Of a stretch of DNA of 64,000 nucleotides, positions 1 through 64,000 are shown one piece after another (the first letter of the stretch is position 1; each line of letters opens with the position of its first letter). Location of the stretch: contig JAXHNR010000002.1 of assembly GCA_034520215.1 (NCBI GenBank), positions 344,642 to 408,641 on the forward strand. The letters are read 5' to 3'. The notes below the pieces were generated by a model. It was given only the letters and a program-made list of their open reading frames with translations, made no database searches and was not told the origin of the DNA. The DNA is from Candidatus Krumholzibacteriota bacterium (lineage in GTDB: Bacteria; Krumholzibacteriota; Krumholzibacteriia; Krumholzibacteriales; WJIX01). The position numbers and the translations under genes are program-made.

Positions 1-191
1 AGATTTAAGGATTCTAAATGAAATAAAACTGGGGATAAAGAAATAAAAAAGAAAAACTATTAAATATCATAGAATACATAAAGATGCTTGAATTGTTAGC
101 TGCTGGAACATAGTATATTATATATAATAAAAACTTTTATTTATGGGGTCAATCTTTCAAAAGAACAATTTTGTTAATAGTTTGGTGCTAA

Positions 192-821
192 ATGATTGAA
201 ATATTAAAGCAGTTAGGTTTTTCTGCATTAGGCGTAATATTGTTAACATTACTTTTTTTAGTCGGGAAAGAAGTATGGGGTATAGTTAAAGCAAAAAGAT
301 TACAATCGCTTCATGATACTTTGAGCAAAATGCTTGATGAATTAGATCATAGAATCAGCGAATTCTACTTACCTATGTACCAAAGATTGATTACAATGGA
401 AAGTTTGTTTAATGTAACCCGTTCTTGGTTAAATACTAAATCAGAATATCATAATTCTATATTAAATATTAAATCGTCAAATTCAAGAGCCTTAAGAAAT
501 ATTGTAGTAAGACGATTTTTCTTACCATTAAACACGGGCATTGAAAATCTTATACTTAATCAATTGTATCATAAAGTTTCTACGGATGATACCGATTATT
601 CAAAATTACTTTTTCATTATACAATGTGGCGGGCACTGGAGGAAGCTATAATTAATGATGAAATAGAATCATATAGTGCATCAGATTTACTAACTTTTCC
701 TGCTGAGGAGGCAGAAAAACAAAAACGCTGTTGCCGGGAACTTTTAGAAAAACAGAATACCCTTAGAAAGAAAATTATAAAATTAGAGAAAGTACTTTTC
801 CATTGGATTCCGAAAAGTTAA
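192..821 (+). CDS. hypothetical protein with a hydrophobic N-terminal segment; its 3' end overlaps the rSAM gene start by 19 nt, suggesting co-operonic coupling
   Basis: 209-aa ORF. N-terminal LGFSALGVILLTLLFLVG looks like a TM helix. The overlap with the downstream rSAM gene suggests translational coupling. No recognisable catalytic motif. Confidence 0.35.
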   Translation: MIEILKQLGFSALGVILLTLLFLVGKEVWGIVKAKRLQSLHDTLSKMLDELDHRISEFYLPMYQRLITMESLFNVTRSWLNTKSEYHNSILNIKSSNSRALRNIVVRRFFLPLNTGIENLILNQLYHKVSTDDTDYSKLLFHYTMWRALEEAIINDEIESYSASDLLTFPAEEAEKQKRCCRELLEKQNTLRKKIIKLEKVLFHWIPKS

Positions 822-2119
822 AAACCTCTGTATATATTGGGACTATACAATTATCTAATCATGCTTCATTAATATGGTCTGGGTTGACGGGTTATATCGG
901 TGTAGTTTCACCAAATATTGCTCGTATGATTATCAACGAGTCTTTTGATACAATCCCTAATAAATACTTAGTTACACTAATTAAAAATGGGGTATTAGTA
1001 AAAGAGAACATCAATGAAAATCAGTTATTAAAAGAAATCGTGCTTGCAGATGCATTACAGCAAAAAAGAAAATCTGCTCCTAATATGACAATATTCCTTT
1101 CTTATCAATGCAATTGTAAATGTATATATTGCTATCAAAAAAACAAAAATATCCCTGCATTTATAGATAAAGTCACAATAGACAAATCTATAAATTATGC
1201 CAAATTAAATTATAAGGATAATAGGCTTTTAAAAATTCATCTATTTGGTGGTGAACCGTTACTTGATATAGATTTGCTTCATTATATTGTCAAGGCATTT
1301 GAAAAAGCAAAAAATGAATGCAATTGGGATAAGATATTATATGAAATTACAACTAATGGAACTTTATGGTCAAAAAACATTGAACGGATTTTTTCAAAAG
1401 AAAATCTTTACAAAGTGCAGGTTTCTTTTGATGGTCTTAGAAATAATCATAATCTTTTACGACCCTTGAGTAGAGATGGAAAATCTTCTTTCGACATCCT
1501 GTGGAATAATTTAACTGAAATATCTGATAGAACCCAGAAATTGATTTGCAGATTAAATGTATGCGAAGAAAATAAAGAAGACATAATACCTTTAGCACAG
1601 CGAATTATAAATCTGCTTGGTTCTAGTAATCTAGATATTTATTTGTCGCATTTACGTTTTGAAAATACAAAAGAATTTAATACTATTTCAGGTCATGAAT
1701 ATTCAAATATTTTGTATGACTTTTTCTCATGGTATTATTCTGAATTTTTGCGAGCACACCCATTTCTTGTGCCCAAGAAACGTTATTTATCATGTTACGC
1801 AGCATTTAGAATACCGAAGTGGATCTCAACTAATGGAGAGTTATTTCAATGTCAGCACCAAGCTGAATTAGGTGTGCCACAAACAATTAATTTGGACAGC
1901 TTCTTGGAAAATCCTCAACATAGCATAGATTTTCAAACTTTTGATGATTTTTTGAGCTTAGATAATATTATGCTTGACAAATGCATTGGTTGCAAATACT
2001 ATACTTTTTGTGGGGGAATATGTCCAGCAGGGATATTATCCAATGATATCGAAAACCCTTCATGTGATACATGGGAAATGCGATTATCATTATATGGGGA
2101 ACAAGTTTTATTAAAATAG
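803..2119 (+). CDS. radical SAM enzyme with C-terminal SPASM-type auxiliary cluster domain (peptide/RiPP maturase-like)
   Basis: CNCKCIYC matches the CxxxCxxC radical-SAM motif near residue 100. A GGEPLL-like glycine-rich SAM-binding region is present (FGGEPLL). C-terminal Cys cluster CIGCKYYTFCGGICPAG is typical of SPASM domains. Confidence 0.75.
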   Translation: MDSEKLKTSVYIGTIQLSNHASLIWSGLTGYIGVVSPNIARMIINESFDTIPNKYLVTLIKNGVLVKENINENQLLKEIVLADALQQKRKSAPNMTIFLSYQCNCKCIYCYQKNKNIPAFIDKVTIDKSINYAKLNYKDNRLLKIHLFGGEPLLDIDLLHYIVKAFEKAKNECNWDKILYEITTNGTLWSKNIERIFSKENLYKVQVSFDGLRNNHNLLRPLSRDGKSSFDILWNNLTEISDRTQKLICRLNVCEENKEDIIPLAQRIINLLGSSNLDIYLSHLRFENTKEFNTISGHEYSNILYDFFSWYYSEFLRAHPFLVPKKRYLSCYAAFRIPKWISTNGELFQCQHQAELGVPQTINLDSFLENPQHSIDFQTFDDFLSLDNIMLDKCIGCKYYTFCGGICPAGILSNDIENPSCDTWEMRLSLYGEQVLLK

Positions 2120-2128
2120 GAGGCGGAG

Positions 2129-2284
2129 ATGAAAATTAGAACAGTGAAAAAAGGATGGAATGTTGAGGCCGTTGATCCTGTTAATATAGCAAAACGAACA
2201 GTAAGAGAAATGGATTTTAACTGTGGAGATTATGATTCGGGTAAATTGAGTGACCAAAATTGTGGTCTAGAAGACCGAGTCTAG
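2129..2284 (+). CDS. candidate 51-aa RiPP precursor peptide (below the 60-aa ORF cutoff, so absent from the supplied track)
   Basis: ATG at 2129 lies 9 nt after the rSAM stop and is preceded by GGAGGCGGAG. Translation: MKIRTVKKGWNVEAVDPVNIAKRTVREMDFNCGDYDSGKLSDQNCGLEDRV. The C-terminal half repeats an NCG motif around two Cys residues. Confidence 0.4.
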   Translation: MKIRTVKKGWNVEAVDPVNIAKRTVREMDFNCGDYDSGKLSDQNCGLEDRV

Positions 2285-2934
2285 TGGAAGATTGATCTTT
2301 TTCATAAATATTTATATTTATTCATCAACTAAAAACTAATACAAAAGGGATCAACAGTAAACATCTCAGCTTAAATTGCTGTCTATTACTTAAGACTTTT
2401 ATATAATTTGAATGTGATTTTAGTTACACATTATCTTTAATTGTAATTTTATTAAATATAATGGTTAAGAATCGCTTTGTTATTTATAATGGCTTGTTGC
2501 TTACGGGGGGAACAACACCATTCTCAGCCTTGAGATCTATAATCTCTTTGTGAAGTTAATTTCATATAATATGATTTTAATATTTAATTCTGGATATAAT
2601 ATTCAGAGCATTATAAATATCATTGACTTTAGATGTTTGACATTCCTACAAAATTAATCCTTTTTTTATTGGAAGGGGAATTGAATATAGAATAAATATT
2701 AGGTGTAGTTTCGCTCTTCGTATAACACTTATGAGGCCTCCCACTGTCAAGGCAAAAAGTTACCCAATAACGAGCGGTTAAATCTCCAGTTTTTTTATCA
2801 TAGGTCCATATCCCAACTTAATTTCTGATTTGGCCGCCGGGAAGTCCCTGCGGCCAAAAATTTATACAGGTTCACAGTTCAAAAATTAACTGGGGAAACT
2901 TTAAGCTTCACACGACCTAGAAACACATTGGTTT

Positions 2935-3000
2935 CTGATCAGCGACACTCAAAATTCCCGCTAACGACAATTATAATTACCGGTTTAAAGGGGATTTTGA
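2935..3000 (+). repeat. IS21-family (type 1) left-end-like multi-repeat
   Basis: cgacactcaaaattcccgctaacgacaattataattaccgg resembles the left terminus of the complete IS at 34667 (gtctagcgacaattatttttcccgtctggcgacaattagaattcccgg). Confidence 0.35.
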
Positions 3001-3049
3001 TAAACTATCCGCCCAAAATGGGTAAGGAACGTTTTGAAGATGGCACTTG

Positions 3050-3268
3050 CAAGTCCGATGAGAACAAAAATCGTTGTAAACTTATCTCATCCATACCATC
3101 GTCAAGAGGCCAGCTCAGGCCTTTATCAGAGGCGCGGCTCAGATACTCATAGACCGTACTCTTATCTACAGAACAACTTTTTGCTATTTGCCTGACGCTG
3201 AGCTCAACCTCATTCTTTAACCTTAGTATTTCTTTTATTTTGCGCATTGATAACCTCTTTGCTGGCAT
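3050..3268 (-). pseudogene. istA: IS21-family transposase IstA, N-terminal HTH fragment (truncated after about 70 aa)
   Basis: MRKIKEILRLK...LSVRQIAKSCSVDKSTVYEYL...GLSWPLDD is the conserved IstA N-terminal helix-turn-helix region. The reading frame breaks after RFLFSSD. Confidence 0.7.
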
Positions 3269-3379
3269 TTGTACCTCCCGTTTAATTATCTACAAAGGGT
3301 ATAGATTACTATTTTTCTGGTTATCCAGCGCCGCCATTTATCTCTTGTCGCTATTGATTATCAAACCTTTGATCAGATG

Positions 3380-3445
3380 TCCGGAATCAATCGGAATCAC
3401 TGTCCGGCTTGCACCGGAATATACACCGTTAATTTCTTGTTGTTA
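3380..3445. repeat. IS21-family (type 2) terminal repeat block
   Basis: Several ccggaat motifs (gtccggaatcaatcggaatcactgtccggcttgcaccggaatatacac). The caccggaatatacac terminus is the same as at 21852-21866. Confidence 0.4.
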
Positions 3446-4740
3446 GCGCTGGCGATTCTCCCCCAATAATTCAAAAGAATAAAAAATTATGATATACGAA
3501 CTTATCGGCAAGGATTCGTATAGAAATCGGTAGGGTTTTAATTTTAGTGAGCTTCGAAATCATAGATTCATGTGGTTACAAGATGTCTTATAGTTCAGTG
3601 ACGTTTTAGCTATCAATCTTACCTTTTAGGCTATTTTGAACCTATATAAAAACAAAATTTATTCATTTAAACACCCAAATATTTCATTTCAAAGATAATC
3701 GGAAAAATTCGTAAATATTCAAAATAAGCAATAAAAGCATTGAAATGTAGTAATACCACCAGATGTCTTTTTGTTTCAATAACTCAGCCACTGTTGTCAG
3801 AGTTTTTTTATAAAATGACCTAATCTATAAGAATATAGAGGACAGTCTGTTGATGAACAGAATCTGATCGCCTTATAACTTCCAGCTGCACAATTTAAAC
3901 ATTTTGATCGTATAGCTTTCCATAACATTTTTTTTGGTACTTTTACTTTTCCCATTTAATAGCCTCCTTACGGTTTTACCAAGTGTGCAAGGCTTGTTGT
4001 ATTATGAAAAAAATACTAATTGGTTACCGGTTCGGCGATCAGGCAATTTCTAACCTATCTCAGTCAGCGACCCCATTTTTTATCTTGATTCTCCATCCGG
4101 TTCTTAGTTTCCCATAGGACTCTGAATATCAATCTGTCACTTTGTATGGTACATTTCGGCCGTCCTTTTGTTTTTGAAATCGCAAGGATTTTGAGCGCTG
4201 TTTCGTTAATACCTTTCGCTTTCACTTTTCTTCTTGCCCCATTGTACCAATAATCCGGCTTTAACAATTTATTGCTTTTTCAGCAGAGCCAAAATAGTGA
4301 TAACCCAGAGATGCATTTGATTTTTTTCTTCACCAATTCATTATTACCGATTGATATGAGTTGACAATTCAGGAAATAAAAAAATCGCATAAAGAGGGGA
4401 ATTGCATATTTTTACGTCATGTTTCAAATTAAATAATGTAGTTCGGGATAATAGGTTGGGATTATATTTTTTATCATAAAACAATAAATTTTTACTGCGC
4501 AGATTAATTCCCGCTTTGGCTTCAAGTGGATATCTCCCATTTTAACATGATAAAATGTGATAACAGGCTTTTTCCCCATGTTAAAATATTTTAGTTTTAA
4601 GCGTATCCCAAGCTCAAGAAAATTATTCTTGCCCACAATTCAGAAGATGTTTGACAGTAACTGCCACTAACTGTAAAGTGAATAACTATTGTAATCCATT
4701 TAGAAGAGACTTTTATTCCGAAGCTTTAGAGGTGTACCTG

Positions 4741-4920
4741 ATGAATAGAACCCCTGGCGATATTCTGACCATCGAAGAGCTATCCGCGTACCTGAAAATT
4801 TCTAAATCTACGCTCTATAAGCTTGTTCGGGAAGACAAGATTCCGTCACACAAGGTAGGACGGCACTGGCGTTTCCGGAAGGAGACAATCGATAGATGGT
4901 TGGATGAGAAGCGAATTTAA
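4741..4920 (+). CDS. small helix-turn-helix DNA-binding protein (excisionase/MerR-like HTH_17 type), possible regulator of the downstream BREX operon
   Basis: LTIEELSAYLKISKSTLYKLVREDKIPSHKVGRHWRFRKETIDRWL is the classic excisionase-family HTH. The start was moved to the internal ATG at 4741 (MNRTPGD...). Confidence 0.5.
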   Translation: MNRTPGDILTIEELSAYLKISKSTLYKLVREDKIPSHKVGRHWRFRKETIDRWLDEKRI

Positions 4921-4946
4921 GAACCTGATAGAAAGAAAGAACAATA

Positions 4947-5423
4947 ATGGCAGAGCCGCTCACAGATAAGATTATGAATAAAATCAAAAAAACAAATGCG
5001 TTATATTACCGGCTGATGTTGGTTGTTGCTCCAGCGGGATCGGGAAAAACTACTACTCTTCAAAATGTACAAGAACATGTTGGCGCTCCAGTATTTAACA
5101 TCAATCTTGAATTGTCACAACAGATGCTTGACATGACTGAGCGCCAGCGAGCGTTGCAGCTTTCACGACTAATGAGAGATATTATAAAGGATACAGCTGG
5201 TGAACTTGTTTTGTTTGACAACATAGAGATTTTATTTAATGTGTCACTAAAGCAGGATCCTCTGAAAATTCTTCAGGGAATTTCTCGTAACAAGACAGTA
5301 GTTGCATCATGGAATGGCTACATTGACGGCGACAACTTGATATATGCTGAACCAAACCATCCGGAATACAGACGCTATAAAATCCGTGATTTTCTGGTGG
5401 TGAGTCCGGAGGTTACGCCATGA
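4947..5423 (+). CDS. brxF: small P-loop NTPase, BrxF-like (BREX type 3 accessory ATPase)
   Basis: Walker A VVAPAGSGKTTTL. About 158 aa. Sits immediately upstream of the BrxC-like gene, as in type 3 BREX. Confidence 0.45.
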   Translation: MAEPLTDKIMNKIKKTNALYYRLMLVVAPAGSGKTTTLQNVQEHVGAPVFNINLELSQQMLDMTERQRALQLSRLMRDIIKDTAGELVLFDNIEILFNVSLKQDPLKILQGISRNKTVVASWNGYIDGDNLIYAEPNHPEYRRYKIRDFLVVSPEVTP

Positions 5424-5457
5424 ATTTGGCTGAGAAAATTACAGGGAGGTATATGGA

Positions 5458-8400
5458 ATGAAATATGGTGATCTAATTCAGTTTGAGCCTATCGAGTCCG
5501 TAGTTCAGTTGCGGGATGCTGATGGTGCAGTTGCCGCACGGCAGCTTGTAAGTACCTATGTTATTTCTGATGAAATGGCTGATAAATTTTCCAATATTGT
5601 GATTCCTCAACTTCAGTTTGAAAAACCAATTGACAATAAAGGACTGCTTGTAGTAGGTAATTACGGAGCCGGTAAATCACACCTAATGTCGGTAATTTCC
5701 GCACTTGCCGAGAACCCTGATCTCGCCTCCAGTATAAACGATGCGAAGGTTGCAGCTGCTGCCTCAAGGATTAGTGGAAAATTTAAGGTTGTACGAACCG
5801 AGATAGGGGCTACCACCATGTCTCTGCGTGACATCATTGTAGCCGAGCTCGAAGAACATTTGGGGGAGATGGATATTAATTATAATTTTCCATCTGCAGA
5901 CGATGTAGTTAACAACAAGAGTTCCTTTGAGGAGATGATGGCTGCATTTCACCAGAAGTATCCAGATAACGGTTTGCTCCTGGTGGTTGACGAGCTGCTC
6001 GACTATCTGCGTACACGCAAAGACCAGGAACTCATTCTGGACTTAAATTTTCTCCGTGAAATCGGTGAGGTCTGCAAGGATCTGCGGTTCCGCTTTATAG
6101 CCGGTGTGCAGGAAGCCATATTCGACAGTCCCCGTTTTTCCTTCGTATCCGACAGTATTCGCCGTGTAAAGGATCGTTTCGAACAGATTCTCATCGCCAG
6201 TAAGGATGTTAAGTTTGTAGTAGCAGAACGACTTCTCAAGAAAACTGCGGAGCAGCAAAATAAAATTCAGGAGTATCTCACACCTTATGCAAAATTATAC
6301 GGGCATATGAATGAACGCATGAACGAGTTCGTTCGGTTGTTCCCCGTACATCCTGACTACATCGATACATTTGAACGTGTAACTTCGGTGGAAAAACGTC
6401 AAGTGTTAAAGACCCTGTCTATGGCGATGAAAAAACGTCTAAGCGATGATATTCCGAAAGATAGGCCTGGTCTTATTGCCTACGATACCTATTGGAACAG
6501 GCTATGTGAAAACCCTTCGTTTCGTTCCGTGCCCGACATCAAGGCTGTTATCGACTGCAGCCGGGTGCTGGAGTCTCGTATAGAGCAGGCTTTCACACGC
6601 CCGCCCTACAAGCCCATGGCGATTCGGCTTATCCATGCACTATCTGTGCATCGGCTTACTACTGGCGATATTCATGCTACTCTCGGGGCTACACCCAAGG
6701 AACTGCGGGATGCGCTCTGTCTTTATCAGCCTGAGATTGAGGATTTGGGTGGTGATCCGGCCGATGATCTGCTTTCTCATGTAGAAACAGTTCTGCGGGA
6801 AATTCATAAGACAGTAAGCGGACAGTTTATCTCCGTTAACCCTGCCAACCAGCAATTCTATCTTGATCTTAAGAAAACCGATGACTTCGATGCCCTGATT
6901 GAAAAACGGGCCGAAAGTCTCGATATATCCCAGCTCGATCGCTATTACTATGCAGCCCTGAGAATTGTTATGGAGTGTGCAGATCGGACTTATGTTACCG
7001 GCTACAAAATATGGCAGCACGAACTGGAATGGCTGGAATGTAAAGCATCCCGCCAAGGGTATCTCTTCTTTGGAGCGCCCAACGAGCGTTCTACCGCCGT
7101 TCCACCGCGTGATTTCTATATCTATTTCATCCAGCCCTTTGAAACGCCGAAGTTTAAGGATAAAAAAAAAGCAGATGAAGTATTTCTGCATTTGAAAAAC
7201 CCGGGCGATGAGTTCCGTACCACACTCAGCAATTACGCTGCAGCGCTCGATCTTGCATCCACTTCTTCAGGGCATGCCAAATCTACCTATGAATCTAAAT
7301 CATCGAATTTCGTGCGCGATCTGGTGCAGTGGCTGCAGAAGCATATGACAGACGCATTTGAAGTGACCTATCAGGGACGCAGCAAAACCATCACTGAGTG
7401 GAACAAAGGCAAATCTATACGCGAACTTTCTGGTATCGCCTCACACGAGCGGCTCAACTTCCGTGATTTAATAAACACAGTGGCGGGCGTATGCCTCGCC
7501 CCGAATTTTAAGGAACAGGCGCCTGAGTATCCGCATTTTTCAGTTCTCATTACCAGCGACAACAGGGCACAAGCTGCTCAGGATGCACTCCGTTTCATAG
7601 CGGGTCAAAAAGCCACAAAACAGGGTACGGCTGTTCTTGACGCATTGGAGCTTCTTGATGGTGAACGTCTCGATCCCTATAAATCAAAGTATGTCAAGTA
7701 TATCCTCGGGTTGCTCAAGAAGAAGGGTCGTGGTCAGGTAATCAATCGTTCGGAATTGATCCAGGATGTATTTAGTGTAGAATACCTCGCCCCACAGACC
7801 CTGAGGCTCGAACCGGAGTGGGCTGTCGTAATTCTAGCCGTACTGGTTTATACCGGCGATTTGGTGTTGGTTATCCCGGGCAAAAAGTTTGATGCAACGG
7901 AGCTTCCTAAACTCGCCGGAACCAAAGTGGAGGATCTGGCTCAGTTCAAACACATCAAGCAACCAAAGGATTGGAATTTACCAGCGTTAAAGACATTGTT
8001 CGAACTACTTGATCTTACACCCGGTATGGCCCGGCTGATCTCACAGGGGAAAGGGGAACCAGTACAGCAGCTTCAGAAAGCAATTACGCAAAGGGTAGAG
8101 AAACTGGTTCGTATCAGACAGAATTTGCAGGATGGTATACCGTTCTGGGGAAGCAAGTTGTTTGAAGAAAAGGAGTCACAAAAAATTTTAACCCGGCTGG
8201 ATAAAACGAAGGATTTTCTGGAATCCATGCAGGCTTATTCCTCTCCGGGCAAGCTTAAGAATTTTCGCTACGATACAAAAGAAGTCAAAAACCACCGGGA
8301 TGGAATTAAAACCCTAAAAGAGATCGAATCGCTTCAGGAATTGGTAAAGGACTTGGGGGGCACTGCTTTCTATCTGTCAACAGCTGAAGCGGTCTTACCA

Positions 8401-9186
8401 TCTGATTATGAGTGGACAGACAAGATAAAAACTGCCAGGAAGGATGTTTTAGAAAAAATTATCGATCCGAAAAAGCGCGATGCAACGAATTTTCGCCAGA
8501 ATATGATGCGCAAACTCACCAAACTAAAGAAGGAATATCATAAAATATACCTGACAATGCACACCAAGGCACGGCTGGGGGTGAATTACGATAAACGCAA
8601 AACTCGCCTGACGAAGGACGAACGGCTCAAAGTATTGCAGAAACTATCGACTATTGATCTGATGCCGCGTCAGCATCTGAGCGATTTCCAGAACCGACTT
8701 GCAGGTCTGAAGAGTTGTTTTGCTTTTACAGAGCAGGACCTCGATGTTTCTCCAGTTTGTCCGCACTGCGACTACAGGCCTGGAGAAGAAATACCAGCGG
8801 TACCTGCCGAAAACTTGATCGACGAACTTGATGATGTGCTCGATAAACTTGTTAATGACTGGATTCGAACGCTTCTTAACAACATGGAGGATCCCACTAC
8901 AAAGGAACATTTGGAACTGCTTAAGCCCAAACAAAAGAAATTGGTAAAAGGTTTTATCAAAAGCAGGGAGCTGCCGGAGGATATGGATCAGGTTTTCATT
9001 AATGCGCTAAGGGAAGTACTCTCAGGATTGGTGAAGGTGTCGGTAAAAACAGCTGATATACGAGAAGCGCTCCTGGTAGGAGGTTCTCCCGCCACACTGC
9101 AAGAGATGAAAAAACGGTTTGAGCACTACATCGACGAGCTTTCCAAGGGAAAGGAACCCGGCAAGGTGCGGGTTGTATTGGAGTAG
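5458..9186 (+). CDS. brxC: BREX BrxC/PglY large P-loop ATPase
   Basis: 1242 aa. N-terminal Walker [13 protein letters not shown]. Size and position fit BrxC, with PglZ and a methyltransferase in the same operon. Confidence 0.7.
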
Positions 9187-9197
9187 GGATTTATTAT

Positions 9198-10364
9198 ATG
9201 AAAAAAAAATCAAAGAAATCAATAGAATCTGAAGGTAACCTTTTTAGTCGTGTTGTAACTATTTTGGAGCAGGCGCGAACAAATGTTATTCGCACAGTTA
9301 ATAACGAAATGGTGCTTGCATACTGGCAAATCGGACGAGAGATTGTCCAGTCAGTGCAGAGCGGTGATAAACGTGCTGGATATGGAAAGCAAGTTATTAA
9401 AGAGCTTTCTAAAGAGTTGAATAAAAAATACGGCAAGGGATTCTCTACAACAAATTTATGGTATTTTAGACAGTTCTATCTGGTGTATTCAGATCGGGAA
9501 CCCAGGATTCGCCACAAGGCGTGTGGAGAATTGAATTCTGGAGAAAAACTCCACAAGGCTTGTGGAGTTTCAAATGATTTAAGTATGGTTGTTGAAAAAT
9601 GCGAAGATATCAAAGGATTTTCCCCTCTCTTAAGCTGGTCGCATTATCGTACATTAAGTAAAGTTGAGCAAAAGAATGAACGCCTCTTTTACGAGATTGA
9701 GGCCGAAAAAGAAGGTTGGAGCGTTCCTGCCCTGCAACGCCAAATAGACTCCTTCCTTTTCCCTCGGCTTTTGAAAAGTAGGGATAAAGACGGAGTTATG
9801 GAGTTGGTAGAAAAAGGACAATTAATAAAAACTCCGAGTGACAGCATAAAAGATCCTTATATCCTTGATTTTCTTGGTCTGCCTGATTTTAAGCAAATAC
9901 ACGAATCAAAACTGGAAACTGCGATTATTGACAATCTACAATCATTCCTTCTGGAATTAGGTAAAGGATTTGCATTTGTTGCCCGGCAAAAACGTCTCCA
10001 GTACGAGGATGAATATTTCTATATTGATCTTGTTTTTTATAACTGCATTTTGAAGTGCTATCTTCTAATTGACCTGAAGATAGGTAAGTTGACACATCAG
10101 GATATCGGTCAGATGGACAGCTATATCCGGATGTACGATGATAAATATTTTACAGAGGGTGATAATCCATCAATAGGTCTTATTCTTTGCGCAAAGAAAA
10201 ACGAAACCATCGCCCGCTATTCGGTACTAAAAGACAGCAAACAGCTCTTCGCATCCAAATATATGCTCTGTCTGCCTACAGAGGAAGAGCTGCAGCAGGA
10301 ATTGGAGCGGGAACGGATACTAATTGAAAAGCTTCAATCCGAAGGAAAAGATGATCACGAATGA
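9198..10364 (+). CDS. DUF1016/YhcG-family PD-(D/E)xK nuclease
   Basis: C-terminal LELGKGFAFVARQKRL...YIDLVFYN...LLIDLKIGKL, with the D...D-x-K layout typical of the YhcG family. Inserted between brxC and the methyltransferase. Confidence 0.6.
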   Translation: MKKKSKKSIESEGNLFSRVVTILEQARTNVIRTVNNEMVLAYWQIGREIVQSVQSGDKRAGYGKQVIKELSKELNKKYGKGFSTTNLWYFRQFYLVYSDREPRIRHKACGELNSGEKLHKACGVSNDLSMVVEKCEDIKGFSPLLSWSHYRTLSKVEQKNERLFYEIEAEKEGWSVPALQRQIDSFLFPRLLKSRDKDGVMELVEKGQLIKTPSDSIKDPYILDFLGLPDFKQIHESKLETAIIDNLQSFLLELGKGFAFVARQKRLQYEDEYFYIDLVFYNCILKCYLLIDLKIGKLTHQDIGQMDSYIRMYDDKYFTEGDNPSIGLILCAKKNETIARYSVLKDSKQLFASKYMLCLPTEEELQQELERERILIEKLQSEGKDDHE

Positions 10365-10433
10365 AAAGGTATAAATTATCCACGACTGTTATTTGTGTTT
10401 ATTCGAATCCATTAATGGCCGAAGGGGTTATTT

Positions 10434-13379
10434 GTGATGAGTAGATCAAAAGAAAACAATAAACAGAAACCATTATTTAAGACAAAAATTGTCCCCGGCA
10501 AACCAGGTTCACAGAATCTATTTGAAGAGGAATTTATCCGTGATGAGGGACTCGTGGAATGTCTCGGTATGACGTTTGAAAATGATAAAAAGCGCCGGCA
10601 GCATTTTCTGGAAATATTAAAAGAAAAACTTAAAGACCCTGAATTTCGCAAAATCGAGGGTTTTCCACTCGGAGAGGATGAAGATATTCTCAATCTGTCC
10701 GATCCCCCTTACTACACTGCTTGTCCGAACCCGTGGATCGGTGGTTTTATAAAGCTATGGGAAAGTCAGAAACCAGAGAGGGACAACAAAAAATATCACA
10801 GAGAACCATTTGTCGCTGATGTTAGTGAAGGTAAAAACGATCCAATATACAACGCCCATTCTTATCATACAAAGGTGCCTCACAAAGCGATCATGAGGTA
10901 TATTCTTCACTACACCGCCCCTGGAGACATTGTCTTTGATGGATTTTGCGGTACGGGTATGACGGGTGTCGCGGCGCAGATGTGTGGAAACAAAGATGCG
11001 GTTGAATCTCTGGGTGTTACCAAAAAATCTCCTGAAAAGAAATACAGAGTTGAAAAGGATGGAACAATATCAGAAAAAAAGGTGAACGAAGGGGGGAAAA
11101 CCGTATGGACACCATTTTCCAAAATTGGAGCAAGGAAAGCGGTTCTAAATGACCTTTCCCCAGCGGCAACCTTTATTGCGTATAATTATAACACCCCCGT
11201 TGATGTTGTTGAGTTTGAAAGGGAAGCAAAACGAATCTTAAAGGAAGTAGAAGAAGAATGCGGCTGGATGTATGAGACTGCTCATGAAGATGGACAAAAG
11301 GGCAGGATTAATTACACGGTCTGGTCGGATGTCTTCGTCTGCCCGGAATGTTCCGGGGAAATAATCTTTTCGGAAGCGGCGGTGGATAAAGAGGCCGGGA
11401 AGGTACATAAAGAGTTTCCATGCCCGCACTGCCAGGTTCAACTTACCAAAAGGAAAATGGATAGGGCATGGGTAACAAAGTACGATTCCGCGCTAAACAA
11501 ATCCATACGACAGGCCAAACAGGTTCCGGTACTGATTAACTATTCTCTTCCTGTCCCCGACAGGAAAAGGCCAAAGCGGTTTAAAAAAACACCTGAAGAA
11601 TCTGATCTAGCGCTTATTGAAAGAATAGAGAATAGTGAGATTCCATATTGGTTTCCTGCTGACCGTATGATGGAAGGTGAGGAAACAAGGCGCAACGATA
11701 GATTTGGCATTACCCATGTGCATCATTTTTATACGAAAAGGAATTTGTGGGTGTTGGGGGCGGTGCTGAATATGTGTTCACTTAAAATAAGATTATTATT
11801 TCAATCTCTTTCGCAATTCGTTCAACAAGCTGACAATAATCCTTTGTTATTATTTTTATTCGGAAGTGCTTTACCAAAACTAACTATTATGAATAGGTAC
11901 ATGCCACAACATGGGGGAAGAGCACTTGTTGGCCCCATGGCAAATACACTTTATGTGCCCCCAGTATGTGTTGAGAAGAATGTGATCGATCAATTTCGGT
12001 TTCAATTTAATAAAATCGCCAAAGCATTAAATTCACTTAAGAGCAACTTGGTTTTAACACAAGCTGCGCAACAGATAAATGTGCCTGATAATTCAATTGA
12101 TTATTTGTTTCTTGATCCTCCATTTGGGGCAAATATAATGTACTCAGAGTTAAGCTTTATCAGGGAAGCTTGGTTAAAGGTTTTTACAAATTCTAAACCA
12201 GAAGCAATTGAAAATAAATCGCAAAAGAAAACAATTGATGTGTATAGAATACTGATGGCCGAGTGTTTCAAGGAAACATATAGAATGCTAAAACCAGGAC
12301 ATTGGATGACGGTTGAATTTTCAAACACTAAATCATCTGTGTGGAATAGCATACAACGTGCTCTTTCTGAAGCAGGTTTTATTGTGGCATCTGTTGCCGC
12401 TCTGGACAAAACAAGAGGGGGGCTACATGCTATGATTGGACCTACAGCGGTCAAACAAGATCTCGTAATCTCCGCCTACAAACCCAACGGTGGGTTTGTA
12501 GAACGATTCTTGAAAGAAGCATCAACCGAAGAAGGTGTATGGGATTTTATTCGTACTCATCTCGGCTATCTACCCGTAATAAAGAAACAGGGGAATGAAC
12601 TTGTTCCTGTCCCTGAACGAGATCCGCGCATACTCTTCGATCAGGTTGTTGCTTTCTATGTCAGCAAAGGTTATCGGGTTCCAGTATCTAGCCCGGAGTT
12701 TCAGAAGGGATTAGCTGAGCGTTTTTCTCTTCGCGACGGTATGTACTTCCTGCCTGAGCAGACAGCGGAATACGACAAGAAACGGATGAACGCAAAAGAA
12801 ATTATTCAACTGAACCTCTTTGTATCAGATGAGGCAACCTCTATTCAGTGGCTTAAACAGATACTTAATAAAAAGCCGTTGACCTTCCAAGATATAAATC
12901 CACAGTTTCTGAAAGAAATTTCCGGTTGGGATAAGCATGAAAAAGCCCTTGAGCTTTCTGAAATTCTGGAACAGAACTTTTTGCGTTACGACGGCAAGAG
13001 CAATGTGCCCAGTCAGATTCACAGCTATCTCTCCTCAAATTTTAAAGAGCTGCGCAACCTTGAAAAGGATGATCCTGCGCTTATAGCCAAGGCCAAAGAC
13101 CGCTGGTATGTACCTGATCCTCGGAAGGCTAGTGATCTTGAACAACTCCGAACGAGGGTTTTGATGAGGGAATTTAAAGAATATGTTGAGTACAAGAAGA
13201 AACGAATACGTGTTTTTCGTATGGAAGCTGTCCGCGCTGGCTTTAAGAAAGCATGGCAGGAGCGAGACTACACCACAATAATTGATGTGGCACAAAAGAT
13301 TCCGGACAAGATTATTCAGGAAGATCCCAAGCTCCTTATGTGGTACGATCAGGCTGTAACGAGAACAGGAGAGGAATAA
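10434..13379 (+). CDS. pglX: N6-adenine/N4-cytosine DNA methyltransferase, BREX PglXI-like
   Basis: SDPPYYTACPNPW and LFLDPPFGANIMY (DPPY/F motif IV). VFDGFCGTGMTGVAA is the FxGxG SAM-binding motif. A Cys4 zinc ribbon (CPECSG...CPHCQ) is present. 981 aa. Confidence 0.7.
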   Translation: MMSRSKENNKQKPLFKTKIVPGKPGSQNLFEEEFIRDEGLVECLGMTFENDKKRRQHFLEILKEKLKDPEFRKIEGFPLGEDEDILNLSDPPYYTACPNPWIGGFIKLWESQKPERDNKKYHREPFVADVSEGKNDPIYNAHSYHTKVPHKAIMRYILHYTAPGDIVFDGFCGTGMTGVAAQMCGNKDAVESLGVTKKSPEKKYRVEKDGTISEKKVNEGGKTVWTPFSKIGARKAVLNDLSPAATFIAYNYNTPVDVVEFEREAKRILKEVEEECGWMYETAHEDGQKGRINYTVWSDVFVCPECSGEIIFSEAAVDKEAGKVHKEFPCPHCQVQLTKRKMDRAWVTKYDSALNKSIRQAKQVPVLINYSLPVPDRKRPKRFKKTPEESDLALIERIENSEIPYWFPADRMMEGEETRRNDRFGITHVHHFYTKRNLWVLGAVLNMCSLKIRLLFQSLSQFVQQADNNPLLLFLFGSALPKLTIMNRYMPQHGGRALVGPMANTLYVPPVCVEKNVIDQFRFQFNKIAKALNSLKSNLVLTQAAQQINVPDNSIDYLFLDPPFGANIMYSELSFIREAWLKVFTNSKPEAIENKSQKKTIDVYRILMAECFKETYRMLKPGHWMTVEFSNTKSSVWNSIQRALSEAGFIVASVAALDKTRGGLHAMIGPTAVKQDLVISAYKPNGGFVERFLKEASTEEGVWDFIRTHLGYLPVIKKQGNELVPVPERDPRILFDQVVAFYVSKGYRVPVSSPEFQKGLAERFSLRDGMYFLPEQTAEYDKKRMNAKEIIQLNLFVSDEATSIQWLKQILNKKPLTFQDINPQFLKEISGWDKHEKALELSEILEQNFLRYDGKSNVPSQIHSYLSSNFKELRNLEKDDPALIAKAKDRWYVPDPRKASDLEQLRTRVLMREFKEYVEYKKKRIRVFRMEAVRAGFKKAWQERDYTTIIDVAQKIPDKIIQEDPKLLMWYDQAVTRTGEE

Positions 13380-13381
13380 TT

Positions 13382-14674
13382 ATGGCGAAAATAGAAGGAA
13401 TCAGAATTCAAAATTACGGTGTGTTAAAAGATATAATACTGGGAAAGTTATGGAACTTACAAAATGCCAAACCACTGACACCCATGACTGCGGTTATTGG
13501 AAAAAACGGGGTAGGTAAGAGTTCTTTGTTCGATGCCTTTGGTTTTCTTGCTGATTGCCTGAAATTGGGAGTTGAAGATGCATGTAATGCCAGGGGGCGG
13601 GGCGGCTTTGAGCGTATTTGTTCTCAAGGGAGTAATGGCCCGATCGAGTTTCAGATATACTACAGGCAGCATGGTAATGCCAGACCTATTACATATGAAA
13701 TTGCAATTGACAAAGATAAGGCTGGCCGATCCTACGTAAAAAAGGAACGGCTCAGACAGAGGCGCAAGGGACAGAGCTATGGATGGCCTTTTTCGTTTCT
13801 TGTGTTGAATGAAGGAAAAGGAGTCGTATGGAAAGGCGAAGAACATGGACAGCAGATTGATGAAGGTAAAGTGGATTTTGACTTGTTCGGGTTGATGAAG
13901 AAAATTGGAGCAACACCACAAAAAGAAGAAAGCCGCGAAACAGAGATTATTGAACTACAAGACAAGCGCAAGCTTGGCATTGCAACCCTTGGGGCACTAA
14001 AACAACATCCCAGGATATCGGCATTTCGCCAGTTTATCGAGGGCTGGTATATGAGTTACTTTACTCCGGATGCTGCTCGCAGTCTTCCATTGGCCGGGCC
14101 ACAAAGGCATTTGAATATCCACGGAGATAATCTCGGTAATGTCGTTCAGTTCATGCAGCGTGATCATCCTAAACGTTTTAATAGTATACTCAATCGCATT
14201 GCTGAAAAAATTCCCGGAATTGACAAAATTGATACCGAAGAGAGTCCGGATAAACGGCTGCTTTTGCGTTTTAATGATAAAGGCTTCGATAGTCCGTTCT
14301 ATGCTCAGCAAATGTCTGATGGTACGCTAAAAGTCTTTGCTTACTTTTTGTTATTGGAGGATCCGACACCCCCGCCTTTTATCTGTATTGAAGAGCCTGA
14401 AAACGGGCTGTATCACAAATTGTTGGAGCCTTTGGCCGCTGAATTCCGTACGCATGCAACGGGCAGAAAAAACTCGCCGCAACTCTTTATTACCACGCAT
14501 CAACCATATTTTGTGGATGCACTAACGCCAGAAGAGACATGGATTCTTGAAAAAGGCTCGGACGGTTTTTCGAGGATACGAAGGGCCAGCGAGGATGCAA
14601 CCGTCAAAGCCATGGTAGATGAAGGATTACCGCTTGGTGGCCTCTGGTACAGTGATTATCTGGATGCGAGGTGA
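13382..14674 (+). CDS. AAA_21 / ABC-type (SMC-like) ATPase, defence-associated
   Basis: Start MAKIEGIRIQNYGVLKDI. Walker A GKNGVGKSSLFDA. C-terminal Walker B-like ICIEEPENGLYH. Start reassigned to the ATG at 13382, which follows GGAGAGGA. Confidence 0.65.
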   Translation: MAKIEGIRIQNYGVLKDIILGKLWNLQNAKPLTPMTAVIGKNGVGKSSLFDAFGFLADCLKLGVEDACNARGRGGFERICSQGSNGPIEFQIYYRQHGNARPITYEIAIDKDKAGRSYVKKERLRQRRKGQSYGWPFSFLVLNEGKGVVWKGEEHGQQIDEGKVDFDLFGLMKKIGATPQKEESRETEIIELQDKRKLGIATLGALKQHPRISAFRQFIEGWYMSYFTPDAARSLPLAGPQRHLNIHGDNLGNVVQFMQRDHPKRFNSILNRIAEKIPGIDKIDTEESPDKRLLLRFNDKGFDSPFYAQQMSDGTLKVFAYFLLLEDPTPPPFICIEEPENGLYHKLLEPLAAEFRTHATGRKNSPQLFITTHQPYFVDALTPEETWILEKGSDGFSRIRRASEDATVKAMVDEGLPLGGLWYSDYLDAR

Positions 14675-14678
14675 GCCA

Positions 14679-15341
14679 ATGCACTTTCAAATACATGTTG
14701 AAGATGCGTCTGGGAAAATCGTGTTGGAATCTATTATGGATAAGATTCTGAGCCCACAGGACCTAAATCACACATATAAAATATATTCTTACAAAGGCAT
14801 TGGGCGTATTCCAAATGACCTAAAAGGAACAATAGATCCACAAAAGCGCATTCTTATGGATAGATTGCCAAAGTTACTAAGAGGGTACGGGAAAAGTTTG
14901 CAGCATAGTTCTGTTTCTGTTGTGGTGTTTGTCGTAGATCTCGATTATAGGGATTGTATAGCATTCAAAGAAGAAATGATTGATGTATTAAATGCCTGCA
15001 ATCCAAAGCCAAAAACGCTATTCAGGATTGCGATAGAGGAAATAGAAGCTTGGTTGTTGGGAGATCGTAATGCTATTAAAACTGCTTACCCTCACGCAAA
15101 AAATCAGGTTTTAAACAGTTATCAGCAAGACAGTATATGTGATACATGGGAGAAACTTGCGGATGCCATATATTCTGGGGGATCGAAAAAAGTTAAAAAA
15201 CAGGGATGGCCCCATACAGGACAGTTAAAATGTCGTTGGGCGAAAAAGATTGCTCCTCATATGGATGTAGAAAATAATCAATCAAAAAGTTTCAGGATTT
15301 TCCGTGATGGAATAAGAAAATTGGCAGGAAGTGTGATCTGA
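14679..15341 (+). CDS. DUF4276-like Toprim/OLD-type partner of the AAA_21 ATPase
   Basis: HFQIHVEDASGKIVLESI (conserved acidic residues), VVFVVDLDYRD and the EEIEAWLL motif. Start reassigned to ATG 14679, 4 nt after the ATPase stop, with GAGGTGAG upstream. Confidence 0.5.
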   Translation: MHFQIHVEDASGKIVLESIMDKILSPQDLNHTYKIYSYKGIGRIPNDLKGTIDPQKRILMDRLPKLLRGYGKSLQHSSVSVVVFVVDLDYRDCIAFKEEMIDVLNACNPKPKTLFRIAIEEIEAWLLGDRNAIKTAYPHAKNQVLNSYQQDSICDTWEKLADAIYSGGSKKVKKQGWPHTGQLKCRWAKKIAPHMDVENNQSKSFRIFRDGIRKLAGSVI

Positions 15342-18136
15342 TGAACGGGAACAAATGGCACTACAGTCTCGATCACGACCAAATCTGCAAGGTTATTGAA
15401 ACCCAGAAGCTTTGGGGCAAAACCACCTGCTGTGTCTGGTTTCCGGTTTCGGACTCGGTGGTGCATGTTTCTGCGGCAGGACTTAAACCGATTGAGGACA
15501 TTGTAACATGTACGCCGGAGCATGTTACCTACATTGCAGCTGCAGCCAGGGTAGCAGAAGCGCTTACTCAGAATGTCCTGCTTTCGCCTGTTGAATCTTC
15601 GGTTATTCCTCTCCCCCATCAGATCAAGACACTGTCCCGGGCGATTTCTGGTGATAGGATACGCTATCTCTTGGCAGACGAGGTTGGGCTCGGAAAGACC
15701 ATCGAAGCTGGTTTGATCATGCGAGAGCTTAAATTGCGCGGTTTGGTTACAAGAACTTTAGTTATTTCACCCAAAGGCCTGCTTACGCAATGGATGGCCG
15801 AAATGCAGACTCATTTTGGAGAGGATTTTCGAATTCTTATTCCAGGTGATTTTTCAACCTATAGGCGTATAACCCGTGAAGAAAATATGTGGAAAAGCCA
15901 TGATCAAATTATCTGTTCCATGGATTCTGTAAAACCGATGGACAAACATCGTGGTTGGACGCAGGAGAGGATCACTGAATACAACAGCGAACGTTTCGAA
16001 GATCTGATTGCTGCCGGCTGGGATCTTATTATCGTGGACGAGGCGCACCGTCTTGGTGGAAGCACAGATCAGATCGCCCGCTTCAAACTTGGCAAGGGAT
16101 TGGCCGCGGCATCTCCCTATCTCTTGATGCTCTCCGCTACACCTCATCAGGGAAAGACCGATGCTTTTCACCGTTTGGTTTCCCTTGTCGATTCTGAGGC
16201 CTTTCCGAATGAAGCCAGTGTCACTAGTGAGAGGGTTCAACCTTACGTTATACGCACCGAGAAACGTCAGGCCATAGACGCAAAGGGAAGGCCGCTCTTT
16301 AAGCCCCGGCGTACGGAACTTGCCCCGATCGCATGGGAAAAACGACATCGGGATCAGGAACTTCTTTATGAAGCTGTTACCGAATATGTAAGGCAGGGTT
16401 ACAATCAGGCTAGAAAGGAAAAGCGAAGCTATATTGGTTTTCTTATGATTCTTATGCAACGTCTAGTAGTCTCAAGTACAGCAGCGATCAGCAGCACTCT
16501 TGAACGAAGACTGGAGGTGTTAAAAGCGCCGCAGGAACAGTTAAATCTGTTCCCGGATTATTCAGAAGAGGATTGGGCGGATATGGATGGAGAGGAACAG
16601 ATCGAAACTCTGCTGATGACCCGTTTGAATGCCATGAAAAATGAGAGAGCTGAGGTAAAATTGCTCCTCGATGTCGCAAGACGCTGCGCACAAGTTGGAC
16701 CGGATGCGAAGACTGAGGCATTACTGGACTGGATCTATCGGTTGCAACAGGAAGAAGGCGATCCGGAGCTAAAGATCCTCGTTTTTACCGAATTTGTATC
16801 TACCCAGAAAATGCTCGAACAATTCTTGAAAGATCGCGGGTTTTCAGTGGTTTGTCTGAATGGTTCACTGAACATGAATGACCGCAAAGATGTCCAGGAA
16901 TCTTTCGCGGAGGATGTGCGAGTTTTGGTTTCTACAGATGCGGGCGGCGAAGGCCTAAACCTACAATTCTGTCATGCTGTGATTAACTACGATATTCCAT
17001 GGAACCCGATGCGGCTTGAACAGCGCATTGGACGAGTAGATCGCATTGGTCAGGGGCATGTTGTACGAGCTGTTAACTTTATTTTTGATAGTTCCGTGGA
17101 GCATCGTGTGCAGGAGGTGCTAGAAGAAAAACTGGCTGTTATCCTCGAAGAGTTTGGTATCGATAAAACCGGTGATGTGCTTGATTCAGCACAAGCAGGA
17201 CAGATTTTCGACGATCTTTATGTGGAAGCCATTCTTCATCCGGAAGACGTGGAATCATCAGTTGATACGGTTGTTTCCCGTATCCATGATCAGATTCTGG
17301 AAGCTAAGAAAAGCTCTTCGGTCCTTGGAAAAGCCGAGGATTTAGACCCCGGTGAAGCAAAACGTCTGATGGTTCATCCGCTTCCCGACTGGGTGGAAAG
17401 TATGACGGTTAATTATCTGCATGCAAACGGAGGCAGGGCGGAAAAAAAGCGACGCACGTGGGACCTTGAGTGGCCGGACGGGGAGTTGTTTTCGAACATG
17501 GTTTTTACAAGAAAGGATGCCTTTGATATTCCAACTGCTCACCACTTGACCTTGGAGAATAAAAAAGTTCGCAATTTGGTAATGAAGTTGCCTCGAATGG
17601 TAAGGGGGCAGCCAATACAGTCAGTTAATATTCCGGGGCTTTCCAATGAAATTAAAGGGTTTTGGTCTCTCTGGACAATCACAATTCATGCTGATGACTG
17701 GAAATGGCAGCGGGTATTGGCCATATTTTTGCACGATGACGGCAGAATTCTTAAGCCTACAGCACGCCACATCTGGAATAAATTACTGGCAGTTTCTCCG
17801 GAGATTGGCAGACATCTTAAAAGCGATTCCGCTCATGACGCATTTGATCGAGTAATGGAAGCAGCAGAAAAGGATGGAAAGGCAATTTATGATGGAATCG
17901 TTCAAATGCACCGTAAACGCTTAATTCGTGAACGCAGCAAGGGAACATATGCCTTTAATGCAAGGCGAAAGGCCATGGAACAAATTGGATTGCCGCAAGT
18001 TCGAGACCACAGGTTGGGTAAATTGAATCGTGAAGAGGATGAATGGTGTGAGCAATTGGAACGCAGAGCTAAAGTGATTCCCGAAATGGCAGCTCTTCTT
18101 TTGATATACATGGAGGGAACCAATGCGATCAGGTGA
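15341..18136 (+). CDS. brxH: SNF2-family helicase, BrxHII-like
   Basis: Helicase motif I LLADEVGLGKTIEAG, motif II LIIVDEAHRL, motif III LMLSATPHQGK, and a C-terminal helicase domain (QRIGRVDRIGQ). 931 aa. Confidence 0.7.
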   Translation: MNGNKWHYSLDHDQICKVIETQKLWGKTTCCVWFPVSDSVVHVSAAGLKPIEDIVTCTPEHVTYIAAAARVAEALTQNVLLSPVESSVIPLPHQIKTLSRAISGDRIRYLLADEVGLGKTIEAGLIMRELKLRGLVTRTLVISPKGLLTQWMAEMQTHFGEDFRILIPGDFSTYRRITREENMWKSHDQIICSMDSVKPMDKHRGWTQERITEYNSERFEDLIAAGWDLIIVDEAHRLGGSTDQIARFKLGKGLAAASPYLLMLSATPHQGKTDAFHRLVSLVDSEAFPNEASVTSERVQPYVIRTEKRQAIDAKGRPLFKPRRTELAPIAWEKRHRDQELLYEAVTEYVRQGYNQARKEKRSYIGFLMILMQRLVVSSTAAISSTLERRLEVLKAPQEQLNLFPDYSEEDWADMDGEEQIETLLMTRLNAMKNERAEVKLLLDVARRCAQVGPDAKTEALLDWIYRLQQEEGDPELKILVFTEFVSTQKMLEQFLKDRGFSVVCLNGSLNMNDRKDVQESFAEDVRVLVSTDAGGEGLNLQFCHAVINYDIPWNPMRLEQRIGRVDRIGQGHVVRAVNFIFDSSVEHRVQEVLEEKLAVILEEFGIDKTGDVLDSAQAGQIFDDLYVEAILHPEDVESSVDTVVSRIHDQILEAKKSSSVLGKAEDLDPGEAKRLMVHPLPDWVESMTVNYLHANGGRAEKKRRTWDLEWPDGELFSNMVFTRKDAFDIPTAHHLTLENKKVRNLVMKLPRMVRGQPIQSVNIPGLSNEIKGFWSLWTITIHADDWKWQRVLAIFLHDDGRILKPTARHIWNKLLAVSPEIGRHLKSDSAHDAFDRVMEAAEKDGKAIYDGIVQMHRKRLIRERSKGTYAFNARRKAMEQIGLPQVRDHRLGKLNREEDEWCEQLERRAKVIPEMAALLLIYMEGTNAIR

Positions 18137-18836
18137 CAAATTTATCGAATTATTTAATAAGCTCGAGACAACTCTAAGACAAAAAGTAAACTGGAATAAT
18201 CATAAGTCTTTCTATCAATTAGTAAATGTGGCTGCTAAAAAGTATTCCGTAGTTCATAGAAATCGGGATATTCTGAAAGATTTTGGTAATCTTAGGAACG
18301 CTATTGTTCATGATACTAAGTATCCCAAGAAGATTCTAGCCGATCCGCGGCGTGAGACTTTGGATAGTTTAGAAAATGTATTTGAAGCAATCACCAACCC
18401 TAAAAAAGTTATTCCAAAGTTTCAGAAAGATATCAAAGTATTTTCCCTAGAAGAAAAACTTACTAAGGTTTTAAAATATATGGGCAAAAACGATTTCTCG
18501 CAGGTTGTTGTATATAACAATGAGCATTACCAAACATTGTCTTCTGAGGCTATTGTAGGATGGTTAAGAAGCGCCATCGGTGTTGGAATTGCTGATCTGG
18601 AAGGTTCTAAAGTTGAGAATTCCCTAATATTCGAAGACGAAAAAACATGCGAATATTTGTCTCGAAACGAACCAATTGATTCTGCCTTTGAACTATTTGA
18701 AAAGGCGATTCAAAGAAACATACCACGATTGCAAGCCATCCTCGTGTCAGAGTCGGGTAAGTCTGATCAAAAACCTTTTGGCCTTATTACTCCATGGGAT
18801 CTGCTCAGTATAAATGGAGAAGATACTAATGAATAG
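18123..18836 (+). CDS. hypothetical protein with HEPN-like Rx4H motif and C-terminal CBS-like segment, embedded between helicase and PglZ
   Basis: LRNAIVHD contains the R-x4-H HEPN signature. C-terminal KPFGLITPWDLLS resembles a CBS motif. Overlaps both flanking genes. Confidence 0.3.
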   Translation: MRSGDKFIELFNKLETTLRQKVNWNNHKSFYQLVNVAAKKYSVVHRNRDILKDFGNLRNAIVHDTKYPKKILADPRRETLDSLENVFEAITNPKKVIPKFQKDIKVFSLEEKLTKVLKYMGKNDFSQVVVYNNEHYQTLSSEAIVGWLRSAIGVGIADLEGSKVENSLIFEDEKTCEYLSRNEPIDSAFELFEKAIQRNIPRLQAILVSESGKSDQKPFGLITPWDLLSINGEDTNE

Positions 18837-20841
18837 TTGGCGAGGGCAGATTCTAAAGGAATTTACTCCTCGGGTTGCACGCCTGACGCTGGTTGCCGAC
18901 CCGGATGGGCTTTTACTGGAGGAAGGTATTTTGAAGGGGATTCGCGAACGTGGCTTCGAACTAATCCTTTTCGAGGATCATGTAGCATTTCGCTACGCTT
19001 ACGAATCTAAATTCCGTTCTCGCTGGGATCATGGTGAACACACTGATCTGGTGGTCGTATTGAGATCGCCCTCAAGCGACCTTGATTCTCTTCCCTATGA
19101 TCTTCTGCAGGCAGGGCGAAAACTGTCTTTTAATCTAGGAGAGCTGTTTCCCAATCTAAGTTACCCGGTGATTGCCGCGTTGGACGCGCAAGATCTTGAT
19201 GCTCTTTTTCTGGCTCAGCTACAGTATATGCCTGGTAACATGGGTGATAATGCGACAAAAGAATTTGTGCTGCGTCATGTATTCGAGATTGCCCCCGAAC
19301 TTATAAAACAGCCATCCGATCTTCTGCGGGTTTTGCTGCGCCGTCACTACCGGAGACAGCGGATACCTGCCATGCTTGATCAGCGTTTTATCCAGGTGTT
19401 AAGACAGAATGGTCTATTTAAAGATTGGCAGCTCGACAAAATTGTTTCCGACCGTGAAGTTTTCTTTGCTTTTCTGCAAGAGCGCTGGCCGGCTTTCCTG
19501 GATTGCATGGCTGACCGGGGAAAACAACCAAAGACGGGAAATGAAGGAAAAGGTGATTACGGACTCCAATACTCAGGCCCCCTAGATATTCCCTTCGACC
19601 ATGACGATATTCGGGTTTATATTGACAATTTGTTCATAGAGGGATTACTCCATTCTGTCTATCACAAAAAGGGTGATGAATTGAAGTCAACCTGGGCCGG
19701 AGTTGGCATCCAGACCGATGCAGAAGAAGATCATCAGTATAGACTGGACAGATTGATTGATATGATCCGTAACAATATTCCAACAGAGGATGCCAGGCAT
19801 ACAGATTGGTTCCGTTTCGGTTATAGCTATGCTGAAATTAGTGTACTCGAACATGAGATAAACAGCGGACTGTCGGGTGATGAAAAAGAGCGTATTGCTT
19901 CACTTCGTTTATCAGTTGATGAGGCATTTCGCGAGTGGGTTGAGGATCGGTTTGCAGGTCTACATAATCAGCCCCCCGTGCCACCGGCAATGATTCACCA
20001 CATCCCGAGGGTCCTGGCAAGGGAGATTGGTGACTCAAGTAAAAAGAAGGTCGCATTTCTGCTGGTGGATGGGTTAGCTCTTAATCAGTGGCTTGTCTTA
20101 CGTGATGTGCTCCAGTATCAAAGGAAAAAATTAGAATTCCGAGAAAGCGCTGTTTTCGCCTGGATTCCCACCGTGACATCAGTGTCACGGCAGGCTGCCT
20201 TTGCCGGTAAACCACCGATTTACTTTCCCTCGAGTATACATACCACGAATAAGGAACAATCCCTTTGGACTCAATTCTGGGCGGATCAAGGACTGACAGG
20301 CACTGCTGAAGCATACGCAAGGGGCATTGGGGATGGTGATATCGACAAGGTGCGTGAGATCCTATCGCGCCCGAAGATTCGTGTGGTAGGGCTTGTTATC
20401 GATAAGGTAGACAAAATTATGCACGGCATGGAACTGGGTGCGGCTGGTATGTTGAGCCAGGTTCGTCAGTGGGCTATGCAGGGTTTTATGTCTGATCTTA
20501 TTGACATTCTTCTTTGTCAGGGCTTTCAGGTTTTTTTAAGTTCAGATCATGGTAACATTGAGGCGCAGGGTTGTGGAAGGCCGGCTGAAGGTTCTGTTGC
20601 GGATATAAGGGGCGAGCGAATTCGCGTGTATCCGGATGATCTGTTGCGGGCATCGGTCAGGAAAGATTTTCCAGAAGCTATAGAATGGCCGCCGATTGGC
20701 CTGCCGGAGGACTATCGCGCCCTGCTGGCACCAGACCGAAAGGCATTCATTCGGAAAAACGAAACCACCGTCGGACACGGCGGAATTTCTATCGAAGAAC
20801 TGATAGTTCCTCTGGTTCAGATCTATAGGAGGAATAAATGA
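18814..20841 (+). CDS. pglZ: BREX PglZ alkaline-phosphatase-superfamily protein
   Basis: 675 aa. VAFLLVDGLALNQW and FLSSDHGNIEAQG (metal-binding D/H motifs of the PglZ/alkaline phosphatase fold). Confidence 0.7.
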   Translation: MEKILMNSWRGQILKEFTPRVARLTLVADPDGLLLEEGILKGIRERGFELILFEDHVAFRYAYESKFRSRWDHGEHTDLVVVLRSPSSDLDSLPYDLLQAGRKLSFNLGELFPNLSYPVIAALDAQDLDALFLAQLQYMPGNMGDNATKEFVLRHVFEIAPELIKQPSDLLRVLLRRHYRRQRIPAMLDQRFIQVLRQNGLFKDWQLDKIVSDREVFFAFLQERWPAFLDCMADRGKQPKTGNEGKGDYGLQYSGPLDIPFDHDDIRVYIDNLFIEGLLHSVYHKKGDELKSTWAGVGIQTDAEEDHQYRLDRLIDMIRNNIPTEDARHTDWFRFGYSYAEISVLEHEINSGLSGDEKERIASLRLSVDEAFREWVEDRFAGLHNQPPVPPAMIHHIPRVLAREIGDSSKKKVAFLLVDGLALNQWLVLRDVLQYQRKKLEFRESAVFAWIPTVTSVSRQAAFAGKPPIYFPSSIHTTNKEQSLWTQFWADQGLTGTAEAYARGIGDGDIDKVREILSRPKIRVVGLVIDKVDKIMHGMELGAAGMLSQVRQWAMQGFMSDLIDILLCQGFQVFLSSDHGNIEAQGCGRPAEGSVADIRGERIRVYPDDLLRASVRKDFPEAIEWPPIGLPEDYRALLAPDRKAFIRKNETTVGHGGISIEELIVPLVQIYRRNK

Positions 20842-21620
20842 ACAATCGACTGAAACAAATTGGTGTTGATCGCTTTATTAGGTTAAAATGGCTTGAACGT
20901 ACATCTGATTTGCTGCTAGCCGGTAACTATGAGAATATAATCAAGAATGAACTTGAGCAATTACTAACAATTGATTTCCCTTCTTCGTCGGCGAGTAAAA
21001 GGGGTACAATTTCTAAGACAATCACAATCTTGTTAAAGACATGGGTCCGCGTACCTCGAGATATTTATTCTTTGAGAGACACTGGCCTCGAACTACTTCA
21101 ATCGGCGAAAAAAAATGACCGTTTAGCAATCCACTGGGGAATGATTATGGCTGCCTACCCTTTCTGGGGGGTTGTTGCCGGACAAACCGGGCGCTTGCTT
21201 CGTCTTCAGAAGAATGTAGCTGCAAGCCAAATACAGCGGCGTCTTAGGGAACAGTATGGAGAGCGAGAAACGGTTTCAAGAGCGGCGAGCCGTGTTATTC
21301 AGTCTTTTACCTATTGGCATGTTTTAAGTAACACTAAAAATAGAGGTATCTACAGTCAGGGACGCACATTTTCTATAAATGACCCTAAACTTATCTCCTG
21401 GCTTGTCGAGGTCTCCTTGCACGCACGTTCAAACGGTTCTGCTGTGATAAAGGACCTGCTTGATAGTACAATTTTTTTCCCCTTTCGATTTATACATATG
21501 TCAGCAGAGCAGTTAGTTTCCATATCATCTCGATTGGACATGATACGCCACGGACTGGATGAAAATTTAGTGATGTTGAGAGAAGAAGAACCAAACAAAG
21601 GAAGGAGAAAGAAACAATAA
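20838..21620 (+). CDS. hypothetical protein, possibly BrxA-like terminal gene of the BREX operon. Its 3' end runs into IS-derived sequence
   Basis: Position matches brxA in the type 3 gene order. The last residues (EEEPNKGRRKKQ) resemble the IstB C-terminal tail (EESNKGRRNKK), which points to an IS junction near 21580. Confidence 0.3.
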   Translation: MNNRLKQIGVDRFIRLKWLERTSDLLLAGNYENIIKNELEQLLTIDFPSSSASKRGTISKTITILLKTWVRVPRDIYSLRDTGLELLQSAKKNDRLAIHWGMIMAAYPFWGVVAGQTGRLLRLQKNVAASQIQRRLREQYGERETVSRAASRVIQSFTYWHVLSNTKNRGIYSQGRTFSINDPKLISWLVEVSLHARSNGSAVIKDLLDSTIFFPFRFIHMSAEQLVSISSRLDMIRHGLDENLVMLREEEPNKGRRKKQ

Positions 21621-21710
21621 ATTCGGTGGCAAAATAACCAGGGCTTTTTGCCTTAAAGAAACGGGAATTATAATTGTCGTTGAAAAGAAAAAATGCTTGA
21701 CGCCAGACAA

Positions 21711-21866
21711 GAATCGAACTGAAAGGAGAATCTGTGAGAAAAATGTACTAAAATCGTTGAATCAAACCTGCCACTTTGGTATGGTAACCTAGCAGGGAAT
21801 AGAAAGGGCTCAAAGGGTGGCAGTTTAAAACCGGAATGGGTGGCAACTTTCACCGGAATATACACA
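21711..21866 (+). repeat. IS21-family (type 2) right end, copy A: last 16 codons of istB plus about 110 bp terminus
   Basis: Near-identical to the reverse complement of 30222-30375 and to 56501-56602. Ends in ...caccggaatatacaca. Confidence 0.7.
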
Positions 21867-21941
21867 GGTTATTGTAGTCTAATTTAATTCTTCATTTAAT
21901 TACGTAACTGGAAATATTGACATTTTTTTAGGAATTGTATT

Positions 21942-23654
21942 TTGAAAAGTGATTGTAATATACTTGGCATTACATCTCCTATGAGTTGGGATTCGTCAGC
22001 TTGCATACTTAAGTCTGGCCAATTATTCGCTGCTGCAGAAGAAGAAAAAATTATACGTATAAAGCATGCTCCTCATCATGAACCAATTAATTCTATTGAT
22101 TTCTGCTTAAAAACATCAAATCTAAGCATGAAAGATATTGATTGTATAGCTACTGCATACATGAGTAATGAAGAGTATCTTGTCCGTAGATTTTTGTATG
22201 GTCTAAAGTATCTTTCAATAGACGATCTGTTAGCTCCATATTATTATTTTAAAAATAGTGAGCATTTCAAGAAACTTAATAGCTGGAATATTCTAAATAA
22301 GAATAAAAATAAGTTAATTAACGTTGAACATCATTTAGCACATTCATTTCACTCATTTTCTTCATCAGAATTTGAAAAGGCTTTAGTAATTTCATTAGAT
22401 GGTGAGGGCGAAACAGTATCTGGTTTGATTTCTGTTTTTTATAGAAGAGGATTTCAAATATTGCATAGAATTCCTTTGAAGTACAGTTTAGGGTCAATGT
22501 ATGAATCATTTACAGATTTTATAGGATATAGCTCGCATTATGATGAAGGCAAAGTAATGGGTCTTTCATCATATGGAACAGCAAATGATACGATTGTAAA
22601 TGATTTAGTTAAATCTGACCAGAAATGTACATTTAGAATTGCTACAAGGAAGATCAATAAATATTTAAAAAATAAGTTTGAACACTTAATTTTAAATGAA
22701 GGCTTTATTTGTGATGAATTACACAAAACATCAATGGCTAATTTTGCAGCAACAGCACAGAATATATATGAGGTAATCTTATTGTCGATGGCCGAGTATT
22801 GGATTTTAAAAACAAAAATTTCAAACGTTTGTCTTGCGGGAGGATGTTCACTAAATTGCCTTGCAAATGGTAAGTTATTGCTAAATCCACAAGTAAGCTC
22901 CGTGTTTGTGCCCCCTGGTAGTAATGACGCTGGAACTTCAATTGGAGCAGGAGTTTATGCTTATTTTTTGAACTCAGACGAAATACCATATGTTGACCAT
23001 GAATCTGCTAATGGCCACATCTATTCGGAAAATGAAATATTGCAATGCTTGAATAAACACAACCTTAAATTTTCGAAATTTAGTAACACAATCGATTTTA
23101 TAGCACGAGTACTTGCAGATGGAAAGAATGTAGGATGGTTTCAAGGAGGTATTGAGTTTGGACCTAGAGCTTTAGGCTATAGATCGATTCTATCCTCCGC
23201 TGATACTAATTCAGGAAAAGATGAGCTTAACTATATTAAGGGCAGAGAGAAGTGGAGACCATTTGGTTGCATTATACTAGAAAACAAGATTGCAGAGTAT
23301 TTCGAAATAAATACAGAAAGATTGCCAGATCTAAGATACATGAATGTTGCATTGCCCGTTCGAAAGAATAAAGCTAAACAAATCCCTGCAGTTGTGCATG
23401 TTGATAATACGAGTAGGATTCAATCTGTTACAGAATCAGAAAAAGAATTAAATAATCTATTAAAAAAGTATTATGAAATTACAGGTATTCCTTTATTGAT
23501 AAATACTTCTTTTAACACAAGAGGGGAACCTATTGTAAATACTCCAAATGAGGCCATCGTAGCATTTAAAACTCTAAATTTGGATTATTTAATCATGAAT
23601 GATATTTTGGTTTCTAGACCAAACTGTAATGTTCTTGAAAATAAAGAGGTATAG
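21942..23654 (+). CDS. carbamoyltransferase (NodU/CmcH/TobZ family)
   Basis: N-terminal ILGI...WDSSACIL...AAEEEKIIRIKH (ASKHA-like carbamoyltransferase signature). 570 aa. About 30% GC. Confidence 0.7.
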   Translation: MKSDCNILGITSPMSWDSSACILKSGQLFAAAEEEKIIRIKHAPHHEPINSIDFCLKTSNLSMKDIDCIATAYMSNEEYLVRRFLYGLKYLSIDDLLAPYYYFKNSEHFKKLNSWNILNKNKNKLINVEHHLAHSFHSFSSSEFEKALVISLDGEGETVSGLISVFYRRGFQILHRIPLKYSLGSMYESFTDFIGYSSHYDEGKVMGLSSYGTANDTIVNDLVKSDQKCTFRIATRKINKYLKNKFEHLILNEGFICDELHKTSMANFAATAQNIYEVILLSMAEYWILKTKISNVCLAGGCSLNCLANGKLLLNPQVSSVFVPPGSNDAGTSIGAGVYAYFLNSDEIPYVDHESANGHIYSENEILQCLNKHNLKFSKFSNTIDFIARVLADGKNVGWFQGGIEFGPRALGYRSILSSADTNSGKDELNYIKGREKWRPFGCIILENKIAEYFEINTERLPDLRYMNVALPVRKNKAKQIPAVVHVDNTSRIQSVTESEKELNNLLKKYYEITGIPLLINTSFNTRGEPIVNTPNEAIVAFKTLNLDYLIMNDILVSRPNCNVLENKEV

Positions 23655-23657
23655 TTA

Positions 23658-24833
23658 ATGTGTAATCTTAATTATGAGGATTACCCTTGTTTAAATACTG
23701 GAATTCTGCGCTTTGACCGACTATGGCTATTTGAAATGCTTTTTCATTACTCATCATTTGGTACTATTGATTGGTATGCTAAAGACAAGATTAATGTGCT
23801 TGATATGGGATGTGGAACATGTGAATGTGCGGTAGCTGCAGCTCTTAAGTATAAGAATGTAACGATACATTGTGTAGATGTTAGTGAAAATATATTAGAG
23901 TATGGTAAAAAATTAGCAGAAAAATATAATGTTGATAATATCAGGTTTTATGTGGGAAGTATATATACTATAAATCTCCCTATAAAATTTGATGCGGTTA
24001 TTTTAAGTGGCGTTATCCATCATTTAAAAAATCCATTAATCGGAATTAATAATATTTTAAAGCTATGTACTGATTCATGTGTTTTTGCATTTTATATATA
24101 TTCATTAAATGGACGTTTTGACGTTTTAAGGATCCAGAATGCTTTATCATTATTGTATCGAGAAAAGACTTTGTCTGAGCAAATCTCTATAGTTAGGGAT
24201 TTAATAAATGAAAATAACAAAGGATTAAGAACGGTTCTTTCCTGGAAACAAAACCATGGTGTTTTAAATGATTGCTATAGTGATAATTTTTTGGTTGATA
24301 TGTTTGCCCCAGGTTTTGAAAAACTATTTTCACTTCCTGAAGTGTTCAGATTTTTGGATAGGGCCAATTTGGATTTTGTAAGATTTGTTAACGAAACTTC
24401 TTGGGACCCAAACCTATATTTCAATAATCCTGAGCTTTTAAAGGAAATTGCTAATTTGTCGAAAAATGAAAAATATTTTCTTGTAGATAATCTTATTATG
24501 TCAGAAAATGGATATGAATTTATTGCAATAAAAAAAGGTAATAAAAGAAAATTTCATAAGAGACAACCATCAGAGTTAGGCAAAACAATAAAAAGATGTG
24601 CTTACGGAGAATTGAAATATGATCATAATAATAATGCTTATGTTAAACTCCTTTTTGATGATAGCATCATGTATATGAATCAGTTAGAAGCCACAATTTA
24701 TAAATTAGCATGTGAAGGAAGTACGATTAGAAAATGCATAATTAAGTGTAAAGTTAATAATATTTATTATGATGATGAATTTTATGAAACGTTACTTCGC
24801 TTAGAAAAGGAAGCAGTTATTGCGGTGAACTAA
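23658..24833 (+). CDS. class I SAM-dependent methyltransferase
   Basis: VLDMGCGTCECAVAAA (motif I) and AVILSGVIHH (motif II-like). Confidence 0.6.
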   Translation: MCNLNYEDYPCLNTGILRFDRLWLFEMLFHYSSFGTIDWYAKDKINVLDMGCGTCECAVAAALKYKNVTIHCVDVSENILEYGKKLAEKYNVDNIRFYVGSIYTINLPIKFDAVILSGVIHHLKNPLIGINNILKLCTDSCVFAFYIYSLNGRFDVLRIQNALSLLYREKTLSEQISIVRDLINENNKGLRTVLSWKQNHGVLNDCYSDNFLVDMFAPGFEKLFSLPEVFRFLDRANLDFVRFVNETSWDPNLYFNNPELLKEIANLSKNEKYFLVDNLIMSENGYEFIAIKKGNKRKFHKRQPSELGKTIKRCAYGELKYDHNNNAYVKLLFDDSIMYMNQLEATIYKLACEGSTIRKCIIKCKVNNIYYDDEFYETLLRLEKEAVIAVN

Positions 24834-24863
24834 GTACAAAATGGTTGTAAAATTTTAAAAAGA

Positions 24864-26120
24864 TTGAGCAGTTATCTGATGGTTAATCTTAACATTGTAA
24901 CCCCTACACATAATATTTCTTTTTTGCGCGAAACTTATGAATCTTTACTAAAGCAAACAGATAGAAAATGGAAATGGCTAATTGTTTTAAATAGTGGAGC
25001 GAAAAATCCAGAAATTCAAGATGATAGAGTCATTGTTGTTGAAGCTCCTACAGACATACCCAGAAATAATGTTGGTGCTATAAAAAATTATGCGTTTAAC
25101 CTTGTTGATGATGGAATTTCTTTGGAGTTAGATCATGATGATTTATTAACACCGAATGCTGTGAAATTGGTAAAGAAAGCTTTTGAGGATGATTGTGTTG
25201 GGATTGTGTATAGCGACTTTGCTGATTTTATTGATGAATCGTGGAGGCCACATCGTAATTCAGAGAAAAATGGTTGGTTATATCGACAAGAAGAGTTTTA
25301 TGGCAAAAAGTTTGATGTTTGTAGGGCATTTAAGTTAACAGCTCAATCAATTTCTCTCGTTTATTTTGCTCCTATCCATATTAGGGCATGGAAAACTAAA
25401 TTATATAAAGAAGTTGATGGACATAATCCTAATTTAATAGTAGCAGCTGATCATGAATTATTATGCAAGCTTTATCTTAAAGCAAAATTTAAATATATAC
25501 CAAAGTGTTTGTATTTGCACAGAGAGCATAGCAAGAACACTTATAAGCAGAATCTTGATATTATGAATGATATTACTTATTCAATATATGACGAGTATAT
25601 CGATTTATTAATTGATCGATGGTGCTCCATAAATAATTACAAAAAACTTGATATATGCTGCGGTAACTCACCGAATAAAGGGTATATCGGTATGGATATT
25701 TCTCAAGGAGATATAATTTCAGACTTAAATTGCAATTTTCCATTAAAAGACAATTCTGTAGCAGTTGTAAAAGCAACAGATGCTTTAGAACATTTAAAAG
25801 ACCCCGTGCATACTATGAATGAAATATATAGAATATTAATTCATGGAGGATGGCTAATATCTGACACTCCAAGTACGGATGGTCGAGGAGCGTTTCAAGA
25901 CCCCACACACTGTTCGTTTTGGAATTATAATTCATTTTTGTATTATACAAATAAAATGTTTTCTAAATATGTCCCTAACATTGATTGTCGTTTTCAATCT
26001 ATGCGGTTATATAATTACTTTCCAAGCGAGTATCATAAAAAATTAAATATACCATATATAAAATCACACCTAGTTGCTGTGAAAAACGGAATAAGATTAC
26101 CTGGTGAAATAAAAATTTAG
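24864..26120 (+). CDS. bifunctional family-2 glycosyltransferase / methyltransferase-like protein
   Basis: N-terminal VTPTHNISFLRETYESLLKQT (GT2). C-terminal LDICCGN...ALEHLKDPVHTMNEIYRILIHGGWL (Methyltransf_11-like). Confidence 0.55.
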   Translation: MSSYLMVNLNIVTPTHNISFLRETYESLLKQTDRKWKWLIVLNSGAKNPEIQDDRVIVVEAPTDIPRNNVGAIKNYAFNLVDDGISLELDHDDLLTPNAVKLVKKAFEDDCVGIVYSDFADFIDESWRPHRNSEKNGWLYRQEEFYGKKFDVCRAFKLTAQSISLVYFAPIHIRAWKTKLYKEVDGHNPNLIVAADHELLCKLYLKAKFKYIPKCLYLHREHSKNTYKQNLDIMNDITYSIYDEYIDLLIDRWCSINNYKKLDICCGNSPNKGYIGMDISQGDIISDLNCNFPLKDNSVAVVKATDALEHLKDPVHTMNEIYRILIHGGWLISDTPSTDGRGAFQDPTHCSFWNYNSFLYYTNKMFSKYVPNIDCRFQSMRLYNYFPSEYHKKLNIPYIKSHLVAVKNGIRLPGEIKI

Positions 26121-26121
26121 T

Positions 26122-27030
26122 ATGAATAGGAGATGCAAAATTAAAAATAAAATCATAGATTTGAAAAGTAATAAGAGAGCTATTATTTTAGCGCACTATT
26201 ATGTTTCTTCTGATGTACAAGATGTGGCTGATTTCGTAGGTGATTCTCTTGATTTGGCAATGAAAGCGAAAGATGTTGATGCTGATATAATAATAATGGC
26301 TGGCGTTAAGTTTATGGCAGAAATGGTAAAAATTCTTAATCCGACTAAAAAAGTACTTATACCAAGTTTAGATAGCTATTGTGAAATGGCTGATATGGTA
26401 GAAGCTGATTACTTAGAGGAAATTAAATCAAAAAATCCTGACGCTGCAGTTGTAGCATATGTCAATACATCAGCTGAGGTTAAAGCTATGAGTGATATAT
26501 GTTGTACATCTCGCAATGCAATTTCGATTGTAGAGTCATTAAAATCTAAAAATATTATTTTTGTACCAGATCAAAACATGGCTTCATATATTTCATTAAA
26601 TACTAATAAACATATTTCAGTGCCAAAAGGATTTTGCTATGTTCATAAAGAAGTTAGTGATTCTATAATTAATGTAAAACTAGCTAAATATCCTAAAGCT
26701 AAATTACTAGTGCACCCTGAATGCAATAGCAGTATCCAAGAACGTGCTGACTTTATAGGTTCTACAAGTGCTATGATATCATTTGTTAATAATACTAATA
26801 ATAACGAGTTTATTATAGCAACAGAAAACAATTATGTCCAATTTCTAAGCAAAATGTTTCCAAATAAGAAATTTACAGGAGCTGCACATTTGTGTAGAGG
26901 AATGAAAGAAAATAACATAGAAAACATTTTAAGTGCACTTCAAAATGTAGAACATGAAGTTATTGTTGATGATTCTATTGCTAATGATGCATTGACTTCA
27001 ATCGATAGGATGTTACAACATGAGAACTAA
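26122..27030 (+). CDS. nadA: quinolinate synthase (NadA) family protein
   Basis: AHYYVSSDVQDVADFVGDSLDLA, AGVKFMAEMVKIL, AYVNTSAEVKA, LVHPEC, IGSTSAM, ATENNY and LCRGM align with NadA signature blocks, including three candidate [4Fe-4S] Cys ligands. Confidence 0.75.
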   Translation: MNRRCKIKNKIIDLKSNKRAIILAHYYVSSDVQDVADFVGDSLDLAMKAKDVDADIIIMAGVKFMAEMVKILNPTKKVLIPSLDSYCEMADMVEADYLEEIKSKNPDAAVVAYVNTSAEVKAMSDICCTSRNAISIVESLKSKNIIFVPDQNMASYISLNTNKHISVPKGFCYVHKEVSDSIINVKLAKYPKAKLLVHPECNSSIQERADFIGSTSAMISFVNNTNNNEFIIATENNYVQFLSKMFPNKKFTGAAHLCRGMKENNIENILSALQNVEHEVIVDDSIANDALTSIDRMLQHEN

Positions 27031-28030
27031 TAGTCAAATTAATGATTTAAGATCCATGTTTTGCCCTTGCAAGATAAAGGATGAAGTAGAACTTGTAGAA
27101 ATTAACGAAGAATATGTTGAATATGATGGCTTTCAATTTATTGCAAAGCCTCTAAATGCAATTATTGAATTAACAAATAAATGCAATCTAAGATGTAAAC
27201 ATTGTTGTATTACTGAAAAAAGAAATGAAAAAGGGATTAACATCTCAATATTAAATGAACTAATAAATCTTGGCATTGAAAATTTTGAGCTCACTGGAGG
27301 AGAACCACTATTACATCCACATTTTAAGGAGATACTTCAATTATTAATTGAAAATAATTGCTATTTTCGTATCATGTCGAATGGATATTTTTGGAGTAAT
27401 GAACTCTACGAGCTATTGCAATGCTATCCCAACGTTGAAATATTCATATCAATAGACGGAAATGAAGAAATACATGACAGTATAAGAGGAAAAGGATCAT
27501 TTGTTAAAGCGATTAATACGATCCGAGAAGTTAAAATACATGATATAAAGCTGGGTATTTCAATGGCAGTTTCAAAAATTAATATAGATTGTATTGATTA
27601 TCTTTCACGATTAGTAAAAGAGCAAAACATAGATATTATAAAATTGATTCCTTTGAAGAGCAAAACATTAGACCCAGAATTTATAGACATGTACTCGTTA
27701 TCTTTTGAAGATTTCCAAAGAATTGATAGCGTAATTGAAAAAATAAACTTACCCAATAAGTTGGAATATAATGATTCACATAACTATAACTCAGACAAAA
27801 GGGTAGCTTTTTTTGGATGCAAGATGGGAGGAGCATTTTGCTCTATTGACAGTTATGGTTATCTTCAGAATTGTCCAGTAACTAGGGCTCCTGTAGGTCA
27901 AATTGATGATGGGAATTTCATTGAGTTATGGAATATCTTGCAAATAAATATTAGGAGAGAATTATATTCTAGCAAATGTTATGATTGCTATTTAAGAAAA
28001 TATTGTGCAGGCAATTGTAGCTATGCTTAG
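27020..28030 (+). CDS. radical SAM enzyme with C-terminal SPASM/twitch-type Cys cluster
   Basis: CNLRCKHCC matches CxxxCxxC. LTGGEPLL is present. C-terminal Cys residues (CPVT...CYDCYLRKYCAGNC). Confidence 0.7.
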   Translation: MRTNSQINDLRSMFCPCKIKDEVELVEINEEYVEYDGFQFIAKPLNAIIELTNKCNLRCKHCCITEKRNEKGINISILNELINLGIENFELTGGEPLLHPHFKEILQLLIENNCYFRIMSNGYFWSNELYELLQCYPNVEIFISIDGNEEIHDSIRGKGSFVKAINTIREVKIHDIKLGISMAVSKINIDCIDYLSRLVKEQNIDIIKLIPLKSKTLDPEFIDMYSLSFEDFQRIDSVIEKINLPNKLEYNDSHNYNSDKRVAFFGCKMGGAFCSIDSYGYLQNCPVTRAPVGQIDDGNFIELWNILQINIRRELYSSKCYDCYLRKYCAGNCSYA

Positions 28031-28784
28031 AGACGAATTCTATAAAAAAAATAAAATAATAGTTGTTGCTCACCCCGATGATGAAGCGATAGCTTGTGGT
28101 AACCTAATTTTAAAAACTCTGGAACAAGGTTTTTCTATTTGTGTTATAAGAGTTACTAAGGGGGCTCCTTATTATTTAAATAATAAGGAGAGGGAATTAG
28201 TTGTAAATATAAGAGAAAATGAGGCGAGTAAATTTGATAATTTATTTTATTCTTATTCTTACCACTCTGTAAATTTAAGTTTCATAGATCAGTATTTGAG
28301 TAGTAATGTCTCTCTATTGTATCATTCTTTAAAAAATATAGTAGTAAAGAATGTTATTACGAATTCAATAATAATTAGTCATCATCTTGAATTTGGACAT
28401 CCTGATCACGATCTTTTGTATTTTATTGTTAGAAAAATTTCAAAAGATCTTCGATTTAATATGTATTCATTTCCAATGTATGGTACTTACAATGGGAGAT
28501 TCTATTATGAATATTCCTATGAAAATTTAAATGATGTTGTTTTTAAACTTAATAATATTGATGTTTATCAAAAATCGCAGTTATTAAATATATTCAAATC
28601 ACAAAAAAGAATAATAGAACGGATAAATACATCTAAGGAAGTATTTATTCCAGTTGAAAAGCTAACAGGGGTCTGTTTTGATTTACCATACCCTAAAAAA
28701 TATTTAGTTTCAGAAAATATTCCTATCACACCTATCAAATTGTTGAATATCTGGATGTCTTGGGAACGGGAAAATGGTAATTAA
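28005..28784 (+). CDS. PIG-L/LmbE-family deacetylase
   Basis: IIVVAHPDDEAIACG (the AHPDDE zinc-binding motif of PIG-L N-acetylglucosaminyl deacetylases) and HPDH further downstream. Confidence 0.65.
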   Translation: MQAIVAMLRDEFYKKNKIIVVAHPDDEAIACGNLILKTLEQGFSICVIRVTKGAPYYLNNKERELVVNIRENEASKFDNLFYSYSYHSVNLSFIDQYLSSNVSLLYHSLKNIVVKNVITNSIIISHHLEFGHPDHDLLYFIVRKISKDLRFNMYSFPMYGTYNGRFYYEYSYENLNDVVFKLNNIDVYQKSQLLNIFKSQKRIIERINTSKEVFIPVEKLTGVCFDLPYPKKYLVSENIPITPIKLLNIWMSWERENGN

Positions 28785-29880
28785 AAAAATACTTTCTATT
28801 GGTTTTTTCCCACCTCGTAGAAGCGGAGCTGCAATTACTAATCATGAAATATGCAATAAGTTATCATTAAGCAATAAAGTAATTGCTCTTTCTCCGCTCT
28901 TAGAAGTGCATGCAAAAATGCCGGTAGACAAGTATTTTAAGACAAAAAAATATTCTTTAGTAAAATTAAAAAATAAATTGCCGCCTGCTTCAAAAAGGGT
29001 TTATCAAAATACAATTACAGAAATTGGGAAAAGGTTTTCACCTGAGATATTAAACTATATAAATTCATTTCAACCAGATATTGTATTTATTATGCATGAG
29101 TCAATATTATGGTATTTAGAGGGCTACTTATTAAAAATGAATGTACCTTTTTATTGCCTTTGTCATGGATCGCCTATAACTCAACTTTCAGACTATGGCA
29201 GTATTGAAAGAGATTATTTTTTAAACACATTATCTCAAATGAAAAAAGTATTTGTAATATCTAAATATTTAAGTGATTTGTTGAAATCATTCCATATACG
29301 TAGTTCACTTCCTTTTGGCGATGGATTAAACACAAATCTTTTCAATTCTTATAAAAGAAAACAAGTAAGTAGTCAAAAAAAGATTCAAATAATGCATGTA
29401 TCAAATTTTAAAGAAGGGAAACAAATAAATGAATTCTATCGACTTGCTTCAATTATGAAGGATAGAAAAAATCTAAAATTTTTAGCAATTGGTAATCCTC
29501 ATCTTAATGAAGCTGTTATTGACATAGAAAACAATGTAGTAAATATCGCATGGTTACCTTATGAACAAACCTTAGATTTTATGAATAAGGCGGACATTTT
29601 GGTTGTAACGTCGCAAAGAGAAGGTTTATCAAGAATAATTCGTGAATCACAGCTTTTAGGTAAAGTCCCTATTGCACCGGATTTAGAGGTATTTAGAGAA
29701 TCAATTGAAAATGAGGCGACTGGTTTTTTATATGATGTAGATGACGAAAGGAGCTTGAGTATTACTTTGCAGCGTATTATTGCTAAATTTGAAATGGTGA
29801 AATATCTAATTTGTGCAAAGAGAAAATACTTTTTTCAACAATATGGTATCCCTAAACTTATAAACGAAGATATTTGGTAA
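28774..29880 (+). CDS. family-4 (GT-B) glycosyltransferase
   Basis: C-terminal VVTSQREGLSRIIRESQLLGKVPIAPD...E (E-x7-E region of GT4). Confidence 0.6.
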   Translation: MVIKKILSIGFFPPRRSGAAITNHEICNKLSLSNKVIALSPLLEVHAKMPVDKYFKTKKYSLVKLKNKLPPASKRVYQNTITEIGKRFSPEILNYINSFQPDIVFIMHESILWYLEGYLLKMNVPFYCLCHGSPITQLSDYGSIERDYFLNTLSQMKKVFVISKYLSDLLKSFHIRSSLPFGDGLNTNLFNSYKRKQVSSQKKIQIMHVSNFKEGKQINEFYRLASIMKDRKNLKFLAIGNPHLNEAVIDIENNVVNIAWLPYEQTLDFMNKADILVVTSQREGLSRIIRESQLLGKVPIAPDLEVFRESIENEATGFLYDVDDERSLSITLQRIIAKFEMVKYLICAKRKYFFQQYGIPKLINEDIW

Positions 29881-30221
29881 TAAAGATTGTGCCAACAATT
29901 TTTCGTTTTATAATTTTTTAAGCATTCTTCTTTTACGGTAGCCTAAGTATATCATTCTGATTATATCAAGCCAGCTTACTTTTAACCCTACTCAAAACCT
30001 GGTTTGTAGTAGTGACCTTTCAACATTAAACTCATTCATGTGACCTTCCCCCGTTTAATAATCTACCACGCTCAAAGCTAATCTTTCTTTATTCATTCAT
30101 TTGTCTAGAAGCAAACTCACTTGGGGGCATGCTCCCAAGTGAACTGTGCGGCCTGAATGTATTGTGCTCGCACCTTCAATCCTCGATTTTTTGTCGGGTA
30201 TCAGCAAGGTTTAAGGAAAAG

Positions 30222-30375
30222 TGTGTATTCCGGTGAAAGTTGCCACTCATTCCGGTTTTAACCTGCCACCCCTGAGGTACTTTCTATTCCCTGCTGTTTA
30301 ACCATACCAAAGTGGCAGGTTTGAATCAACGATTTGAGTACATTTTTCTCACAGATTCTCCTTTCAGTTCGATTC
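30222..30375 (-). repeat. IS21-family (type 2) right end, copy B (inverted relative to copy A)
   Basis: Reverse complement matches 21711-21866. The terminus faces 30222. Confidence 0.7.
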
Positions 30376-30742
30376 TTTTAGCGCTGTGGACTACCCGGTC
30401 ACAGATAGCATCTGCGATGGTATGATCACCGATTATCTTGTGCCAGTCTTTAACTGGCAGTTGAGATACGAAGATTGATGATTTCAGGCCATGCCTGTCT
30501 TCAAGGATTTCCAGAAGGGTGAGGCGGTTGGGGGCGTCGAGGGGCTCGAGGCCGAAGTCGTCGATTATAAAGACATCAAGCTTTCTTATTTTGATCAGCT
30601 CTTTCAGATAAGTTCCATCTGCTTTTGAGAGCTTAAGATTAGCGAACAGCTTTGAGCAGGGGAAGTAGCCGACCTTGTGGCCATAGACGCATGCCTGATG
30701 CCCCAGTGCTGAATGGGCTTCCCCTGGTTTTCTAGACACCAA
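30326..30742 (-). pseudogene. istB: IS21-family IstB helper ATPase, C-terminal fragment (type 2)
   Basis: LDVFIIDDFGLEPL (Walker B region) and ...WHKIIGDHTIADAICDRVVHSAKRIELKGESVRK (IstB C-terminus). The N-terminal half with Walker A is missing. Confidence 0.7.
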
Positions 30743-30774
30743 TTAGGTTACAATATAACCTAAAGGAGGAGTCC

Positions 30775-31365
30775 ATGACGCAGCAGAAGCAAGACTGGAT
30801 CAGGTCCAACGAGAGGGCGATGTGGTATTTTGGCGGTGTACCGGCGGCGATAGTACCTGACAACTTAAAAAGCGGTGTTACTCTCAGCAGCAGGTATGAA
30901 CCGGGCATTAATGATCTCCTCGATGATTTTGCCGGGTATTACAGGACGGTGATACTTCCTGCCAGAGCTGGTGCTCCCCGGGATAAGGCACTGGCTGAGA
31001 ACGGGGTAAAGCTGGTTTATCAGAGAATATATGCGCCTCTCAGAAACGAGATATTCCACTCTGTTGAGGAGATAAACGAAGCGATCCTTCCACTTCTGGG
31101 GCGTCATAATGATAAGCCATTCACGCGGCTTGGAGTATCCAGAAGGGAGCTGTTTGAGGAGATCGAGAAGAGCGAGCTTAAAGATCTTCCTGTAGAGAGA
31201 TATCCTCTCAAGTACTTCAAGAAGCAAAGGCATTCGGGGTTTAATGTTCATATCTCAGAAGCGATCCGGGCAGGTGACAAAGAGGCACTCACCCGGGTTG
31301 CCAGATATATGATGAGGAGCCCCGTAGTAATCTCACGACTAATCTATCACAGAGAAGCACAGTAG
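30775..31365 (+). pseudogene. istA: IS21-family transposase IstA, C-terminal fragment (type 2)
   Basis: WYFGGVPAAIVPDNLKSGV...DKALAENGVKLVYQRIYAPL is the conserved post-DDE IstA region. The matching N-terminus sits far away at 3050-3268 on the opposite strand. Confidence 0.7.
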
Positions 31366-31379
31366 GTCAGGATTAAAAA

Positions 31380-31800
31380 ACGTAACCCTGCAATCGGTGA
31401 TGAGATCGTCCTGGATGTACTCAGGTTTATCGCCAGGCTTTCGGTACAAATCCCGGATCCCCATGAGAGGATTGTCTTATACTACGGCCCATACTCGAAC
31501 GCCTCCGGCAGGCGCAGAACAACACAGGATGGAAAAGAACTGACACCGCCGGCAAAAGGCTTCTCGAGATCAGGTGAGAGTGAATACAGCAAGTCAAGAC
31601 GGATAAGCTGGGCTAAGCTGATAGCTAAAGTCTGGAAAGAGGACCACCTTCTCTGCAAAAAATGCTGAGGGAAAAATGAGGATTATTTCCTTTATCGCCG
31701 ATCCGGTGGTAATTGATAGGATTCTACGGACGCTTTGGCTGGAATCACTGCGATCAACCTCCTCCCCGTTATTATCCTCCGCTCCAGATCTGCAGCTCAC
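31380..31800 (+). pseudogene. IS91-family (rolling-circle Y2) transposase, C-terminal remnant, frameshifted
   Basis: Frame-shifted translations give ...RISWAKLIAKVWKEDHLLCKKC and ...IISFIADPVVIDRILRTLWL, the characteristic IS91/IS801 C-terminal zinc-finger tail. Confidence 0.45.
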
Positions 31801-32108
31801 CGCTAACCTGAAGCGGGGCGTATTAAGCGTAAGTTGTGTTACCTACAGAGGATGTTAGGTGGGGTGTGGTCTGATTTGGCCTTATCTCCCTACACCACAT
31901 CCAAACTTGCTTTATGGGCCCGGAACATGGCTGAAGAAAATTTCTCCATCCCTGAAATCAGAATAATGGCGACGAAGCACAGTATAAATGGGGCGCAAAA
32001 CCCCCTTGTTCGCACTTCCCCCGTTGACAGAAAAAATCGAATTTCTTATAATTATGGATAAATGATAAATAAATATTAGAATTACAAACTAAAACATATA
32101 AAAAACTC

Positions 32109-32939
32109 ATGGTTAATTGCTTATTTAAGTCATGGAAAGATATTATTCAGAATTCTATAGTAGAATTTTATAATGATATAGGAGATTCAGGCTTTATTGT
32201 AGGGAGTTTTCATGACGCGGAACTATTCATTGACCCAAAAGATATTGATGTGGCAATTATTTTTGATTACCTTGACACTGAAATGTTGCGGGTAGCAATA
32301 GAAAGAGCGGAGCTGTTATCACAAAAACTAAGCAATAATTTTGATTCTATAAATTTTATTCCCGAGTTTAAACAAGGACCAATTAAGCTAGCAAACAATA
32401 ATAAACAAAAACAAATCCATTTCTTCTTTTTTGAATATTCGGCAATCCAAAGGAAAAAAGGACATCCTTTCTTGTGTAGTTGGTTAATGAATAATTCTAG
32501 ACTTTTTGGCAAAGAATTGTCACAGATCATTAATGTAAGAGGTATTGATAGAAAAGTCCTAATTAATGATATTAATAATACCATTACTTCAATTAGTCAA
32601 GGAAAGATATGGTATTGGGAGTTTTATCAAAAAGAAAATAAGAACAAATTGAAAATGAAAATGGAATGGCAAAATGTCAATTCTAGAAATCAATATTTAG
32701 AACTTATTAGATATTCTAGACATATAATTCGTTCCTTTTTATTATATCTAACTGAAAATGACTCAAGTAAATCACAACTACTTATATCTGAATCCAATAG
32801 GATATTAGAATTGGAATTGTACAATAGAACTCATAATGAAATTGTGGAAAGTAAAAGATTTACATTTGATAAGGAAGTCTTTCATATTTTAAATTTTTTA
32901 CATACGGCAACTAACTATTTATCAAAACTTAAGGCTTAA
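32109..32939 (+). CDS. Pol-beta-superfamily nucleotidyltransferase-domain protein
   Basis: GSFHDAELFIDPKDIDVAII matches hG[GS]x9-13DxD. Confidence 0.45.
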   Translation: MVNCLFKSWKDIIQNSIVEFYNDIGDSGFIVGSFHDAELFIDPKDIDVAIIFDYLDTEMLRVAIERAELLSQKLSNNFDSINFIPEFKQGPIKLANNNKQKQIHFFFFEYSAIQRKKGHPFLCSWLMNNSRLFGKELSQIINVRGIDRKVLINDINNTITSISQGKIWYWEFYQKENKNKLKMKMEWQNVNSRNQYLELIRYSRHIIRSFLLYLTENDSSKSQLLISESNRILELELYNRTHNEIVESKRFTFDKEVFHILNFLHTATNYLSKLKA

Positions 32940-32941
32940 AC

Positions 32942-34564
32942 ATGATCGAATACGATATAATTATCCCAACCCATAAAAATTTTGATGAAAAAAAAGGATC
33001 AATTTTACCAACACTTTTAGGAATCTCTAATTTTATTGTTCAACCAATCAATGTATTCATAATAAGTAATGGCGATGATGAGAAAACAAAGAACCGTTTG
33101 CACGAAACATGTTCAATGTTTAAAAATGTAGTATTAATTGAAGAAAAAGTAGCAAATCGGGCTAAAGCAAGAAATATTGGTATTGGAAAAAGCAAATCAG
33201 ATTTTGTAATGTTTATGGATGATGATATAATAGTATCTCCTGAAGCAATTAATTTTTTCGTCAAAAATATATCTATGCATTCATTTCTATGTGGTGCTTG
33301 GAGACGCTATATTCCTCAAAATACTAAAGTCTCTACTATTAATGAATATTTAAAGCAGCAAAATTATCAGGATATAGATAATCTAGCTTCTGATGAACCA
33401 TCGTATAAACCCTCTCCTAAGGGAGAATATAATGGTTTACTACAACAATCGACATTTATATCGTGTTTTGGTGGAGCATCAAGAAAATGTATTAATGAAG
33501 TAGGTGGTTATGATGAAGAGTTTGAGGGATGGGGTCTTGAGGATACAGATCTAATGAGAAAATTAATACAAACTGTCAATTTTATTAGTATGGCTCCATC
33601 TTTGGTCTGGCATTATGATCATCTTGTTCAACCATATAGATGGAAAGAGCATTGGGGAATTAACTGGAATACTTATATTAAAAATTCAAAGGATAGAGGT
33701 TTTCTCATGCTTCGTGCCCTTTTTAATAAAAAAGAAGCTACAGTTAATGATGAAGAAGTATTGATCTCACCAAAAAATGAAAAAGCATATTCATTAATTC
33801 CAAAACAACTCAAGCCAATTTATCAAGCTCATTTAAAAGAGTGCGTTGATATATATTCTTCTGATTATTATTGTGTTGGTGTTATTCTATATGGTTCAGC
33901 ATTATATAGCGAAGAGCCCAGTGATTTTGATATTACAAAAATTGTATTTAAAGGGAAACAAGAGTTTAATTATTTTAATAGATCGATTATCCCAATTGAT
34001 GAACATATTATTGGTCTTTTTTCTATTAAACATTTTATTGATCATCCTTTTTATGATCCAAATAGATGGTTCATTATTGCGGGCAAATTTGCAGAAGGAT
34101 TATACCTGTGGCAAAATGTTAATATTAAAGAAAAAATTTCATATTGGATAGAAGAATCTATTAAGAGATTTTGGTTACATCTATTGTCCTACCATCTTGG
34201 TAGAGTTTTAAAATTGATAAATGAAGAACACTATATTGATAGATCAAAAGCATATTGGCACTTTTCTCTAATCCTTTGTTTCTCGAAATCAATATTCCCA
34301 ATAAAATATAGGTATCCATATTCCAATGACATAGACATTCAATCAATGCTAATAAACTTTGAGAATGAAATCATGCCATTAAAGTTATACGAAAGAAAAA
34401 AAGAGACATTAATAATTCTACAAAAATACATATTCGATATCGTAGCTAAATACGATAATAATCAAATATATCCCATATACTATCAGGACAGTTTAATTTC
34501 AATAAATGAGATTAAAAAAATCACTAAATCAGAAATACAATACAAATTAGCTCCATTAGGTTAA
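32942..34564 (+). CDS. family-2 glycosyltransferase fused to a nucleotidyltransferase-like C-terminal domain
   Basis: N-terminal IIIPTHKNF...GIGKSKSDFVMFMDDDIIVSPEA (GT2 with DDD). C-terminal VILYGSALYSEEPSDFDI (GS...DxD). Confidence 0.5.
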   Translation: MIEYDIIIPTHKNFDEKKGSILPTLLGISNFIVQPINVFIISNGDDEKTKNRLHETCSMFKNVVLIEEKVANRAKARNIGIGKSKSDFVMFMDDDIIVSPEAINFFVKNISMHSFLCGAWRRYIPQNTKVSTINEYLKQQNYQDIDNLASDEPSYKPSPKGEYNGLLQQSTFISCFGGASRKCINEVGGYDEEFEGWGLEDTDLMRKLIQTVNFISMAPSLVWHYDHLVQPYRWKEHWGINWNTYIKNSKDRGFLMLRALFNKKEATVNDEEVLISPKNEKAYSLIPKQLKPIYQAHLKECVDIYSSDYYCVGVILYGSALYSEEPSDFDITKIVFKGKQEFNYFNRSIIPIDEHIIGLFSIKHFIDHPFYDPNRWFIIAGKFAEGLYLWQNVNIKEKISYWIEESIKRFWLHLLSYHLGRVLKLINEEHYIDRSKAYWHFSLILCFSKSIFPIKYRYPYSNDIDIQSMLINFENEIMPLKLYERKKETLIILQKYIFDIVAKYDNNQIYPIYYQDSLISINEIKKITKSEIQYKLAPLG

Positions 34565-34766
34565 AAAGCTTGCAAAGAATGAGCAAAACATTGCTGCTCG
34601 TTTTACTTCTCGGTTTGAGCTGGGAAACAGATAATTCTTTCTCCCGATCTTATGGAAAGCTTTCAGTGTCTAGCGACAATTATTTTTCCCGTCTGGCGAC
34701 AATTAGAATTCCCGGTTATTAAGGGAATTGATAGACTGTCCAAGTCATGAGAATAAGGAGGCTTGG

Positions 34767-36143
34767 ATGGTCACGGACAGGCAGGTGAAATTACTGATGA
34801 AACTATTACAAAATGAGAAAACATTAAGGGTAGCTGCGGCGAAATCGGGTATGGATGAGAAGACAGCGAGGAAGTACCGGAAACTGGGGAAATCACCGAG
34901 TGAATTAAAGCGAGAATATAGTTGGCGAACCAGGAGGGATCCGTTTGCGGAGGTATGGGATGAGGTCAGCGCCATGTTGGGCTTGAATCCCGGATTGGAA
35001 GCGAAGACACTGTTTAAGGATTTGCAGAGACAATATCGGGGGCGATTTTCAGATGGGCAGCTTCGCACCTTTCAACGAAGGGTAAAAACGTGGAGAGCTA
35101 CAGAAGGGCCCTCGAAGGAAGTGTTTTTTGACCAGGTATACGAGCCTGGTGTTCTTTGCCAGTCTGATTTCACCAGTATGAACAAGTTGAATATCACTAT
35201 CGGGGGGCAACCGTTTGATCATTTGATCTACCATTTTATCCTGCCGTACTCGAACTGGGAGACAGGGACGATATGTTTCTCGGAGAGTTTTGAGAGTCTT
35301 TCAGAGGGTCTTCAGAACGCGCTATGGGAGCTTGGGGGAGTTCCGGTATCACACAGGACTGATCGTTTAACAACAGCGGTTCATAAGACTGTCCATCCGG
35401 AGGAATTCACCCGGCGTTATAAAGGTCTGCTGAAACACTATGGTCTAAGGGGCCAGAAAATACAGACAGCATCCCCGAACGAGAATGGTGATATTGAGCA
35501 GAGTCATTATAGGTTCAAGAAAGCGGCAGAGCAGTCTCTAATGCTTCGTGGCAGCAGGGACTTTGCCGACAGAAATGAATATTCCGGTTTCCTGGGCCAG
35601 ATATACGATCAGCTGAATTCTGGCCGCAGGGAGCGCTTTAAAGAGGAGCTGAAGGTGCTGCGGCGATTACCAGAAAGACGTCATGAGGCATGCAAACGTC
35701 TTGATGCGAGGGTAACACGCGGGAGTACTATAAGGGTTAACCATAACGTGTACTCAGTTGACGGCCGGTTGATCGGAGAGACTGTCAATGTTCGGCTCTA
35801 CGTTGAGCATCTTGAGGTCTGGTACGCTCAACGCCTGGTTGAGACCATCCCCCGGCAGAGAGGTGAAGGAAAGCATTATATCCAATACCGGCACATAATA
35901 GACTGGCTTGTCAGGAAGCCGGGAGCCTTCGAGAACTACCGCTACCGAGATGATCTTTTCCCAACGAGCCGTTTCAGGATGGCCTATGATGCGTTTAAAA
36001 GGAGGCATTCACAGCAAAAGGCGAGCAGAGAATATCTTCGGATACTATATCTGGCACCCAGAGAGAACGAAAAGCGTGTTAATGATGCGCTGCGTGTGCT
36101 GATGGGAATGCCATCATTACAGCCGATTCTGTCGAGGAGATAG
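34767..36143 (+). CDS. istA: IS21-family transposase IstA
   Basis: N-terminal HTH, DDE-type integrase core. ATG at 34767 is preceded by AAGGAGG. The track starts at 34728. Confidence 0.75.
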   Translation: MVTDRQVKLLMKLLQNEKTLRVAAAKSGMDEKTARKYRKLGKSPSELKREYSWRTRRDPFAEVWDEVSAMLGLNPGLEAKTLFKDLQRQYRGRFSDGQLRTFQRRVKTWRATEGPSKEVFFDQVYEPGVLCQSDFTSMNKLNITIGGQPFDHLIYHFILPYSNWETGTICFSESFESLSEGLQNALWELGGVPVSHRTDRLTTAVHKTVHPEEFTRRYKGLLKHYGLRGQKIQTASPNENGDIEQSHYRFKKAAEQSLMLRGSRDFADRNEYSGFLGQIYDQLNSGRRERFKEELKVLRRLPERRHEACKRLDARVTRGSTIRVNHNVYSVDGRLIGETVNVRLYVEHLEVWYAQRLVETIPRQRGEGKHYIQYRHIIDWLVRKPGAFENYRYRDDLFPTSRFRMAYDAFKRRHSQQKASREYLRILYLAPRENEKRVNDALRVLMGMPSLQPILSRR

Positions 36144-36243
36144 CACTCAGCGGCAATGAACCGGAGCCTGCCACTGATGTGAACATAGCAGATGTGGATC
36201 TCAGTGAGTATGACGCTCTTCTCGGTGAAAAGGAGGTGGCGAC

Positions 36244-37092
36244 ATGCTGAAAGCAGCAGAACAAAGAGATCTTCTTTTGAAATGCCTCAAGACTCTCCGG
36301 CTGCCGACAGTCCGTGAGTGTTACGAAGATCAGGCTGAAGAGGCAAGACGGGAAAGCTTAAGTTATGAGCATTATCTGTTAGAAGTTATGGAGCGTGAAC
36401 GCGAGGTTCGAGCCCAAAACCGTGTAATCCGGTTACTACGGCAATCGAAGCTGCCGTTGGAGAAAACAATAGATACTTTCGACAGGAACCGTCTTCCACG
36501 TAATGTTAACGCTCATCTCGATGTACTTCTGGAAGGTTCTTTTATAGACCGCAGAGAGAATGTGCTGGCCTTTGGTAATCCGGGCACTGGCAAGACTCAC
36601 CTTCTCTGTGCAATAGGGCAGGAACTGATCCATCAGGGCCGGAGAATCTATTTTAGACCGTGCAGTCCCCTGGTCCAGGATCTACTGGAAGCAAAGAGAG
36701 ACCTGAAACTTAAGCGACTACTGAAAAAACTGTCAAAATATGACGCGATCATCATTGATGATATAGGCTACGTGCAGCAGAACCGGGAAGAAATGGAAGT
36801 TTTGTTCGTTCTGCTAGCAGAACGATACGAAAGAGGCAGTGTGATGCTCACAAGCAATCTGCCGTTCTCAAAGTGGGAGAAAATCTTCAAAGATCCAATG
36901 GTAACTGCCGCAGCCATAGATCGACTTGTTCATCACAGCGTTATACTTGAACTCAATCTAGCCAGTTACAGATTAGAAGAATCAAACAAAGGAAGGAGAA
37001 ATAAAAAAACAAAATCGGCCACAAGAAAATCCAGAAACTATACCGGAAAGAAAAGGGAAAATTCATTGTCGTTAAAGAGAAAAAATAGTTGA
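36244..37092 (+). CDS. istB: IS21-family helper ATPase IstB
   Basis: Walker A GNPGTGKTHL, Walker B IIIDDIGY, and the IstB C-terminal tail. Confidence 0.75.
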   Translation: MLKAAEQRDLLLKCLKTLRLPTVRECYEDQAEEARRESLSYEHYLLEVMEREREVRAQNRVIRLLRQSKLPLEKTIDTFDRNRLPRNVNAHLDVLLEGSFIDRRENVLAFGNPGTGKTHLLCAIGQELIHQGRRIYFRPCSPLVQDLLEAKRDLKLKRLLKKLSKYDAIIIDDIGYVQQNREEMEVLFVLLAERYERGSVMLTSNLPFSKWEKIFKDPMVTAAAIDRLVHHSVILELNLASYRLEESNKGRRNKKTKSATRKSRNYTGKKRENSLSLKRKNS

Positions 37093-37102
37093 CGCTAGAC
37101 AC

Positions 37103-37351
37103 TTCACCATCTTCGAGCTTCCGGAGAGTCACCGAAGAAGACTCCGAACTACCAATGGTCTGGAGAGATTGAATGAAGAGATAAAGAGAAGAACCAAAGT
37201 AGCAAGGCTGTTCCCCAATGAAGCGTCGCTTCTTCGGCTGGTCAGTGCAGTTTTATCTGAGATCAGTGAAGAATGGGAGACCGGTAGAAGGTATTTAAAC
37301 ATGGAAAACGAATGGCCCGCTGATAGAATTTACAGAAAAGATGTTGCATGA
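37103..37351 (+). pseudogene. IS256-family transposase, C-terminal fragment interrupted by the IS21 insertion
   Basis: Translation from 37103 gives FTIFELPESHRRRLRTTNGLERLNEEIKRRTKVARLFPNEASLLRLVSAVL, the conserved IS256 Tnp C-terminus. It begins exactly at the IS21 right end. Confidence 0.6.
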
Positions 37352-37448
37352 TCCCAGAAAATCTTTAACTTATTAGATATTAGTGCATTATCAATTACAG
37401 AGAAAAACCCATTAAGGAAATCAATCACTCCTCAATATTAGGAATGGT

Positions 37449-38093
37449 CTAATTAATTTCAATATAGTGACGTAAAATTGCTAACTCATAATTATTTATA
37501 AAGATATTTTTTGATTTATCCCTTGAATAGAGGATTATAAGTGCTTTTCCAACTTTTTCATAATTTTCATCATTGTAATGAGCATGAATTTGACAATTAT
37601 ATTTTGGAAAATCAAACCAAATAAACGGAGATCCGTTTTTATCTTTATCCTTTGTTGTTTTTGCCGGCTTAATATCCCCACTGAGAACTCCATTCATAAA
37701 TGCTTTGGAATTGAATTTCTTGTCTACTTCTTCCGGGTATTTTTGTCGGTTCTTATCTTCTTTCACTAGTTTTTGCTGTTCTTCATAATATGCTAATTTC
37801 TTTTTATTTTTTGAATGGACAAGCCCAGATATTAGTGACGGAAAAACTGGACACAGAATGCTAATCCAAAGTGCAGTTATTAAGTCACTTCCAGAAATGT
37901 GCTCACCTAGTATTGTGGCCAAAAGAAGAATAAGGAAATTGATAATCAGCAGCACTAGAAAACCAATAAAAAAAATCATAGACATAGCCTTTAATATGCT
38001 GCCACCATGGATAAGTTTAGTTGACTTATATTGTTTTGAATTCAACAGAGCCCCCTCTGGAATGAATCTATAATCTGCTCTATTTCCTCCCAT
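37449..38093 (-). CDS. hypothetical membrane protein (two N-terminal TM helices)
   Basis: ORF with hydrophobic N-terminus (IFFIGFLVLLIINFLILLLATILG). No known motif. Confidence 0.35.
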   Translation of the reverse strand: MGGNRADYRFIPEGALLNSKQYKSTKLIHGGSILKAMSMIFFIGFLVLLIINFLILLLATILGEHISGSDLITALWISILCPVFPSLISGLVHSKNKKKLAYYEEQQKLVKEDKNRQKYPEEVDKKFNSKAFMNGVLSGDIKPAKTTKDKDKNGSPFIWFDFPKYNCQIHAHYNDENYEKVGKALIILYSRDKSKNIFINNYELAILRHYIEIN

Positions 38094-39004
38094 TGCGAGT
38101 TGCTATAACTGAAGAAGTGCTTGGTATCATAAAACATATTCATCTTTTCACTCGTTACACTTTTAATCTGATTTTCTGTATTTTATGTCCCATCGAGAAT
38201 GCTAACGCTGCAGCTCTCTTGCGGCGGGGATTTCGATCACAGAACATCAATATACCACAGAAATTGAGACAAACGACTAATTCTAAATTTTGCACGGTGC
38301 CTCCGCCGTCAAGAGCAGCCACTTGATACTCATTGAGGCCTCCCCCTCAGCATACCACTGAGGTATAATAAAGATTAATCGGCTATTTTCACCTTTAACA
38401 AGGAGGAGAATTTTATCCCTTGACAAGGGAAGGCCTCATAGGTGTTATGCCCAAATATTGGACTGCTTCATATCTTTTTATTGTCTATATTTATATTATT
38501 TTTATTGATAGTCAAGAACTTTTTTCCGATTTACTTTTTCTTCAGTAAAAAAAGATGTAACGAAATTATGGACAAAGTATTTGTAATAGCCATATTCTTC
38601 ACGTCGAATATCTGAAAGGGTATCCGTAAATTTCATGTAAAACCATTGTTCCATTATATTTCGATCATGACAATTCATTTAACACTCTATGTACTTTTCC
38701 AATTATCATTAATACTTGGGGCATACAGTATACAGCACTGTATAACTAAATAACTGCATTATAAGCCTTCTGTATAACACGAATGAATTCACTTAATGAA
38801 CCATATTTTTTAACTCTTTTGATTCTTTTTTAATCAAAATCGTGAACCCTTGTCCGCTATTGTCCGGATATAAATATCTATATTGATATATAGCGAAAGA
38901 TAAAAGTGTCGAACTATATGCATTAAGTTGTGCTTATTACAATAAGCTAAGTTAATACAATAAGTTATGCAAATATTAACGATGGACTAAATGGAGGCAT
39001 TTAA

Positions 39005-39187
39005 ATGAAAAAAAATTCTATTTTGGCAAATTTTTCAGAAAAAAGACGCAAATTGATTACTAATTTAGTCAGTAAGCATCCCGAGTTGGCGGAAGATGCT
39101 GTAATGCCTACTGTTTCTGACATTTACAGTCATGCAGGTTCAGGCAGGGATGAAGAAGACGAATTTCTTAAAAAGAGTTTGAGATAG
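39005..39187 (+). CDS. 60-aa small protein, candidate substrate peptide of the downstream rSAM/SPASM enzyme
   Basis: Ends 3 nt before the rSAM start. RBS AATGGAGG. Acidic C-terminal half (SGRDEEDEFLKK). No Cys. Confidence 0.35.
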   Translation: MKKNSILANFSEKRRKLITNLVSKHPELAEDAVMPTVSDIYSHAGSGRDEEDEFLKKSLR

Positions 39188-39189
39188 TC

Positions 39190-40230
39190 ATGAAAAAAAT
39201 AAATTCAGAGCTGGAACCGGTTCCCCGGCGCTGTTCGTGGGAACTGACGCTTGGTTGTAATCTGAGCTGCTCGCACTGCGGATCTTCTGCAGGCCAGAAA
39301 CTTTCAGATGAACTCAATACAGAGGAAGCGTTCTCAGTCGCAGACCAATTGTCTGAAATGGGATGCCAGAATGTAACACTTCTGGGCGGAGAACCGTTTC
39401 TACGCGACGACTGGGATAAAATAGCTTCCCGGCTGGTATCTAACGGGATTGAGACCACGTTAATTTCTAATGGTGTGCTCGTAGATGATTCAGTGGTCCA
39501 TCGGTTAAGAGATGCTGGAGTAAGGTCATTAGGGTTAAGCGTTGACGGCCTCGAAAACACCCACAACCGATTAAGAGGAAGAAATGATGCTTTTGAAAAA
39601 GTTCTGAGAGCCTCTGAATTGGCAGTGAAGGCCGGTATCTCAGTATGTGCTGTAACGGTAGTACTGCCTGAGAATTTTCATGAACTCAATGACCTTGCGA
39701 GGATATTGGAATCTCGGGGAGCGAAATACTGGCAATTACAACTGCCAATTCCCTGCGGGCGTTACAAATTAAAAAGTTGGTTGAAGCCGGAAACAGCTAA
39801 AAAGCTTGTAGACTTTATCGCCGAAGTTCAGGATAATTCCAACCTGTTGACTTATGCGGGATGTAACGTCGGTTATCTTGGAGATAAGGAAGAAGTTATC
39901 CGAACCGCGCGAAATGAAGGGCTTGGTTTTTGGACTGGCTGCTATGCGGGCGTTCTCATGGTCGGAATAAGAAGTAATGGTGACGTGACAGGTTGTTTAA
40001 CCATGCCAGATGAACTTACAGCCGGGAATCTTCGAGATAAAAGCTTGAAAGAGATCTGGGAAGATAATGATTCCTTCAGTTACAACAGAACTTTTGACAG
40101 GAAATTTCTTGCTGGGGATTGTGCTGCGTGTGAACAATCAGATATTTGCCGGGGAGGGTGCAGAACTATGTCTTATTATTTGACAGGAGGTCTTTATGGC
40201 GATCCTTGCTGCGAATTGCAGGTTGGTTAA
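39190..40230 (+). CDS. radical SAM enzyme with SPASM domain
   Basis: CNLSCSHC matches CxxxCxxC. LLGGEPFL is present. C-terminal CAACEQSDICRGGCRT...CCE Cys cluster. Confidence 0.75.
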   Translation: MKKINSELEPVPRRCSWELTLGCNLSCSHCGSSAGQKLSDELNTEEAFSVADQLSEMGCQNVTLLGGEPFLRDDWDKIASRLVSNGIETTLISNGVLVDDSVVHRLRDAGVRSLGLSVDGLENTHNRLRGRNDAFEKVLRASELAVKAGISVCAVTVVLPENFHELNDLARILESRGAKYWQLQLPIPCGRYKLKSWLKPETAKKLVDFIAEVQDNSNLLTYAGCNVGYLGDKEEVIRTARNEGLGFWTGCYAGVLMVGIRSNGDVTGCLTMPDELTAGNLRDKSLKEIWEDNDSFSYNRTFDRKFLAGDCAACEQSDICRGGCRTMSYYLTGGLYGDPCCELQVG

Positions 40231-40265
40231 AATGAAGGTGGATTCTTAAAATAGGGAGGCGAATT

Positions 40266-41255
40266 ATGAGCACAAAAAAGATTATATCTTTATCAGCAAT
40301 AATTGTAGTAATTGTGGCAGTTGTTTTGGCTGTAGTTCTTTCTCAGAGGGAAGTTTCGGAGAGCCGCACTATCAGATTCGGCTACAGGCCAATTTCTCCG
40401 TCCATAGATTTCTTCGTGGCAATGGACCGGGGCTTTTTTGAAGACGAAGGTTTAAATGTTGAGGTTAAAATATTCAGGGGAAGCAGTGACCTTACTAACG
40501 CTGTAATGGCCGGAGATGTTGATTTCGCCTCGGATTTAGGTATGGTTACCCAATTGCTTCCCATGATGCGCACAGGGGAGTATAAGGTGCTCTTCCTATC
40601 TCTAGACCTGGACGCTTTAGATTCACCCATGCGTGGGCCCACACTTGTGGTAAAGAAAGGTATCGGGGTTAGCGGCATAGAAGATCTAAAGGGGAAAAGC
40701 GTAGGTATATTCCCTGGAGTCAATTTCAGAATATTCCTGGAGGCCGTTTTAAGTGAACACGGCATAGATGTAGAAAAAGACGTTAATGTTGTCCAGATTC
40801 CGCCGCAAGAGCAGATGACAGCGTTTAAATCAGTAGACGCTCTTTTATCACTCGATCCAATCACAAGCGGGATAGAGAAAAGGTACGATGCTGAGGTATT
40901 AGCGGATCGAGTTTCAGCCAGATATATCTTTGATAACTTTCCTGCGGCCGCATCGTCGGTTAATCGTGAATTTGCAGAAAAATATCCTGAAATAGTGGCG
41001 AAGGTGGAGAGAGTAATTTCGCGGGGAATAGATTTTGTCCGCGAAAATCCTGATCAAACCGTGGAATCGCTCGCTGAATGGACGAATTTGCCGGTTGAAA
41101 TCGCCAAGACGATGGAGCCAGTAAAATATGCCAAGCACAGCGAGATCGATGTTCAGCAGCTTCAGAGGGCATGTGACTATATTTATGATATTGATTGGCT
41201 TAAATTAAACAGTAACCTCGATGCGTCGCGGCTGGTTTGGAAAAAGAAAAGCTGA
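40266..41255 (+). CDS. ABC transporter substrate-binding protein, NMT1/THI5-SsuA/TauA-like
   Basis: N-terminal signal/TM. Family assignment is by overall sequence character and its position with the NitT/TauT-type ATPase and permease. Confidence 0.55.
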   Translation: MSTKKIISLSAIIVVIVAVVLAVVLSQREVSESRTIRFGYRPISPSIDFFVAMDRGFFEDEGLNVEVKIFRGSSDLTNAVMAGDVDFASDLGMVTQLLPMMRTGEYKVLFLSLDLDALDSPMRGPTLVVKKGIGVSGIEDLKGKSVGIFPGVNFRIFLEAVLSEHGIDVEKDVNVVQIPPQEQMTAFKSVDALLSLDPITSGIEKRYDAEVLADRVSARYIFDNFPAAASSVNREFAEKYPEIVAKVERVISRGIDFVRENPDQTVESLAEWTNLPVEIAKTMEPVKYAKHSEIDVQQLQRACDYIYDIDWLKLNSNLDASRLVWKKKS

Positions 41256-41293
41256 GTTTTTTAATCATCAGATAATGGGTTAGGACTTGTACT

Positions 41294-42073
41294 ATGTCTC
41301 ATGCGATTGAAATTAATAATCTGACCAAGAAATATAAACAATCAAGCGGGGGAAATGGCCAGGACATTTCTGCTCTTGAAGGGATTGATCTAACAATAGA
41401 ATCAGGGGAATTTGTAACTATTTTCGGTCCTAATGGATGCGGGAAAACAACCCTGCTGTTGTGTGTTGCCGGTATTGAAGAACCAAGTACCGGTTCGATC
41501 CTCATTAACGATCGTTCGCCGCATGAGGCGCTCACTGGGTTTGTTTTCCAAAATTACAGAGAAGCTTTACTTCCCTGGAGGTCCTGCCTTGATAATATTG
41601 CTTTTCCTTTAGAAATATCTGGAATAGACAAAAAGGAAAGTAGAAATCGAGCTGAACAAATAGTTGAAGATCTTTATTTAAATATTGATCTTCGAAGCTA
41701 CCCATACCAGCAGAGTGGCGGGCAGCAGCAACTTGTAGCAATAGCCCGAGCACTCGTTTCGGACCCGGACGTACTGGTAATGGACGAACCATTGAGCGCA
41801 CTGGATTTAAAAGCAAGATTTCGAATGCGTGCTACCATAGAAGAGATATGGCAGAGAACGAATAAAACCACTCTTCACGTATCTCATGATGTTGAAGAAG
41901 CGGTTTATCTATCAGATAAGATAGTCGTTCTGTCTGAGCGCCCTGGCAAGATATTGCGGGTGATACCAAATACTCTGGAGAGGCCCAGAGATCGAACGGC
42001 CGGTTCTGTTGCTTATAACGAGATGAGGAATAAAGTCTTAGAAATATTCCAGGCTAATGAGGAGATCCAATGA
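41294..42073 (+). CDS. ABC transporter ATP-binding protein (NitT/TauT family)
   Basis: Walker A GPNGCGKTTLL, ABC signature QSGGQQQ, Walker B VLVMDEP. Confidence 0.75.
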   Translation: MSHAIEINNLTKKYKQSSGGNGQDISALEGIDLTIESGEFVTIFGPNGCGKTTLLLCVAGIEEPSTGSILINDRSPHEALTGFVFQNYREALLPWRSCLDNIAFPLEISGIDKKESRNRAEQIVEDLYLNIDLRSYPYQQSGGQQQLVAIARALVSDPDVLVMDEPLSALDLKARFRMRATIEEIWQRTNKTTLHVSHDVEEAVYLSDKIVVLSERPGKILRVIPNTLERPRDRTAGSVAYNEMRNKVLEIFQANEEIQ

Positions 42074-42834
42074 AAATTTCATGTTGGGTTAATATAAAAA
42101 GGGGATTAATGGTTCCCCTGGCAGCGATAATTCTCTGGCAATTAATATCTTCATCCGGCCTGGTGAATCCTCTCTACATACCGAGCCCGTATCTAGTGGG
42201 TAATGCCGTTTTGCGACTCTTTGGGGAAGCAGATTTTTGGAAAGGAGCAGGCGCAACTTTATGGAGAATGTTTGCCGGTTTTGCCGTGGCGGCATCTGCC
42301 GGAATCCCCATTGGTATTGTTCTTGGTTATATGAAACGCGCCTATAAATATAGCGAATTTCTAATTGATTTCTCACGTTCTATTCCTGCAACGGCTCTAT
42401 ATCCGCTATTCATTCTCGCTTTCGGAATAGGAGACAGCTCAAAGGTCGCTATAGTGTCGTTTGCATGTTTTTTCGTAATATTAATTAATTCAATATACGG
42501 AGTCTGGAATGCGCCGAAGACAAGAGTTATTATGGCCAAGGCATTTCGCGCTAATGATTATCAGATATTTACAAAAATCATTCTTTTTGATGCTTTGCCT
42601 CAAATATTTGCCGGTTTAAGAAATGCGCTTTCGATAGCGCTTATTATGACAGTTGTAGCTGAAATGTTCATTGGAACAAATAGAGGGCTTGGATTCTTAA
42701 TTATGAATTCAAAACTGGCATACGATACTCCTACGATGTATGCAGTGATAATAATTCTCGGCGCTATCGGTTATATAGCGAGTCGCGGGTTATTATACAC
42801 TGAAAAAATGGTTATTCATTGGTCCAGAGTATAG
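42070..42834 (+). CDS. ABC transporter permease (NitT/TauT family)
   Basis: Six or more hydrophobic segments. Start overlaps the ATPase stop by 4 nt. Confidence 0.6.
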   Translation: MKISCWVNIKRGLMVPLAAIILWQLISSSGLVNPLYIPSPYLVGNAVLRLFGEADFWKGAGATLWRMFAGFAVAASAGIPIGIVLGYMKRAYKYSEFLIDFSRSIPATALYPLFILAFGIGDSSKVAIVSFACFFVILINSIYGVWNAPKTRVIMAKAFRANDYQIFTKIILFDALPQIFAGLRNALSIALIMTVVAEMFIGTNRGLGFLIMNSKLAYDTPTMYAVIIILGAIGYIASRGLLYTEKMVIHWSRV

Positions 42835-42847
42835 AAAGAGAAGAAAA

Positions 42848-43828
42848 TTGAGCAATTTTGAAGATGCAATTTTTAGGCAGATAAGGGGGTTGTGGACAGG
42901 CCATGCTCTTTTAGCGGCAAAGAAATTAGGAATTATGGAACTTCTTATGAAGTCAGGTCTATCAATTCCCCAGTTAGCGGATCAGCTATCTGTTGATGAG
43001 AGAGGGATGCGAGCTCTGATATCAACTTTAAGTGACATTGGGATAGTCAATAATGAGAACGATGTAATAAGTCTTACGGCATTAGGTAGAGAAACATCTC
43101 TTCCAGACAGGTCTTTATCTGGTTATATAAAATTTCACTCGTTGCTCAGCAATCATTGGGCGAATCTCGATAAATTACTTAAAAAGGGATCTTCGCTGCC
43201 AATTGATCCGAATATCTCTGTTTCTCCTGAAATTGTGAAATCGTATATTGAAGCTATGGATGCTCTTGGAATGCCCATTTCGGAAGAGCTTGTAAATGCT
43301 CTCGACATAAAATCTGGAGATAGAGTACTTGATTTAGGTGGGGGAAGCAGCGTACATGCACGTGCAATATTGTCAAAACATCCAGATGCTCAAGTAACAT
43401 TACTTGATAGACCCATTGTTATTAAACTTCTAAAAGAAGAATTTTCAGGGAAGTGGAATATATCCAAGAACTTAATTTTAACTGAAGGAGATTATTTGAA
43501 TTTAAGGAGTGATGAGAAATATGATATTATTCTTTTATCAAATATAATTCATAATGAAAGTAGTGATAATATTCTTAATATACTCGAGAGTTGCTCTAGG
43601 GTTCTTAATGAAGGTTCCCGTCTGGCGATTCTGGATTATTTTTACAGTGCTAATAATAAATTAACTTCATCACCTGCAGGATTTGATTTATTGTTGTATT
43701 TGATAACCAGCCATGGCAAAATACAGAATCTGGATTACATCGAAGACCTAGTTAAACAAGCGGGTTTCATAGAGCCTGTATATTCAGTGTTGGGCAATTA
43801 CCGTTTGGGTATTTACAGAAAAGCATGA
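42848..43828 (+). CDS. SAM-dependent O-methyltransferase (class I, with N-terminal dimerisation/HTH-like domain)
   Basis: VLDLGGGSSVHARAIL (motif I) and DIILLSNIIHNES (motif II-like). Confidence 0.6.
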   Translation: MSNFEDAIFRQIRGLWTGHALLAAKKLGIMELLMKSGLSIPQLADQLSVDERGMRALISTLSDIGIVNNENDVISLTALGRETSLPDRSLSGYIKFHSLLSNHWANLDKLLKKGSSLPIDPNISVSPEIVKSYIEAMDALGMPISEELVNALDIKSGDRVLDLGGGSSVHARAILSKHPDAQVTLLDRPIVIKLLKEEFSGKWNISKNLILTEGDYLNLRSDEKYDIILLSNIIHNESSDNILNILESCSRVLNEGSRLAILDYFYSANNKLTSSPAGFDLLLYLITSHGKIQNLDYIEDLVKQAGFIEPVYSVLGNYRLGIYRKA

Positions 43829-43836
43829 GGTAGCTT

Positions 43837-45795
43837 TTGAGCAAGGAAAAGGATTTGTTCAGCCTGGTTCATCGCATACGCCCAAGAATGGAATTCTCAA
43901 AATACCTGCGTTCCTTAAAAAATACAAATGATCATAAAAATATTCGATTATATTTAGACCGTGTAATGAAGTCCGGTGATTACCCCGCACATATTGAGAA
44001 TTTCTTAAGCTTGTCTTTCAGGACTATACAGGATGAATTAATTTTACCTTTCCTCAAGGCAAATCCTCTTGATTTGAAGAACAATTGGAATATTATCTCT
44101 GGGGCTTTCACATATTTCTCCGGTGAAGCCGGGAAGGCCATTCCCTATTTCTTAAATTGGGATAAGACAGACGGCAAAGTGCAGCATTCAGTAAATCCGG
44201 GTTTTAAAATGTATTGCGATACCTTGAGATCTCAATCTAATGAAAACGAAATCTGTAATCATCCCGATATTGAAAACATACATGAATGTCCAGAATTGCG
44301 AAATTGCCTAGGCAAATTTCTCGACAGGATTAAATATACTGGTAGCCGACTTATTGAGAGAAAATTACCTGTAAGATCATTTATCTCATTTGAATTAGAA
44401 AAACTAAATGAAGTAGCATCCAATGATGCTGAAGCACAACGTGTATTTACAGAGCTGAAAAAATTAGCAGATATTGCTCCAGGCAAATCTATCGTTGAAA
44501 ACGATTCTATAAGATCTTCTTCTTCCATAAAAAAGGAGCTGGCTGAGACAGCTGATTTCCTTAGCCCAGATGTTCTAGATCTGGTTGTGGATATCTACGA
44601 ACAATTTAAATCAACAGCCCTTTTCCCACTATCAAATGGCAAATTCAATGAATCAGAAAGGAAAATGTCGAACAAATTACAACTAGAAAACATTAATTAC
44701 CTTTCAACGGAAAATTTGGAAACGGGCCATGATTATTCTCTTAAGGAATTCGCCAATCTTGTATTATCTTTGTCGGTTATTTACCAGGCGCCCTATTTTT
44801 ATCTGTTGCATTTTGGGCCGGCAATTAAAGAAGAAAGAGATGATGATTTTCCGGTCGGTACCGGTACGCTGGCAATTAACAGTTTTATGCTTAGGGATGA
44901 ACTTCTCAGCTATATAAGTCTGCTGGCCGATACGGCCATATCCTCTATTTCAAAAGCAGAAGCGGTAGTGCTCCAACACAGGCACGAGACTACAAAAAGA
45001 AACCTTCTTCTTGCTGAAAGTGCTTATGGAGTTGGCCATACTCAAAAAGACAGGTTTACCAGACTTCGGGGGCAGCTTGAAAACGCTGAAGATTATTTGT
45101 CCCCTGATCTTCTTGATTCGGCCGAAGCTGCTGTATGGGTAAGTAAAGCGAGAGCAAGCGCGAAAAAGGCAGCAGATAGTTCAACAACAATGGATTTTAT
45201 GGCTAACTTGTTTCAAGTTAACGGGGAGATCGAAAAAGTGGATTCCAGATTCTTTCCGGAAGAAGATGAAGGACCATACAACATTCACGAACATCTAAAA
45301 GATGAAATAAAGACTTTTGATGTGCCTTTCGAGTTGAACGCTAGTAATATTGAAAATCTACGTATTATCGATAATGTTGATGAAAATAAAAGAAGATTAT
45401 ATGATGAATTTTATGATGACATATTGCACGAATTATTAGCAAATGCAGTAAAAGCAACTACAGATAATATTGTACAACTGGAAATTAATTATCAGCCAAT
45501 AGATTTAAAATTAGATAATTCTAAAGATAAATTTGAATGCCTTGTAATATCAAATGAAACCAGGTATAGTGATTTTGAAAGCAGGCTTGGGCTTTCTGTT
45601 GGGAATTGGACTGAATGGGATATCGGGGAGAAAGGGCCAAAAGGCGCTTTAAGGCAAATCGCCATTCGTCTAAAAGCGACAAATCAGGGGCTCCTATTAG
45701 CCAAACCTGATTTAAAAAATGATAAATATTACTTTAGGATTGGTCTTTATTTATTCAATATGATAAATAGAACTAATGATAAACATGGGGGTTAG
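43837..45795 (+). CDS. cytoplasmic histidine-kinase-like protein (HATPase_c at C-terminus, degenerate G1 box)
   Basis: N-box LHELLANAVKAT. G2-like ESRLGLSVG. Candidate H-box QHRHETTKRNL. No TM segments. Confidence 0.4.
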   Translation: MSKEKDLFSLVHRIRPRMEFSKYLRSLKNTNDHKNIRLYLDRVMKSGDYPAHIENFLSLSFRTIQDELILPFLKANPLDLKNNWNIISGAFTYFSGEAGKAIPYFLNWDKTDGKVQHSVNPGFKMYCDTLRSQSNENEICNHPDIENIHECPELRNCLGKFLDRIKYTGSRLIERKLPVRSFISFELEKLNEVASNDAEAQRVFTELKKLADIAPGKSIVENDSIRSSSSIKKELAETADFLSPDVLDLVVDIYEQFKSTALFPLSNGKFNESERKMSNKLQLENINYLSTENLETGHDYSLKEFANLVLSLSVIYQAPYFYLLHFGPAIKEERDDDFPVGTGTLAINSFMLRDELLSYISLLADTAISSISKAEAVVLQHRHETTKRNLLLAESAYGVGHTQKDRFTRLRGQLENAEDYLSPDLLDSAEAAVWVSKARASAKKAADSSTTMDFMANLFQVNGEIEKVDSRFFPEEDEGPYNIHEHLKDEIKTFDVPFELNASNIENLRIIDNVDENKRRLYDEFYDDILHELLANAVKATTDNIVQLEINYQPIDLKLDNSKDKFECLVISNETRYSDFESRLGLSVGNWTEWDIGEKGPKGALRQIAIRLKATNQGLLLAKPDLKNDKYYFRIGLYLFNMINRTNDKHGG

Positions 45796-45797
45796 AA

Positions 45798-47396
45798 ATG
45801 ATGGCGGCAGGTTTTGACAAAATCCGCATTCTGCTTTTAGATGATAGAGACAGTCTCAGACCTCAGGACGGACTTTCTCCGAGATTAAAGAAATGGTTCG
45901 ACGTAAAATGGATTGCTACACCATCAGAAGCTCGTGCCTATAGGGATTCATCATGGGTTTGTATAACCAGAGAACCTGAATTGTTAAATAAACTTGGATG
46001 GGTGCCAGAAATATTTGTAATTGATTACGCGCTGACACAAGAAGAAATCCCTGTATTAGATAGAGTTAGAAGAAATAAAGATAAGTATACAGATTTGAGC
46101 CCCTTGCCCAACCTTGAGGATGCTCTTTCCAAACTTGGAATTAGTAGTTCAGGCATATCAGTCTTGAAGGAACCGCCGGTAACACCGTCTGCTGGAAGTG
46201 AATTCTGGGGCTGTTATATTGGTGGCCTTATTCTATCTACCTTCGCGGATTATCCAGTTTCAGCCGTTACAATAACAAGATATGGCGAGTCGGACTTCTT
46301 AGAAAATGCCAAGGATGTAGCATTTTTTGAATGGATGATGGAAAAACAGACAAATACTCAATTAAAGGGTACGGGAGCAAAAAGTTTGGATTGGACTGAA
46401 ATAATTTCTGAGGGTGCCATAAAACTCCGTGAAAGGATTAAGCAACTTGCCAGCATTGGTATAATAACATTGGACCTCGAGGATATTTTGCAGCTTATCC
46501 ATAATACAAGCCACCCAACAGTATCATATTCCTCAAGATATGGAAAAAGAAGTTTGCCAGTTCAAGGCCTATTTATAGATGAACGTGATGAAAAAGTAAG
46601 AAAAGAAAAAGCCAAGAAATGGGCCGAAGAAATAATCGAAGAAGCCTTGACTTATATGGAGAAAGGATCTGAACCAGAGGAATATGTAAGTACTTTAGAT
46701 CAAATTGAAGAAGGTTTAGGAGTAGCTAGAGACCTCTGGGATAAATGGGAAGGCGAAGAAGTGCCCCAACATATGGAATGTTCAAGAATATTCGGGCAAG
46801 TACAACAGGTAGTTAAAGCGGGCGAAAGAGATTTAAAAGAAGATGAAATAAAAGAACTGGATAGATGGTGCGCTAAATATGACTTAGTCCTGGAAGACGT
46901 TATAAATACTTTAAAAAAAAGAAAGTATACTCTTAAGACAGATGGGGGGGATATTAGAGCCTATAATTGTGATGTTATTGTAAAAAGGTGGGCTATTCTC
47001 TTCACGATTGTAAGGCTTGCAATTATTGCATGGCATGCCTCAAGGGAATTGGACCGTGATATAAGAATTTCCTCTCACGACGTATATATGGCACTTTTCC
47101 CCCTGGCAATTAACCTGCCTTATTATCTGCATGAGCCTATGGGTAAAGAATCAGGTGAGCATACAAAATATTTGAAAAGATTAAATAGAGACGGATCCAC
47201 TTCAAGCGGCTGGGGTGAAATTGGGATAAGTGTCGTTGATGTATTAGCAGGCAAAGATTTTGACGAAAATTCACATGGGTTATTTTCGTTTGAAAGGAAA
47301 ATTCTTCGAATGTTCTCTGTAGGGCTTGGTTGTGGCAACAGACAGAACTTAAAGAAAGGTTCTGTTTTGAATAACATATTATTTGGACCTTTTTGA
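45798..47396 (+). CDS. hypothetical protein with a degenerate receiver-like N-terminus
   Basis: IRILLLDDRD followed by EIFVIDYAL, which is the spacing of acidic pocket and phospho-Asp in receiver domains. The rest is unknown. Start overlaps the upstream stop. Confidence 0.3.
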   Translation: MMAAGFDKIRILLLDDRDSLRPQDGLSPRLKKWFDVKWIATPSEARAYRDSSWVCITREPELLNKLGWVPEIFVIDYALTQEEIPVLDRVRRNKDKYTDLSPLPNLEDALSKLGISSSGISVLKEPPVTPSAGSEFWGCYIGGLILSTFADYPVSAVTITRYGESDFLENAKDVAFFEWMMEKQTNTQLKGTGAKSLDWTEIISEGAIKLRERIKQLASIGIITLDLEDILQLIHNTSHPTVSYSSRYGKRSLPVQGLFIDERDEKVRKEKAKKWAEEIIEEALTYMEKGSEPEEYVSTLDQIEEGLGVARDLWDKWEGEEVPQHMECSRIFGQVQQVVKAGERDLKEDEIKELDRWCAKYDLVLEDVINTLKKRKYTLKTDGGDIRAYNCDVIVKRWAILFTIVRLAIIAWHASRELDRDIRISSHDVYMALFPLAINLPYYLHEPMGKESGEHTKYLKRLNRDGSTSSGWGEIGISVVDVLAGKDFDENSHGLFSFERKILRMFSVGLGCGNRQNLKKGSVLNNILFGPF

Positions 47397-47421
47397 TTCA
47401 TTTCCGAGGTGAAACAGTATT

Positions 47422-48054
47422 ATGCTTGAAGACCTTTCTATAAATGAACTAAATAAATTTGCCAAAGAATTTATAGGGCGATTAAGAGCAAATAATAATT
47501 TGAAAGTTGTCTCGAATAGATATACGGATAAAGAACTTGAGATTATTGCCATGAGTTTGCTTTATAGCGAAATGATTGAAAACTGGGACAGAATTCGCCC
47601 TTTTGAGAATTATGCTAGAGGAAGTTTGTATCATAAGTTTACAAGAGAACTCAAGGGCAAAGATGATTTGATTGGCCCAAAAGTATTAGATTTTCAGGAC
47701 GACAAAATAGATAAAAGTAAGACTCAGATGCCAAATAGCCTGGATATGAATATTGACACTGCTTATACAAGAAAGCTAAGAGCAGAAGAATTAATTTCTG
47801 AACTAGAATCGGCTAAAAGAGAACATCAGAGAGGGAAAAGGGTATTATCAAGGCGTCGCATGTATATCGAATTTGGAATTGGGAAAAAGAATTGGAGTGG
47901 AGTATACATAGGTCTTGGATTTGATCTTCATCCTGATATTTATTTAAAAGATGACAAAACTGAAGCTCAGAGGTTAGCTGTATTATCCCGCAGAAATACC
48001 TTTATTAAATACGGGCTTAGTGGAGAAAATGCCGAAATTGAGACGAAAGAATAA
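47422..48054 (+). CDS. hypothetical protein
   Basis: 210-aa ORF in the same operon. Low-complexity basic C-terminus. Confidence 0.3.
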   Translation: MLEDLSINELNKFAKEFIGRLRANNNLKVVSNRYTDKELEIIAMSLLYSEMIENWDRIRPFENYARGSLYHKFTRELKGKDDLIGPKVLDFQDDKIDKSKTQMPNSLDMNIDTAYTRKLRAEELISELESAKREHQRGKRVLSRRRMYIEFGIGKKNWSGVYIGLGFDLHPDIYLKDDKTEAQRLAVLSRRNTFIKYGLSGENAEIETKE

Positions 48055-48063
48055 GAATCAGGT

Positions 48064-48306
48064 CTAATCTGCGTGCATGAAGGAGAATGCACATCCCCAG
48101 ATACATGCAAGAATGAATGCGATAGCAAGGACAGAAATTGTATTAACTGAATATTTAAGATCAAATAGCCTGACAAAGTAATCACTAAACTTGTTAATAA
48201 GTTGCACCGCTTTGGGATAATATTCCTCGCAAATTTTGACAATAAATCCAGCTGATATTGTGCAAACGAGTACTGCTAATCCATGAGATGAAGCATGTTT
48301 TTTCAT
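48064..48306 (-). CDS. small two-TM membrane protein
   Basis: MKKHASSHGLAVLVCTISAGFIV... Convergent with the upstream operon. Confidence 0.25.
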   Translation of the reverse strand: MKKHASSHGLAVLVCTISAGFIVKICEEYYPKAVQLINKFSDYFVRLFDLKYSVNTISVLAIAFILACIWGCAFSFMHAD

Positions 48307-48763
48307 ACTGTTCTCCCTTAGGGTTAATCTTTGTATAAGAATCATAAAATGAGGGTTTAATTACTATCATTTCCCGCACAGGTAAATGTTTTCCTGGTGA
48401 ATAAATAATGTCCAAACTTATGGGCCTCTATTTTTATATGCAGATATATTCCAAAAATTCAGACAATCACTGACAGAAGATGTAAACTGTCTGAAGCTTT
48501 AATTTTCTTTTAATTTATATAAATCGTGATTACGAAATTGTCCTTTAAGTGTCGTCGACAATTGTCCGTAATTTTCTCTGTTCAAATTATAATTGGGTAG
48601 AAGCGAATAATTCTTGTAAAACAATTCTGATTGTACCTGTCAGTAAATGTCAGAAAACTTATTATCCTAAAAGATATATAAGCAGCAGGTAAAAATTTCT
48701 GGGCAAAAAGCCCCGTTGCCCACAAAACAGAAAACGACTAGGGGTAGAAAGAGAGGAGATGAA

Positions 48764-48934
48764 ATGGAATCATTCGAAAAGGATATTATTCGCCAGTCAA
48801 GTATGCCGCTTGAGGATGGGGGTGACACGCATTTTCATCCCTGGAGTGATGGGAATGGATTCACTGTGACTACACGCCTTCCCGGTGGTGATGCATTCTA
48901 CGAAAATTTTGAAATTGATAGTTTTAATCAGTGA
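48764..48934 (+). CDS. small hypothetical protein (56 aa from internal ATG)
   Basis: RBS AGAGAGGAG precedes the ATG at 48764 (MESFEKDIIRQ...). Confidence 0.3.
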   Translation: MESFEKDIIRQSSMPLEDGGDTHFHPWSDGNGFTVTTRLPGGDAFYENFEIDSFNQ

Positions 48935-48962
48935 TTTGAAGCTTAAAAGAATAGGAGTTGCT

Positions 48963-49289
48963 ATGTGTTACAATTGCGGAAATTGCTGGTGTTATGGTTG
49001 TGACGATAATGATGATTATGAACTTCCTGGATATGGAAGCATTAATCATAAGAAAGATTATTACAATGACCTTCCTGAGCCTGTAGCTGACCCCATTGAT
49101 CCGGTTAGAGATATAGGTGGCACCATTTTGGGGCATCGAGATAGGTACCTGAATAGCTTTAAACCGCTTAGTGACCCTATGCCGATGGATATCGGTCCGG
49201 GAGGTTTTATAAGAGATCCTTTGGGAAACACGATTGGAGAGATAGGGCCCGGTAATACCCTTCTCCCTCCTCCCAGGATCGGTTTCTAG
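48963..49289 (+). CDS. small Cys-rich protein (108 aa) with N-terminal CxxCxxCxCxxC cluster and Gly/Pro-rich tail
   Basis: MCYNCGNCWCYGCDDNDDYELPGYGS... RBS ATAGGAG upstream of the ATG at 48963. Confidence 0.4.
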   Translation: MCYNCGNCWCYGCDDNDDYELPGYGSINHKKDYYNDLPEPVADPIDPVRDIGGTILGHRDRYLNSFKPLSDPMPMDIGPGGFIRDPLGNTIGEIGPGNTLLPPPRIGF

Positions 49290-49302
49290 CAGCTCTTATT
49301 TA

Positions 49303-49337
49303 AGATGGGGGCGATTAATCCCGCCCCCATCTTTTAA
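49303..49337 (+). terminator. rho-independent terminator
   Basis: aagatgggggcg-attaat-cccgcccccatctt forms a 12-bp GC-rich stem and is followed by TTTT. Confidence 0.7.
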
Positions 49338-49343
49338 AATCTA

Positions 49344-49769
49344 TTGAGTGTTAGAGCAAAAAATGAATGGAAGAATCTTATGAAGAATAATTTATTTAAA
49401 GTGAGAACCCTTTGCGAAAGCACAACTAATAGATTAGAAGAACTTCTTGAGGAAATTAAATGTTGCAAGTTGTTGGGGATTGAACCGAAAGGTGTAGATC
49501 TCAGTGTACTTCCGGATCTCGTTAAGATCAGAAGGGAATTTGATTTTCTTCATTGGCAGTTGTCAAAGATTGAACCGGAACCCTGGTATATTGAAGATTT
49601 AACACTTATTTCTGAGAGCTTAGAATATTGTGAGCATACCCTTATTGAGGAGATAAAAGGCTTACATAATTGTGAATGGAACTGGGAACTGAGCATAGAT
49701 AAGTGGATAGAGAAACTTTCAATAGTGTTGGTGCAGCTTCCAACTGAAAATATGAGCCCTAATGAATAA
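49344..49769 (+). CDS. hypothetical protein
   Basis: 141-aa ORF. No motif recognised. Confidence 0.3.
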   Translation: MSVRAKNEWKNLMKNNLFKVRTLCESTTNRLEELLEEIKCCKLLGIEPKGVDLSVLPDLVKIRREFDFLHWQLSKIEPEPWYIEDLTLISESLEYCEHTLIEEIKGLHNCEWNWELSIDKWIEKLSIVLVQLPTENMSPNE

Positions 49770-49890
49770 CGAAGATAAATAGTAATATTGATACGATCCA
49801 TTCCATCTCCGGAAACGAAATTCCAAATAAAAAGTTAGAAAAATATTTATATGCTCAATGGTATTTTGTCTCCAAGTCAAAGGAGGAATT

Positions 49891-52062
49891 ATGCTGCAGC
49901 GAATTAAATATGCATCACGTATAAAGGGCATCACTATATATGGAAATAGAAAAAAAATTATCAGGTGCAGTTTAATACTCGCCAGTTCAATTTTGATATT
50001 AGTCATTTTAATTTCCTTATTAGTTTCTTCCTATGTCTGGCCGAAAATGGATTACGCTCATGTTAGGAGCCTCCACCCGGCAATATACGATTCTAGCGGA
50101 AAGTACTGCGGCATTATTGCTGGCGCGATAGATCCTCACGCTGATTTCTCAACCAGTAGAAGCTGGGGAATTGATCACAAAACTTTTGAAGCGTCACCAG
50201 AAATCCCTGAAGTGTGGGAGTCAGTTCTTAGAATTCTGGAAGACCGTAACCTCGGTAATTTCCCGGGGTTCATGGGCCTTGATCCGGTGGGTTTAATTCG
50301 GGCCGTTGTTTCGGGAGGAAAATTTGGAGGATCAACTCTAGGAATGATGATAATTAGGACCTTGCTCATAGATGACAGCTCGTTTGTTTTTCCTGAGTAT
50401 CGCTACAACAGAAAATTAAAGGAAATACTATATACTCCGGCAATGTATTTAAGATTAGGCGAAGATGGCATTATCCGCTGGGCTTCGCTACATCTCGCCG
50501 TGGCCAGGGGAGCGAGGGGATCGGATTTCGGTGCCGTTCTCCACGGCATCAGCCCGGCTTCCCTGGCCGTTTTTAACAAAACACCCAATGAGCTTTCTGC
50601 AGCAGAGCAGGCGCTGCTGGCAGCGGCAGTCAAACATCACTTTTTGCTCAAACCCCTTCGTAAAGATTCTTATTCGGTAGACGAAACGCAATTTTTAAAA
50701 ACACGAAGAAGGGCTGTTTACGGAATTTCCCAGATTGACATGGATGAGACAGAAAAGAATGCCGCTATTAACGAGTTACAAGGCATGTCTGCTCCGACAG
50801 TAAGAATTGATCCGGAATGGCTAAGAATTTTACCCTCAGATGAATCAGAAACTTTTAAGGCCTATGCAAATCCCCAGAGGCTTTCAATATATGCGGTCAA
50901 AGGTGAAAGCAATTCAGTTATAGCTGAACTTCTGGAAAGGTTCGGATGGTCTTTCAGAGAAGAAATTGCGACGGTAACCATATCTATTGATGCGGTGGCA
51001 AACCGGACATTCAAGGAAAAGTTTGAAGAAAGACTTTCACATCTGGAGAAGTGCTATAAGGACAAAATTAATATCCCATTAATCTACGAAGATTCCAAGT
51101 ATAATACAGCAGAAATAGTTTTCGCGATGGCGGATGAAAACGGGCGGATAATACGATTTTACTCTAATACAGCGGGCGCATACTTTGGAAAAAATTCATT
51201 GCGAAATTCCGATGGAAAATATCAGCATAGAATCGGCGGGAGAACACTCGGCTCAATTAGCAAAGCCTATTGTGCGGTAATTCTCGGTGATGAAAACTGT
51301 TCTCCTGATGATATGTTTATTAATAAGTGTATCCCCGGTGTAAGGAATCCTGGAGGCATTCCTGGTGTAAAATCTTCTTCAGAGCGTGATGCATATTATC
51401 CAGCTGAAATAACTTTCGCAAGGTCACTTAATCTTCCCCTGCTGAACCGAATGATAAGAGCAGACAGGAATAAAATTATTCAGGCAAAGAAGGATTTTGG
51501 GATTACCTTGTGGGATGGTACTCCTCTGGCTACTGCATTTGTTCTGGGACATTGCTCTGCTACACCTCAACGAGTACATACATTCATATCAGATTTGCTG
51601 GCTTATATAGATGACGGGGGCCTCCCTGATAGAGAAACACATATTGTAGAATCTGTCCGAAAATATAGAAGCTCTGAAAGAATTATTATGTCGGATTCAT
51701 TCAGGCCAAGAATAAAAAGTTGGCTGGATGACTATCGATCCAGAGATTTCGTTGAAAGTGTACTCAGTTCAGTGGTGCATTTGGGGGGAACCGGTCAGAG
51801 AATGTCAGATTTAATACCCGAAAACGATCCAAGGATTGAACTTGCTATCGGAAAGACAGGAACTGGTACAACAGAAGATCATAATGAGATAACTGATCTT
51901 TTAATGACAGGTGGAATTGTATTGAGAAATTCCAACTACAAGAGATTGACTTACTTCGTGGCCATAAGGTCACCTATGCCTACGCGCCCTCTTGGAAAAA
52001 ATATATCCGCTGGTGAATTTCTAGCACCGCTTATCCGCCTGGCAATTAATGACGTACTTTAA
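49891..52062 (+). CDS. divergent class-A penicillin-binding-protein-like protein (GT51 glycosyltransferase plus transpeptidase-like domain)
   Basis: N-terminal TM. GT51 motif 1 EDRNLGNFPGFMGLDPVGLIRAV. Degenerate motif 2 GGSTLGMMIIRTLL. Motif 3 RKLKE. Transpeptidase-like SxxK (GSISKAY) and KTG (IGKTGTGTT). ATG at 49891 is preceded by AAGGAGGAA. Confidence 0.55.
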   Translation: MLQRIKYASRIKGITIYGNRKKIIRCSLILASSILILVILISLLVSSYVWPKMDYAHVRSLHPAIYDSSGKYCGIIAGAIDPHADFSTSRSWGIDHKTFEASPEIPEVWESVLRILEDRNLGNFPGFMGLDPVGLIRAVVSGGKFGGSTLGMMIIRTLLIDDSSFVFPEYRYNRKLKEILYTPAMYLRLGEDGIIRWASLHLAVARGARGSDFGAVLHGISPASLAVFNKTPNELSAAEQALLAAAVKHHFLLKPLRKDSYSVDETQFLKTRRRAVYGISQIDMDETEKNAAINELQGMSAPTVRIDPEWLRILPSDESETFKAYANPQRLSIYAVKGESNSVIAELLERFGWSFREEIATVTISIDAVANRTFKEKFEERLSHLEKCYKDKINIPLIYEDSKYNTAEIVFAMADENGRIIRFYSNTAGAYFGKNSLRNSDGKYQHRIGGRTLGSISKAYCAVILGDENCSPDDMFINKCIPGVRNPGGIPGVKSSSERDAYYPAEITFARSLNLPLLNRMIRADRNKIIQAKKDFGITLWDGTPLATAFVLGHCSATPQRVHTFISDLLAYIDDGGLPDRETHIVESVRKYRSSERIIMSDSFRPRIKSWLDDYRSRDFVESVLSSVVHLGGTGQRMSDLIPENDPRIELAIGKTGTGTTEDHNEITDLLMTGGIVLRNSNYKRLTYFVAIRSPMPTRPLGKNISAGEFLAPLIRLAINDVL

Positions 52063-52085
52063 CCATTTGAAAAGGAGGCATTACA

Positions 52086-53744
52086 GTGCGTGTAGACATA
52101 CCCAATCAAGCGAAAAAGAAGAGAAGAGTTTCAATCGATTCACTGCTGGCCATAGCAATAGTCCTCTGCAGTATTGCCAGTTTTAATTCTACCTACTATG
52201 GTTTTCGCTCAACCTATGCTTATCATGCTGAAGAAGCTTGGCTTACATGGTTTCTCCCCATATTTATCACCTTCGGAGTTCAAATTCTCCTGATCGCCAG
52301 TGTGATTAAATTCAAACGCTCAAAAGGATTAATAAGAAGATTTGCCTGGGTAGTAATGATCGTACTCGCGATGATGATTTCTACCGGGTATGGAATTTCA
52401 TACTGGGATGAAGCCATAGGGGCTAGAGAACGAATAGAGGTCAAAGCAGATGGCATAGCCTATAACGCAATGGAAACATTGGGAAAAGGGATCAGCACTT
52501 TTGACACATTTGTTCGCGCTTCCGAGGACCTTGCCGAGCATTCAGAAAAAATGGCTGAGTTAGAAGATAAAGAGGGATCCTCTTGTGGTTGTAAAGTAAG
52601 GGACGGGCAGGGACCACGCTGGAGAAAGAGAATGACAGATTTTCATACCATGCGTTCTCGTATTCCGCATATACAGGCTCTCAGGGATAGTTTGAATTAC
52701 GTATATAATAATATGATTGCGCGGACTGAGAACTTCGATGTCCATAATGTAGACAACTTTTCTAAATCCTTTAAGGTTGACATTCTCAGAGCAAACAAGT
52801 TCATTGGAGACGAACAGATAGCCATTCTTGACGGATGGCTCATTAAGCGGCTCAAGCAGAACGAAGATGGATTTTATGATAAAGGCAAGAAGTACACCTG
52901 CCCGGATCCCATTCTCAAAGAGAAAATGCTGGAGTTAAGAAGCTCCATTGAACATCTTTCTCCTCTGCCGAATCCCGGAGATATCAGGATTGACGATTCT
53001 AATGCAATCGAATCTATCAAGTACGTTTACAGTGCTTTCAAGAACGCACTTACTTTTATGCCCAAATCGACTGAACAGCTTGAAGCTGAAAGAAGAGAAA
53101 AGATAAACTCTCCCGCGGTCGATGAAGATTCCTCTAAGAAAGTTGAACCTGTTGCCATTCTCATTGGATGCACTGTAGATCTTCTTATAATCCTGGTTGG
53201 TTTTCTTTATGGGCCAACGGGGGGCTCTTCTCCTGATCCGAACACTCCCCTTCTCGGCAATGCTGCTGGAACACTCAAAAAGATGCTGGTTCGCCCTGAA
53301 TATAAGAGGCTTTTGTTAAGTTACATCAGTATGGATAGGGACACTGAGGATCTCGGAAGGTTCCTTCGCAAAAATATGACTCTGCTCCCGGATGGAAGGT
53401 ATATTATCAATTTTGATTCCGAGGATCTTGAGAGTGTTGAAAGGGATACGATTATTGAAATGCTCGATCTCTGGACAATAGACAAACTGGTGAAAGAGAT
53501 CGACCCCAAAAAGGAACCCTATTTCAAAAAGGAAGCGAAGAACTCAACAAACTACCTGTATCCGGAATTCCTGTGGAAACTTTCCAAGAATACCAGCCCT
53601 GCGGCTCTAAGAATCGCGATGAGAATTCTCCAGAGGAGAATAGAAATGGGCATGCCCTCAATAGCGGATTACAGGCAGGCAAAAAAGGAAATTGAGGATG
53701 ATCCTGAGTCCGGAGAATCTGGCGCCGAAGAAACCGCAAGCTAA
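52086..53744 (+). CDS. polytopic membrane protein of unknown function
   Basis: Three N-terminal TM helices, a roughly 250-aa soluble domain, a fourth TM (VAILIGCTVDLLIILVGFLYG) and an acidic C-terminus. GTG start. Confidence 0.4.
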   Translation: MRVDIPNQAKKKRRVSIDSLLAIAIVLCSIASFNSTYYGFRSTYAYHAEEAWLTWFLPIFITFGVQILLIASVIKFKRSKGLIRRFAWVVMIVLAMMISTGYGISYWDEAIGARERIEVKADGIAYNAMETLGKGISTFDTFVRASEDLAEHSEKMAELEDKEGSSCGCKVRDGQGPRWRKRMTDFHTMRSRIPHIQALRDSLNYVYNNMIARTENFDVHNVDNFSKSFKVDILRANKFIGDEQIAILDGWLIKRLKQNEDGFYDKGKKYTCPDPILKEKMLELRSSIEHLSPLPNPGDIRIDDSNAIESIKYVYSAFKNALTFMPKSTEQLEAERREKINSPAVDEDSSKKVEPVAILIGCTVDLLIILVGFLYGPTGGSSPDPNTPLLGNAAGTLKKMLVRPEYKRLLLSYISMDRDTEDLGRFLRKNMTLLPDGRYIINFDSEDLESVERDTIIEMLDLWTIDKLVKEIDPKKEPYFKKEAKNSTNYLYPEFLWKLSKNTSPAALRIAMRILQRRIEMGMPSIADYRQAKKEIEDDPESGESGAEETAS

Positions 53745-53773
53745 AACAGAAAACATGAATTTTGGAGGATGTC

Positions 53774-55708
53774 ATGAAAAGAAAAAAGAGAAAAGCAAAT
53801 AATAAGTCATTTTTAAGAAAATATGGTTTGTTACTGGCTGGAATTTTCATACTCCTTCTATATGGATTTGAATACATCAGGACGCCATGGACTGAAACTG
53901 TAATGGAAATTGGCAGGTATCCTTTGCATTCTTTGAGGTTTTTGGTGGGTAAGGGAGGACTTCTCGTTGCATGGGCAATGATATTGGCTTACCTGACAAA
54001 GAACGTTTCCGGGAGTTTAGTGCCGGGCAGGGGAAAGCGAGCAGGTATAATGACTTCTCTTATCATATCAATCTTTTTTATGCAGATCATCGGCAGGATT
54101 AGAGATGCAGGCAAACCATGGGGAGGCCTTATAGGAGAAGCAGTTCTTAAAAGCAGTATGGGTGAGTATGGAATAATCGGAGGACTGCTTTTTATCTCTT
54201 TACTGGTAATCGCGATAATTCAGTTCGGATTCAGATTGTCAATTATTAACCACAAGAATATAAAAAATCTTTTTATTTCAGCAGGAAATATGATCTCAAA
54301 GGGGGCAAGGAATATTATGAATTTCTTAAAGAATCACCATTCTGAAATCATCAGATTGGCGCACAGAATGTATTATGCAACCCTTGATTTTCTCCTTGAG
54401 GATGAAAAAGAAGAATCATTATCAGGAGCAAGTTTATATCCTCAGGCAACCAAACCTATCAATGGAATAACTTATAACATGGCTTCTAATTCTTCTTCAC
54501 TCGATCATAGTGAAAATGAAAAAGATACTGAAAGCCAAGTAATAAGTTCAAATAAAACTGAGAGCCGATATCCAGATATGCACAGAAACCTACCGGATAT
54601 ACTTTTAAAGAATCCTCTCCCTCTTGAAATACTACCTGATGTACCGAACGAGATACATAAAGCTCGAGAGAAACTCCATGATGAAATGGATTTCATAGAA
54701 GAGACTATAATTCGCATGGCTTATCAGATGGAAGGGGTCCGTCTCGGCATTATGGACAATAACAAAATAATAGGTATGACATCGATGACTATTAAGTTTA
54801 CAAGAAATGGCAGGGAAGGACCTGTGATAACAAATCTTTCCCGGATTGTAAATGACCTTCAGATTAAAATAGGAAGGAACCCGATATCGATATATTTCAA
54901 GGATAACGTGGTCTTTGAAATACCTTTGAAGCCTGAGGAATGCAAGACAGTTTATTTAAAAGAACTTCTCTATGACTTAAAAGACCTCTCAGATGATTCA
55001 ATAAAAGCGGCCATCGGAAAAGACAGCTACGGAAAACCGACACTGTTGGATTTCGGTAAAGATCCTCATTACCTCATAGGCGGCAGTACTGGAAGTGGGA
55101 AAACGATATGCCTGAAATCTATCGCACTCGGCCTTGCATGTCGTTATTCTCCTGAAAATCTTTGGCTGGTTTGTTCAGATCACAAGGGAGATCTTCGCCG
55201 ACTTGAAGCACTCCCTCATATGAAAATACCTATAGCAAAAGATGATAATGAATTCATCGATTTCATAAATTATCTTGAAGATATGACGGAATTCCGTAAA
55301 AAGATTATAGGTACAGAGGAGTTTGACAGATTACCTAAAGTGGTTGCGATAATAGACGAAGTTCACGGATTTGAGGATAGAGACAGACTTGCCGGACTTC
55401 TTGCTGTGTGCAGGAGCCTCAAAATATCAATTATTCTTGCAACCCAGCACCCTAAATCAACAGTTTTACCCACCAAGCTGACTGCAAATTGCCCTGGCAG
55501 AATTGCCTTTAAGACAGCCACTAAATCTGCAAGCAGGATTATTATAGAAGAATCAGATGCTTACAAATTGCTAGGGCAGGGTGATGGGCTTGTTAAACAT
55601 TCAAGGGGAAGAGAACGGTTTAAAGGGGCTTTTGTGAGTGACATGGATTTGGAGGCAGTTGATGAGTATGTATCCGTTATCAACGAGATGGAAGTATATG
55701 ATGCTTAA
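53774..55708 (+). CDS. FtsK/SpoIIIE-family membrane-anchored ATPase (single motor domain)
   Basis: Four N-terminal TM helices. Walker A GGSTGSGKTICLKS, Walker B VAIIDEVHGF, and the ATQHP motif typical of FtsK-HerA ATPases. ATG at 53774 follows GGAGGA. Confidence 0.65.
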   Translation: MKRKKRKANNKSFLRKYGLLLAGIFILLLYGFEYIRTPWTETVMEIGRYPLHSLRFLVGKGGLLVAWAMILAYLTKNVSGSLVPGRGKRAGIMTSLIISIFFMQIIGRIRDAGKPWGGLIGEAVLKSSMGEYGIIGGLLFISLLVIAIIQFGFRLSIINHKNIKNLFISAGNMISKGARNIMNFLKNHHSEIIRLAHRMYYATLDFLLEDEKEESLSGASLYPQATKPINGITYNMASNSSSLDHSENEKDTESQVISSNKTESRYPDMHRNLPDILLKNPLPLEILPDVPNEIHKAREKLHDEMDFIEETIIRMAYQMEGVRLGIMDNNKIIGMTSMTIKFTRNGREGPVITNLSRIVNDLQIKIGRNPISIYFKDNVVFEIPLKPEECKTVYLKELLYDLKDLSDDSIKAAIGKDSYGKPTLLDFGKDPHYLIGGSTGSGKTICLKSIALGLACRYSPENLWLVCSDHKGDLRRLEALPHMKIPIAKDDNEFIDFINYLEDMTEFRKKIIGTEEFDRLPKVVAIIDEVHGFEDRDRLAGLLAVCRSLKISIILATQHPKSTVLPTKLTANCPGRIAFKTATKSASRIIIEESDAYKLLGQGDGLVKHSRGRERFKGAFVSDMDLEAVDEYVSVINEMEVYDA

Positions 55709-55742
55709 TTAGAGTTTTCAACTTGGGGAAAGGAGGTGAATA

Positions 55743-55955
55743 ATGTCAAATAGTAATGGTTACTTTAGGAATGGAGACAAGATCAGTAAAGTGACTGAGG
55801 ATGGACTCCGCATTAATTTTTATCCTTCGGGCATACCCCTAGTACAGATGCCTGGTCAGTCTCACAAGTCTTACAAGAAAGGCTTCGGCAAAGCTTTTTC
55901 GAACCAGTCTCCACAAGAAATGTCAAACTACGTTTCTGCTCTTTTTAAGAAATAA
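55743..55955 (+). CDS. small hypothetical protein (70 aa)
   Basis: RBS GGAAAGGAGGTG precedes the ATG. Last gene of the operon. Confidence 0.35.
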   Translation: MSNSNGYFRNGDKISKVTEDGLRINFYPSGIPLVQMPGQSHKSYKKGFGKAFSNQSPQEMSNYVSALFKK

Positions 55956-56102
55956 AGACTTTTGATTGATATTTCTTGAAAAAGGCTTCAGCTGAGCTGT
56001 GGTTAGAAACATACCAGCTAATCACAGCTCAGTCACACAACTCTTTACGCTAATAAAGTCCTCCATAGGCTCCAATTGTATAATAAAAGGTACCAACAAA
56101 AC

Positions 56103-56335
56103 AAGGGTGTCTAGCGTCAACTATTTTTTCTCTTTAACGACAATTAAATTTCCCTTTTCTTTCCGGTAGAGTTTCTGGATTTTCTTGTGGCCGATTTCGT
56201 TTTTTTATTTCTCCTTCCTTTGTTTGATTCTTCTAATCTGTAACTGGCTAGATTGAGTTCAAGTATAACGCTATGATGAACCATTCGATCTATGGCTGCG
56301 GCAGTTACCATTGGATCTTTGAAGATTTTCTCCCA
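56103..56335 (-). pseudogene. istB: IS21-family (type 1) right end with IstB C-terminal fragment
   Basis: 56103-56140 is identical to the reverse complement of the IS right terminus at 37063-37102. Encoded tail WEKIFKDPMVTAAAIDRMVHHSVILELNLASYRLEESNKGRRNKK matches the IstB C-terminus. Confidence 0.65.
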
Positions 56336-56500
56336 AGTTTGGCAAACCAAATATCTGCAACATCGGAAACAGATGCTTTTGATTCCGAATGGAATGTTGG
56401 GTCGACTTTCTTCTATAAAATTATTGCTGTCTATAGGCATGGAAATAAGAGTGAATCTGCTTTGCTCATTCCTGATCAGATAGTTGTGTAGATTCCGGAT

Positions 56501-56602
56501 CAAACCTGCCACTTTGGTATGGTTAAACAGCAGGGAATAGAAAGTACCTCAGGGGTGGCAGGTTAAAACCGGAATGAGTGGCAACTTTCACCGGAATACA
56601 CA
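56501..56602 (+). repeat. IS21-family (type 2) right-end terminus, copy C
   Basis: Near-identical to 21765-21866 and to the reverse complement of 30222-30325. Confidence 0.65.
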
Positions 56603-56654
56603 TTATTTTGGCGAAATCAGAAAATTAATGATCGAAGCATCGAGTGATATATAT

Positions 56655-57452
56655 TCAACTAATTATACTATATCTGATTCTGCTTAAATTTTCATCGCTT
56701 CTGGGTTTTCGGAAAATATATAAATGCTCATGCGCTATAAGAAGAATATTGAATTCCTCTGACATCTTCTGCCAGTACGGGTTGGATTTGCAGTTGTGCT
56801 GGATTTTTATAACATCTTCTCTGAGAGCAAAACCCTGCTTAAGAAATCTTTTTAAAACATATGAAGACAAAGGAATATAATGCCGATTTCTTCTAGTATC
56901 CCCGATCAAAACTGCACAAAAGCAGTCTTCTTTTAATACCCTGAAAAATTCCGCAATACCTTTTTCTAATTCATAACAGAATTTCTTGACTCCACCGATA
57001 TTCGATAAGTCACCTTTGATTTTTCCATTTGAATAATTGATTATATTAAGGTAAGGAGGATGTGTGAGTATTAAATCAACGCTTTCATTTTTAATGCCAT
57101 TTAAGGTTCTTACATCGCCAATTTTAACCTCAGGTTCATACTTATAATCACCTTTAAATGTTATATTTCTCTGTGCTCGTTTTACGGCTTCCGGGTTAAT
57201 ATCAAGCCCTATTGCCCTTCTGTTTAATAATTTTGCTTCAATTAAAGTTGTACCCCCACCAACCATGGGATCTAAAATCAGATCTCCTTCTTTTGAGTAT
57301 CTCAGAATTACATTCGTCGCTATCTGAGGTGCGAAATTACCCCTGTAATCCGAATTATGTGTAACCCAACTTCCTCTTTGAGGAAAAGACCACACGGTTG
57401 TGGTCTCCGTCACCTCATCATACCCTTTTACTTTCCTCAATCTTTTCCTCAA
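56655..57452 (-). CDS. DNA methyltransferase (N6A/N4C, pfam01555-like), second methylase of the RM operon
   Basis: LILDPMVGGGTTLIEA (motif I, DPxxGSGTT-like) and LILTHPPYL (motif IV). Confidence 0.65.
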   Translation of the reverse strand: MRKRLRKVKGYDEVTETTTVWSFPQRGSWVTHNSDYRGNFAPQIATNVILRYSKEGDLILDPMVGGGTTLIEAKLLNRRAIGLDINPEAVKRAQRNITFKGDYKYEPEVKIGDVRTLNGIKNESVDLILTHPPYLNIINYSNGKIKGDLSNIGGVKKFCYELEKGIAEFFRVLKEDCFCAVLIGDTRRNRHYIPLSSYVLKRFLKQGFALREDVIKIQHNCKSNPYWQKMSEEFNILLIAHEHLYIFRKPRSDENLSRIRYSIIS

Positions 57453-58692
57453 TCCACCTGCACCAGGATAATATGGTTGATGCTCTTCTTCTTAAAGTAC
57501 TTTCTGTACCACCATTTAAAACTGAATTCTTTCTCATTATCTCTGTAATGGCTTCTATCGATTCATCGCCTGACTTCAAGGCATTAAAGGAATCATAAAA
57601 AACTTTATGCTTGAATATTTGTCTTATCAGACCCTCATGTCTCTTGCTTCTGGGAAGTTTCACGAGTTCTTCCCCTAATTCAGTCAGACATACAATCCCT
57701 TTCTCTTTTGTAACAAGTTCTAAATATTTTGCGGCGTTGTAATAGTAATCCGCCTGCCTTGGATCAAAAGAGAAATAATCTGCGAAATCTTCTTTACTGT
57801 TAACGTCCGATTTAACCAGCTCCATTATATTTATAACCTTTTCAAAGTCATCTGCCTGCGGAAATGGAATACTCGCAGGATCAATTGGTAAAAAGTCCTT
57901 GATATCAAGAATTTCATCGGGAATTGGCTGTATTTCTTCCTGAAATAAAAAATTAGCTCTACTTAAAAGGACTATCGAATTGAAATTATCGTATTCAACA
58001 AATTCGAACTTCCAAAAACTAAAAACACCGTCAGAATATGAAAAAAATACCGGAATCACATTTTTATTGATTCTAGACATCCAATGTCTATAAGGATAGT
58101 ACAACTGTCTGATATTAAAATCATTCACTTTGCCTATTTTAGCTTCAACAATATAAAACTGGTCGCCCTCAAATCCTGCATCAAGTTCGGCTCCAGTTTT
58201 TGAAACTGTAATTTCTCTATCTCTATCAAATGTTTTAACCTTAAATTTAAAATCATCAGTGCCGAATTTTCCTCTGGCTGTGAACTTTATTTCATCGTCC
58301 AGAAATTCGGATAACATTTTCGAAATATCAGAGATAACTATGGCATTGTCCTCAGAAGTGATACTTTTTAAATCAATTGTTTCATAATCATCAATAATTG
58401 AGCTGTCAATCATTCTATTTTTATCTGAATATTTAACCTCACAATAAGAATTGAACTTTAAAAGCACATAGTCTTTCCTTGCAACGGGTAGAATTGAAAT
58501 ATCATTCTCCTTAAATATTTCCGGTCTGTTCTCGGAATGATCAAATTTGGCCATTAATCGGGGTTCCCTATTTGAAATATCCTTTATTTCAGTTGAAGAA
58601 ATTTTATATATCCCTTGTTCTTCTATCTTTTCAATAAGATTTAGATGCTTGTCTATTTCTTTCCAAGCCTTCTGATTTTTAGTTTCACGCAT
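57418..58692 (-). CDS. putative Type II restriction endonuclease
   Basis: Sits between two methylase genes with overlapping stops and starts. Candidate PD-(D/E)xK: ELDAGFEGDQFYIVEAKIG. Confidence 0.45.
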   Translation of the reverse strand: MRETKNQKAWKEIDKHLNLIEKIEEQGIYKISSTEIKDISNREPRLMAKFDHSENRPEIFKENDISILPVARKDYVLLKFNSYCEVKYSDKNRMIDSSIIDDYETIDLKSITSEDNAIVISDISKMLSEFLDDEIKFTARGKFGTDDFKFKVKTFDRDREITVSKTGAELDAGFEGDQFYIVEAKIGKVNDFNIRQLYYPYRHWMSRINKNVIPVFFSYSDGVFSFWKFEFVEYDNFNSIVLLSRANFLFQEEIQPIPDEILDIKDFLPIDPASIPFPQADDFEKVINIMELVKSDVNSKEDFADYFSFDPRQADYYYNAAKYLELVTKEKGIVCLTELGEELVKLPRSKRHEGLIRQIFKHKVFYDSFNALKSGDESIEAITEIMRKNSVLNGGTESTLRRRASTILSWCRWIEEKIEESKRV

Positions 58693-59635
58693 CGTAATTC
58701 CTTATAATCAGTTCCTTAACTTCGCCTCTTTTTTCAGCATTACAATTGATAACCCTTTTGGCAGTCACTCTTTCAATATTAAATCCCGAATAAAGATCAT
58801 CGAAGTAATCGTCATCCACATTGTAATTTTTGGGATCCGAATTACTGAGAAGCAAATAAGCGCCTTTCTTGTTCATTTTCTTGAAATATTCAGCCAATCT
58901 TATTTGATCTTCATTGTTAAAATCATCTTTAAAATAGCCGGTAAAATTAGACGTACTACTTATAGGTCTATAGGGAGGGTCAAAGTATACCATGCTGTTT
59001 TTAGTTATATGCCTTTTGGCCCTCTCGAAGTCTCCGCAAACTATTTTAGTATTTTTAAGTACTTTACTAACCTCTAGGATATTGACTTCATCGCAGATTG
59101 TAGGATTCTTATACCTTCCGGAAGGTACATTAAATTTTCCTTTGCTATTCTGCCTGAAAAGACCATTATAGCAGGTTTTATTTAAAAATATTAGATATGC
59201 TGCTCTTTCAACCCAATTATCAGTATAATCAGTGAAATTAAATTTAAGCATTTGCTTATTGTACTTTTCCCTGATTTGGTAATACATTTTTTTTCTATTA
59301 ACAACTTCTCTCCTAACATACCTGTTCTCAATTATTTTTAGTTCATTAATGAGCTCTGAAGGGTTATTTTTGATAACTTTAAATCCTACAATTAATTCCC
59401 TATTGATATCGAATAAAAAAGACTTTTCTATTTTAAAGTTATTCATCAGATAAAAAAATAAAGCTCCACCACCAACAAATGGTTCAACATATCTTTTAAT
59501 CTTGCCGGTATCTTTGATATTTTGAGGAAATCTTGATATTAATTCATTAATTAAAAGATTTTTCCCTCCAACCCATTTGAGAAAAGGTCTCGCAGCTCTT
59601 TTTGGTTGATTTTTAGTAATCAGACCTGTTGTCAT
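58685..59635 (-). CDS. dam: Dam-family (D12 class, alpha) N6-adenine DNA methyltransferase, probably GATC-specific
   Basis: RPFLKWVGGK, EPFVGGGALFF (motif I) and VYFDPPYRP (motif IV). Confidence 0.7.
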   Translation of the reverse strand: MTTGLITKNQPKRAARPFLKWVGGKNLLINELISRFPQNIKDTGKIKRYVEPFVGGGALFFYLMNNFKIEKSFLFDINRELIVGFKVIKNNPSELINELKIIENRYVRREVVNRKKMYYQIREKYNKQMLKFNFTDYTDNWVERAAYLIFLNKTCYNGLFRQNSKGKFNVPSGRYKNPTICDEVNILEVSKVLKNTKIVCGDFERAKRHITKNSMVYFDPPYRPISSTSNFTGYFKDDFNNEDQIRLAEYFKKMNKKGAYLLLSNSDPKNYNVDDDYFDDLYSGFNIERVTAKRVINCNAEKRGEVKELIIRNYDA

Positions 59636-60463
59636 AAAAAGATTATCCTATCAGTTTATATAAGATATTCGTAACTTTTAGCTATGCTTACACTATTCTT
59701 CTTTACCTGCCTAAGAAGATAGTGTTTTCGCCTCTTCAACCTAAGGTAATATTAGGCCAATTTTTAAACTTTGAAAAGTGTTAATTAGTACATTTACCTT
59801 TTCCTCCACGGTTATTAGACCGTATTTTTATTCCTGCAGATGATTTAGCTAATTAGAGCCAACCAAATAATTACTAAATGCTTTTCTTTCAGGGCAAGAG
59901 CGTCTGTCTAGCGTCAACTATTGTTTCTCTTCTTTCTGATCCAGCAGTTCCCCTATGTCTTTGAAAAACTCAGAGGAGATATATTCATAGAAAGGATGGA
60001 TTAGAACGAAGAGATTCCCATCGAGTTTATAATGGAGATGATCTTTCTGCTGTTCTGATTGTGATAGTATCTTTTTTGTTGAGAAATGAAGTAAAACGGA
60101 AAAGCCGTATTGTCACTCCCTCACCTGCCCCCGTCCAGCCTGATATTTTCTCTTTTATCGAAAACATTTCCGTATTCTAATGAAAAACCCGCGTAGAGGG
60201 GCTGCATGAGGAGATCCGGGTCATCCTACCGACAAGTAAGAAAAGGCGACTCAGACGGTTCTGGATCAGGCTGAAGTTCTGTGCGAAGAATGGATTGCTT
60301 AAAAAATGATTATTATCGGATAAGCATTCTTGAATATATTCATCCAATCTTTTTCAAGATAAAAAATTTCTGAGAACAACCAGGTGGTCACTTTGTCTCT
60401 TCCTATTCCCGAAAAAGAGGGCAGTTTCACTCTTGACATTATAACTGATTATATGGTATAAGG

Positions 60464-61321
60464 TTGTCCATCCGGGGAGAAGATATGGGTTTTATTTATT
60501 CAGATATAATCGAAAGTATCAGTTCGGAGGCTGCCTTTTCCAGCTCTGTTGTGCGTGAAGAGAGACTTAAGGGAAAATACAGTAATAACAAGGGGAAAGA
60601 ACCGGGTAGAGGAAAACTGTTGGGACGAGCTAGAGCGGCGCTTCGATCGAGGCATTACAGTGTAAGAACAGAAAAAACATATATATCATGGATTAAGAGG
60701 TTCATCCATTTTAATAACCTTAGACATCCCGCTGATATGGGAGATAGGGAAATAAACGAATTTCTCACCCACCTTGCAGTTAAAAGAAGTGTAAGTTCTT
60801 CAACTCAAAATCAGGCTTTAAGCGCGCTTTTGTTTCTATACAAATATGTGCTCAAGATTGAGCTCGGCGATCTTGGTGATATAATCCGTGCCCGTAAAAC
60901 GAAACGTGTTCCTGTTGTCTTAACGCGAGAGGAAGTCAGAAAGCTTCATAAAAAAGATCTGGCCGATGGATGGGGAAGAGTTAAAATGCCTTATGCTCTC
61001 GATAGAAAATATCCAAACGCCGCCGTTGAATGGAAATGGCAATGGGTATTTCCACAGGCGAACCGCTGGATAAACACAGCGAAAAACAAACAGGGCCGCC
61101 ACCATCTGGATCCGTCTATTATGCAGAAGACATTTAGGAGCGCTGTAGTAAAAGCAGATATTAAAAAGCAAGCAACCTGCCATACCCTGCGACATTCTTT
61201 TGCGACGCATTTACTTAAAGGCGGTTATGATATTAGAACAATACAGGAGCTTCTCGGCCATAAGGGTATAAAAACGACAATGATATATACGCATGTTTTA
61301 ATAGAGGGCCAAATGGTGTAA
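60464..61321 (+). pseudogene. intI: integron integrase IntI with an in-frame deletion of roughly 80 aa that removes the catalytic core
   Basis: [25 protein letters not shown] and [18 protein letters not shown] match the IntI N-domain. The IntI-specific insertion [21 protein letters not shown] is present. [13 protein letters not shown] and IYTHV boxes are present. The segment between VRKL and ALDRKYP is only 16 aa, so the catalytic Arg/Lys region is missing. Confidence 0.7.
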
Positions 61322-61527
61322 AGAGTCCAGCAGATGAATTGTAAATATTGAAGGGATTTTATACGGAAACCGTATAAGAACTTATTTGTTTTATTAAAGT
61401 TGAATAAGCACCTTACTTAAAAGGAGATATCGCAAAGATATTTAAGGAACATAGGTTGACGAAATAATCAAATATAGGTTTATACGTAAACTGTATATAC
61501 AATGTTCGCAGCACAAAGGAGGATAGA

Positions 61528-62016
61528 ATGAAGAGGTCAATTCCTGTTCTTGCAGTGGCATTGTTGTGTGTTTGCCTTCCCGCATTCTCCTATGCGGCTG
61601 ATCGCAATCCCTTTCTTGCCGAAGTGTCAGCCTTCAGTGTTGTCGTGGAGAACCTCTCGCCCTACCTGAAGGGAATTGGCATGACAGAGGCTGATATTCA
61701 GGACCGAGTGGAATTCCTGTGCAGAAGGAACTCTTTTCCCCTCAACTCAAAAGCGTGGCCGTGGCTCTACGTCCGCGTAACCGCCCTCCCTGTCACCGTA
61801 GGAGAACGGATCGTGGGCTATGCATACACAGTTGAACTCGCTTTCAAACAACTGGCCAAGACCAAGTCCAACGAAATGTATACCGTAGCATCATGGTCTG
61901 CTCGCACTTCCCTTGTAGTCGGACCACGAGAAGCCCTTCAACGGATGATCAAGGACACACTTCAGGACAAAGTCGAGGAGTTTGCCAACGTGTGGATGGC
62001 TTCGCACAATCAATGA
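61528..62016 (+). CDS. integron cassette ORF: secreted protein of unknown function
   Basis: Signal peptide MKRSIPVLAVALLCVCLPAFSYAADR. RBS AAAGGAGG upstream. An attC follows. Confidence 0.5.
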   Translation: MKRSIPVLAVALLCVCLPAFSYAADRNPFLAEVSAFSVVVENLSPYLKGIGMTEADIQDRVEFLCRRNSFPLNSKAWPWLYVRVTALPVTVGERIVGYAYTVELAFKQLAKTKSNEMYTVASWSARTSLVVGPREALQRMIKDTLQDKVEEFANVWMASHNQ

Positions 62017-62022
62017 ACCGGA

Positions 62023-62082
62023 CTGCGAACAATCTCCTGCAGGCGACGTCCTAAAGGCCGCGCCTGAGGAGTGACGTTAGGC
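62023..62082 (+). repeat. attC recombination site (about 60 bp) ending in canonical R' core GTTAGGC
   Basis: 5' arm gcgaacaatctcctgcagg pairs with 3' arm cctgaggagtgacGTTAGGC, with bulged bases. The next ORF starts 18 nt after the core. Confidence 0.55.
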
Positions 62083-62099
62083 GGCAACGAAAGAGGGCT

Positions 62100-63002
62100 A
62101 TGGATTCATTATTCAAACCTGGAAATAACTATGAGTACATTATGTCTGTGTGGAAAGATCGGGATTCGGCCACGGATACTGAACTATTGGAGTGCATAAG
62201 ATCAGAATGCGACCCTTGTAAGATTGCAGAGGCTGGCATTGAAAATGGTGGAAATCAGGTTGGCGTGCTTGGATTGATTATCGAGGAGATAGGCAGAAGA
62301 AAAATACGTGATGCTGCACCCATCATTGTCGAATATGTTGCTTGGCCGTACTACAATGACTTTTGGGTGCATCTTGTGCCACGTTGCTTTGAAGCTTTAT
62401 GCAAGATAGGCGATGACTCAATTGTTGGTCGCTTCTTAGAGTTGACTTCTGGCGATATCGCAGCAAAATCGATAATCGCCAATCTCCATGCAGTCTCATC
62501 TCAGATATACTCAAATGGGCTAGCAGAGCCGTTGGAATCCGAACCGAAAAAAGATCCCCGCGCACGAATGATCATGATAGCAATAGAAGAAAACCTCATA
62601 AAGGTCCGACAAATTATGAAATGGGCGGATTCTACAATTGGCAATACGAATCAACCTCCACCAGCATGGCTGTGCGATTTATCACTACAAGGACATTTCA
62701 GTATCCGGAATGCGCCCGAGGACGATGATATCGTTCCTTCTTTCGATGAACGGTGTATCTGTATAGTTGCCTTCAACAAGGCGGGTGTAATTTCTTTCTC
62801 GGACACTGTTGAAAAAATTTTTCGTGAAGAACTTGATGGATTCATAGTCGGAAAGAAGGCTTTGAGATATTTGTTGCAAACCCAAGCTTTTCGATCGCAA
62901 AAAAATGTTATGAGTATTAAAAAGCAAATTGAAAAGTGCTTCGATGAAATTGTTGAACGAAGGCCTTTGTTAATGGATATGATGAAAGATTTGACAGCCT
63001 AA
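62100..63002 (+). CDS. integron cassette ORF: hypothetical protein (300 aa)
   Basis: Starts 18 nt downstream of the GTTAGGC core. RBS GAAAGAGGG. Confidence 0.5.
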   Translation: MDSLFKPGNNYEYIMSVWKDRDSATDTELLECIRSECDPCKIAEAGIENGGNQVGVLGLIIEEIGRRKIRDAAPIIVEYVAWPYYNDFWVHLVPRCFEALCKIGDDSIVGRFLELTSGDIAAKSIIANLHAVSSQIYSNGLAEPLESEPKKDPRARMIMIAIEENLIKVRQIMKWADSTIGNTNQPPPAWLCDLSLQGHFSIRNAPEDDDIVPSFDERCICIVAFNKAGVISFSDTVEKIFREELDGFIVGKKALRYLLQTQAFRSQKNVMSIKKQIEKCFDEIVERRPLLMDMMKDLTA

Positions 63003-63136
63003 CAAGGCTAATTCAGCCGACGCAAAAAGCCGCGCGGCTGATTAGCAGCGATGGCGCGGACGCTTCGCGAGACAAGGAATTAATGAATGAGGAATATCTA
63101 AATAAGTATTAAGAGGGTGGAGGCGCTGTGGTGCCG

Positions 63137-63270
63137 CGCCAACGGGCTGCGGATTTCCATCCGCATTCTGTCCGTCGCTAAAGCGCCGGCTATCATGCGC
63201 CTGCAGCGGGCGGTAGGGCCTGCGAGCAAGCTCGCGGCCTCTCCCGCCGCTGATCCGCAGCCCGTTATAC
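63137..63270 (+). repeat. attC-like site with 11-bp perfect L''/L' pairing and an R'-like core GTTATAC
   Basis: gggctgcggat (63144-63154) is the exact reverse complement of atccgcagccc (63253-63263), which sits immediately before GTTATACGT. GC-rich central region. The annotated ORF start at 63117 lies inside this structure. Confidence 0.5.
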
Positions 63271-63296
63271 GTTTAATTCTTCAAGGAGGGGTAAAG

Positions 63297-63803
63297 ATGG
63301 CAAATGATGATTCGACTGTCGGGAATAAACTAGCTGGTATGTTCTTTGAGAACTGGAATGAAAAATCAGCTATTTCGAAATTGAAAACTCAGCATTCCAT
63401 TAAATCGCCAGAGCACAGTGTTTTCATGAGCTTGTTCTGGTTATTTTACCTGGCTTATACACGTGCTGCAATGTCATCACCTGATAAGATATCTTCTCAA
63501 CAATTCCAGAATATTGCAGATCACCTAACAACAAATGTTATAACCAAATTCAAGGATATCTTCGATTCGAGTGAGGATTCAGCAGACTTGCTAGCACTTT
63601 ACGGTGGAATTGCCGAAGGATTGTTCGGATGCTACAACACAAATTTAAACAGTTCTCCTTCGGTGCACTGGCATATCGGCAAGGAAATGTGTGTCATACT
63701 TAATGGTCCTGGTGCTGAACAGGATCCATCGCTAATCACCTATTTCGCAGATATGCTTCACAATGACTCAGTGAGAATTAAGGAATATTTTAATAATATG
63801 TAG
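63297..63803 (+). CDS. integron cassette ORF: hypothetical protein (169 aa from ATG 63297)
   Basis: AAGGAGGGGTAAAG precedes ATG 63297, which is 27 nt after the GTTATAC core. The upstream part of the track ORF overlaps attC and is rejected. Confidence 0.5.
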   Translation: MANDDSTVGNKLAGMFFENWNEKSAISKLKTQHSIKSPEHSVFMSLFWLFYLAYTRAAMSSPDKISSQQFQNIADHLTTNVITKFKDIFDSSEDSADLLALYGGIAEGLFGCYNTNLNSSPSVHWHIGKEMCVILNGPGAEQDPSLITYFADMLHNDSVRIKEYFNNM

Positions 63804-63818
63804 TCTGGATATTACTAC

Positions 63819-63918
63819 AACGTATAACTTTGCTTGCAGCTGGCGGTCTTGGCTGTCACTGCGGCTGCGCAGCACCCGCCGCGCCAGCCGGCGTCAGCAG
63901 CTGAAGCGAGCGTTAGAC
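63819..63918 (+). repeat. attC recombination site (about 100 bp): R'' aacgtataac, R' GTTAGAC
   Basis: Outer arms acgtataac and gttagacgt are near-complementary. Inner arms ctttgcttgcagctg and cagcagctgaagcgag pair with bulges. GC-rich centre. Next ORF ATG at 63935, 17 nt after the core. Confidence 0.6.
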
Positions 63919-63934
63919 GTATTAGGGAAAAACT

Positions 63935-64000
63935 ATGAAAGGGCAAGTATTCACGATCGGGAAGTTAAACTATATAAATGGAGTTGTCTACTTTGTAGCC
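63935..64000 (+). CDS. 5' end of a further cassette ORF (runs off the window)
   Basis: AGGGAAAAACT-ATG follows the attC core. Open to the window end (MKGQVFTIGKLNYINGVVYFVA). Confidence 0.35.
   Translation, partial: MKGQVFTIGKLNYINGVVYFVA

Follow-up and report, generated by a model that had tools for sequence, protein, structure and literature searches.

A three-gene cassette with sharp boundaries

The window, which is the whole 64,000-nucleotide stretch of Candidatus Krumholzibacteriota DNA analyzed here, carries close to its beginning three genes for a membrane-anchored protein (TM209), a radical-SAM (rSAM) enzyme, and a 51-aa peptide. The features of this cassette are as follows:

192-2284, + strand: three-gene cassette (TM209, rSAM enzyme, peptide), from ORFs and conserved gene order
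192-821, + strand: TM209, a 209-aa membrane-anchored helical-bundle protein; ORF, first gene of the cassette
803-2119, + strand: predicted radical-SAM/SPASM peptide maturase, 438 aa; PF04055 at 4.5e-11, TTG start, TAG stop at 2117-2119
1109-1132, + strand: rSAM [4Fe-4S] motif C103-X3-C107-X2-C110 (motif scan), its residues invariant among orthologues
1793-2065, + strand: SPASM cysteines C331-X13-G345-X4-C350, C394-X2-C397-X5-C403-X3-C407, and C421 (motif scan)
2118-2123, + strand: AGGAGG ribosome-binding site of the peptide gene, overlapping the rSAM stop and 5 nt before the ATG
2129-2284, + strand: gene of the putative 51-aa precursor peptide, with an ATG start 9 nt past the rSAM stop
Peptide residues ~1-28: putative leader, with conserved G9, W10, and P17
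Peptide residues ~29-51: putative acidic core
2222-2236, + strand: first invariant Cys-X3-Asp, C32 G D Y D36 (alignment); predicted first thioether ring
2261-2275, + strand: second invariant Cys-X3-Asp, C45 G L E D49 (alignment); predicted second thioether ring, with E48 as an alternative acceptor

Most of this layout had been described in an earlier note, and the sequence bears it out: the rSAM gene is followed by the Cys-containing 51-aa ORF, that ORF has a strong ribosome-binding site and the short spacing given above, and the TM209 gene, whose product has one N-terminal hydrophobic helix, overlaps the rSAM gene by 19 nt. The same note called the peptide unannotated. It is indeed missing from the ORF track of at least 60 aa, but it already has an NCBI entry, the hypothetical protein MDZ7860610.1 (locus tag U5O15_08105), which forms a singleton cluster.

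Among about 15 billion public proteins, we found two orthologues of the enzyme (P0002 and P0003, 58% and 43% identical), and both sit in the same three-gene cassette. Our comparison of cassettes therefore rests on three loci, namely the window, L001, and L003. A genome scan for the cassette returned the L001 genome alone, and a metagenome scan with the rSAM alignment gave 55 loci, all of them distant (≤35% identity) and none with TM209 or a peptide of the 51-aa type. More distant rSAM relatives have short Cys peptides just downstream. As judged from these sequence collections, the cassette is very rare.

Gene order (TM209, rSAM, peptide) and the 19-nt overlap are the same in all three loci, and each orthologous cassette encodes a 209-aa single-TM protein, an overlapping enzyme, and a peptide of 53-56 aa. 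For the TTG start of the rSAM gene, support comes from the ATG that stands at the equivalent position in each orthologue. Between the window and L001, a Spirochaetota copy, nucleotide similarity spans positions 191-2280, exactly the three genes, while the flanks are unrelated. Copies of the cassette are known from different phyla, and its GC content is 29.5%, vs. 41-47% in the neighboring BREX system. Neither a leader peptidase nor an exporter belongs to the conserved unit when the three loci are compared. Within window positions 1-5000, no Rfam families and no terminator-like sites were found, and promoter-like sites occurred at no higher rate than in shuffled sequence.

All three cassettes occur among defense genes. 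Upstream of the cassette in the window are a TIR-like gene and a caspase-like gene (PADLOC caspase, 1.2e-18), and downstream is a complete type 3 BREX system with nested PDC-S02 and HEC-01. The neighbors of L001 include integrases, group II intron reverse transcriptases, and a HATPase/REase_II/SduA-like protein; those of L003 include Vsr, a REase, and Dcm. With n = 3 loci, the statistics of co-occurrence are thin and this setting is suggestive only.

The enzyme resembles peptide maturases but belongs to no named family

The radical-SAM domain of the enzyme is clear (PF04055, 43.6 bits vs. a cut-off of 29.5). The Pfam SPASM model did not match at E ≤ 1, although the seven-Cys motif, defined as CX9-15GX4C-gap-CX2CX5CX3C-gap-C (PMC6231123), is complete, and its seven cysteines and glycine are all invariant across the three orthologues. 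The original call of a SPASM enzyme holds.

The best NCBIfam matches were CefB (NF038107; 128.8 bits, 2.3e-37, cut-off 600), PapB (NF047865; 115.1 bits, 3.8e-33, cut-off 340), and a geopeptide maturase (103 bits, 1.8e-29), and the nearest solved structure by sequence was the SCIFF thioether maturase CteB (5wgg, 4.6e-11). Grouping with sulfatase maturases, which had been named in the earlier note as a reason to abandon a peptide substrate, was not observed: the anaerobic sulfatase maturase model TIGR03942 scored 57.6 bits (1.1e-15, cut-off 349), and eleven peptide-maturase families scored above it. The YhhB model reached 54 bits. In the HMM searches proposed for the pair, the best matches of the enzyme are RiPP maturases, but every named family was scored far under its curated cut-off, and the peptide matched no known precursor family in Pfam or NCBIfam. 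Because the enzyme lies so far below every cut-off, the type of cross-link is not readable from homology.

At the N-terminus, an AF2 model built on a four-sequence alignment (pLDDT 52.7) shows residues 1-70 as four strands followed by two helices. No Pfam match to PqqD was found in the enzyme, and the CefB profile alignment begins at residue 7. This low-confidence model, too poor for wider use, at most hints at a RiPP recognition element (RRE; winged-helix, PqqD-like) within the first 90 residues.

The peptide is conserved at the protein level

Conservation of the peptide next to homologous rSAM genes had been proposed as a check, and both of the orthologues besides the window have it. Ribosome-binding sites stand at the equivalent positions (AGGAGG in L001, GGAGG in L003), and the three-sequence alignment contains 16 invariant columns at 53% and 39% identity to the window peptide. 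Indels are whole codons, most differences affect the third base of a codon, and the invariant core itself contains synonymous changes; in the second motif, C45 to D49, all five residues are invariant while their codons change synonymously. Given the preceding ribosome-binding sites in both orthologous loci, the invariant columns, and this codon-level pattern, the aligned sequences indicate that the peptide gene is under protein-level purifying selection and is more than a chance ORF.

The two cysteines had been assigned to NCG-type motifs. Both cysteines are conserved, but the NCG context is not, as the orthologues have DCE/DCN and DCG/GCG at these positions; what is conserved is Cys-X3-Asp. 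The sulfatase maturation motif is C/S-x-P/A-x-R, and inspection of the peptide found no such sequence. Formylglycine chemistry of the sulfatase type was rejected on this ground. A double-glycine or other cleavage motif, a peptidase, and an ABC transporter were also sought, and none is conserved across the three loci.

TM209 belongs to a wider family that occurs without the enzyme

TM209 has a single TM helix at about residues 7-26 (the hydrophobic peak) followed by a K/R-rich flank, and the remainder is predicted to be cytoplasmic. Its AF2 model (pLDDT 89) consists of the TM helix plus long helices. At 63% and 53% identity to its counterparts in L001 and L003, it is the best conserved of the three genes. 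TM209 had no match in Pfam, NCBIfam, PDB, or BFVD, and PADLOC gave only a weak 15.8-bit match.

The family comprises 28 clusters at E < 1e-30 among 1.84 billion representatives, and a further word-index search added at least four relatives. A Pfam scan of all 28 members and of the 82-aa partners described below returned nothing, as did a PDB profile search with the family, and the longer distant relatives showed no Pfam domains that would mark domain fusions. A SLATT_1/LapA match in distant relatives was sub-threshold, lay on the TM segment, and was discounted.

At several loci (L005, L007, L008, L011, and L012-L014), TM209 homologues (30-42% identity, E 1e-41 to 1e-57) form two-gene modules: translational coupling links each of them to the gene just after it, which encodes an 82-aa protein with the motif CPxH[IL]S...C...LGDxLEN. 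These modules share with the cassette a homologous membrane protein coupled to a small downstream gene, but they have no rSAM gene, and their small partner is unrelated: homology of the 82-aa protein to the 51-aa peptide or to the rSAM N-terminus was rejected at hhalign probabilities of 1.7% and 0.7%. Because its relatives pair with an unrelated protein and no rSAM, the function of TM209 is not inherently tied to RiPP chemistry. The immunity or export role first proposed looks too narrow for a protein whose gene is the best conserved of the three and whose family is also found with the 82-aa protein and no rSAM at all.

A probable ranthipeptide-type RiPP operon

Cys-X3-Asp motifs together with best matches to peptide-maturase families, all far under their cut-offs, indicate that the pair most likely represents a RiPP family that is new and ranthipeptide-like. 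PapB acts on CX3D/E motifs, linking Cys to the Asp or Glu residue; on CX3D it gives S-C(beta) thioether rings (PMC9413430). Its thioethers go to a non-alpha carbon, C-beta of Asp or C-gamma of Glu. The complete SPASM motif and the pair of invariant CX3D motifs, a motif that PapB takes as its substrate, suit a ranthipeptide reading specifically. The layout of a SPASM-dependent RiPP pair, as first proposed, is supported by family ranking, by CteB as the nearest solved relative, by the invariance of the motifs, and by the conserved peptide gene beside both orthologous enzymes; the two refuting conditions named in the earlier note both turned out in its favor. We consider it probable that the cassette is a self-contained, horizontally mobile three-gene operon encoding a new family of rSAM-modified RiPP of the ranthipeptide type.

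In this operon, the 51-aa product of 2129-2284 would be the precursor, and its N-terminal half (conserved G-W-[ND]...P) would act as a leader recognized by the N-terminal domain of the maturase. With the help of its SAM cluster and a pair of auxiliary Fe-S clusters, the enzyme (803-2119) would link C32 and C45 each to an acidic side chain four positions downstream (D36 and D49, or possibly E48 in place of the latter), so that the acidic C-terminal core would end up with two small thioether rings. A cyclophane at F30 or Y35 is also conceivable, given the 54-bit score of the YhhB model. TM209 would be the obligatory third partner. Translationally coupled to the maturase, it would sit in the membrane with the helical bundle on the cytoplasmic side, and its most likely task would be to bind the matured peptide or respond to it.

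Some observations fit a different role for the same genes. A role in phage defense or conflict is possible because all three cassettes adjoin recognizable defense genes, and one could read the cassette as an anti-phage or conflict module instead of a secreted natural-product cluster. In that case TM209 would act at the membrane as effector or sensor, under the control of its small partner (the 82-aa protein in most relatives, a cross-linked peptide here). The partner would be an antitoxin, a trigger, or a signal, and an infected cell would suffer membrane damage or stop growing. In line with this, the cassette is a discrete unit in different phyla with a GC content unlike that of the adjoining BREX system, it contains no exporter or protease, and its most conserved gene is always translationally coupled to a small gene behind it, an arrangement known from toxin-antitoxin modules; rSAM-SPASM peptide modules have also been predicted inside conflict systems (PMC7159879). 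Yet the pattern comes from three loci, and RiPP and bacteriocin clusters likewise ride mobile islands (for example, PMC12715929). PADLOC-DB v2 contains no specific model matching the cassette proteins: the enzyme gave only a generic rSAM-core match to pVip (viperin) models (40.6 bits, residues 97-218), and the peptide gave none. The neighbors of the wider TM209 and 82-aa modules are uninformative, with one module adjoining a restriction-enzyme fragment, and the cassette was not found in viral contigs, phage records, or plasmid records. Overall, we regard a defense module as unlikely, if arguable. In a related proposal, TM209 would represent a new kind of conflict module with two parts, a membrane-anchored helical-bundle effector or sensor and the small partner that controls it, and in this rare branch an rSAM-cyclized peptide would have taken the partner's place; this is rather unlikely in our view.

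It also seems quite improbable that the peptide is a classical secreted bacteriocin or signal for which TM209 provides immunity or export and host proteases and transporters suffice. The layout is like that of many small RiPP operons, the membrane protein is encoded upstream and co-translated, and antimicrobials are among the characterized thioether peptides (PMC8172795). However, a protein with one TM helix and a helical bundle predicted to be cytoplasmic is no transporter, its conservation above that of the peptide would be unusual for an immunity protein, its family is found where there are no RiPP genes, and the loci share none of the cleavage motifs, peptidases, or ABC transporters sought. 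As for the enzyme, it could in principle act on TM209, another protein, or a small molecule, leaving the 51-aa product accessory or functionless; its link to the peptide comes from adjacency only, and some SPASM enzymes work outside RiPP biosynthesis, the weakly matching anaerobic sulfatase maturase among them. We give this very little credence, as the invariant Cys and Asp residues of the peptide are under purifying selection and no sulfatase motif accompanies them, TM209 has two cysteines of which only one is conserved among the three orthologues, and peptide-maturase families outrank all others.

Returning to the ranthipeptide-type operon, its confirmation would add a new precursor/maturase family of ranthipeptide-like thioether peptides from the uncultured phyla Krumholzibacteriota and Spirochaetota, and if the prediction holds, the minimal two-ring substrate could serve peptide-cyclization enzymology. 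The obligatory and better-conserved membrane partner, the unrelated 82-aa protein of the partner's family, and the placement of all three cassettes among defense genes together suggest that the modified peptide has an intracellular, membrane-linked role. Should the two-part conflict module prove true, the locus would provide phage defense or abortive infection with an intracellular RiPP as its switch, and this possible RiPP-based defense mechanism fits on a 2.1-kb cassette.

Comparison with known systems

PapB and PapA (freyrasin) resemble the pair described here in combining a radical-SAM/SPASM maturase with a precursor bearing Cys-X3-Asp motifs, and PapB, aligned over residues 95-409, is the second-best family match of the enzyme. 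By contrast, PapA has six tandem motifs, whereas the cassette peptide has two separated CX3D motifs and is unrelated to PapA in sequence; some 90 additional N-terminal residues of the enzyme, a domain of their own, lie outside the PapB profile; and the cassette has TM209 as an obligatory partner. CefB, the "Cys-every-fifth" maturase, is the best match and aligns with nearly the whole enzyme, including the N-terminal domain (residues 7-409). By its family name, the CefB substrate has Cys with a period of five, resembling CX3D units. Still, a score so far under the family cut-off marks the enzyme as no orthologue, and the cassette peptide has just two cysteines, 13 residues apart.

Kaur, Burroughs, Iyer, and Aravind (2020) predicted rSAM-SPASM peptide-processing modules in NTP-dependent conflict systems (PMC7159879). 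The likeness lies in a SPASM rSAM enzyme with a short conserved peptide in conflict loci, a precedent that is itself computational only. Those modules are tied to VMAP-ternary or AP-ATPase systems and FxSxx-motif peptides, none of which was seen at the cassette.

The SCIFF system (ScfA/ScfB, CteB) is likewise a compact pair of maturase and peptide and supplies the nearest solved structure. It differs in its precursor, which has six cysteines where the cassette peptide has two and matches no NCBIfam precursor model, SCIFF included; in its maturase family, which the enzyme matches at only 64.1 bits (TIGR03974, cut-off 425); and in having no TM209-like partner. To our knowledge, SCIFF has neither a dedicated exporter nor a known physiological role. 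An intracellular role for the cassette peptide would bear on what exporter-less RiPP pairs such as SCIFF do.

A conserved three-gene unit

The cassette comprises a membrane protein, a radical-SAM (rSAM) enzyme, and a short peptide.

192-821: TM209, 209-aa membrane protein, with a 19-nt overlap with the rSAM start
803-2119 (+): rSAM enzyme, 438 aa, TTG start and TAG stop
2118-2123: AGGAGG, 5 nt upstream of the peptide ATG
2129-2284: peptide gene, 51 codons, beginning 9 nt past the rSAM TAG stop

The earlier note had located the enzyme, the peptide ORF, its ribosome-binding site (RBS), and the 209-aa overlap correctly. It had also described the short ORF as missing from the annotation, which was true of its own ORF track but not of NCBI, where the peptide is already listed as hypothetical protein MDZ7860610.1.

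Across ~5.8 billion protein clusters, the enzyme had just two orthologues, P0002 (58% identity, locus L001) and P0003 (43%, locus L003), and the next relative fell to 26%. Both orthologues occur in the same three-gene order (209-aa protein, rSAM, and an ORF of 53-56 aa), with AGGAGG or GGAGG preceding the peptide start. The proposal that the peptide ORF would be conserved beside homologous enzymes therefore held, RBS included, at both loci. Because ATG stands at exactly the same position in both orthologues, with the same 19-nt upstream overlap, TTG at 803 is the true rSAM start. By blastn, the window matched L001 at 68% over 2,123 nt, spanning 191 to 2280, which runs from the TM209 start codon through the end of the peptide gene, while the flanks were unrelated. 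This confinement indicates that the three genes form a single conserved, mobile unit. Its hosts are a Candidatus Krumholzibacteriota MAG (window), a Spirochaetota MAG (L001), and a JGI metagenome (third copy), and it was not found in viral, phage, and plasmid collections.

The enzyme and its putative precursor

The rSAM contains the radical-SAM motif (C103-X3-C107-X2-C110) and a complete seven-Cys SPASM motif (C331-X13-G-X4-C350; C394-X2-C-X5-C-X3-C407; C421) as defined previously (PMC6231123), with all motif residues invariant across orthologues. Its top NCBIfam matches were peptide maturases without exception, including CefB “Cys-every-fifth” (128.8 bits vs. a curated cut-off of 600), the PapB ranthipeptide maturase (115.1 vs. 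340), and the geopeptide maturase (103 vs. 400), with nif11, CcpM, Clo7bot, and SCIFF maturases also among the matches. Grouping with anaerobic sulfatase maturases, which would have told against a peptide substrate, was not observed, as that family ranked twelfth, below the peptide maturases (57.6 bits vs. 349). Since all scores were far under their curated cut-offs, the enzyme lies outside every named family. The nearest solved structure by sequence was the SCIFF thioether maturase CteB, and an RRE-like fold for residues 1-70 was suggested by a model of low confidence.

The peptide is under protein-level purifying selection. The alignment of three peptides contained 16 invariant columns, length differences were whole codons, and nucleotide differences between the window and L001 genes numbered 25 at third positions vs. 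16 and 14 at the others, with synonymous changes inside the invariant C45-G-L-E-D-x-V block. The “NCG” motif originally reported was not conserved; instead, the invariant element is Cys-X3-Asp, present twice (C32-G-D-Y-D36 and C45-G-L-E-D49). Acidic residues predominate in the core (residues 28-51; 6 D/E vs. 2 K/R), and the N-terminal half retains G9, W10, and P17, as a leader would be expected to.

Distant metagenome rSAM relatives (23-35% identity) also had short Cys peptides directly downstream, and none was accompanied by TM209 or a 51-aa-type peptide. The 26%-identical rSAM P0004 (L004 3528-5033) is followed by an unrelated 57-aa Cys-rich peptide (…TCQDCFVDFVSCNPNSQIDDCTINYG) and then by ABC-transporter genes. 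L004 is a conventional exported RiPP cluster, in contrast to the exporter-less cassette. In human-gut metagenomes, relatives at ~27% identity preceded 32-35-aa peptides ending NCAACVVNNYDPYEKK or NCGACVISSLQPY, which may represent another unnamed RiPP family.

Peptides of 32-35 aa downstream of gut rSAM relatives
L016 5250-5348
L017 9198-9296
L018 8949-9047
L025 2846-2953

The membrane protein

TM209 was the best conserved member of the cassette (63% and 53% identity, vs. 58% and 43% for the enzyme and 53% and 39% for the peptide). Its single hydrophobic helix (~residues 7-26) precedes a stretch rich in K/R, so the rest, a helical bundle, is probably cytoplasmic. The AF2 model was confident (pLDDT 89) but resembled only generic four-helix bundles, and no family match was obtained in Pfam, NCBIfam, PADLOC, or PDB.

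When 1.84 billion representatives were searched exhaustively with HMMER, 28 clusters of TM209 relatives were recovered at E<1e-30. At all loci read, these relatives lacked an rSAM and were followed by an 82-aa protein (CPxH[IL]S...C...LGDxLEN) encoded once or twice; one relative had a DUF397 protein downstream. Stop and start codons usually overlapped between the relatives and the small downstream gene. We rejected the 82-aa partner as a homologue of the 51-aa peptide or the rSAM, as sequence comparison found no homology. Because the relatives pair with this unrelated protein and no rSAM, TM209 is the constant element of a small module family in which the small partner varies; in the cassette, that partner would be the peptide plus its modifying enzyme. 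The wider modules lie on short contigs with uninformative neighbours. In one branch, the partner is tandemly duplicated (82 aa and 81 aa, both matching the same profile).

Duplicated 82-aa partner genes
L012 6008-6549
L013 3152-3693
L014 840-1381

Genomic surroundings

All three cassettes adjoin defence or mobile genes. L001 neighbours include two integrases, group II intron reverse transcriptases, and a HATPase/REase_II/SduA-like protein, and L003 neighbours include Vsr, REase, and a Dcm methylase. In the window, a complete type 3 BREX system (4947-21620, +) lies downstream of an IS21-like fragment and an HTH_17 gene. GC content is 29.5% in the cassette vs. 41-47% in the BREX block.

Features downstream of the window cassette
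3005-3268 (-): 87-aa fragment, IS21-type transposase N-terminus by eye, no Pfam match
3797-3955 (-): 52-aa CxxC...C ORF
4651-4920 (+): HTH_17/excisionase-like gene
4947-5423 (+): BrxF
5458-9186 (+): BrxC/PglY
9198-10364 (+): PDC-S02, YhcG/DUF1016 PD-(D/E)xK nuclease, candidate defence module nested in BREX
10434-13379 (+): PglXI
13340-15341 (+): HEC-01A/B, AAA_21 ATPase and DUF4276 protein, candidate defence module nested in BREX
15341-18136 (+): BrxHI-like helicase
18123-18836 (+): unassigned 237-aa CBS-like ORF within BREX
18814-20841 (+): PglZ
20838-21620 (+): BrxA
26122-27030 (+): NadA-like protein (quinolinate synthase fold)
27020-28030 (+): second radical-SAM protein, unrelated to the cassette enzyme
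34728-36143 (+): 471-aa ORF with a Mu-transposase C-terminal domain

The 2.3-kb gap between cassette and BREX (2285-4650) is mostly non-coding, and its contents look like insertion scars. Directly upstream of window position 1, a divergent trio (L015 713-2361, -) looks like a TIR-plus-caspase defence module abutting the cassette. Its products are a ThsB/TIR-like protein (123 aa; weak Pfam match), a caspase-like one (327 aa; Peptidase_C14, PADLOC “caspase” 1.2e-18), and a third of 93 aa. A second low-GC block (21942-29880, +; ~29-32%) carries a carbamoyltransferase, methyltransferases, glycosyltransferases, and a PIG-L deacetylase, and is probably a surface-glycan modification cluster; the NadA-like and second radical-SAM proteins form an unusual neighbouring pair within it. 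GC ranges from 29% to 48% across the window, and the Mu-transposase-domain ORF is further evidence that the 64-kb stretch is a mobile-DNA mosaic.

Interpretation

We consider it likely that the cassette is a new, very rare ranthipeptide-like RiPP family. The SPASM enzyme would introduce two Cys-to-Asp thioether rings into the 51-aa precursor, within its C-terminal core, and the membrane-anchored, helical TM209 would act as an obligatory partner, binding or responding to the product. The pairing of enzyme and peptide as a RiPP system, first suggested in the earlier note, is well supported by both peptide conservation and the sulfatase-maturase comparison. PapB joins Cys sulfur to the Asp beta-carbon or Glu gamma-carbon within CX3D and accepts peptides with two such motifs (PMC9413430). 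For our enzyme, we infer Cys-to-Asp thioether chemistry from the CX3D motif and sub-threshold homology, and a sactionine or Tyr/Phe cyclophane could conceivably be formed instead.

An alternative that we regard as rather improbable is that the cassette serves in conflict or defence, with the cyclised peptide controlling TM209 as a membrane effector. Neither an exporter nor a protease belongs to the conserved unit, TM209 is highly conserved and its family exists independently of any rSAM, and all three cassette copies sit in defence islands; taken together, these features lend such a role some plausibility. In other conflict systems, modules that pair rSAM-SPASM enzymes with peptide processing were predicted by Aravind's group (PMC7159879); their partners and peptide motifs differ from those of the cassette.

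Genome mining often turns up uncharacterised rSAM RiPP families, but this one brings a compact, testable connection to the biology of membranes and defence. The rSAM/SPASM RiPP class is itself known; its new elements here are the family of precursors, the partner in the membrane, and the location in defence islands.

Follow-up and report, generated by a model that had tools for sequence, protein, structure and literature searches.

A HEC-01-type ATPase and Toprim gene pair within a type 3 BREX operon of Candidatus Krumholzibacteriota

Introduction

Modules in which an OLD-type ABC ATPase is linked to a TOPRIM protein have been published from BREX and BREX-related loci, where they were proposed to form a backup effector layer, and OLD-ABC-linked nucleases of all kinds occur in at least 1242 taxa. 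HEC-01 (Hma-embedded candidate 01) consists of an ABC ATPase together with a TOPRIM protein with a conserved metal site; its ATPase, HEC-01A, is described as an ABC fold with an N-terminal beta-barrel-like element and inserts, and specificity was ascribed to the ABC inserts (Payne et al., bioRxiv 10.1101/2024.01.29.577857). In the only published test of HEC-01, carried out in E. coli MG1655 deltaRM, none of the phages used was stopped by the representative examined (Payne et al., bioRxiv 10.1101/2024.01.29.577857). They included T7, a phage that makes Ocr.

ATPase and Toprim domains are combined in several other ways. PARIS (AriA and AriB; class 4 OLD-like) is encoded by two separate genes, the first for an AAA_15/21-type ABC ATPase and the second for a Toprim nuclease. 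OLD proteins of classes 1-2 (P2 Old, Thermus OLD 6p74, Burkholderia OLD 6nk8 and Gabija GajA) hold the ATPase and the Toprim domain in one polypeptide, and class 2 systems such as Gabija have a UvrD-like helicase partner. MADS carries an AAA_21-type ATPase (Mad3) and a DUF4276-related protein (Mad4, reported as a DUF4276 homologue) in a methylation-based defence operon. In the three-gene Menshen system, DUF4276 is the C-terminal module of NsnC and is paired with the ABC ATPase NsnB; this domain, one of the DUF4276/RloB-type effector domains, has been classified among the nuclease domains of the Toprim superfamily and shows the conserved E and DxD. Here we analyze an ATPase and Toprim gene pair found in a type 3 BREX operon.

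Results

Two coupled genes in a type 3 BREX operon

The pair was studied in a window of 64,000 nucleotides, the whole stretch of DNA that was analyzed, from the metagenome-assembled genome of an uncultured Candidatus Krumholzibacteriota bacterium. An earlier note had described a two-gene module at 13382-15341, consisting of an ATPase with Walker A and B boxes and a Toprim-like partner 4 nt away, served by its own ribosome binding site and embedded in BREX, and each of these elements was found in place. Gene A runs from ATG at 13382 to TGA at 14672-14674 and gene B from ATG at 14679 to TGA at 15339-15341, both on the same strand with 4 nt (14675-14678) between them. Each gene is preceded by a Shine-Dalgarno sequence, AGGAGAGGA at a spacing of 6-10 nt from the start of A and GAGG at 7 nt from the start of B. 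Longer reading frames, opened mechanically at GTG 13340 (A) and ATG 14619 (B), were rejected given that the homologues start with MAKIEG... and MHFEILVED..., respectively.

The operon around the pair is a complete type 3 BREX system. BrxF, BrxC/PglY, PglXI, BrxHII (SNF2), PglZ and BrxA all gave strong PADLOC matches (Table 1), and the operon spans 4947-21620 with all genes on the same strand and the pair between pglXI and brxHII. The stop codon of pglXI (TAA, 13377-13379) leaves a gap of 2 nt to the ATG of A, while the TGA of B overlaps the ATG of brxH by 1 nt (TGATG). DISARM, which combines a methylase with an SNF2 helicase, was ruled out as the surrounding system given that PglZ, BrxC, BrxF and BrxA are all present. 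The HTH gene heading the operon resembles MAD1.

Promoter-like sites numbered 45 in a scan of positions 4000-22500, vs 34.9 +/- 6.0 in shuffled sequence, and terminator-like sites 17, vs 17.1, both at chance level; from 6040 to 16904 the same scan placed no terminator-like site on the + strand. A promoter-like match of 9/12 at 13253-13282 came from this chance-level scan, and the pair may have a promoter of its own there. Judging from the 2-nt gap behind pglXI, the 1-nt overlap with brxH and the common strand, we propose that A and B are co-expressed with BREX and would be translated from the BREX transcript. A search for tRNA genes as a possible mark of an integration site found none.

Table 1. 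Positions of the A-B pair, its motifs and the surrounding BREX genes in the window
Feature	Position	Strand	Evidence
brxF	4947-5423	+	PADLOC BrxF, 9.2e-72; operon start
brxC	5458-9186	+	PADLOC BrxC, 2008 bits; operon start
pglXI (BREX type 3 methyltransferase)	10434-13379	+	PADLOC PglXI PDLC02541, 1450 bits; Pfam N6_N4_Mtase; directly upstream of A
Shine-Dalgarno of A, AGGAGAGGA	13367-13375	+	Read from sequence; within last pglXI codons
Gene A, 430-aa OLD-type ABC ATPase (HEC-01A)	13382-14674	+	AAA_21 and HEC-01A profile matches
Walker A / P-loop of A, G40-K-N-G-V-G-K46-S47	13499-13522	+	G40, N42, G43, G45, K46 invariant
Variable insert of A, residues 95-192, candidate trigger-sensing region	13664-13957	+	Column identity
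ABC signature of A, S312-D-G-T315	14315-14326	+	Invariant in alignment
Walker B and D-loop region of A, F333-ICIEE338-PENGLYH345	14378-14416	+	E337, E338, P339, E340, N341 invariant
H-loop of A, T371-T-H373	14492-14500	+	Invariant in alignment
Shine-Dalgarno of B, GAGG	14668-14671	+	Read from sequence; abuts A stop TGA 14672-14674
Gene B, 220-aa DUF4276 Toprim nuclease-like protein (HEC-01B)	14679-15341	+	
Toprim glutamate of B, E8, end of beta1	14700-14702	+	99% conserved; model strand 2-7
Toprim glycine of B, G40, after beta2	14796-14798	+	97% conserved; model strand 32-37
Toprim DxD of B, D87-L-D89, end of beta3	14937-14945	+	Both Asp 99% conserved; model strand 80-87
E121-I-E123 of B, just past beta4	15039-15047	+	E121 99%, E123 100% conserved
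K184 of B, C-terminal helical region	15228-15230	+	100% conserved; model helix 177-194
brxH (SNF2 helicase)	15341-18136	+	PADLOC BrxHI/BrxHII PDLC02500, 1519 bits; directly downstream of B
pglZ	18814-20841	+	PADLOC PglZ, 1017 bits; operon end
brxA	20838-21620	+	PADLOC BrxA, 3.2e-95; operon end

Gene A encodes a predicted OLD-type ABC ATPase

Profile searches with the product of A matched Pfam AAA_21 (1.6e-43, 150 bits, cutoff 27), as well as AAA_15 and SMC_N, and the PADLOC model HEC-01A PDLC04182 (1.1e-194, 645 bits), residues 1-429 of A aligning to positions 1-402 of the 406 of the profile. Walker A, ABC signature, Walker B and H-loop follow one another in this order, and the Walker A (G40-KNGVGK-S47) and Walker B (F333-ICIEE338) boxes are invariant among homologues, as judged from an alignment of 35 sequences with 59-90% identity. 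The acidic pair of Walker B is E-E rather than D-E, as it is in Thermus OLD ('IIEEPE'), whose segment 'VIIEEPEMYLHP' aligns to this region of A. Thermus OLD (6p74) was also the best relative of A in a profile search of PDB sequences, in a weak match (E 4e-4); searching PDB with A as a single sequence gave no match. Motifs, HMM matches and this weak PDB match together identify A, at the level of sequence, as an OLD-type ABC ATPase. An AF2 model of A computed from 40 close homologues reached a pLDDT of 46 and was discarded as unusable. Across phyla the identity of A is 82-90%, and the variation is concentrated in an insert (residues 95-192) with a mean column identity of 0.55 vs 0.81-0.84 elsewhere in the protein.

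Gene B encodes a small Toprim protein

B scored above the gathering threshold of Pfam DUF4276 (PF14103; 1.6e-8, 35.5 bits, cutoff 30.2) over positions 1-190 of the 192 of the profile, and residues 1-214 matched PADLOC HEC-01B PDLC04205 (8.5e-92; profile 1-211 of 213), in agreement with the proposal that the 220-aa partner is Toprim/DUF4276-like. The precomputed label PF14103 was attached to nearly all of 120 B homologues among the matches listed. B had no match in NCBIfam, and its profile retrieved nothing meaningful from PDB sequences. The structure model of B (pLDDT 95.5, pTM 0.91) is of the alpha/beta type, with a parallel sheet of four strands, and resembles solved Toprim domains; its nearest structural relatives are all defence nucleases.

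Toprim domains are defined by a Glu after beta1, a Gly after beta2 and a DxD after beta3 (PMC6755086). B carries these residues as E8, G40 and D87/D89 at the ends of the corresponding model strands (Table 1), and their conservation was calculated from 71 diverse representatives with 30-64% identity. The signature HVE...VVDLD...EEIEAWLL, from which the Toprim character of B had been suspected, is present throughout as HVE (E8), VVDLD (D87, D89) and EEIEAWLL (E120, E121, E123). We compared B with Burkholderia OLD by the position of residues in secondary-structure elements, not by residue superposition. On this basis we infer that E8 is the counterpart of E400; E121/E123, whose position matches that of T506/E508 where the helical domain begins, are probably second-metal ligands, and K184 may correspond to the catalytic K562. 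Candidate counterparts of E400, D455/D457, T506/E508 and K562 are all conserved in B, and the predicted catalytic set of OLD nucleases appears to be fully conserved in this small DUF4276 protein.

The pair matches HEC-01 and differs from PARIS, OLD, MADS and Menshen

Full-length matches to HEC-01A and HEC-01B, encoded by adjacent and co-oriented genes, place the pair by profile search in PADLOC HEC-01, an already catalogued candidate defence family, so the family itself is not new. As in described HEC-01, the ABC ATPase gene precedes the Toprim gene and the two are embedded, on the same strand, in a DNA-modification-based defence operon; unlike there, the host system is type 3 BREX instead of Hma and the organism is an uncultured member of Candidatus Krumholzibacteriota.

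The likeness to OLD and PARIS that had been suggested for the ATPase and Toprim pair is sound as a comparison of architecture, given that B is Toprim/DUF4276-like and that its homologues occur in defence loci. With PARIS the pair shares the two-gene arrangement and gene order, and both PARIS and HEC-01-type modules are found embedded in BREX loci. However, B belongs to DUF4276 rather than DUF4435, gave no match to the AriB model and has 220 aa vs ~300 aa in AriB, while the AriA matches of A are only to generic AAA_21/AAA_15-type models; identity with PARIS was therefore rejected. Moreover, the Ocr trigger and tRNA cleavage are known for PARIS and not for HEC-01. Compared with OLD classes 1-2, the pair has candidate counterparts of the active-site residues of the Burkholderia protein and an IEEPE Walker B identical to that of the Thermus protein, but is split into two genes, and the helicase partner of class 2 has no equivalent here.

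MADS resembles the locus in placing an AAA_21-type ATPase and a DUF4276-related protein in a methylation-based operon, and A matches MAD3 distantly (PADLOC 4.5e-21; NCBIfam NF047739, 84.9 bits). With an equivalog cutoff of 420, this score is much too low; B, for its part, finds no match in NCBIfam and the surrounding system is BREX-3, so that an assignment to Mad3/Mad4 was rejected. Menshen likewise pairs DUF4276 with an ABC ATPase, whereas here DUF4276 is a free-standing 220-aa protein of a two-gene cassette. NsnB-type relatives of A occur as separate neighbouring genes in some Hma loci. The MANTIS preprint contained nothing that bears on the A-B pair.

The cassette is widespread and occurs inside and outside defence operons

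Close relatives of the pair were found in at least 590 species genomes of many phyla. Linkage of the two genes is obligate: A lay directly upstream of B in 79 of 79 loci in which upstream DNA was present, an 80th locus being cut by the contig end, and the two are separate genes in all related loci, as they are here. The immediate upstream neighbours (n=75, species-representative genomes) included the methylase HmaB in 9 cases, PglXI in 4 and a MAD3-like ATPase in 5, consistent with published surveys and with the expectation that homologues would be found in defence loci. About one third of the copies adjoin a defence methylase system (BREX-3, Hma or MADS-like), whereas about two thirds have no modification system as immediate neighbour; many lie beside housekeeping genes, e.g. 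PheT, AlaRS and aconitase. In the window and in four full BREX-3 loci the pair directly follows the methyltransferase gene. The gap between the methyltransferase gene and A is 2-3 nt in BREX-3 loci and 15-20 nt in Hma loci, and such same-strand, tightly coupled insertion recurs inside three different modification-based defence systems.

Copies were also found on mobile elements that have no BREX: one as cargo of the conjugative plasmid pGLE121P3 of Pseudomonas sp. GLE121, the other in a lambdoid prophage of Rahnella aquatilis HX2, located on PRA1, between the antiterminator and lysis genes. This prophage interval is a classic site of accessory genes that benefit the host. With the Rahnella copy as query at the DNA level, no homologue was detected in 5,426 complete E. 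coli genomes. A phage collection contained essentially none, with one gut contig at 49% identity and one partial match at 25% identity.

Where BREX-3 loci have the cassette in common, A shows 85% identity as against 36-68% for the BREX proteins, with a third-codon identity of 0.54 vs 0.30-0.45, indicating that the cassette has followed a separate history and experiences strong purifying selection. With its occurrence in at least 590 species, its fixed A-B order, its place beside a defence methylase in only about a third of cases and its plasmid and prophage copies, the pair has the appearance of a cassette in its own right and not of a BREX component.

Discussion

We consider it reasonably probable that the pair is a split OLD-type nuclease, i.e. 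an ABC ATPase of the OLD family (A) alongside a separate Toprim protein with an OLD-like helical extension (B), which resides in BREX-3 as a self-contained mobile cassette and in which the ATPase acts as a sensor that licenses the nuclease. If the pair works like P2 Old, Gabija and PARIS, the A-B complex would keep the nuclease inactive until the ATPase senses an infection cue, probably via the variable insert (residues ~95-192). ATP binding or hydrolysis would then free B or switch it on, and B would cut nucleic acid, DNA or tRNA, by two-metal Toprim catalysis involving E8, D87/D89, E121/E123 and K184. Phage replication would be halted, perhaps at the cell's expense, and the pair would act as a second defence layer behind BREX. 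Both options put forward in the earlier note, a backup to BREX and an independent system that exploits the BREX promoter, are compatible with the sequence. Against this explanation stand the negative outcome of the sole published test of HEC-01 in E. coli MG1655 deltaRM and the 82-90% identity of A across phyla, an unusually high level in a sensor whose targets, phage proteins, evolve quickly.

A special case of the split-nuclease explanation, with a defined trigger, is a guard of BREX in the style of PARIS or PrrC, in which the ATPase would sense inhibitors of BREX (Ocr-like DNA mimics, SAM hydrolases or others) or the loss of BREX and then unleash the nuclease. The location right behind the methyltransferase, in the window and four BREX-3 loci, or behind HmaB in 9 loci, suits a guard; PARIS, also an ABC ATPase with a Toprim protein, is triggered by Ocr, which inhibits BREX as well, and PrrC is kept latent by the host restriction system. 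That HEC-01 was inactive in a strain devoid of restriction systems would fit a module that depends on a partner or on one particular trigger, without proving it. We nevertheless regard the guard as unlikely, seeing that some two thirds of homologous cassettes lack a modification system next door, that the plasmid and prophage copies live without BREX, that Ocr-making T7 was not stopped and that B is not an AriB homologue at the sequence level. Quite unlikely, in our estimate, is a tighter integration, in which the pair, not autonomous here, would serve BREX-3 (and likewise Hma and MADS) as a nuclease arm that reads the methylation state set by PglXI. The model for it is mad3/mad4: deletion of either gene reduces MADS defence, mad5 can be deleted only when mad2 or mad3 is deleted as well, Mad4 is a reported DUF4276 homologue, A retains its distant MAD3 match, and the place right behind the methyltransferase gene is constant. 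However, the MAD3 score of A falls far short of the cutoff and B matches nothing in NCBIfam, most BREX-3 and Hma systems work without the pair, which is not a listed core gene and which PADLOC treats as embedded, and most homologues stand alone. The cassette being far more conserved than the nearby BREX genes also argues against co-evolution with a particular partner.

On a related and very unlikely proposal, HEC-01 pairs would be portable nuclease plug-ins for methylation systems that have no obvious DNA cutter (BREX-3, Hma and MADS), and not independent abortive-infection devices. The pair would always stand right behind the methyltransferase gene, become licensed once the host system recognises unmodified DNA, and supply the cleavage; an equally long shot is its corollary that the stand-alone plasmid and prophage copies are cassettes in transit. 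If true, the proposal would go some way to explaining how phage DNA is stopped by some BREX variants and would account for HEC-01 alone giving no defence in restriction-free E. coli. A role outside defence, either as an addiction or stabilisation module of mobile DNA or as a nucleic-acid processing or repair factor for which defence operons are merely insertion hot spots, would be in line with the negative defence test, with a conservation of A across phyla that is atypical for immune sensors, with the many copies beside housekeeping genes and with the Pfam description of AAA_21 as a 'putative AbiEii toxin' type domain. It is highly improbable in view of the recurrent coupled insertion in three different modification-based systems, the defence nucleases that make up all closest structural relatives of B and the host-benefit site occupied in the prophage; furthermore, no conserved antitoxin-like third gene was found beside the pair.

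That an OLD-type ABC ATPase and a Toprim protein may serve as a backup layer of BREX is already published, and the current understanding is unchanged by this locus. The pair illustrates how BREX operons gather extra nuclease modules, and it provides a clean type 3 BREX example, from a poorly studied phylum, of HEC-01, which is a functionally unproven candidate family. The close homologues in cultured bacteria, carried by the conjugative plasmid and the lambdoid prophage, offer native hosts for revisiting the negative E. coli result. A is extremely conserved save for its one hypervariable insert, which is an obvious candidate for the trigger-sensing surface; within it, residues 161-180 have a column identity of 0.30, with indels.

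An ATPase and a Toprim protein as a probable split OLD-type nuclease

Matching the two proteins to PADLOC over their full lengths, we found that protein A, the ATPase, is HEC-01A (1.1e-194) and that protein B, its partner, is HEC-01B (8.5e-92). Every sequence feature required of HEC-01 was present and the pair is a member of this family; other defence models (the AriA models, MAD3, AbiLi, GajA, PtuA) scored far below HEC-01. The earlier note had placed the ATPase in AAA_21 and its partner in DUF4276; Pfam agreed on both (AAA_21, 1.6e-43; DUF4276, 35.5 bits against a cutoff of 30.2, whole domain), and all the motifs quoted there were found in A and B. Protein A carries, in order, Walker A (GKNGVGKS), the ABC signature (SDGT), Walker B (ICIEE followed by PENGLYH) and the H-loop (TTH), all invariant among homologues. 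The best match of its profile to PDB sequences was Thermus OLD (E 4e-4), the alignment spanning the P-loop and a shared IIEEPE Walker B; the predicted structure of A (pLDDT 46) was set aside and the assignment rests on sequence. Mean column identity was 0.81-0.84 in the ATPase core, 0.55 over residues 95-192 and 0.30 over residues 161-180, where indels occur. In one gammaproteobacterial homologue (L040, ~8635-9993) a tandem GLTGPI peptide repeat of four copies aligns to residues 161-180, indicating that the hypervariable insert tolerates large changes.

An alignment of 71 diverse representatives of B (30-64% identity) was the basis of a structure model with pLDDT 95.5 and pTM 0.91. Its structural relatives were the C-terminal nuclease region of Burkholderia class 2 OLD (6nk8_B, 153 residues; match value 10.5), the uncharacterised Pyrococcus PH0156 (9.8), Thermus OLD (8.0), Gabija GajA (7.7), PARIS AriB (7.3) and the Toprim-bearing retron Ec67 protein (6.7). 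E8, G40 and D87-x-D89, at the ends of model strands 1, 2 and 3, are the three Toprim motifs as defined in the OLD structural paper (PMC6755086), and these four residues are 97-99% conserved among the representatives. Conservation is also high at E121 (99%) and E123 (100%), directly after strand 4, and at K184 (100%), which lies in the helical C-terminal portion. In Burkholderia OLD, T506/E508 form the second-metal site and K562 is the catalytic lysine (PMC6755086); matched by position in the model, E121/E123 may correspond to the former and K184 to the latter. B carries a conserved candidate set of two-metal nuclease residues.

The suggested ATPase plus Toprim architecture, of the OLD and PARIS kind, is therefore supported: A and B are an OLD-type nuclease split over two polypeptides. 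OLD proteins, in contrast, are single polypeptides; the pair also lacks the AriB/DUF4435 of PARIS and falls below the MAD3 and MAD4 cutoffs of MADS. Payne et al. (bioRxiv 10.1101/2024.01.29.577857) gave HEC-01 its name and its entry in PADLOC, describing an ABC ATPase paired with a TOPRIM protein whose metal site is conserved; the Menshen study put DUF4276 in the Toprim superfamily and linked it to Mad4, and DUF4276 partners also appear in the AAA_15/21 defence ATPase tree of the PARIS study. A 2026 BREX survey described OLD-type ABC ATPases that are linked to TOPRIM proteins and lie within BREX or BREX-related loci (at least 1242 taxa, all OLD-ABC-linked nucleases pooled) and proposed a backup-effector role. 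Both the family and this kind of context are already described, and the pair is a further member of a candidate family.

The pair is packed within a type 3 BREX operon

The strand that carries the pair also encodes a type 3 BREX system, complete according to PADLOC profiles.

Features of the pair, the BREX island and its flanks
Feature	Position	Strand	Remark
Radical SAM protein	803-2119		flank
ORF, 87 aa	3005-3268	-	HTH
Excisionase-family HTH protein, 89 aa	4651-4920	+	directly 5' of brxF
TTGACA-17-TAAAGT	4651-4679		promoter-like
brxF	4947-5423	+	core
brxC (DUF6079)	5458-9186	+	core
DUF1016/YhcG PD-(D/E)xK nuclease, candidate PDC-S02	9198-10364	+	embedded extra, 388 aa
pglXI	10434-13379	+	core
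Pair A+B	13382-15341	+	embedded extra
Shine-Dalgarno of A, AGGAGAGGA	13367-13375	+	read from sequence
Gene A	ATG 13382 to TGA 14674	+	430 aa
Shine-Dalgarno of B, GAGG	14668-14671	+	read from sequence
Gene B	ATG 14679 to TGA 15341	+	220 aa
TGATG	15339-15343	+	stop of B overlapping next ATG
brxH, SNF2 helicase	15341-18136	+	core
Protein without family assignment, 237 aa	18123-18836	+	embedded extra
pglZ	18814-20841	+	core
brxA	20838-21620	+	core
Carbamoyltransferase	21942-23654		flank
SAM-dependent methyltransferase	23658-24833		flank

The two adjacent open reading frames lie exactly where they had been noted, and the window sequence confirmed both their 4-nt spacing and the claimed ribosome-binding site, a Shine-Dalgarno sequence preceding each gene. 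The longest mechanical ORFs start further upstream (GTG 13340 and ATG 14619); homologues begin at MAKIEG and MHFEILVED, which rules these starts out and identifies the tabulated ones as real. Only 2 nt separate the upstream stop from the start of A, and B overlaps the downstream gene; given this tight spacing at both ends, the pair is packed in the operon without space for a terminator, and it is co-translated with the BREX genes. A simple promoter/terminator scan, which performed at chance level, placed no terminator-like site on the + strand from 6040 to 16904, and a weak internal promoter may still be present.

The pair is conserved as a unit in varied contexts

A and B are each found in many lineages and are conserved to an unusual degree. 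The best 120 clusters were 82-90% identical for A and 68-74% for B, with relatives in Thermodesulfobacteriota, Pseudomonadota, Nitrospirota, Omnitrophota and others; with each species represented by a single genome, at least 590 carriers were counted. A lay directly upstream of B in 79 of the 80 fetched loci, the remaining one ending at a contig edge; the linkage is conserved and obligate.

The cassette occurs both embedded and alone. In four type 3 BREX loci (L004, L006, L011, L019) PglXI was directly upstream at gaps of 2-3 nt, and on a short contig (L070) only a BrxH-like fragment was present, directly downstream of B. Hma systems were found at 12 loci, with the HmaB methylase immediately upstream of the pair in nine (gaps 15-20 nt); a large MAD3-like protein was the upstream neighbour in five, other ABC ATPase modules lay downstream in about eight, and many copies adjoined housekeeping genes, e.g. 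tRNA synthetases and aconitase. Plasmids rarely carry the pair (10 records), deposited phage genomes almost never, and a DNA-level search of complete E. coli genomes found no copy. On the conjugative plasmid pGLE121P3 of Antarctic Pseudomonas sp. GLE121 (L082, 9001-10960; A 77.7% identical) it is cargo, flanked by T4SS genes and the MobF relaxase, with a PLD-family protein as neighbour; in Rahnella aquatilis HX2, plasmid PRA1 (L083, 9001-10943; A 72%, B 47% identical), it occupies the interval from antiterminator gene to lysis genes of a lambdoid prophage. Both bacteria are cultured and usable as native hosts.

Comparing BREX-3 loci that carry the cassette with the window, we found A 85% and B ~70% identical, versus 36-68% for BrxC, PglXI, BrxH, PglZ and BrxA; identity at third codon positions was 0.54 for A versus 0.30-0.45 for the BREX genes. 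These figures indicate strong purifying selection on the cassette. Its history is partly separate from, and more recent than, that of the host operon.

Proposed function and alternatives

By analogy, the pair may function like an OLD or PARIS system. As proposed from P2 Old, Gabija and PARIS, A would restrain B and detect an infection cue, probably via its variable insert, and nucleotide binding or hydrolysis would then release or activate B; B would cut up DNA or RNA and block phage growth, a second layer behind BREX. Such an autonomous sensor-effector pair is, on this analogy, the reading we consider rather probable. A guard triggered specifically by anti-BREX proteins would be a special case of it, and an unlikely one.

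What weakens every defence reading most is that the sole published test of HEC-01 was negative: a representative did not protect E. coli MG1655 deltaRM from the BASEL subset or from classic coliphages, T7 among them. A nuclease arm integrated into a methylation system, on the model of mad3/mad4, which MADS requires, we regard as improbable. We likewise consider it improbable that methylation-based systems license the pair as a portable nuclease plug-in. A role outside defence, in addiction or housekeeping, is the least probable of these readings. 

Other genes of the island and its flanks

GC content is 41-48% across the island (5000-21600) and 29-33% in both flanks, a contrast indicating that the island was acquired horizontally into a low-GC genome. 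An identical operon copy is present on a public 24-kb contig, and a Candidatus Krumholzibacteriota MAG has, on a 1.03-Mb contig, an annotated protein identical to A. The nuclease gene between brxC and pglXI (DUF1016_N and YhcG_C; PADLOC PDC-S02, 4e-141) is a second non-core insert. The 237-aa gene, overlapping both brxH and pglZ, is a third; its product matched none of the PADLOC, Pfam or NCBIfam families, the sole hit being a sub-threshold CBS match (5e-5), and the gene is missing from the related BREX-3 loci examined. In two BREX-3 loci (L004, 10774-12531; L011, 9198-10958) a further embedded gene of ~585 aa separates the pair from the BREX gene that comes next, and the representative of its cluster matches pAgo-associated SIR2/PNTD-type models; given this extra gene, the pglXI-brxH junction appears to be a preferred insertion site for defence genes.

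The HTH protein preceding brxF is MADS MAD1-like (68.7 bits, cutoff 80) and is probably the operon regulator; the promoter-like sequence at its start came from a promoter scan performing at chance level. The flanking radical SAM, carbamoyltransferase and methyltransferase genes are unrelated to the pair. Near the left edge, the 87-aa ORF, whose HTH resembles the IS66 TnpA N-terminus or IS21 transposase (2.6e-12, far under cutoff), is probably a mobile-element remnant.

Follow-up and report, generated by a model that had tools for sequence, protein, structure and literature searches.

A low-GC seven-gene operon with a NadA, radical SAM, PIG-L and GT4 core between truncated IS21-family ends in a Krumholzibacteriota MAG

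The locus lies within a 64-kb window (the whole stretch of DNA analysed) of a Krumholzibacteriota MAG and is composed of seven ORFs that run in the same direction at spacings of 3, 30, 1, -11, -26 and -11 nt (Table 1). The original prediction of tight packing is borne out by these gaps of -26 to 30 nt, and the segment is an intact, translationally coupled seven-gene operon. All seven domain assignments in the predicted gene list were confirmed with Pfam and NCBIfam, the SPASM Cys motif being recognized by eye. The operon proteins are without close relatives.

Table 1. Features of the operon, its borders and related elements in the window.
Feature	Coordinates	Strand	Basis
IS-X', 126-nt right-end remnant of a second IS21-family element	21584..21709	+	blastn
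Arm A, right-end stump of IS-Y (IS21 family)	21709..21864	+	repeat search, blastn, tip comparison
O-carbamoyltransferase, TobZ/NodU/GdmN type, 570 aa	21942..23654	+	Pfam Carbam_trans_N, Carbam_trans_C
Class I SAM methyltransferase, 391 aa	23658..24833	+	Pfam Methyltransf_31/25/12/11
GT2-SAM methyltransferase fusion, 418 aa	24864..26120	+	Pfam
Quinolinate synthase NadA, 302 aa, core gene 1	26122..27030	+	NCBIfam equivalog
Radical SAM enzyme with C-terminal SPASM-type Cys motif, 336 aa, core gene 2	27020..28030	+	Pfam Radical_SAM
LmbE/PIG-L metal-dependent de-N-acetylase, 259 aa, core gene 3	28005..28784	+	Pfam PIG-L 7.8e-16
GT4 retaining glycosyltransferase, BshA-like, 368 aa, core gene 4	28774..29880	+	Pfam Glycos_transf_1, Glyco_transf_4
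IS3-family transposase gene 3' remnant, in the gap between operon and arm B tip	30090..30221 (left limit approximate)	-	NCBIfam
Arm B, IS-Y right end with 5'-truncated istB (138 aa)	30222..30742	-	Pfam, NCBIfam
IS21-family istA fragment (C-terminal half), followed by Y2_Tnp-like transposase fragment	30775..31365	+	NCBIfam, Pfam
Low-GC island continuation outside the bracket, two ORFs	32109..34564	+	GC 0.288, GC3 0.20-0.23
IS-X, intact IS21-family element	34666..37101	+	TG...CA ends, IstA 471 aa, IstB 282 aa
Copy C, 103-nt IS-Y right-end stump	56500..56602	+	blastn, repeat search

The first gene of the operon encodes an O-carbamoyltransferase that matches GdmN, TobZ and NovN in the PDB (E about 1e-68) and whose best non-self homologue is 37% identical. 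The following gene encodes a methyltransferase with a C-terminal extension of ~240 aa; in the PDB it is nearest to the protein lysine methyltransferase 8hkr (1.3e-13) and to plant N-methyltransferases, and the predicted protein resembles the N-methyltransferases. The third gene product is a fusion of the Pfam domains Glycos_transf_2 (residues 11-158) and Methyltransf_11 (residues 291-332), and exhibits a weak PDB match to a chondroitin synthase.

The fourth gene product scores 374.4 bits against the NCBIfam NadA equivalog cut-off of 294 and matches PDB 4hhe (3.6e-77). It retains all 55 columns that are invariant in a 20-sequence alignment, including C87, C172 and C258, and by sequence it is a canonical NadA. 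While it shares with housekeeping NadA the equivalog assignment, the three cluster cysteines and every invariant column, it differs in being embedded, with gene overlaps, between the GT2-methyltransferase fusion and the radical SAM enzyme, in a NadA-radical SAM-LmbE-GT4 context that recurs in a second lineage, described below. Clostridia NadAs located in nadABC operons share 49-50% identity with it, and a further relative (49% identity) adjoins Wzy_C and GT2 genes. The product of the next gene carries the CX3CX2C motif at C55/C59/C62 and a C-terminal CX2CX5CX3C motif, with no N-terminal domain of RRE size. Its AlphaFold2 model (pLDDT 81) is matched by Foldseek most closely to SkfB, SuiB, CteB, anSME and BlsE. 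An exhaustive HMMER search of 1.84 billion representative proteins provided a single relative above 31% identity (P0361, 40%, E 8e-69), the next best being 27-31% identical.

The sixth gene product carries the AHPDDE and HPDH motifs, and its profile matches diacetylchitobiose deacetylase (1e-7) and BshB1 (1.4e-3). The final gene encodes a GT4 enzyme with an EX7E motif. A two-sequence profile of this protein placed BshA enzymes in all of the top five PDB positions (E 4e-16 to 1.5e-13), and the first match after BshA was PglA at 2.6e-7.

The radical SAM relative P0361 is encoded in groundwater contigs (L014/L015) on which NadA, radical SAM, PIG-L and GT4 genes follow one another in the same order, with identities of 42, 38-41, 28-32 and 31%, respectively. 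The GC content of this module matches that of its host contig, and the tailoring genes around the core differ between the operon and the groundwater lineage. Both module NadAs look fully canonical, and neither nadB nor nadC was found near either of them. They are sisters in a 120-sequence neighbour-joining tree, a grouping that could be long-branch attraction; each shows higher raw identity with housekeeping NadAs (49-50% and 45%) than with the other (42%). NadA, the SPASM radical SAM enzyme, LmbE/PIG-L and GT4 make up a core whose gene order has been conserved in an unrelated, low-GC groundwater lineage. With the core present in just two lineages, the argument that its gene order is under selection depends on one comparison.

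The DNA between the inverted ends (21865-30221) has a GC content of 30.5%, with a GC3 of 0.19-0.24 in all seven genes, and is compositionally foreign to its flanks. It adjoins a complete type-3-like BREX system (BrxF, BrxC, PglXI, BrxHI, PglZ and BrxA), whose genes (5458-20841) have a GC content of 44.3%, so the predicted contrast stands with a BREX value lower than the expected 50% or so. The low GC/GC3 class of 21942-29880 is shared by 192-2119 and 32109-34564, within stretches of this class at 0-2.9 kb and, beyond arm B, at 32.05-34.67 kb (32051-34665). The latter region encodes a 540-aa GT2 (32942-34564; Pfam GT2 families) and a 276-aa ORF (32109-32939) with no database match. A nucleotidyltransferase-like motif was noted by eye only in this 276-aa ORF.

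A repeat search of the window identified the two arms (21709-21865 and 30221-30377) as 157-nt inverted repeats that are 90% complementary and 8355 nt apart, and blastn gave 90.4% identity (E 4e-56). The predicted pair of inverted IS21 right termini facing each other is therefore real and encloses 8.36 kb, with both tips directed inward. The assignment to the right end of an IS21-family element was also confirmed, with an IstB C-terminus encoded immediately upstream of the arm B repeat. The IS-Y tip reads ...GGAATA(Y)ACA, and its last base is at 21864 in arm A (+), 30222 in arm B (-) and 56602 in copy C (+), the third copy that had been expected from the sequence. The 25-mer GTGGCAACTTTCACCGGAATAYACA from the terminus occurs three times in the window versus 0.00 expected from shuffles. 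At seven loci in MAGs of other phyla, where the IS-Y-type terminus has different flanks, homology ends at exactly the same tip base. Copy C is 100% identical to arm B over 103 nt and only 87.5% identical to arm A; to call arms A and B near-identical was therefore an overstatement.

Arm A is a 155-nt stump composed of the final 13 istB codons (RIELKGESVRKMY, then the stop) and a non-coding terminus ending ...GGAATATACA. Arm B is a 521-nt stump that includes a truncated istB, which aligns with positions 111-233 of 238 of Pfam IstB_IS21 (E 2.9e-31) and 108-230 of 232 of NCBIfam IS21_help_AAA, and whose DNA is 67-79% identical to annotated plasmid istB genes. IS21-family elements encode istA-istB between TG...CA ends with repeated subterminal IstA sites. 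IS-Y shares with them the IstB C-terminus immediately upstream of an end finishing in CA, two direct subterminal repeats (GGTGGCA..TT...CCGGAAT), and the occurrence of the same end at different sites, both in the window and in the seven MAG loci. Unlike the family, IS-Y survives as right ends only: both arms lack a transposase gene and an outer (left) end, and neither a cognate istA nor a left end was found within the 64-kb window.

Each border carries further insertion sequence debris. The IS-X' remnant terminates ...GCCAGACA at 21709, directly abutting arm A, and is 75-76% identical by blastn to the right terminus of IS-X (36975-37101) and to 56108-56234. It also provides the final ~12 codons of brxA, and the BrxA model stops at aa 250 of 260. 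Arm A was truncated by the insertion of this other IS21-type element. On the opposite side, the translation of the IS3 remnant (...CEHNTFRPHSSLGSMPPSEFA...) matches positions 336-368 of 369 of NCBIfam transpos_IS3 (E 1.1e-6), and the GC content climbs to 0.49 at this point. Arm B thus inserted into an IS3-family transposase remnant rather than into the low-GC DNA itself. From 30222 to about 32050 there are 1.8 kb of IS debris (GC 0.48), in which the istA fragment matches positions 157-293 of 294 of NCBIfam transpos_IS21 as well as Pfam Y2_Tnp. IS-X is the sole intact IS21-family element in the window and is distinct from IS-Y. The borders of the operon are the tips of two separately truncated, dead IS-Y copies.

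The bracket had been described as composite-transposon-like, and a decayed composite transposon would mean that two full inverted IS-Y copies with their right ends inward once mobilized the operon and later lost their outer halves to insertions and deletions. The geometry fits, with ends of the same type, inverted and with bodies outward, the enclosed DNA is foreign in composition, and IS-Y-type ends are mobile across phyla. As in transposons of the Tn10/Tn5 type, inverted IS ends of one kind surround compositionally different cargo. In those transposons, however, the arms are at least 97% identical, compared with 90% here, and the present arms are stumps without transposase or outer ends. Arm B is moreover identical to the unrelated copy C, an IS3 remnant lies inside the supposed cargo between the operon and arm B, and DNA of the same low-GC class, with further glycan genes, extends beyond the bracket. 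The window also holds at least seven further IS fragments besides the arms, with an IS256 fragment among the debris, so that IS ends beside anything are common here. A decayed composite transposon is considered unlikely, and we infer that the bracket does not transpose as a unit.

A mis-joining of the low-GC segment at the IS repeats during assembly would account for GC shifts located exactly at repeat-containing junctions, and arms B and C have 103 identical bases in common. An independent Logan assembly of SRR26473340 contains one contig corresponding to 21720-30251 at 100% identity, which breaks inside both repeats. This contig nevertheless joins the unique variant of arm A to the left end of the cargo, and by coordinate arithmetic the BREX-side Logan contig enters arm A, to about 21738. 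At 41-103 nt, the exact repeats fall short of typical read length, and every alternative path stays within the same set of flanks, making such an artefact highly improbable.

The best explanation overall, held with moderate confidence, is that the bracket is a by-product of IS insertion around an island, together with the operon mechanism set out below. The AT-rich island was probably acquired horizontally in this MAG and sits amid an IS graveyard. Insertion sequences would have entered it and its surroundings repeatedly, and IS-mediated deletions would then have followed, one of them joining the complete BREX locus to the operon. The island would also take in 32.05-34.67 kb and perhaps 0-2.9 kb.

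Two kinds of chemistry had been proposed for the operon. The aminoglycoside-type pathway was rejected. Tailoring of 2-deoxystreptamine (BtrM/BtrD/BtrN, TobZ) involves the same classes of GT4, LmbE-type deacetylase, radical SAM enzyme and O-carbamoyltransferase, but 2-DOI synthase and aminotransferase are absent from the operon, its radical SAM enzyme is a full SPASM enzyme with SkfB, SuiB and anSME, not BtrN, as its closest neighbours, and TobZ is no closer to the carbamoyltransferase than GdmN and NovN are. The bacillithiol/mycothiol-type proposal holds in part. As in the bacillithiol (BshA-BshB-BshC) and mycothiol (MshA-MshB-MshC-MshD) pathways, a GT4 gene is adjacent to an LmbE/PIG-L deacetylase gene, and the pair resembles BshA/BshB, the nearest solved relatives of the GT4 being BshA enzymes; both proteins, however, fall far below the curated NCBIfam BshA and BshB cut-offs, and the curated cut-offs of the mycothiol families are not reached either. 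The operon also differs in having no BshC or MshC cysteine ligase, and its core has NadA and SPASM radical SAM partners, which to our knowledge occur in no known low-molecular-weight thiol pathway.

The pathway logic of GlcNAc transfer, deacetylation and amine re-decoration fits the N-methyltransferase-like, carbamoyltransferase and groundwater ATP-grasp enzymes, and suggests a tentative mechanism, to which we give somewhat less than an even chance. The BshA-like GT4 would transfer GlcNAc from UDP-GlcNAc to a small acceptor, and the LmbE enzyme would then remove the acetyl group. The freed amine and hydroxyls would be decorated in the operon by the N-methyltransferase-like enzyme, the TobZ-type carbamoyltransferase and the GT2-methyltransferase fusion, and in the groundwater lineage by an ATP-grasp ligase and a second GT4 in their place. 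In the least certain step, NadA and the radical SAM enzyme may make or remodel an acid aglycone or acceptor. No acceptor, product, transporter or sugar-nucleotide gene was identifiable.

The operon might instead be a fragment of a surface polysaccharide or glycoconjugate locus of the O-antigen, capsule or S-layer type, in which the glycosyltransferases, deacetylase, methyltransferases and carbamoyltransferase build and decorate a polymer and NadA is a passenger with its normal role in NAD synthesis. This is possible though rather unlikely. More GT2 genes lie just downstream, one of the two contigs examined for carbamoyltransferase homologues (L006, not the other) is a glycan cluster with radical SAM/SPASM genes, and the NadA relative beside Wzy_C and GT2 (L020) offers a similar setting. 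As both module NadAs are canonical, NadA may simply supply quinolinate for NAD. The Pfam-scanned low-GC ORFs, however, include no initiating phosphoglycosyltransferase, flippase, ABC exporter, polymerase or sugar-nucleotide gene, and the nearest relative of the GT4 profile, BshA, acts on a small acceptor. Passenger status is also hard to explain when the NadA-radical SAM-LmbE-GT4 order is kept at 30-42% identity in a second lineage.

It is also conceivable, though very unlikely, that NadA and the SPASM enzyme form an oxygen- and flavin-independent route to quinolinate, in which a radical SAM dehydrogenase makes iminoaspartate in place of NadB and the GT4/LmbE pair is unrelated and merely co-transcribed. 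Canonical NadAs without adjacent nadB or nadC suit this route, as does the dehydrogenase-type SPASM enzyme anSME among the structural neighbours, and bshA and bshB of Bacillus are likewise located in mixed housekeeping operons. The route is purely inferential, we know of no radical SAM dehydrogenase that replaces NadB, and the gene overlaps tie all four genes together, not two.

In the literature library searched, no paper combined 'quinolinate synthase' with SPASM. The four-gene core fits no described pathway. With BshA as the nearest solved structure to its GT4, the core would seem to carry out a bacillithiol-like transfer of GlcNAc and de-N-acetylation, alongside partners not described before.

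The cargo enclosed by the two IS21-type repeats is an intact operon of seven co-directional ORFs (spacings of 3, 30, 1, -11, -26 and -11 nt), and all of the domains named in the original prediction were confirmed by Pfam and NCBIfam. The carbamoyltransferase contains both TobZ/NodU-type domains and matches GdmN, TobZ and NovN equally well (E ~1e-68). Its best non-self relative among 5.8 billion proteins shares 37% identity, and homologues at 35–37% identity lie in contexts (contigs L005 and L006) without a shared operon. The nearest solved relatives of the methyltransferase are a protein-lysine methyltransferase and plant N-methyltransferases, and the fusion of a GT2 glycosyltransferase to a methyltransferase is confirmed by Pfam. 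The PIG-L (LmbE) deacetylase features the AHPDDE and HPDH motifs, and the GT4 glycosyltransferase features the EX7E motif. A perfect 26-nt palindrome (CTCCTTATTATTTAAATAATAAGGAG) is located within the PIG-L coding sequence at 28165–28190. Scans of 21500–30400 for regulatory signals were uninformative: promoter-like sites were no commoner than in shuffled sequence, and no terminators were found.

The inverted repeat around this operon was recovered by self-comparison of the window as two arms of 157 nt that are 90% complementary, separated by 8355 nt, with their tips pointing inward at each other. The arms had been described as near-identical; they are of the same IS21 right-end type but share only 90.4% identity by blastn (E 4e-56), and the identical partner of arm B is instead the predicted third terminus, copy C, which was confirmed and whose 103 nt are 100% identical to B and only 87.5% to A. 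The window has three occurrences of the terminal 25-nt motif, and 100 shuffles had none. Tips were set by aligning the three window copies with seven loci of other MAGs that share the exact 25-mer; the similarity of all copies ends after ...CACCGGAATA(C/T)ACA, and this common stop in homology is taken as the true tip of the element, IS-Y. The sequences flanking the terminus differ at the three window sites and the seven external loci. Every copy carries two direct subterminal GGTGGCA..TT...CCGGAAT repeats and ends in ...GGAATA(Y)ACA. A terminal CA and direct subterminal repeats are typical of IS21-family ends. The IstB fragment upstream of tip B aligns with positions 111–233 of 238 of Pfam IstB_IS21 (E 2.9e-31) and with NCBIfam IS21_help_AAA (E 3.8e-36). 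Its gene reads toward the end of the element with a stop codon 104 nt from the tip, and its DNA is 67–79% identical to annotated plasmid istB genes. With IstB upstream, a CA terminus and two subterminal direct repeats, the assignment of the repeats to IS21 right ends is correct. Copy A consists of the last 13 istB codons (RIELKGESVRKMY, then the stop) and the non-coding end, nothing more, and copy C retains just 103 nt; neither a cognate istA nor an IS-Y left end is present within the window. The seven external loci with the exact 25-nt terminus are on contigs L007–L013 from other phyla, among them Latescibacterota, Neomarinimicrobiota and Armatimonadota. Several of these matches are close to contig ends, the pattern that an active IS21-family element present in several phyla would give by breaking assemblies.

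The window also encodes a different, intact IS21-family element, IS-X, and a related right-end remnant, IS-X', forms the left border of the bracketed segment. The last bases of this remnant (...GCCAGACA) reach 21709, the very position at which copy A starts, which points to the insertion of an IS-X-like element into the istB of copy A. A later deletion would have taken away all that lay to the left of the remnant. The deletion endpoint lies at approximately residue 250 of the 260 residues of BrxA, and the event would thereby have brought the complete BREX locus beside the operon. At the right border, the 130 nt from the AT-rich tail of the operon to tip B have a minus-strand translation (...CEHNTFRPHSSLGSMPPSEFA...) matching the last 33 positions of an IS3-family transposase model (E 1.1e-6), so copy B was inserted in an IS3 remnant (~30090–30221) and not in low-GC DNA. 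Past copy B come part of an istA, on the opposite strand, and a Y2_Tnp-like fragment; the debris following the operon, copy B included, amounts to 1.8 kb at 48% GC. At the junction of the truncated istB (-) and the istA fragment (+) there is a short palindrome (TTAGGTTACAATATAACCTAA) at 30743–30765, after which come a strong Shine-Dalgarno sequence and the ATG opening the istA fragment. IS-X itself is flanked by CTTTCAG and CTTCACC, with no clean target-site duplication, and an IS256 transposase tail directly follows it; the right flank being an IS256 fragment, these flanks are uninformative on the original contiguity.

The bracketed operon had been called composite-transposon-like, a description that is not supported. 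The two sides hold right-end fragments of related IS21-family elements, but these are only 90% identical. The geometry of inverted, inward-facing ends fits only an ancient composite transposon decayed beyond recognition, and this is improbable given that A and B diverge by 10% and that B matches the unrelated copy C perfectly. No functional transposase is encoded in either arm (13 istB codons in A, the 138-aa fragment in B), and no IS-Y left end lies outside them, arm A being cut at 21709 by IS-X' and arm B at 30742 by IS debris. Since both arms are cut short and left ends are missing, a target-site duplication is impossible in the present sequence. The inner IS ends do not coincide with the limits of the cargo either: the IS3 remnant lies inside them, and genes of the same GC3 class lie outside (32051–34665). 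The repeats are IS debris edging an island that was probably acquired, and the transposon part of the locus is ordinary. Nested debris of IS21, IS3, IS256 and IS91-like elements can mimic a composite transposon and put a BREX locus beside unrelated cargo. A scan of genome contigs with the carbamoyltransferase, aimed at this locus in IS-free relatives, found no relative; the MAG itself is outside the GTDB representatives. The cargo has no near match on plasmids.

Coordinates of the operon, insertion-sequence features and selected genes in the window
Feature	Position	Strand	Details	Basis
Seven-gene operon	21942–29880	+
IS-Y arm A	21709–21865		right-end relic	repeat search
IS-Y arm B	30221–30377		right-end relic	repeat search
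IS-Y copy C	56500–56602		right-end relic
IS-Y tip A	21864	+		end of homology
IS-Y tip B	30222	-		end of homology
IS-Y tip C	56602	+		end of homology
IstB C-terminal fragment	30326–30742	-	138 aa, upstream of tip B	Pfam, NCBIfam
IS-X, intact IS21-family element	34666–37101		TG...CA ends, IstA 471 aa, IstB 282 aa	self-comparison
IS-X end remnants	56107–56335, 59905–59931, 2941–3010			self-comparison
IS-X' right-end remnant	21584–21709		75% identical to IS-X end
BREX locus	4947–21620		type-3-like
PDC-S02 (DUF1016/YhcG) nuclease	9198–10364		embedded between BREX genes
HEC-01A/B (AAA_21 + DUF4276) pair	13340–15341		embedded between BREX genes
276-aa ORF and 540-aa GT2	32109–34564		ORF without database match

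The enclosed segment (21865–30221) has a GC content of 30.5%, as predicted, and the BREX genes average 44.3% rather than the approximately 50% first proposed. The seven operon genes exhibit GC3 values of 0.19–0.24. Similar values are found past the debris in the 276-aa ORF and GT2 genes (0.23 and 0.20) and at 192–2119 (0.23–0.24), and all remaining genes of the window range from 0.27 to 0.56. This low GC3 class extends outside the bracket, so the limits of the island differ from it, and the bracket does not delimit the low-GC island. The simplest reading is a single AT-rich island cut up by higher-GC insertions, in which the inserted blocks would be the IS-flanked BREX region (~2.9–21.9 kb), the debris (30.1–32.05 kb) and IS-X (34.7–37.1 kb). 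For other Krumholzibacteriota MAGs one paper gives a GC content of ~70% (PMC10936416), a figure that does not apply to this window, which averages 39%. In the independent Logan assembly of run SRR26473340, one contig corresponds to 21720–30251 at 100% identity and breaks inside both repeats, and the contig on the BREX side terminates within copy A. The contig spanning the cargo confirms its internal continuity, and the risk of a mis-join at the exact repeats of 41–103 nt, where the Logan contigs break, is judged to be low.

The BREX locus is complete and encodes BrxF, BrxC/PglY, PglXI, BrxHI, PglZ and BrxA, with further defence genes embedded between them. BrxA is conserved right up to the point where the IS21-type remnant starts (~21584–21587). 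The stretch 803–2284 (also contig L004, 3370–4851) encodes a low-GC radical SAM/SPASM protein with 438 residues and, directly after it, a 51-aa ORF. The GC3 of 0.24 is of the operon's compositional class, and the two genes may form a RiPP maturase-precursor pair. In the region 39190–48054, a second radical SAM/SPASM gene (39190–40230) precedes an NMT1-type ABC transporter, an O-methyltransferase (42848–43828) and a trio of ORFs (652, 532 and 210 aa) for which Pfam gave no match. The right half of the window may hold a conjugative or integrative element, to judge from two genes within 49858–55708 that encode a 734-aa transglycosylase-domain protein and a 648-aa FtsK/SpoIIIE-type ATPase. The next block (56655–59635, minus strand) resembles a restriction-modification system, with an N6_N4 DNA methylase, a DUF6996/DUF6997/DUF7226 protein and a Dam-class methylase. 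It has a GC content of 32–36% and is flanked by IS-Y copy C and a 27-nt IS-X end remnant.

The NadA homolog of the operon passes the NCBIfam equivalog cut-offs for quinolinate synthase (NF006878, 374.4 against 294; TIGR00550, 313.7 against 262.9). In a 20-sequence alignment it keeps every one of the 55 invariant columns, among them the cluster cysteines C87, C172 and C258. Of 94 columns with conservation of 85% or more it departs at 8, always conservatively. Its sequence is that of a working quinolinate synthase. Its best non-self relative among 5.8 billion proteins exhibits 50% identity. Among its homologs, P0002 is a gene call for a duplicated NadA, P0004 belongs to a normal nadABC operon, and P0049 (Nanoarchaeota) and P0024 contain the NadA motifs of this module and lack the radical-SAM, PIG-L and GT4 neighbors. 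No nadB or nadC is found near NadA in the window or in the groundwater lineage described below. That NadA and the radical-SAM enzyme form a NadB-independent quinolinate pair, merely co-transcribed with the other genes, is very unlikely.

The radical-SAM enzyme features a CX3CX2C motif at C55/C59/C62 and C-terminal SPASM cysteines (C267...C274...C285 and C320-X2-C-X5-C-X3-C); the Pfam SPASM model was not reported at E<=1e-3. Foldseek analysis of its AF2 model (pLDDT 81) matched the SPASM/twitch fold, the nearest structures being SkfB, SuiB, CteB, anSME and BlsE. BtrN was absent from the PDB sequence matches and from the top 50 Foldseek matches. A RiPP role was considered and set aside: the protein has no RRE-sized N-terminal domain, and the ORF lists and gene spacings of the operon showed no apparent room for a precursor ORF. 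Its best full-length matches among 5.8 billion proteins share ~30% identity. Against sequence collections numbering billions, the three operon proteins searched are all near-orphans.

An exhaustive HMMER search of 1.84 billion representatives provided one real relative of the radical-SAM enzyme, P0361 (40% identity, E 8e-69), the next best matches falling to 27–31% identity. P0361 is encoded on three contigs (L014–L016) from groundwater metagenomes with a GC content of 34%, where the same four genes follow in the same order and on the same strand: NadA (302 aa), radical-SAM enzyme (330 aa), PIG-L (242 aa) and GT4 (383 aa). Relative to their counterparts in the window, NadA is 42% identical, the radical-SAM enzyme 38–41%, PIG-L 28–32% and GT4 31%. 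The block matches its host contig in GC content and is preceded by a carbamoyl-phosphate-synthase-like ATP-grasp ligase and followed by a second GT4. The groundwater NadA, at 350 bits, likewise scores above the NadA cut-off, and in a neighbor-joining tree of 120 NadAs the two module NadAs are sisters on long branches. A metagenome contig scan identified another 1.4-kb contig of this lineage in JGI data, and IMG/VR yielded no further copies of the core. The four-gene core is conserved and the tailoring genes around it are variable, and the core order has survived ~60–70% divergence in sequence, recurring in a second low-GC lineage that is unrelated. Within the core, a BshA-like GT4 adjoins an LmbE deacetylase. 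The first five structure matches of a two-sequence GT4 profile are BshA (E 4e-16 to 1.5e-13), with PglA as the next family (2.6e-7), and a PIG-L profile matches diacetylchitobiose deacetylases and BshB1. None of the papers in the library searched combines "quinolinate synthase" with SPASM, and this core of NadA, SPASM radical-SAM enzyme, LmbE and GT4 is previously undescribed.

A NadA 49% identical to that of the window is located on Logan contig L020 (2841–6109) immediately behind genes for Wzy_C, GT2 and YjbQ, so the adjacency of NadA to glycan genes is not unique. L020 lacks the radical-SAM, PIG-L and GT4 partners. The operon could be read as a fragment of an ordinary polysaccharide locus in which NadA is a passenger, though we regard this as rather unlikely.

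The operon had also been likened to bacillithiol-, mycothiol- or aminoglycoside-type chemistry. For bacillithiol and mycothiol the resemblance stands, as BshA is the nearest solved family of the GT4 and ranks first with its profile, but membership does not. The GT4 scores 38.6 bits against the BshA equivalog cut-off of 273.7 (TIGR03999; groundwater homolog 67.5), the deacetylase scores 24.4 against 182.5 for BshB (TIGR04001), and no BshC/MshC cysteine ligase is present among the seven operon genes or the flanking ORFs scanned with Pfam and NCBIfam. The aminoglycoside comparison is not supported, since the operon genes contain no 2-deoxy-scyllo-inosose synthase or aminotransferase domains and no BtrN-like enzyme. 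Membership in the bacillithiol, mycothiol and aminoglycoside pathways thus fails in every defining feature tested. We tentatively favor a sequence, somewhat short of an even chance, in which a small acceptor would receive GlcNAc, deacetylation would follow, and in the window operon the freed amine and hydroxyls would be decorated by N-methylation, carbamoylation and GT2 extension; in the groundwater lineage the decoration would consist of ATP-grasp acylation. It is speculative, and at best doubtful, that NadA and the radical-SAM enzyme make or remodel the aglycone, which would derive from NadA chemistry (quinolinate or a C4-dicarboxylate derivative) and be reshaped by the radical-SAM enzyme. 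The combined proposal, that the four-gene core produces a glucosamine-containing small molecule (for example a low-molecular-weight glycoside that is thiol-, cofactor- or antibiotic-like) with a NadA-derived aglycone and lineage-specific tailoring, is likewise a long shot. If the four genes cooperate, they would add a new branch to the scheme of GlcNAc transfer and de-N-acetylation that bacillithiol, mycothiol and aminoglycosides exemplify, and the proposed origin of the aglycone, if true, would be the first biosynthetic role of a quinolinate synthase outside NAD synthesis.

Follow-up and report, generated by a model that had tools for sequence, protein, structure and literature searches.

Organisation of the locus

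In the window analysed here, a stretch of 64,000 nucleotides from a Candidatus Krumholzibacteriota bacterium (contig JAXHNR010000002.1), a small peptide gene is followed by genes for a radical SAM (rSAM)/SPASM enzyme, the substrate-binding protein (SBP), ATPase and permease of an ABC importer, an O-methyltransferase (O-MT) and two proteins, X and Y (Table 1). The six ORFs that a sequence-only reading had placed between 39005 and 43828 all lie there, and Pfam bears out its assignments of the rSAM/SPASM enzyme (Radical_SAM and SPASM), SBP (NMT1/NMT1_2), ATPase (ABC_tran), permease (BPD_transp_1) and O-MT (Dimerisation and Methyltransf_2). The extent of the unit had been underestimated, as the conserved unit runs on to 47396 and takes in X and Y, which were overlooked; 2 nt rather than 3 nt separate the peptide stop codon from the rSAM ATG. 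Gene order from the peptide to the O-MT, six genes in all, is identical in every locus where the contig permits the comparison. This rare and mobile eight-gene operon looks like an undescribed route by which a peptide-derived compound would be made, recaptured and sensed.

Table 1. Features of the cassette and its upstream region in the window
Feature	Position	Strand	Basis
Direct repeat TGTCCGctatTGTCCG, candidate operator	38851..38866	+	154 nt upstream of peptide ATG
60-aa precursor-like peptide	39005..39187	+	GGAGG ribosome-binding site 8 nt upstream; ORF kept across 11 distinct loci
Conserved core PTVSDIYSH, residues 35-43	39107..39133	+	alignment of 11 peptides
Radical SAM/SPASM enzyme, 346 aa	39190..40230	+	PF04055 7e-34 (7.3e-34), PF13186 2e-8
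NMT1/SsuA-like SBP, membrane-anchored or lipoprotein	40266..41255	+	PF09084, PF13379
ABC ATPase, NitT/TauT group	41294..42073	+	PF00005 6e-28
ABC importer permease (BPD_transp_1)	42070..42834	+	PF00528 1.5e-19
O-MT, small-molecule type, N-terminal dimerisation (winged-helix) domain	42848..43828	+	PF00891, PF08100
Protein X, 652 aa, cytoplasmic	43837..45795	+	X homologs after O-MT, 9 loci
Protein Y, 532 aa	45798..47396	+	REC-like N-terminal domain and ~350-aa helical domain, fold without known match

A conserved precursor-like peptide

The 60-aa ORF of the window is Cys-free and contains SDIYSHAGSG, as had been described, and a conserved core is shared by the small ORFs of 11 distinct syntenic loci. 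Of the segment that had been thought conserved, only DIYS is retained, along with the LPTV block that precedes it, and AGSG is not; nor is the acidic tail a family feature, the tails of the other peptides being basic or polar. The family consensus is L-[P/S/A]-[T/G]-[V/I/F]-x-D-[I/V]-Y-[S/C]-[H/Y/C], in which the Asp and the Tyr are invariant (11/11 peptides). Conservation centres on this block of about 10 residues between variable flanks in peptides of 57-81 aa. The core begins at residue 38-41, or at 32 in L015 with its initial ORF call. In these 11 loci the small ORF stands well above chance: synonymous codons vary under invariant residues, the alternative frames are full of stops and Shine-Dalgarno sites are present.

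The spacing between peptide and rSAM genes ranges from -20 to +2 nt across loci, indicating translational coupling, and all 11 loci have the arrangement of a RiPP pair, in which a small conserved precursor gene with a conserved core lies beside a maturase gene. The core variants SH, SY and [S/C]C match three rSAM clades; peptide and enzyme diversify together, which supports a precursor/maturase pair. In the L022 peptide the core Ser is replaced by Cys, a swap that implicates this Ser/Cys residue in the chemistry. Given this strong comparative evidence, we take the 60-aa product to be a ribosomally made precursor. No leader protease or exporter was found in any cassette locus.

A distinct clade of SPASM enzymes

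The CX3CX2C motif of the rSAM enzyme (C23/C27/C30) is conserved in 11/11 members, as are seven cysteines of the C-terminal SPASM domain (C225, C251, C269, C314, C320, C324 and C341), the complement expected for two auxiliary clusters. The enzymes of the 11 distinct loci share only 45-65% identity and are monophyletic with respect to two outgroups that lack the cassette. For the enzyme of the window, the top NCBIfam scores are those of peptide maturases, namely nif11-class maturase 3 (TIGR04103, 225.4 bits, cutoff 725) and the GDL-trio maturase (TIGR03913, 196.6 bits, cutoff 592), both under one third of the cutoff. PqqE, MftC, StrB and AlbA-like enzymes had been named as classes to check; no PqqE, MftC, SkfB, AlbA-type or other NCBIfam cutoff is reached. 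The PqqE model (TIGR02109) gives 106.9 bits (cutoff 381) and the MftC model (TIGR03962) 137.7 bits against 265, and the peptide core is internal, with no C-terminal Val-Tyr. The enzyme also falls outside the anaerobic sulfatase maturases (TIGR03942, 64.6 bits, cutoff 349, ranking about 24th). Models of the tetrapyrrole enzymes AhbD, NirJ2 and NirJ give 182.3, 161.9 and 150.2 bits, all under their cutoff of 500 bits. Since no family cutoff is reached and AhbD and NirJ2 score nearly as high as the maturases, a RiPP-type function is suggested by context and not by family membership.

The nearest PDB sequences are SkfB, PqqE (6c8v, 5.5e-16), anSME and SuiB (5v1q, 3.7e-12). The radical SAM domain begins at residue 18, leaving no N-terminal extension of RRE size, and Pfam and NCBIfam gave no PqqD-like match in any cassette protein. 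Some SPASM maturases function without an RRE.

Importer and O-methyltransferase

An N-terminal hydrophobic anchor (KD19 3.33) sites the SBP outside the cytoplasm. Together with the Pfam matches, this gives the full make-up of a NitT/TauT-type importer: an extracytoplasmic SBP of the NMT1/SsuA fold, a BPD_transp_1 permease and an ABC ATPase. The ATPase is best matched in NCBIfam by SaoA, PhnT2 and TauB-like models and the permease by SaoP, SsuC and TauC-like models, all below cutoff. None of the Ssu, Tau or Sao equivalogs is reached (SsuA_fam 108.9 vs 163.5; TauA 43.6 vs 304; SaoX 37.2 vs 300; SaoA 223.6 vs 360; SaoP 135.4 vs 295), and the gene architecture of the SAO locus is unlike that of the cassette. 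No cassette protein is more conserved than the SBP (mean column identity 77% over 7 loci), and this strong conservation, parallel to that of the invariant peptide core, would fit a fixed ligand.

The O-MT is fast evolving (29-47% identity), and its nearest solved relatives, MmcR, DtpM, MfnG and CalO1, are phenolic small-molecule O-MTs. Transport and methylation of the product, as had been suggested, would be plausible; the transporter is of the importer type.

Proteins X and Y and the upstream region

X and Y have no match in Pfam, NCBIfam, PADLOC or PDB, and both evolve fast (22-60% identity). The C-terminal module of X (approximately residues 380-645) carries H-box, N-box and G-box-like motifs and is common to 35 representative clusters; its conserved residues are H401, E532/N536, N573, G600-L605 and T615/G618. 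The motifs GH..K.R, E...NA, GP.GGL and T..G are conserved, and the hhalign probability for histidine kinases is 6-11%, so that any kinase homology of X is not statistically supported. The N-terminal part of Y is predicted to be receiver (REC)-like and to include an acidic pocket that is conserved; Foldseek returned no significant match for Y, and Y has no recognisable DNA-binding domain. Two loci have other regulators: a sigma-54 activator occupies the place of Y in L007, and in L014 there are an unrelated 965-aa protein and a weak REC match.

The AT-rich non-coding region of some 900 bp noted previously is present upstream of the peptide gene: about 910 bp (38094-39004) lack a large ORF, and GC is 0.34 in the 38001-39000 bin. 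The repeated motif CTGTATAAC, which had been proposed to be regulatory, did not hold up. Only two exact copies exist (38738 and 38770), its count in the window with one mismatch (12) equals the chance expectation from shuffling (10.3), and it is missing from the other cassette loci. A better candidate is offered by TGTCMG hexamers with a period of 10-11 nt, all on the coding strand. Among the 9 loci with X-type genes, 8 have them in the 350 nt that precede the peptide gene, where about 0.1-0.3 would be expected (background, 0.06-0.3 per 350 nt). L019 lacks the hexamers although X is present there. Neither L007 nor L014, the two loci with other regulators, has the TGTCMG pair; in L007 the repeats are different ones, and a sigma-54 promoter close to consensus lies at -62. 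The predicted operator covaries with regulator type. Direct repeats of the TGTCA type resemble Pho boxes, and a PhoB-type regulator of the host could on this likeness bind the candidate operator.

Distribution and genomic setting

The cassette is present in several uncultured bacterial lineages and spreads horizontally as an accessory trait. In the window it adjoins IS21, with a BREX-like set (DUF6079, DNA methylase, SNF2 helicase and PglZ) on one side and restriction-modification-type DNA methyltransferases on the other. Elsewhere it is flanked by transposases (L002, L004, L005 and L007), preceded by a DUF4062-HATPase_c_4 gene (L007 and L024) or adjoined by a tRNA gene (L014) or by ExbB/ExbD genes (L005/L006, one locus only). 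The cassette was not found on viral contigs or plasmids. The sole PADLOC match is a generic pVip rSAM-domain hit (73.6 bits), with none for X, Y, the SBP or the peptide.

Comparison with known systems

In the PQQ system (PqqA/PqqE/PqqD), as in the cassette, the precursor is short and free of Cys, has a small Tyr-containing core that is invariant, and is encoded directly upstream of a SPASM enzyme. PQQ itself is a small molecule cut out of its peptide, a likeness that we propose may extend to the cassette. In contrast to PQQ, the cassette has no E-x3-Y motif, PqqD/RRE or PqqB/C/F, its peptides are 57-81 aa rather than about 24, and it encodes an importer, an O-MT and regulators. Mycofactocin (MftA/MftB/MftC) likewise pairs a SPASM enzyme with the Val/Tyr core of a small peptide, and the result is a small product of redox-cofactor type that a methyltransferase also decorates; the cassette differs in its internal core, as opposed to a C-terminal GVY, and in lacking the MftB RRE, the MftE peptidase and MftD. 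In substrates of the anaerobic sulfatase-maturating enzyme (anSME), also a SPASM enzyme, as in the cassette core [S/C]-x-[P/A/T/Q], Ser or Cys occupies one fixed position followed by x-Pro/Ala, and anSME likewise has no RRE. However, the anSME motif (C/S-x-P/A-x-R) includes an Arg at +4 that is absent here, and a sulfatase is the substrate in place of a dedicated 60-aa peptide.

TIGR04103 and TIGR03913 likewise consist of SPASM enzymes, each accompanied by a small precursor peptide. A nif11 leader or GDL motif is missing from the cassette peptide, and neither family is described with a set of importer, O-MT, X and Y. Streptide (StrA/StrB/StrC) has precursor and SPASM enzyme in one operon with a dedicated signal-responsive regulator, and SuiB is a detectable PDB relative. 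Unlike the cassette, it belongs to Firmicutes with Rgg/SHP regulators, its enzyme StrB/SuiB carries an N-terminal RRE and targets Lys-Trp, and it has an exporter instead of an importer. In methanobactin (mbn) and RRNPP-type signalling, a ribosomal peptide product is released and retaken by a linked binding-protein-dependent system with dedicated regulators, a logic in common with that proposed for the cassette. There the modification is by MbnBC or absent, the binding proteins are of Opp/Dpp type rather than NMT1 type, and the regulators are unrelated.

Proposed mechanism and alternatives

We tentatively favour, as a reading that falls somewhat short of probable, a self-contained, horizontally mobile operon that would produce a ligand from the peptide, recover it by import and regulate its own expression. 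The gene content, synteny, conservation, co-diversification and operator covariation are observed; the biochemistry that follows is predicted from sequence. The N-terminal approximately 37 residues of the peptide would act as a recognition or leader segment, and the D-I-Y-[S/C]-[H/Y/C] core would be modified by the co-translated rSAM/SPASM enzyme. This enzyme may abstract hydrogen at or beside the Tyr-Ser/Cys dyad; in view of the Ser/Cys interchange, the likeliest products would be Ser/Cys oxidised to formylglycine, or a (thio)ether or C-C bridge to a neighbouring residue. The phenol/small-molecule-type O-MT could then cap either the Tyr phenol hydroxyl or that of a derivative, with host peptidases trimming the peptide. 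The small product would reach the periplasm or exterior and be recaptured by the NMT1-type SBP and ABC importer. Finally, the cytoplasmic, kinase-like X and receiver-domain Y, with partial support, may respond and activate the operon via the TGTCMG repeats, giving an autoinducing loop. NitT/TauT binding proteins usually take small anions or heterocycles, not peptides, and the product would therefore need heavy trimming.

The most specific form of this proposal, a circuit in which a new SPASM clade yields a small O-methylated ligand that is imported by a NitT/TauT system and sensed by the Pfam-less X/Y pair acting on TGTCAG repeats, we regard as doubtful. Several observations sit awkwardly with the favoured reading as a whole: no RRE, protease or exporter was found in the cassette, small-molecule enzymes of the AhbD/NirJ type score almost level with peptide maturases, the kinase homology of X lacks statistical support, Y has no recognisable DNA-binding domain, the hexamers are missing from L019 despite its X gene, the Pho-box likeness would admit a host regulator, and the fast evolution of X and Y is odd for receptors of a presumed ligand that is invariant.

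The operon might instead serve a small-molecule pathway, in which an imported compound is changed by the rSAM enzyme and O-MT in salvage, catabolism or detoxification and the peptide is an accessory subunit of the rSAM enzyme, a chaperone or a regulator. Operons for the inducible use of small molecules usually comprise an importer, an O-MT and two-component-like regulators, no protease or exporter accompanies these genes here, and the RRE-less enzyme is of AhbD/NirJ size, with the 150-182 bits of those models near the top score of 225. The second-best match of the ATPase, a phosphonate-transporter ATPase, and the operator's likeness to Pho boxes point the same way. Yet a conserved block of about 10 residues in variable sequence is characteristic of a modified core rather than a folded subunit, the interchange of Ser/Cys and of His/Tyr/Cys at fixed positions, following enzyme clades, suggests reactive side chains, and the best rSAM family matches are peptide maturases; we consider this explanation unlikely. 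Also unlikely, in our view, is a peptide-derived metallophore, whereby a chelator with a D/Y/[S/C]/[H/Y/C] core is released, metal-loaded and reimported while X and Y sense metal status or the loaded complex. The conserved or interchangeable Asp, Tyr, Ser/Cys and His/Tyr/Cys are all classical metal ligands, and metallophore clusters, for instance the methanobactin mbn operon or those for opine metallophores, typically combine biosynthetic genes with an importer in a single operon. Horizontal spread as an accessory trait and the ExbB/ExbD genes of L005/L006 also favour this reading. However, that neighbourhood is limited to one locus, the NMT1/SsuA type is not the usual SBP class for metal chelates, the cassette has neither an exporter nor a TonB-dependent receptor, and O-methylation would hide a phenolate ligand.

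The setting in the window, between the BREX-like set and the DNA methyltransferases and beside IS21, raises the prospect of a conflict or anti-phage defence module with X and Y as sensor and effector and the modified peptide or imported molecule as toxin or alarm signal. The transposases, the DUF4062-HATPase_c_4 genes, the tRNA gene of L014 and the fast evolution of X, Y and the O-MT would be in keeping with this. Against it, PADLOC gives the generic pVip match alone, a high-affinity importer has no obvious defence role, viral contigs and plasmids lack the cassette and an island location may merely reflect mobility, making defence highly improbable. As to a chance or mis-called small ORF beside an ordinary sulfonate/taurine uptake operon and an unrelated rSAM gene, the generic SsuA/TauA family likeness is all that speaks for it; every Ssu/Tau equivalog score is far under cutoff. 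The eleven conserved peptides, codon-level purifying selection, strict synteny and peptide/rSAM co-diversification refute the chance-ORF reading, which we consider close to impossible.

Significance

SPASM enzymes acting with Cys-free peptides have repeatedly given new chemistry or cofactors, as in PQQ, mycofactocin and streptide. The cassette is a compact and fully defined test case, with a monophyletic rSAM clade that has no curated family, two invariant precursor residues and a Ser/Cys switch, and its highly conserved SBP could act as an affinity reagent for the product. It also reveals two protein families, X and Y, and a conserved candidate operator that covaries with them. NitT/TauT-type importers are, to our knowledge, a class not known to carry peptide-derived molecules, and if the product is the importer ligand, this would be the first such transporter tied to a ribosomal peptide product, and one of the rare cases beyond the Firmicutes in which a peptide derivative made by the cell itself is sensed through import. 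If the proposed make, recapture and sense scheme is true, the cassette would represent a new class of RiPP-derived signal or cofactor and a new signalling protein family.

The peptide gene and the rSAM/SPASM enzyme

The gene placement of the sequence-only reading was reproduced, with a Cys-free 60-aa peptide carrying SDIYSH followed, 2 nt past its stop codon, by the gene for a radical SAM (rSAM)/SPASM enzyme, and then by genes for a substrate-binding protein (SBP), an ATPase, a permease and an O-methyltransferase (O-MT; see the table). That reading had made its proposal depend on conservation of the small ORF in homologous loci, a check that it withstands. In the genomic contexts of rSAM relatives and a metagenome scan with the binding protein, the same gene order was recovered at 11 distinct loci. 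Every one encodes an ORF of 54-81 aa whose end overlaps the rSAM gene by up to 20 nt or precedes its start by up to 2 nt; in locus L022 the gene finder had missed it. The peptides share one block and nothing else, L-[P/S/A]-[T/G]-[V/I/F]-x-D-[I/V]-Y-[S/C]-[H/Y/C]-[P/A/T/Q], in which the Asp and Tyr are invariant and which starts at residue 38-41 (32 in L015 as first called). Outside this block, both the N-terminal part and the tail differ freely between peptides, and the acidic tail of the window's peptide is no family trait. Given that synonymous codons underlie invariant residues (four for Pro, four for Thr, three for Leu, three for Ile, two for Tyr and two for Ser), that the other two reading frames are stop-rich, and that Shine-Dalgarno sequences precede most peptide starts, the small ORF is, judging by these comparisons, a gene under purifying selection.

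All cassette rSAM members keep CX3CX2C and seven SPASM cysteines. HMM classification of the enzyme placed it in no named family: of 79 NCBIfam matches, none reached its curated cutoff. The best scores were to peptide maturases (nif11-class 3, 225 against a cutoff of 725; GDL-trio, 197 against 592), with AhbD (182) and NirJ-type enzymes close behind; MftC (138), PqqE (107) and anSME (65) scored lower. The enzyme thus does not group with the sulfatase maturases, so the proposal also withstands the second check set by the sequence-only reading. Its closest solved sequences are SkfB, PqqE, anSME and SuiB, and it has no RRE-type N-terminal extension.

The relatives of the enzyme form a small clade (45-66% identity), and in a neighbour-joining tree the cassette rSAMs are monophyletic against two outgroups without the cassette (P0020 and P0022). 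The three rSAM clades match the peptide variants, ...SH, ...SY and ...[S/C]C, exactly. Of the computational arguments for the peptide as the partner of the rSAM, this co-diversification is the strongest. Since Ser is replaced by Cys in the L022 core and the following position is H, Y or C across loci, the variants suggest that these side chains may be where the enzyme acts. The equivalence of Ser and Cys, followed by x-Pro/Ala, recalls anSME substrates; anSME-like Ser/Cys chemistry and (thio)ether or C-C bridges would be equally possible. Distant rSAM relatives at 39-41% identity, drawn from species-representative genomes (Myxococcales and Deltaproteobacteria MAGs), were rejected as cassette members, being fused to a Cys-rich tail and lacking the cassette. 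In these MAGs the 41%-identical rSAM/SPASM relatives, at L009 1414-3132 and L012 ~10001-11746, have a C-terminal extension of ~220 aa, rich in Cys, Pro and Asp, with repeated CCDC(D/E)YMGP motifs, a different and also uncharacterised architecture.

Features of the window, in order of position
Feature	Coordinates	Strand	Content
rSAM without SPASM by Pfam	803-2119		438 aa; Radical_SAM + Fer4_12
BREX-like set	5458-21620		DUF6079 (1242 aa), YhcG-type PDDEXK nuclease, 981-aa DNA methylase, AAA_21 ATPase with DUF4276, SNF2-family helicase, PglZ protein
Low-GC block (0.28-0.32)	21942-34564		carbamoyltransferase, methyltransferases, glycosyltransferases, NadA-like protein, PIG-L deacetylase
Non-SPASM rSAM in low-GC block	27020-28030		
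IS21-like element	34728-37092		IstA-like 471 aa, IstB-like 282 aa (sequence features); GC ~0.48
Palindrome	38727-38742		ATACAGcaCTGTAT
TGTCMG direct repeat	38851-38866	coding	TGTCCGctatTGTCCG
18-nt tandem direct repeat	38934-38969		TTATTACAATAAGCTAAG / TTAATACAATAAGTTATG
Peptide gene	39005-39187		60 aa
rSAM/SPASM gene	39190-40230		346 aa
SBP, ATPase, permease, O-MT genes			329, 259, 254, 326 aa
X	43837-45795		652 aa; after O-MT in 9 loci
Y	45798-47396		532 aa, REC-like N-terminus; after X in 6 loci
Second operator-like repeat	48638-48653		TGTCAGtaaaTGTCAG
Small ORF	48764-48934		56 aa; GGAG ribosome-binding site

The importer, the O-methyltransferase and proteins X and Y

Pfam assigned Radical_SAM + SPASM, NMT1/NMT1_2, ABC_tran, BPD_transp_1 and Dimerisation + Methyltransf_2 to the cassette proteins. 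Measured against the window's proteins, identity peaks in the importer (SBP 64-76%, permease 59-72%, ATPase 55-69%), is intermediate in the rSAM and is low in the O-MT (29-47%) and likewise in X and Y. Given that mean column identity in the SBP alignment is 77% and that the SBP N-terminus carries a membrane anchor or lipobox, the importer would take up a fixed ligand. None of its proteins reached an Ssu, Tau or Sao equivalog cutoff in NCBIfam. With SaoA and SaoP as the best transporter matches, the SAO (selenocysteine-assisted organometallic) system was considered, and was rejected on scores under cutoff and an unrelated published locus architecture. The closest solved relatives of the O-MT are methyltransferases of phenolic small molecules (MmcR, DtpM, MfnG and CalO1). 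Neither a protease nor an exporter was found among the variable trailing genes.

The interval first proposed for the cassette ended too early, at 43828, as X and Y belong downstream. Neither protein matched Pfam, NCBIfam, PADLOC or PDB sequences, and the C-terminal domain of Y had no PDB sequence or Foldseek match. X is cytoplasmic, and an exhaustive HMMER search found its C-terminal module (residues ~380-645) in only 35 representative clusters. The motifs of this module, GH..K.R, E...NA, GP.GGL and T..G, have histidine-kinase-like spacing. Pfam (X and 10 relatives), phmmer against PDB, two PDB profile searches and hhalign against a canonical kinase gave no support to X as a histidine kinase, and since no statistical test supported homology we keep a kinase-like origin of the module as a hypothesis only. 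The HMMER search also returned P0158, an 889-aa protein in which a class I methyltransferase domain is naturally fused to the X C-terminal module; the fusion hints that methylation may be functionally linked to this module.

The upstream region and a candidate operator

Approximately 910 bp 5' of the peptide gene are AT-rich (GC 0.34) and without a substantial ORF, as the sequence-only reading had described. The motif it proposed there as regulatory, CTGTATAAC, occurs in two copies only, is not enriched and is absent from other loci. The conserved upstream element is a TGTCMG direct repeat, with a period of 10-11 nt and always on the coding strand, 70-250 nt 5' of the peptide ATG. It is present in eight of the nine loci with X-type genes, where 0.06-0.3 hexamers per 350 nt would be expected, and the L024 copy and one of two L003 copies share an identical 20-nt sequence. 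L007 lacks the repeat and has a sigma-54 activator in place of Y, a near-consensus sigma-54 promoter at -62 and different repeats; L014 also lacks it and has unrelated downstream genes, among them a weak REC match. This covariation of operator and regulator across loci suggests that the cassette's own regulator may act on its own promoter, with the repeat as candidate operator. Given the few loci and the resemblance of the repeat to Pho boxes, a host regulator is also a possible binder.

A riboswitch in the leader was rejected, the matches being sub-threshold and attributable to chance. The 18-nt tandem repeat, 35-70 nt 5' of the peptide ATG, and the palindrome, which includes one CTGTATAAC copy, were not seen at other loci. 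Beyond Y, the second operator-like repeat lies ~125 nt 5' of the 56-aa ORF. After this ORF come a Cys-rich ORF of 108 aa, an ORF of 129 aa and a gene for a transglycosylase-like membrane protein of 734 aa. The same regulator may act at this repeat too; the genes 3' of it have no homologs at the other loci and were rejected as cassette members.

Genomic surroundings and mobility

The window, part of a Candidatus Krumholzibacteriota MAG, is a patchwork of mobile and defence genes, among them the BREX-like set. The IS21-like element sits between the low-GC block, which has the look of a glycan-modification cluster gained by horizontal transfer, and the cassette upstream region; on the downstream side lie DNA methyltransferases of restriction-modification type and an FtsK-like gene. 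The rSAM at the start of the window, preceded by a 209-aa ORF without a Pfam match, is unrelated to the cassette and presumably the 'first' rSAM of the sequence-only reading.

Transposases lie beside the cassette in four other loci. In L014 a tRNA-Met gene (3888-3962, equivalent to L020 3747-3821) lies ~170 nt 5' of the peptide gene, which suggests that the cassette of this genome occupies a tRNA-associated island insertion site. Given these transposases and this tRNA gene, that GC content differs widely among loci, and that a Phycisphaerae MAG carries one of the Y homologs, we conclude that the cassette moves horizontally between phyla. It is rare: 5.8 billion proteins contained 17 enzyme clusters with at least 50% identity, 241 million metagenome records yielded five loci, and known plasmids and viral contigs gave none. 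L007 (1-1064) and L024 (162-1685), loci that otherwise differ, both have a gene for a DUF4062 + HATPase_c_4 protein on the upstream side of the cassette, which may be a recurrent island neighbour. ExbD and MotA/ExbB genes lie in a divergent operon adjoining the cassette in the L005/L006 pair only (2725-3459).

Interpretation

In the library of papers searched, neither the motif nor this gene combination was described. In a window that mixes mobile and defence genes, a conflict or defence module might be considered, but PADLOC yields a generic pVip match only and we regard this as highly improbable. The absence of an RRE, protease or exporter and the small-molecule character of the transporter are weak points of a RiPP-like reading. 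A pathway for small-molecule utilisation, with the peptide as an accessory subunit, would suit such a transporter and the phenolic relatives of the O-MT; set beside the exact match of peptide variants to rSAM clades, we consider it unlikely. The product might also be a metallophore, which would keep the same logic of making and importing a compound, a version that we think quite unlikely. The best-supported reading is that of an autoregulated RiPP-like operon, in which a peptide-derived product, probably O-methylated and trimmed, would be the ligand of the operon's own importer.
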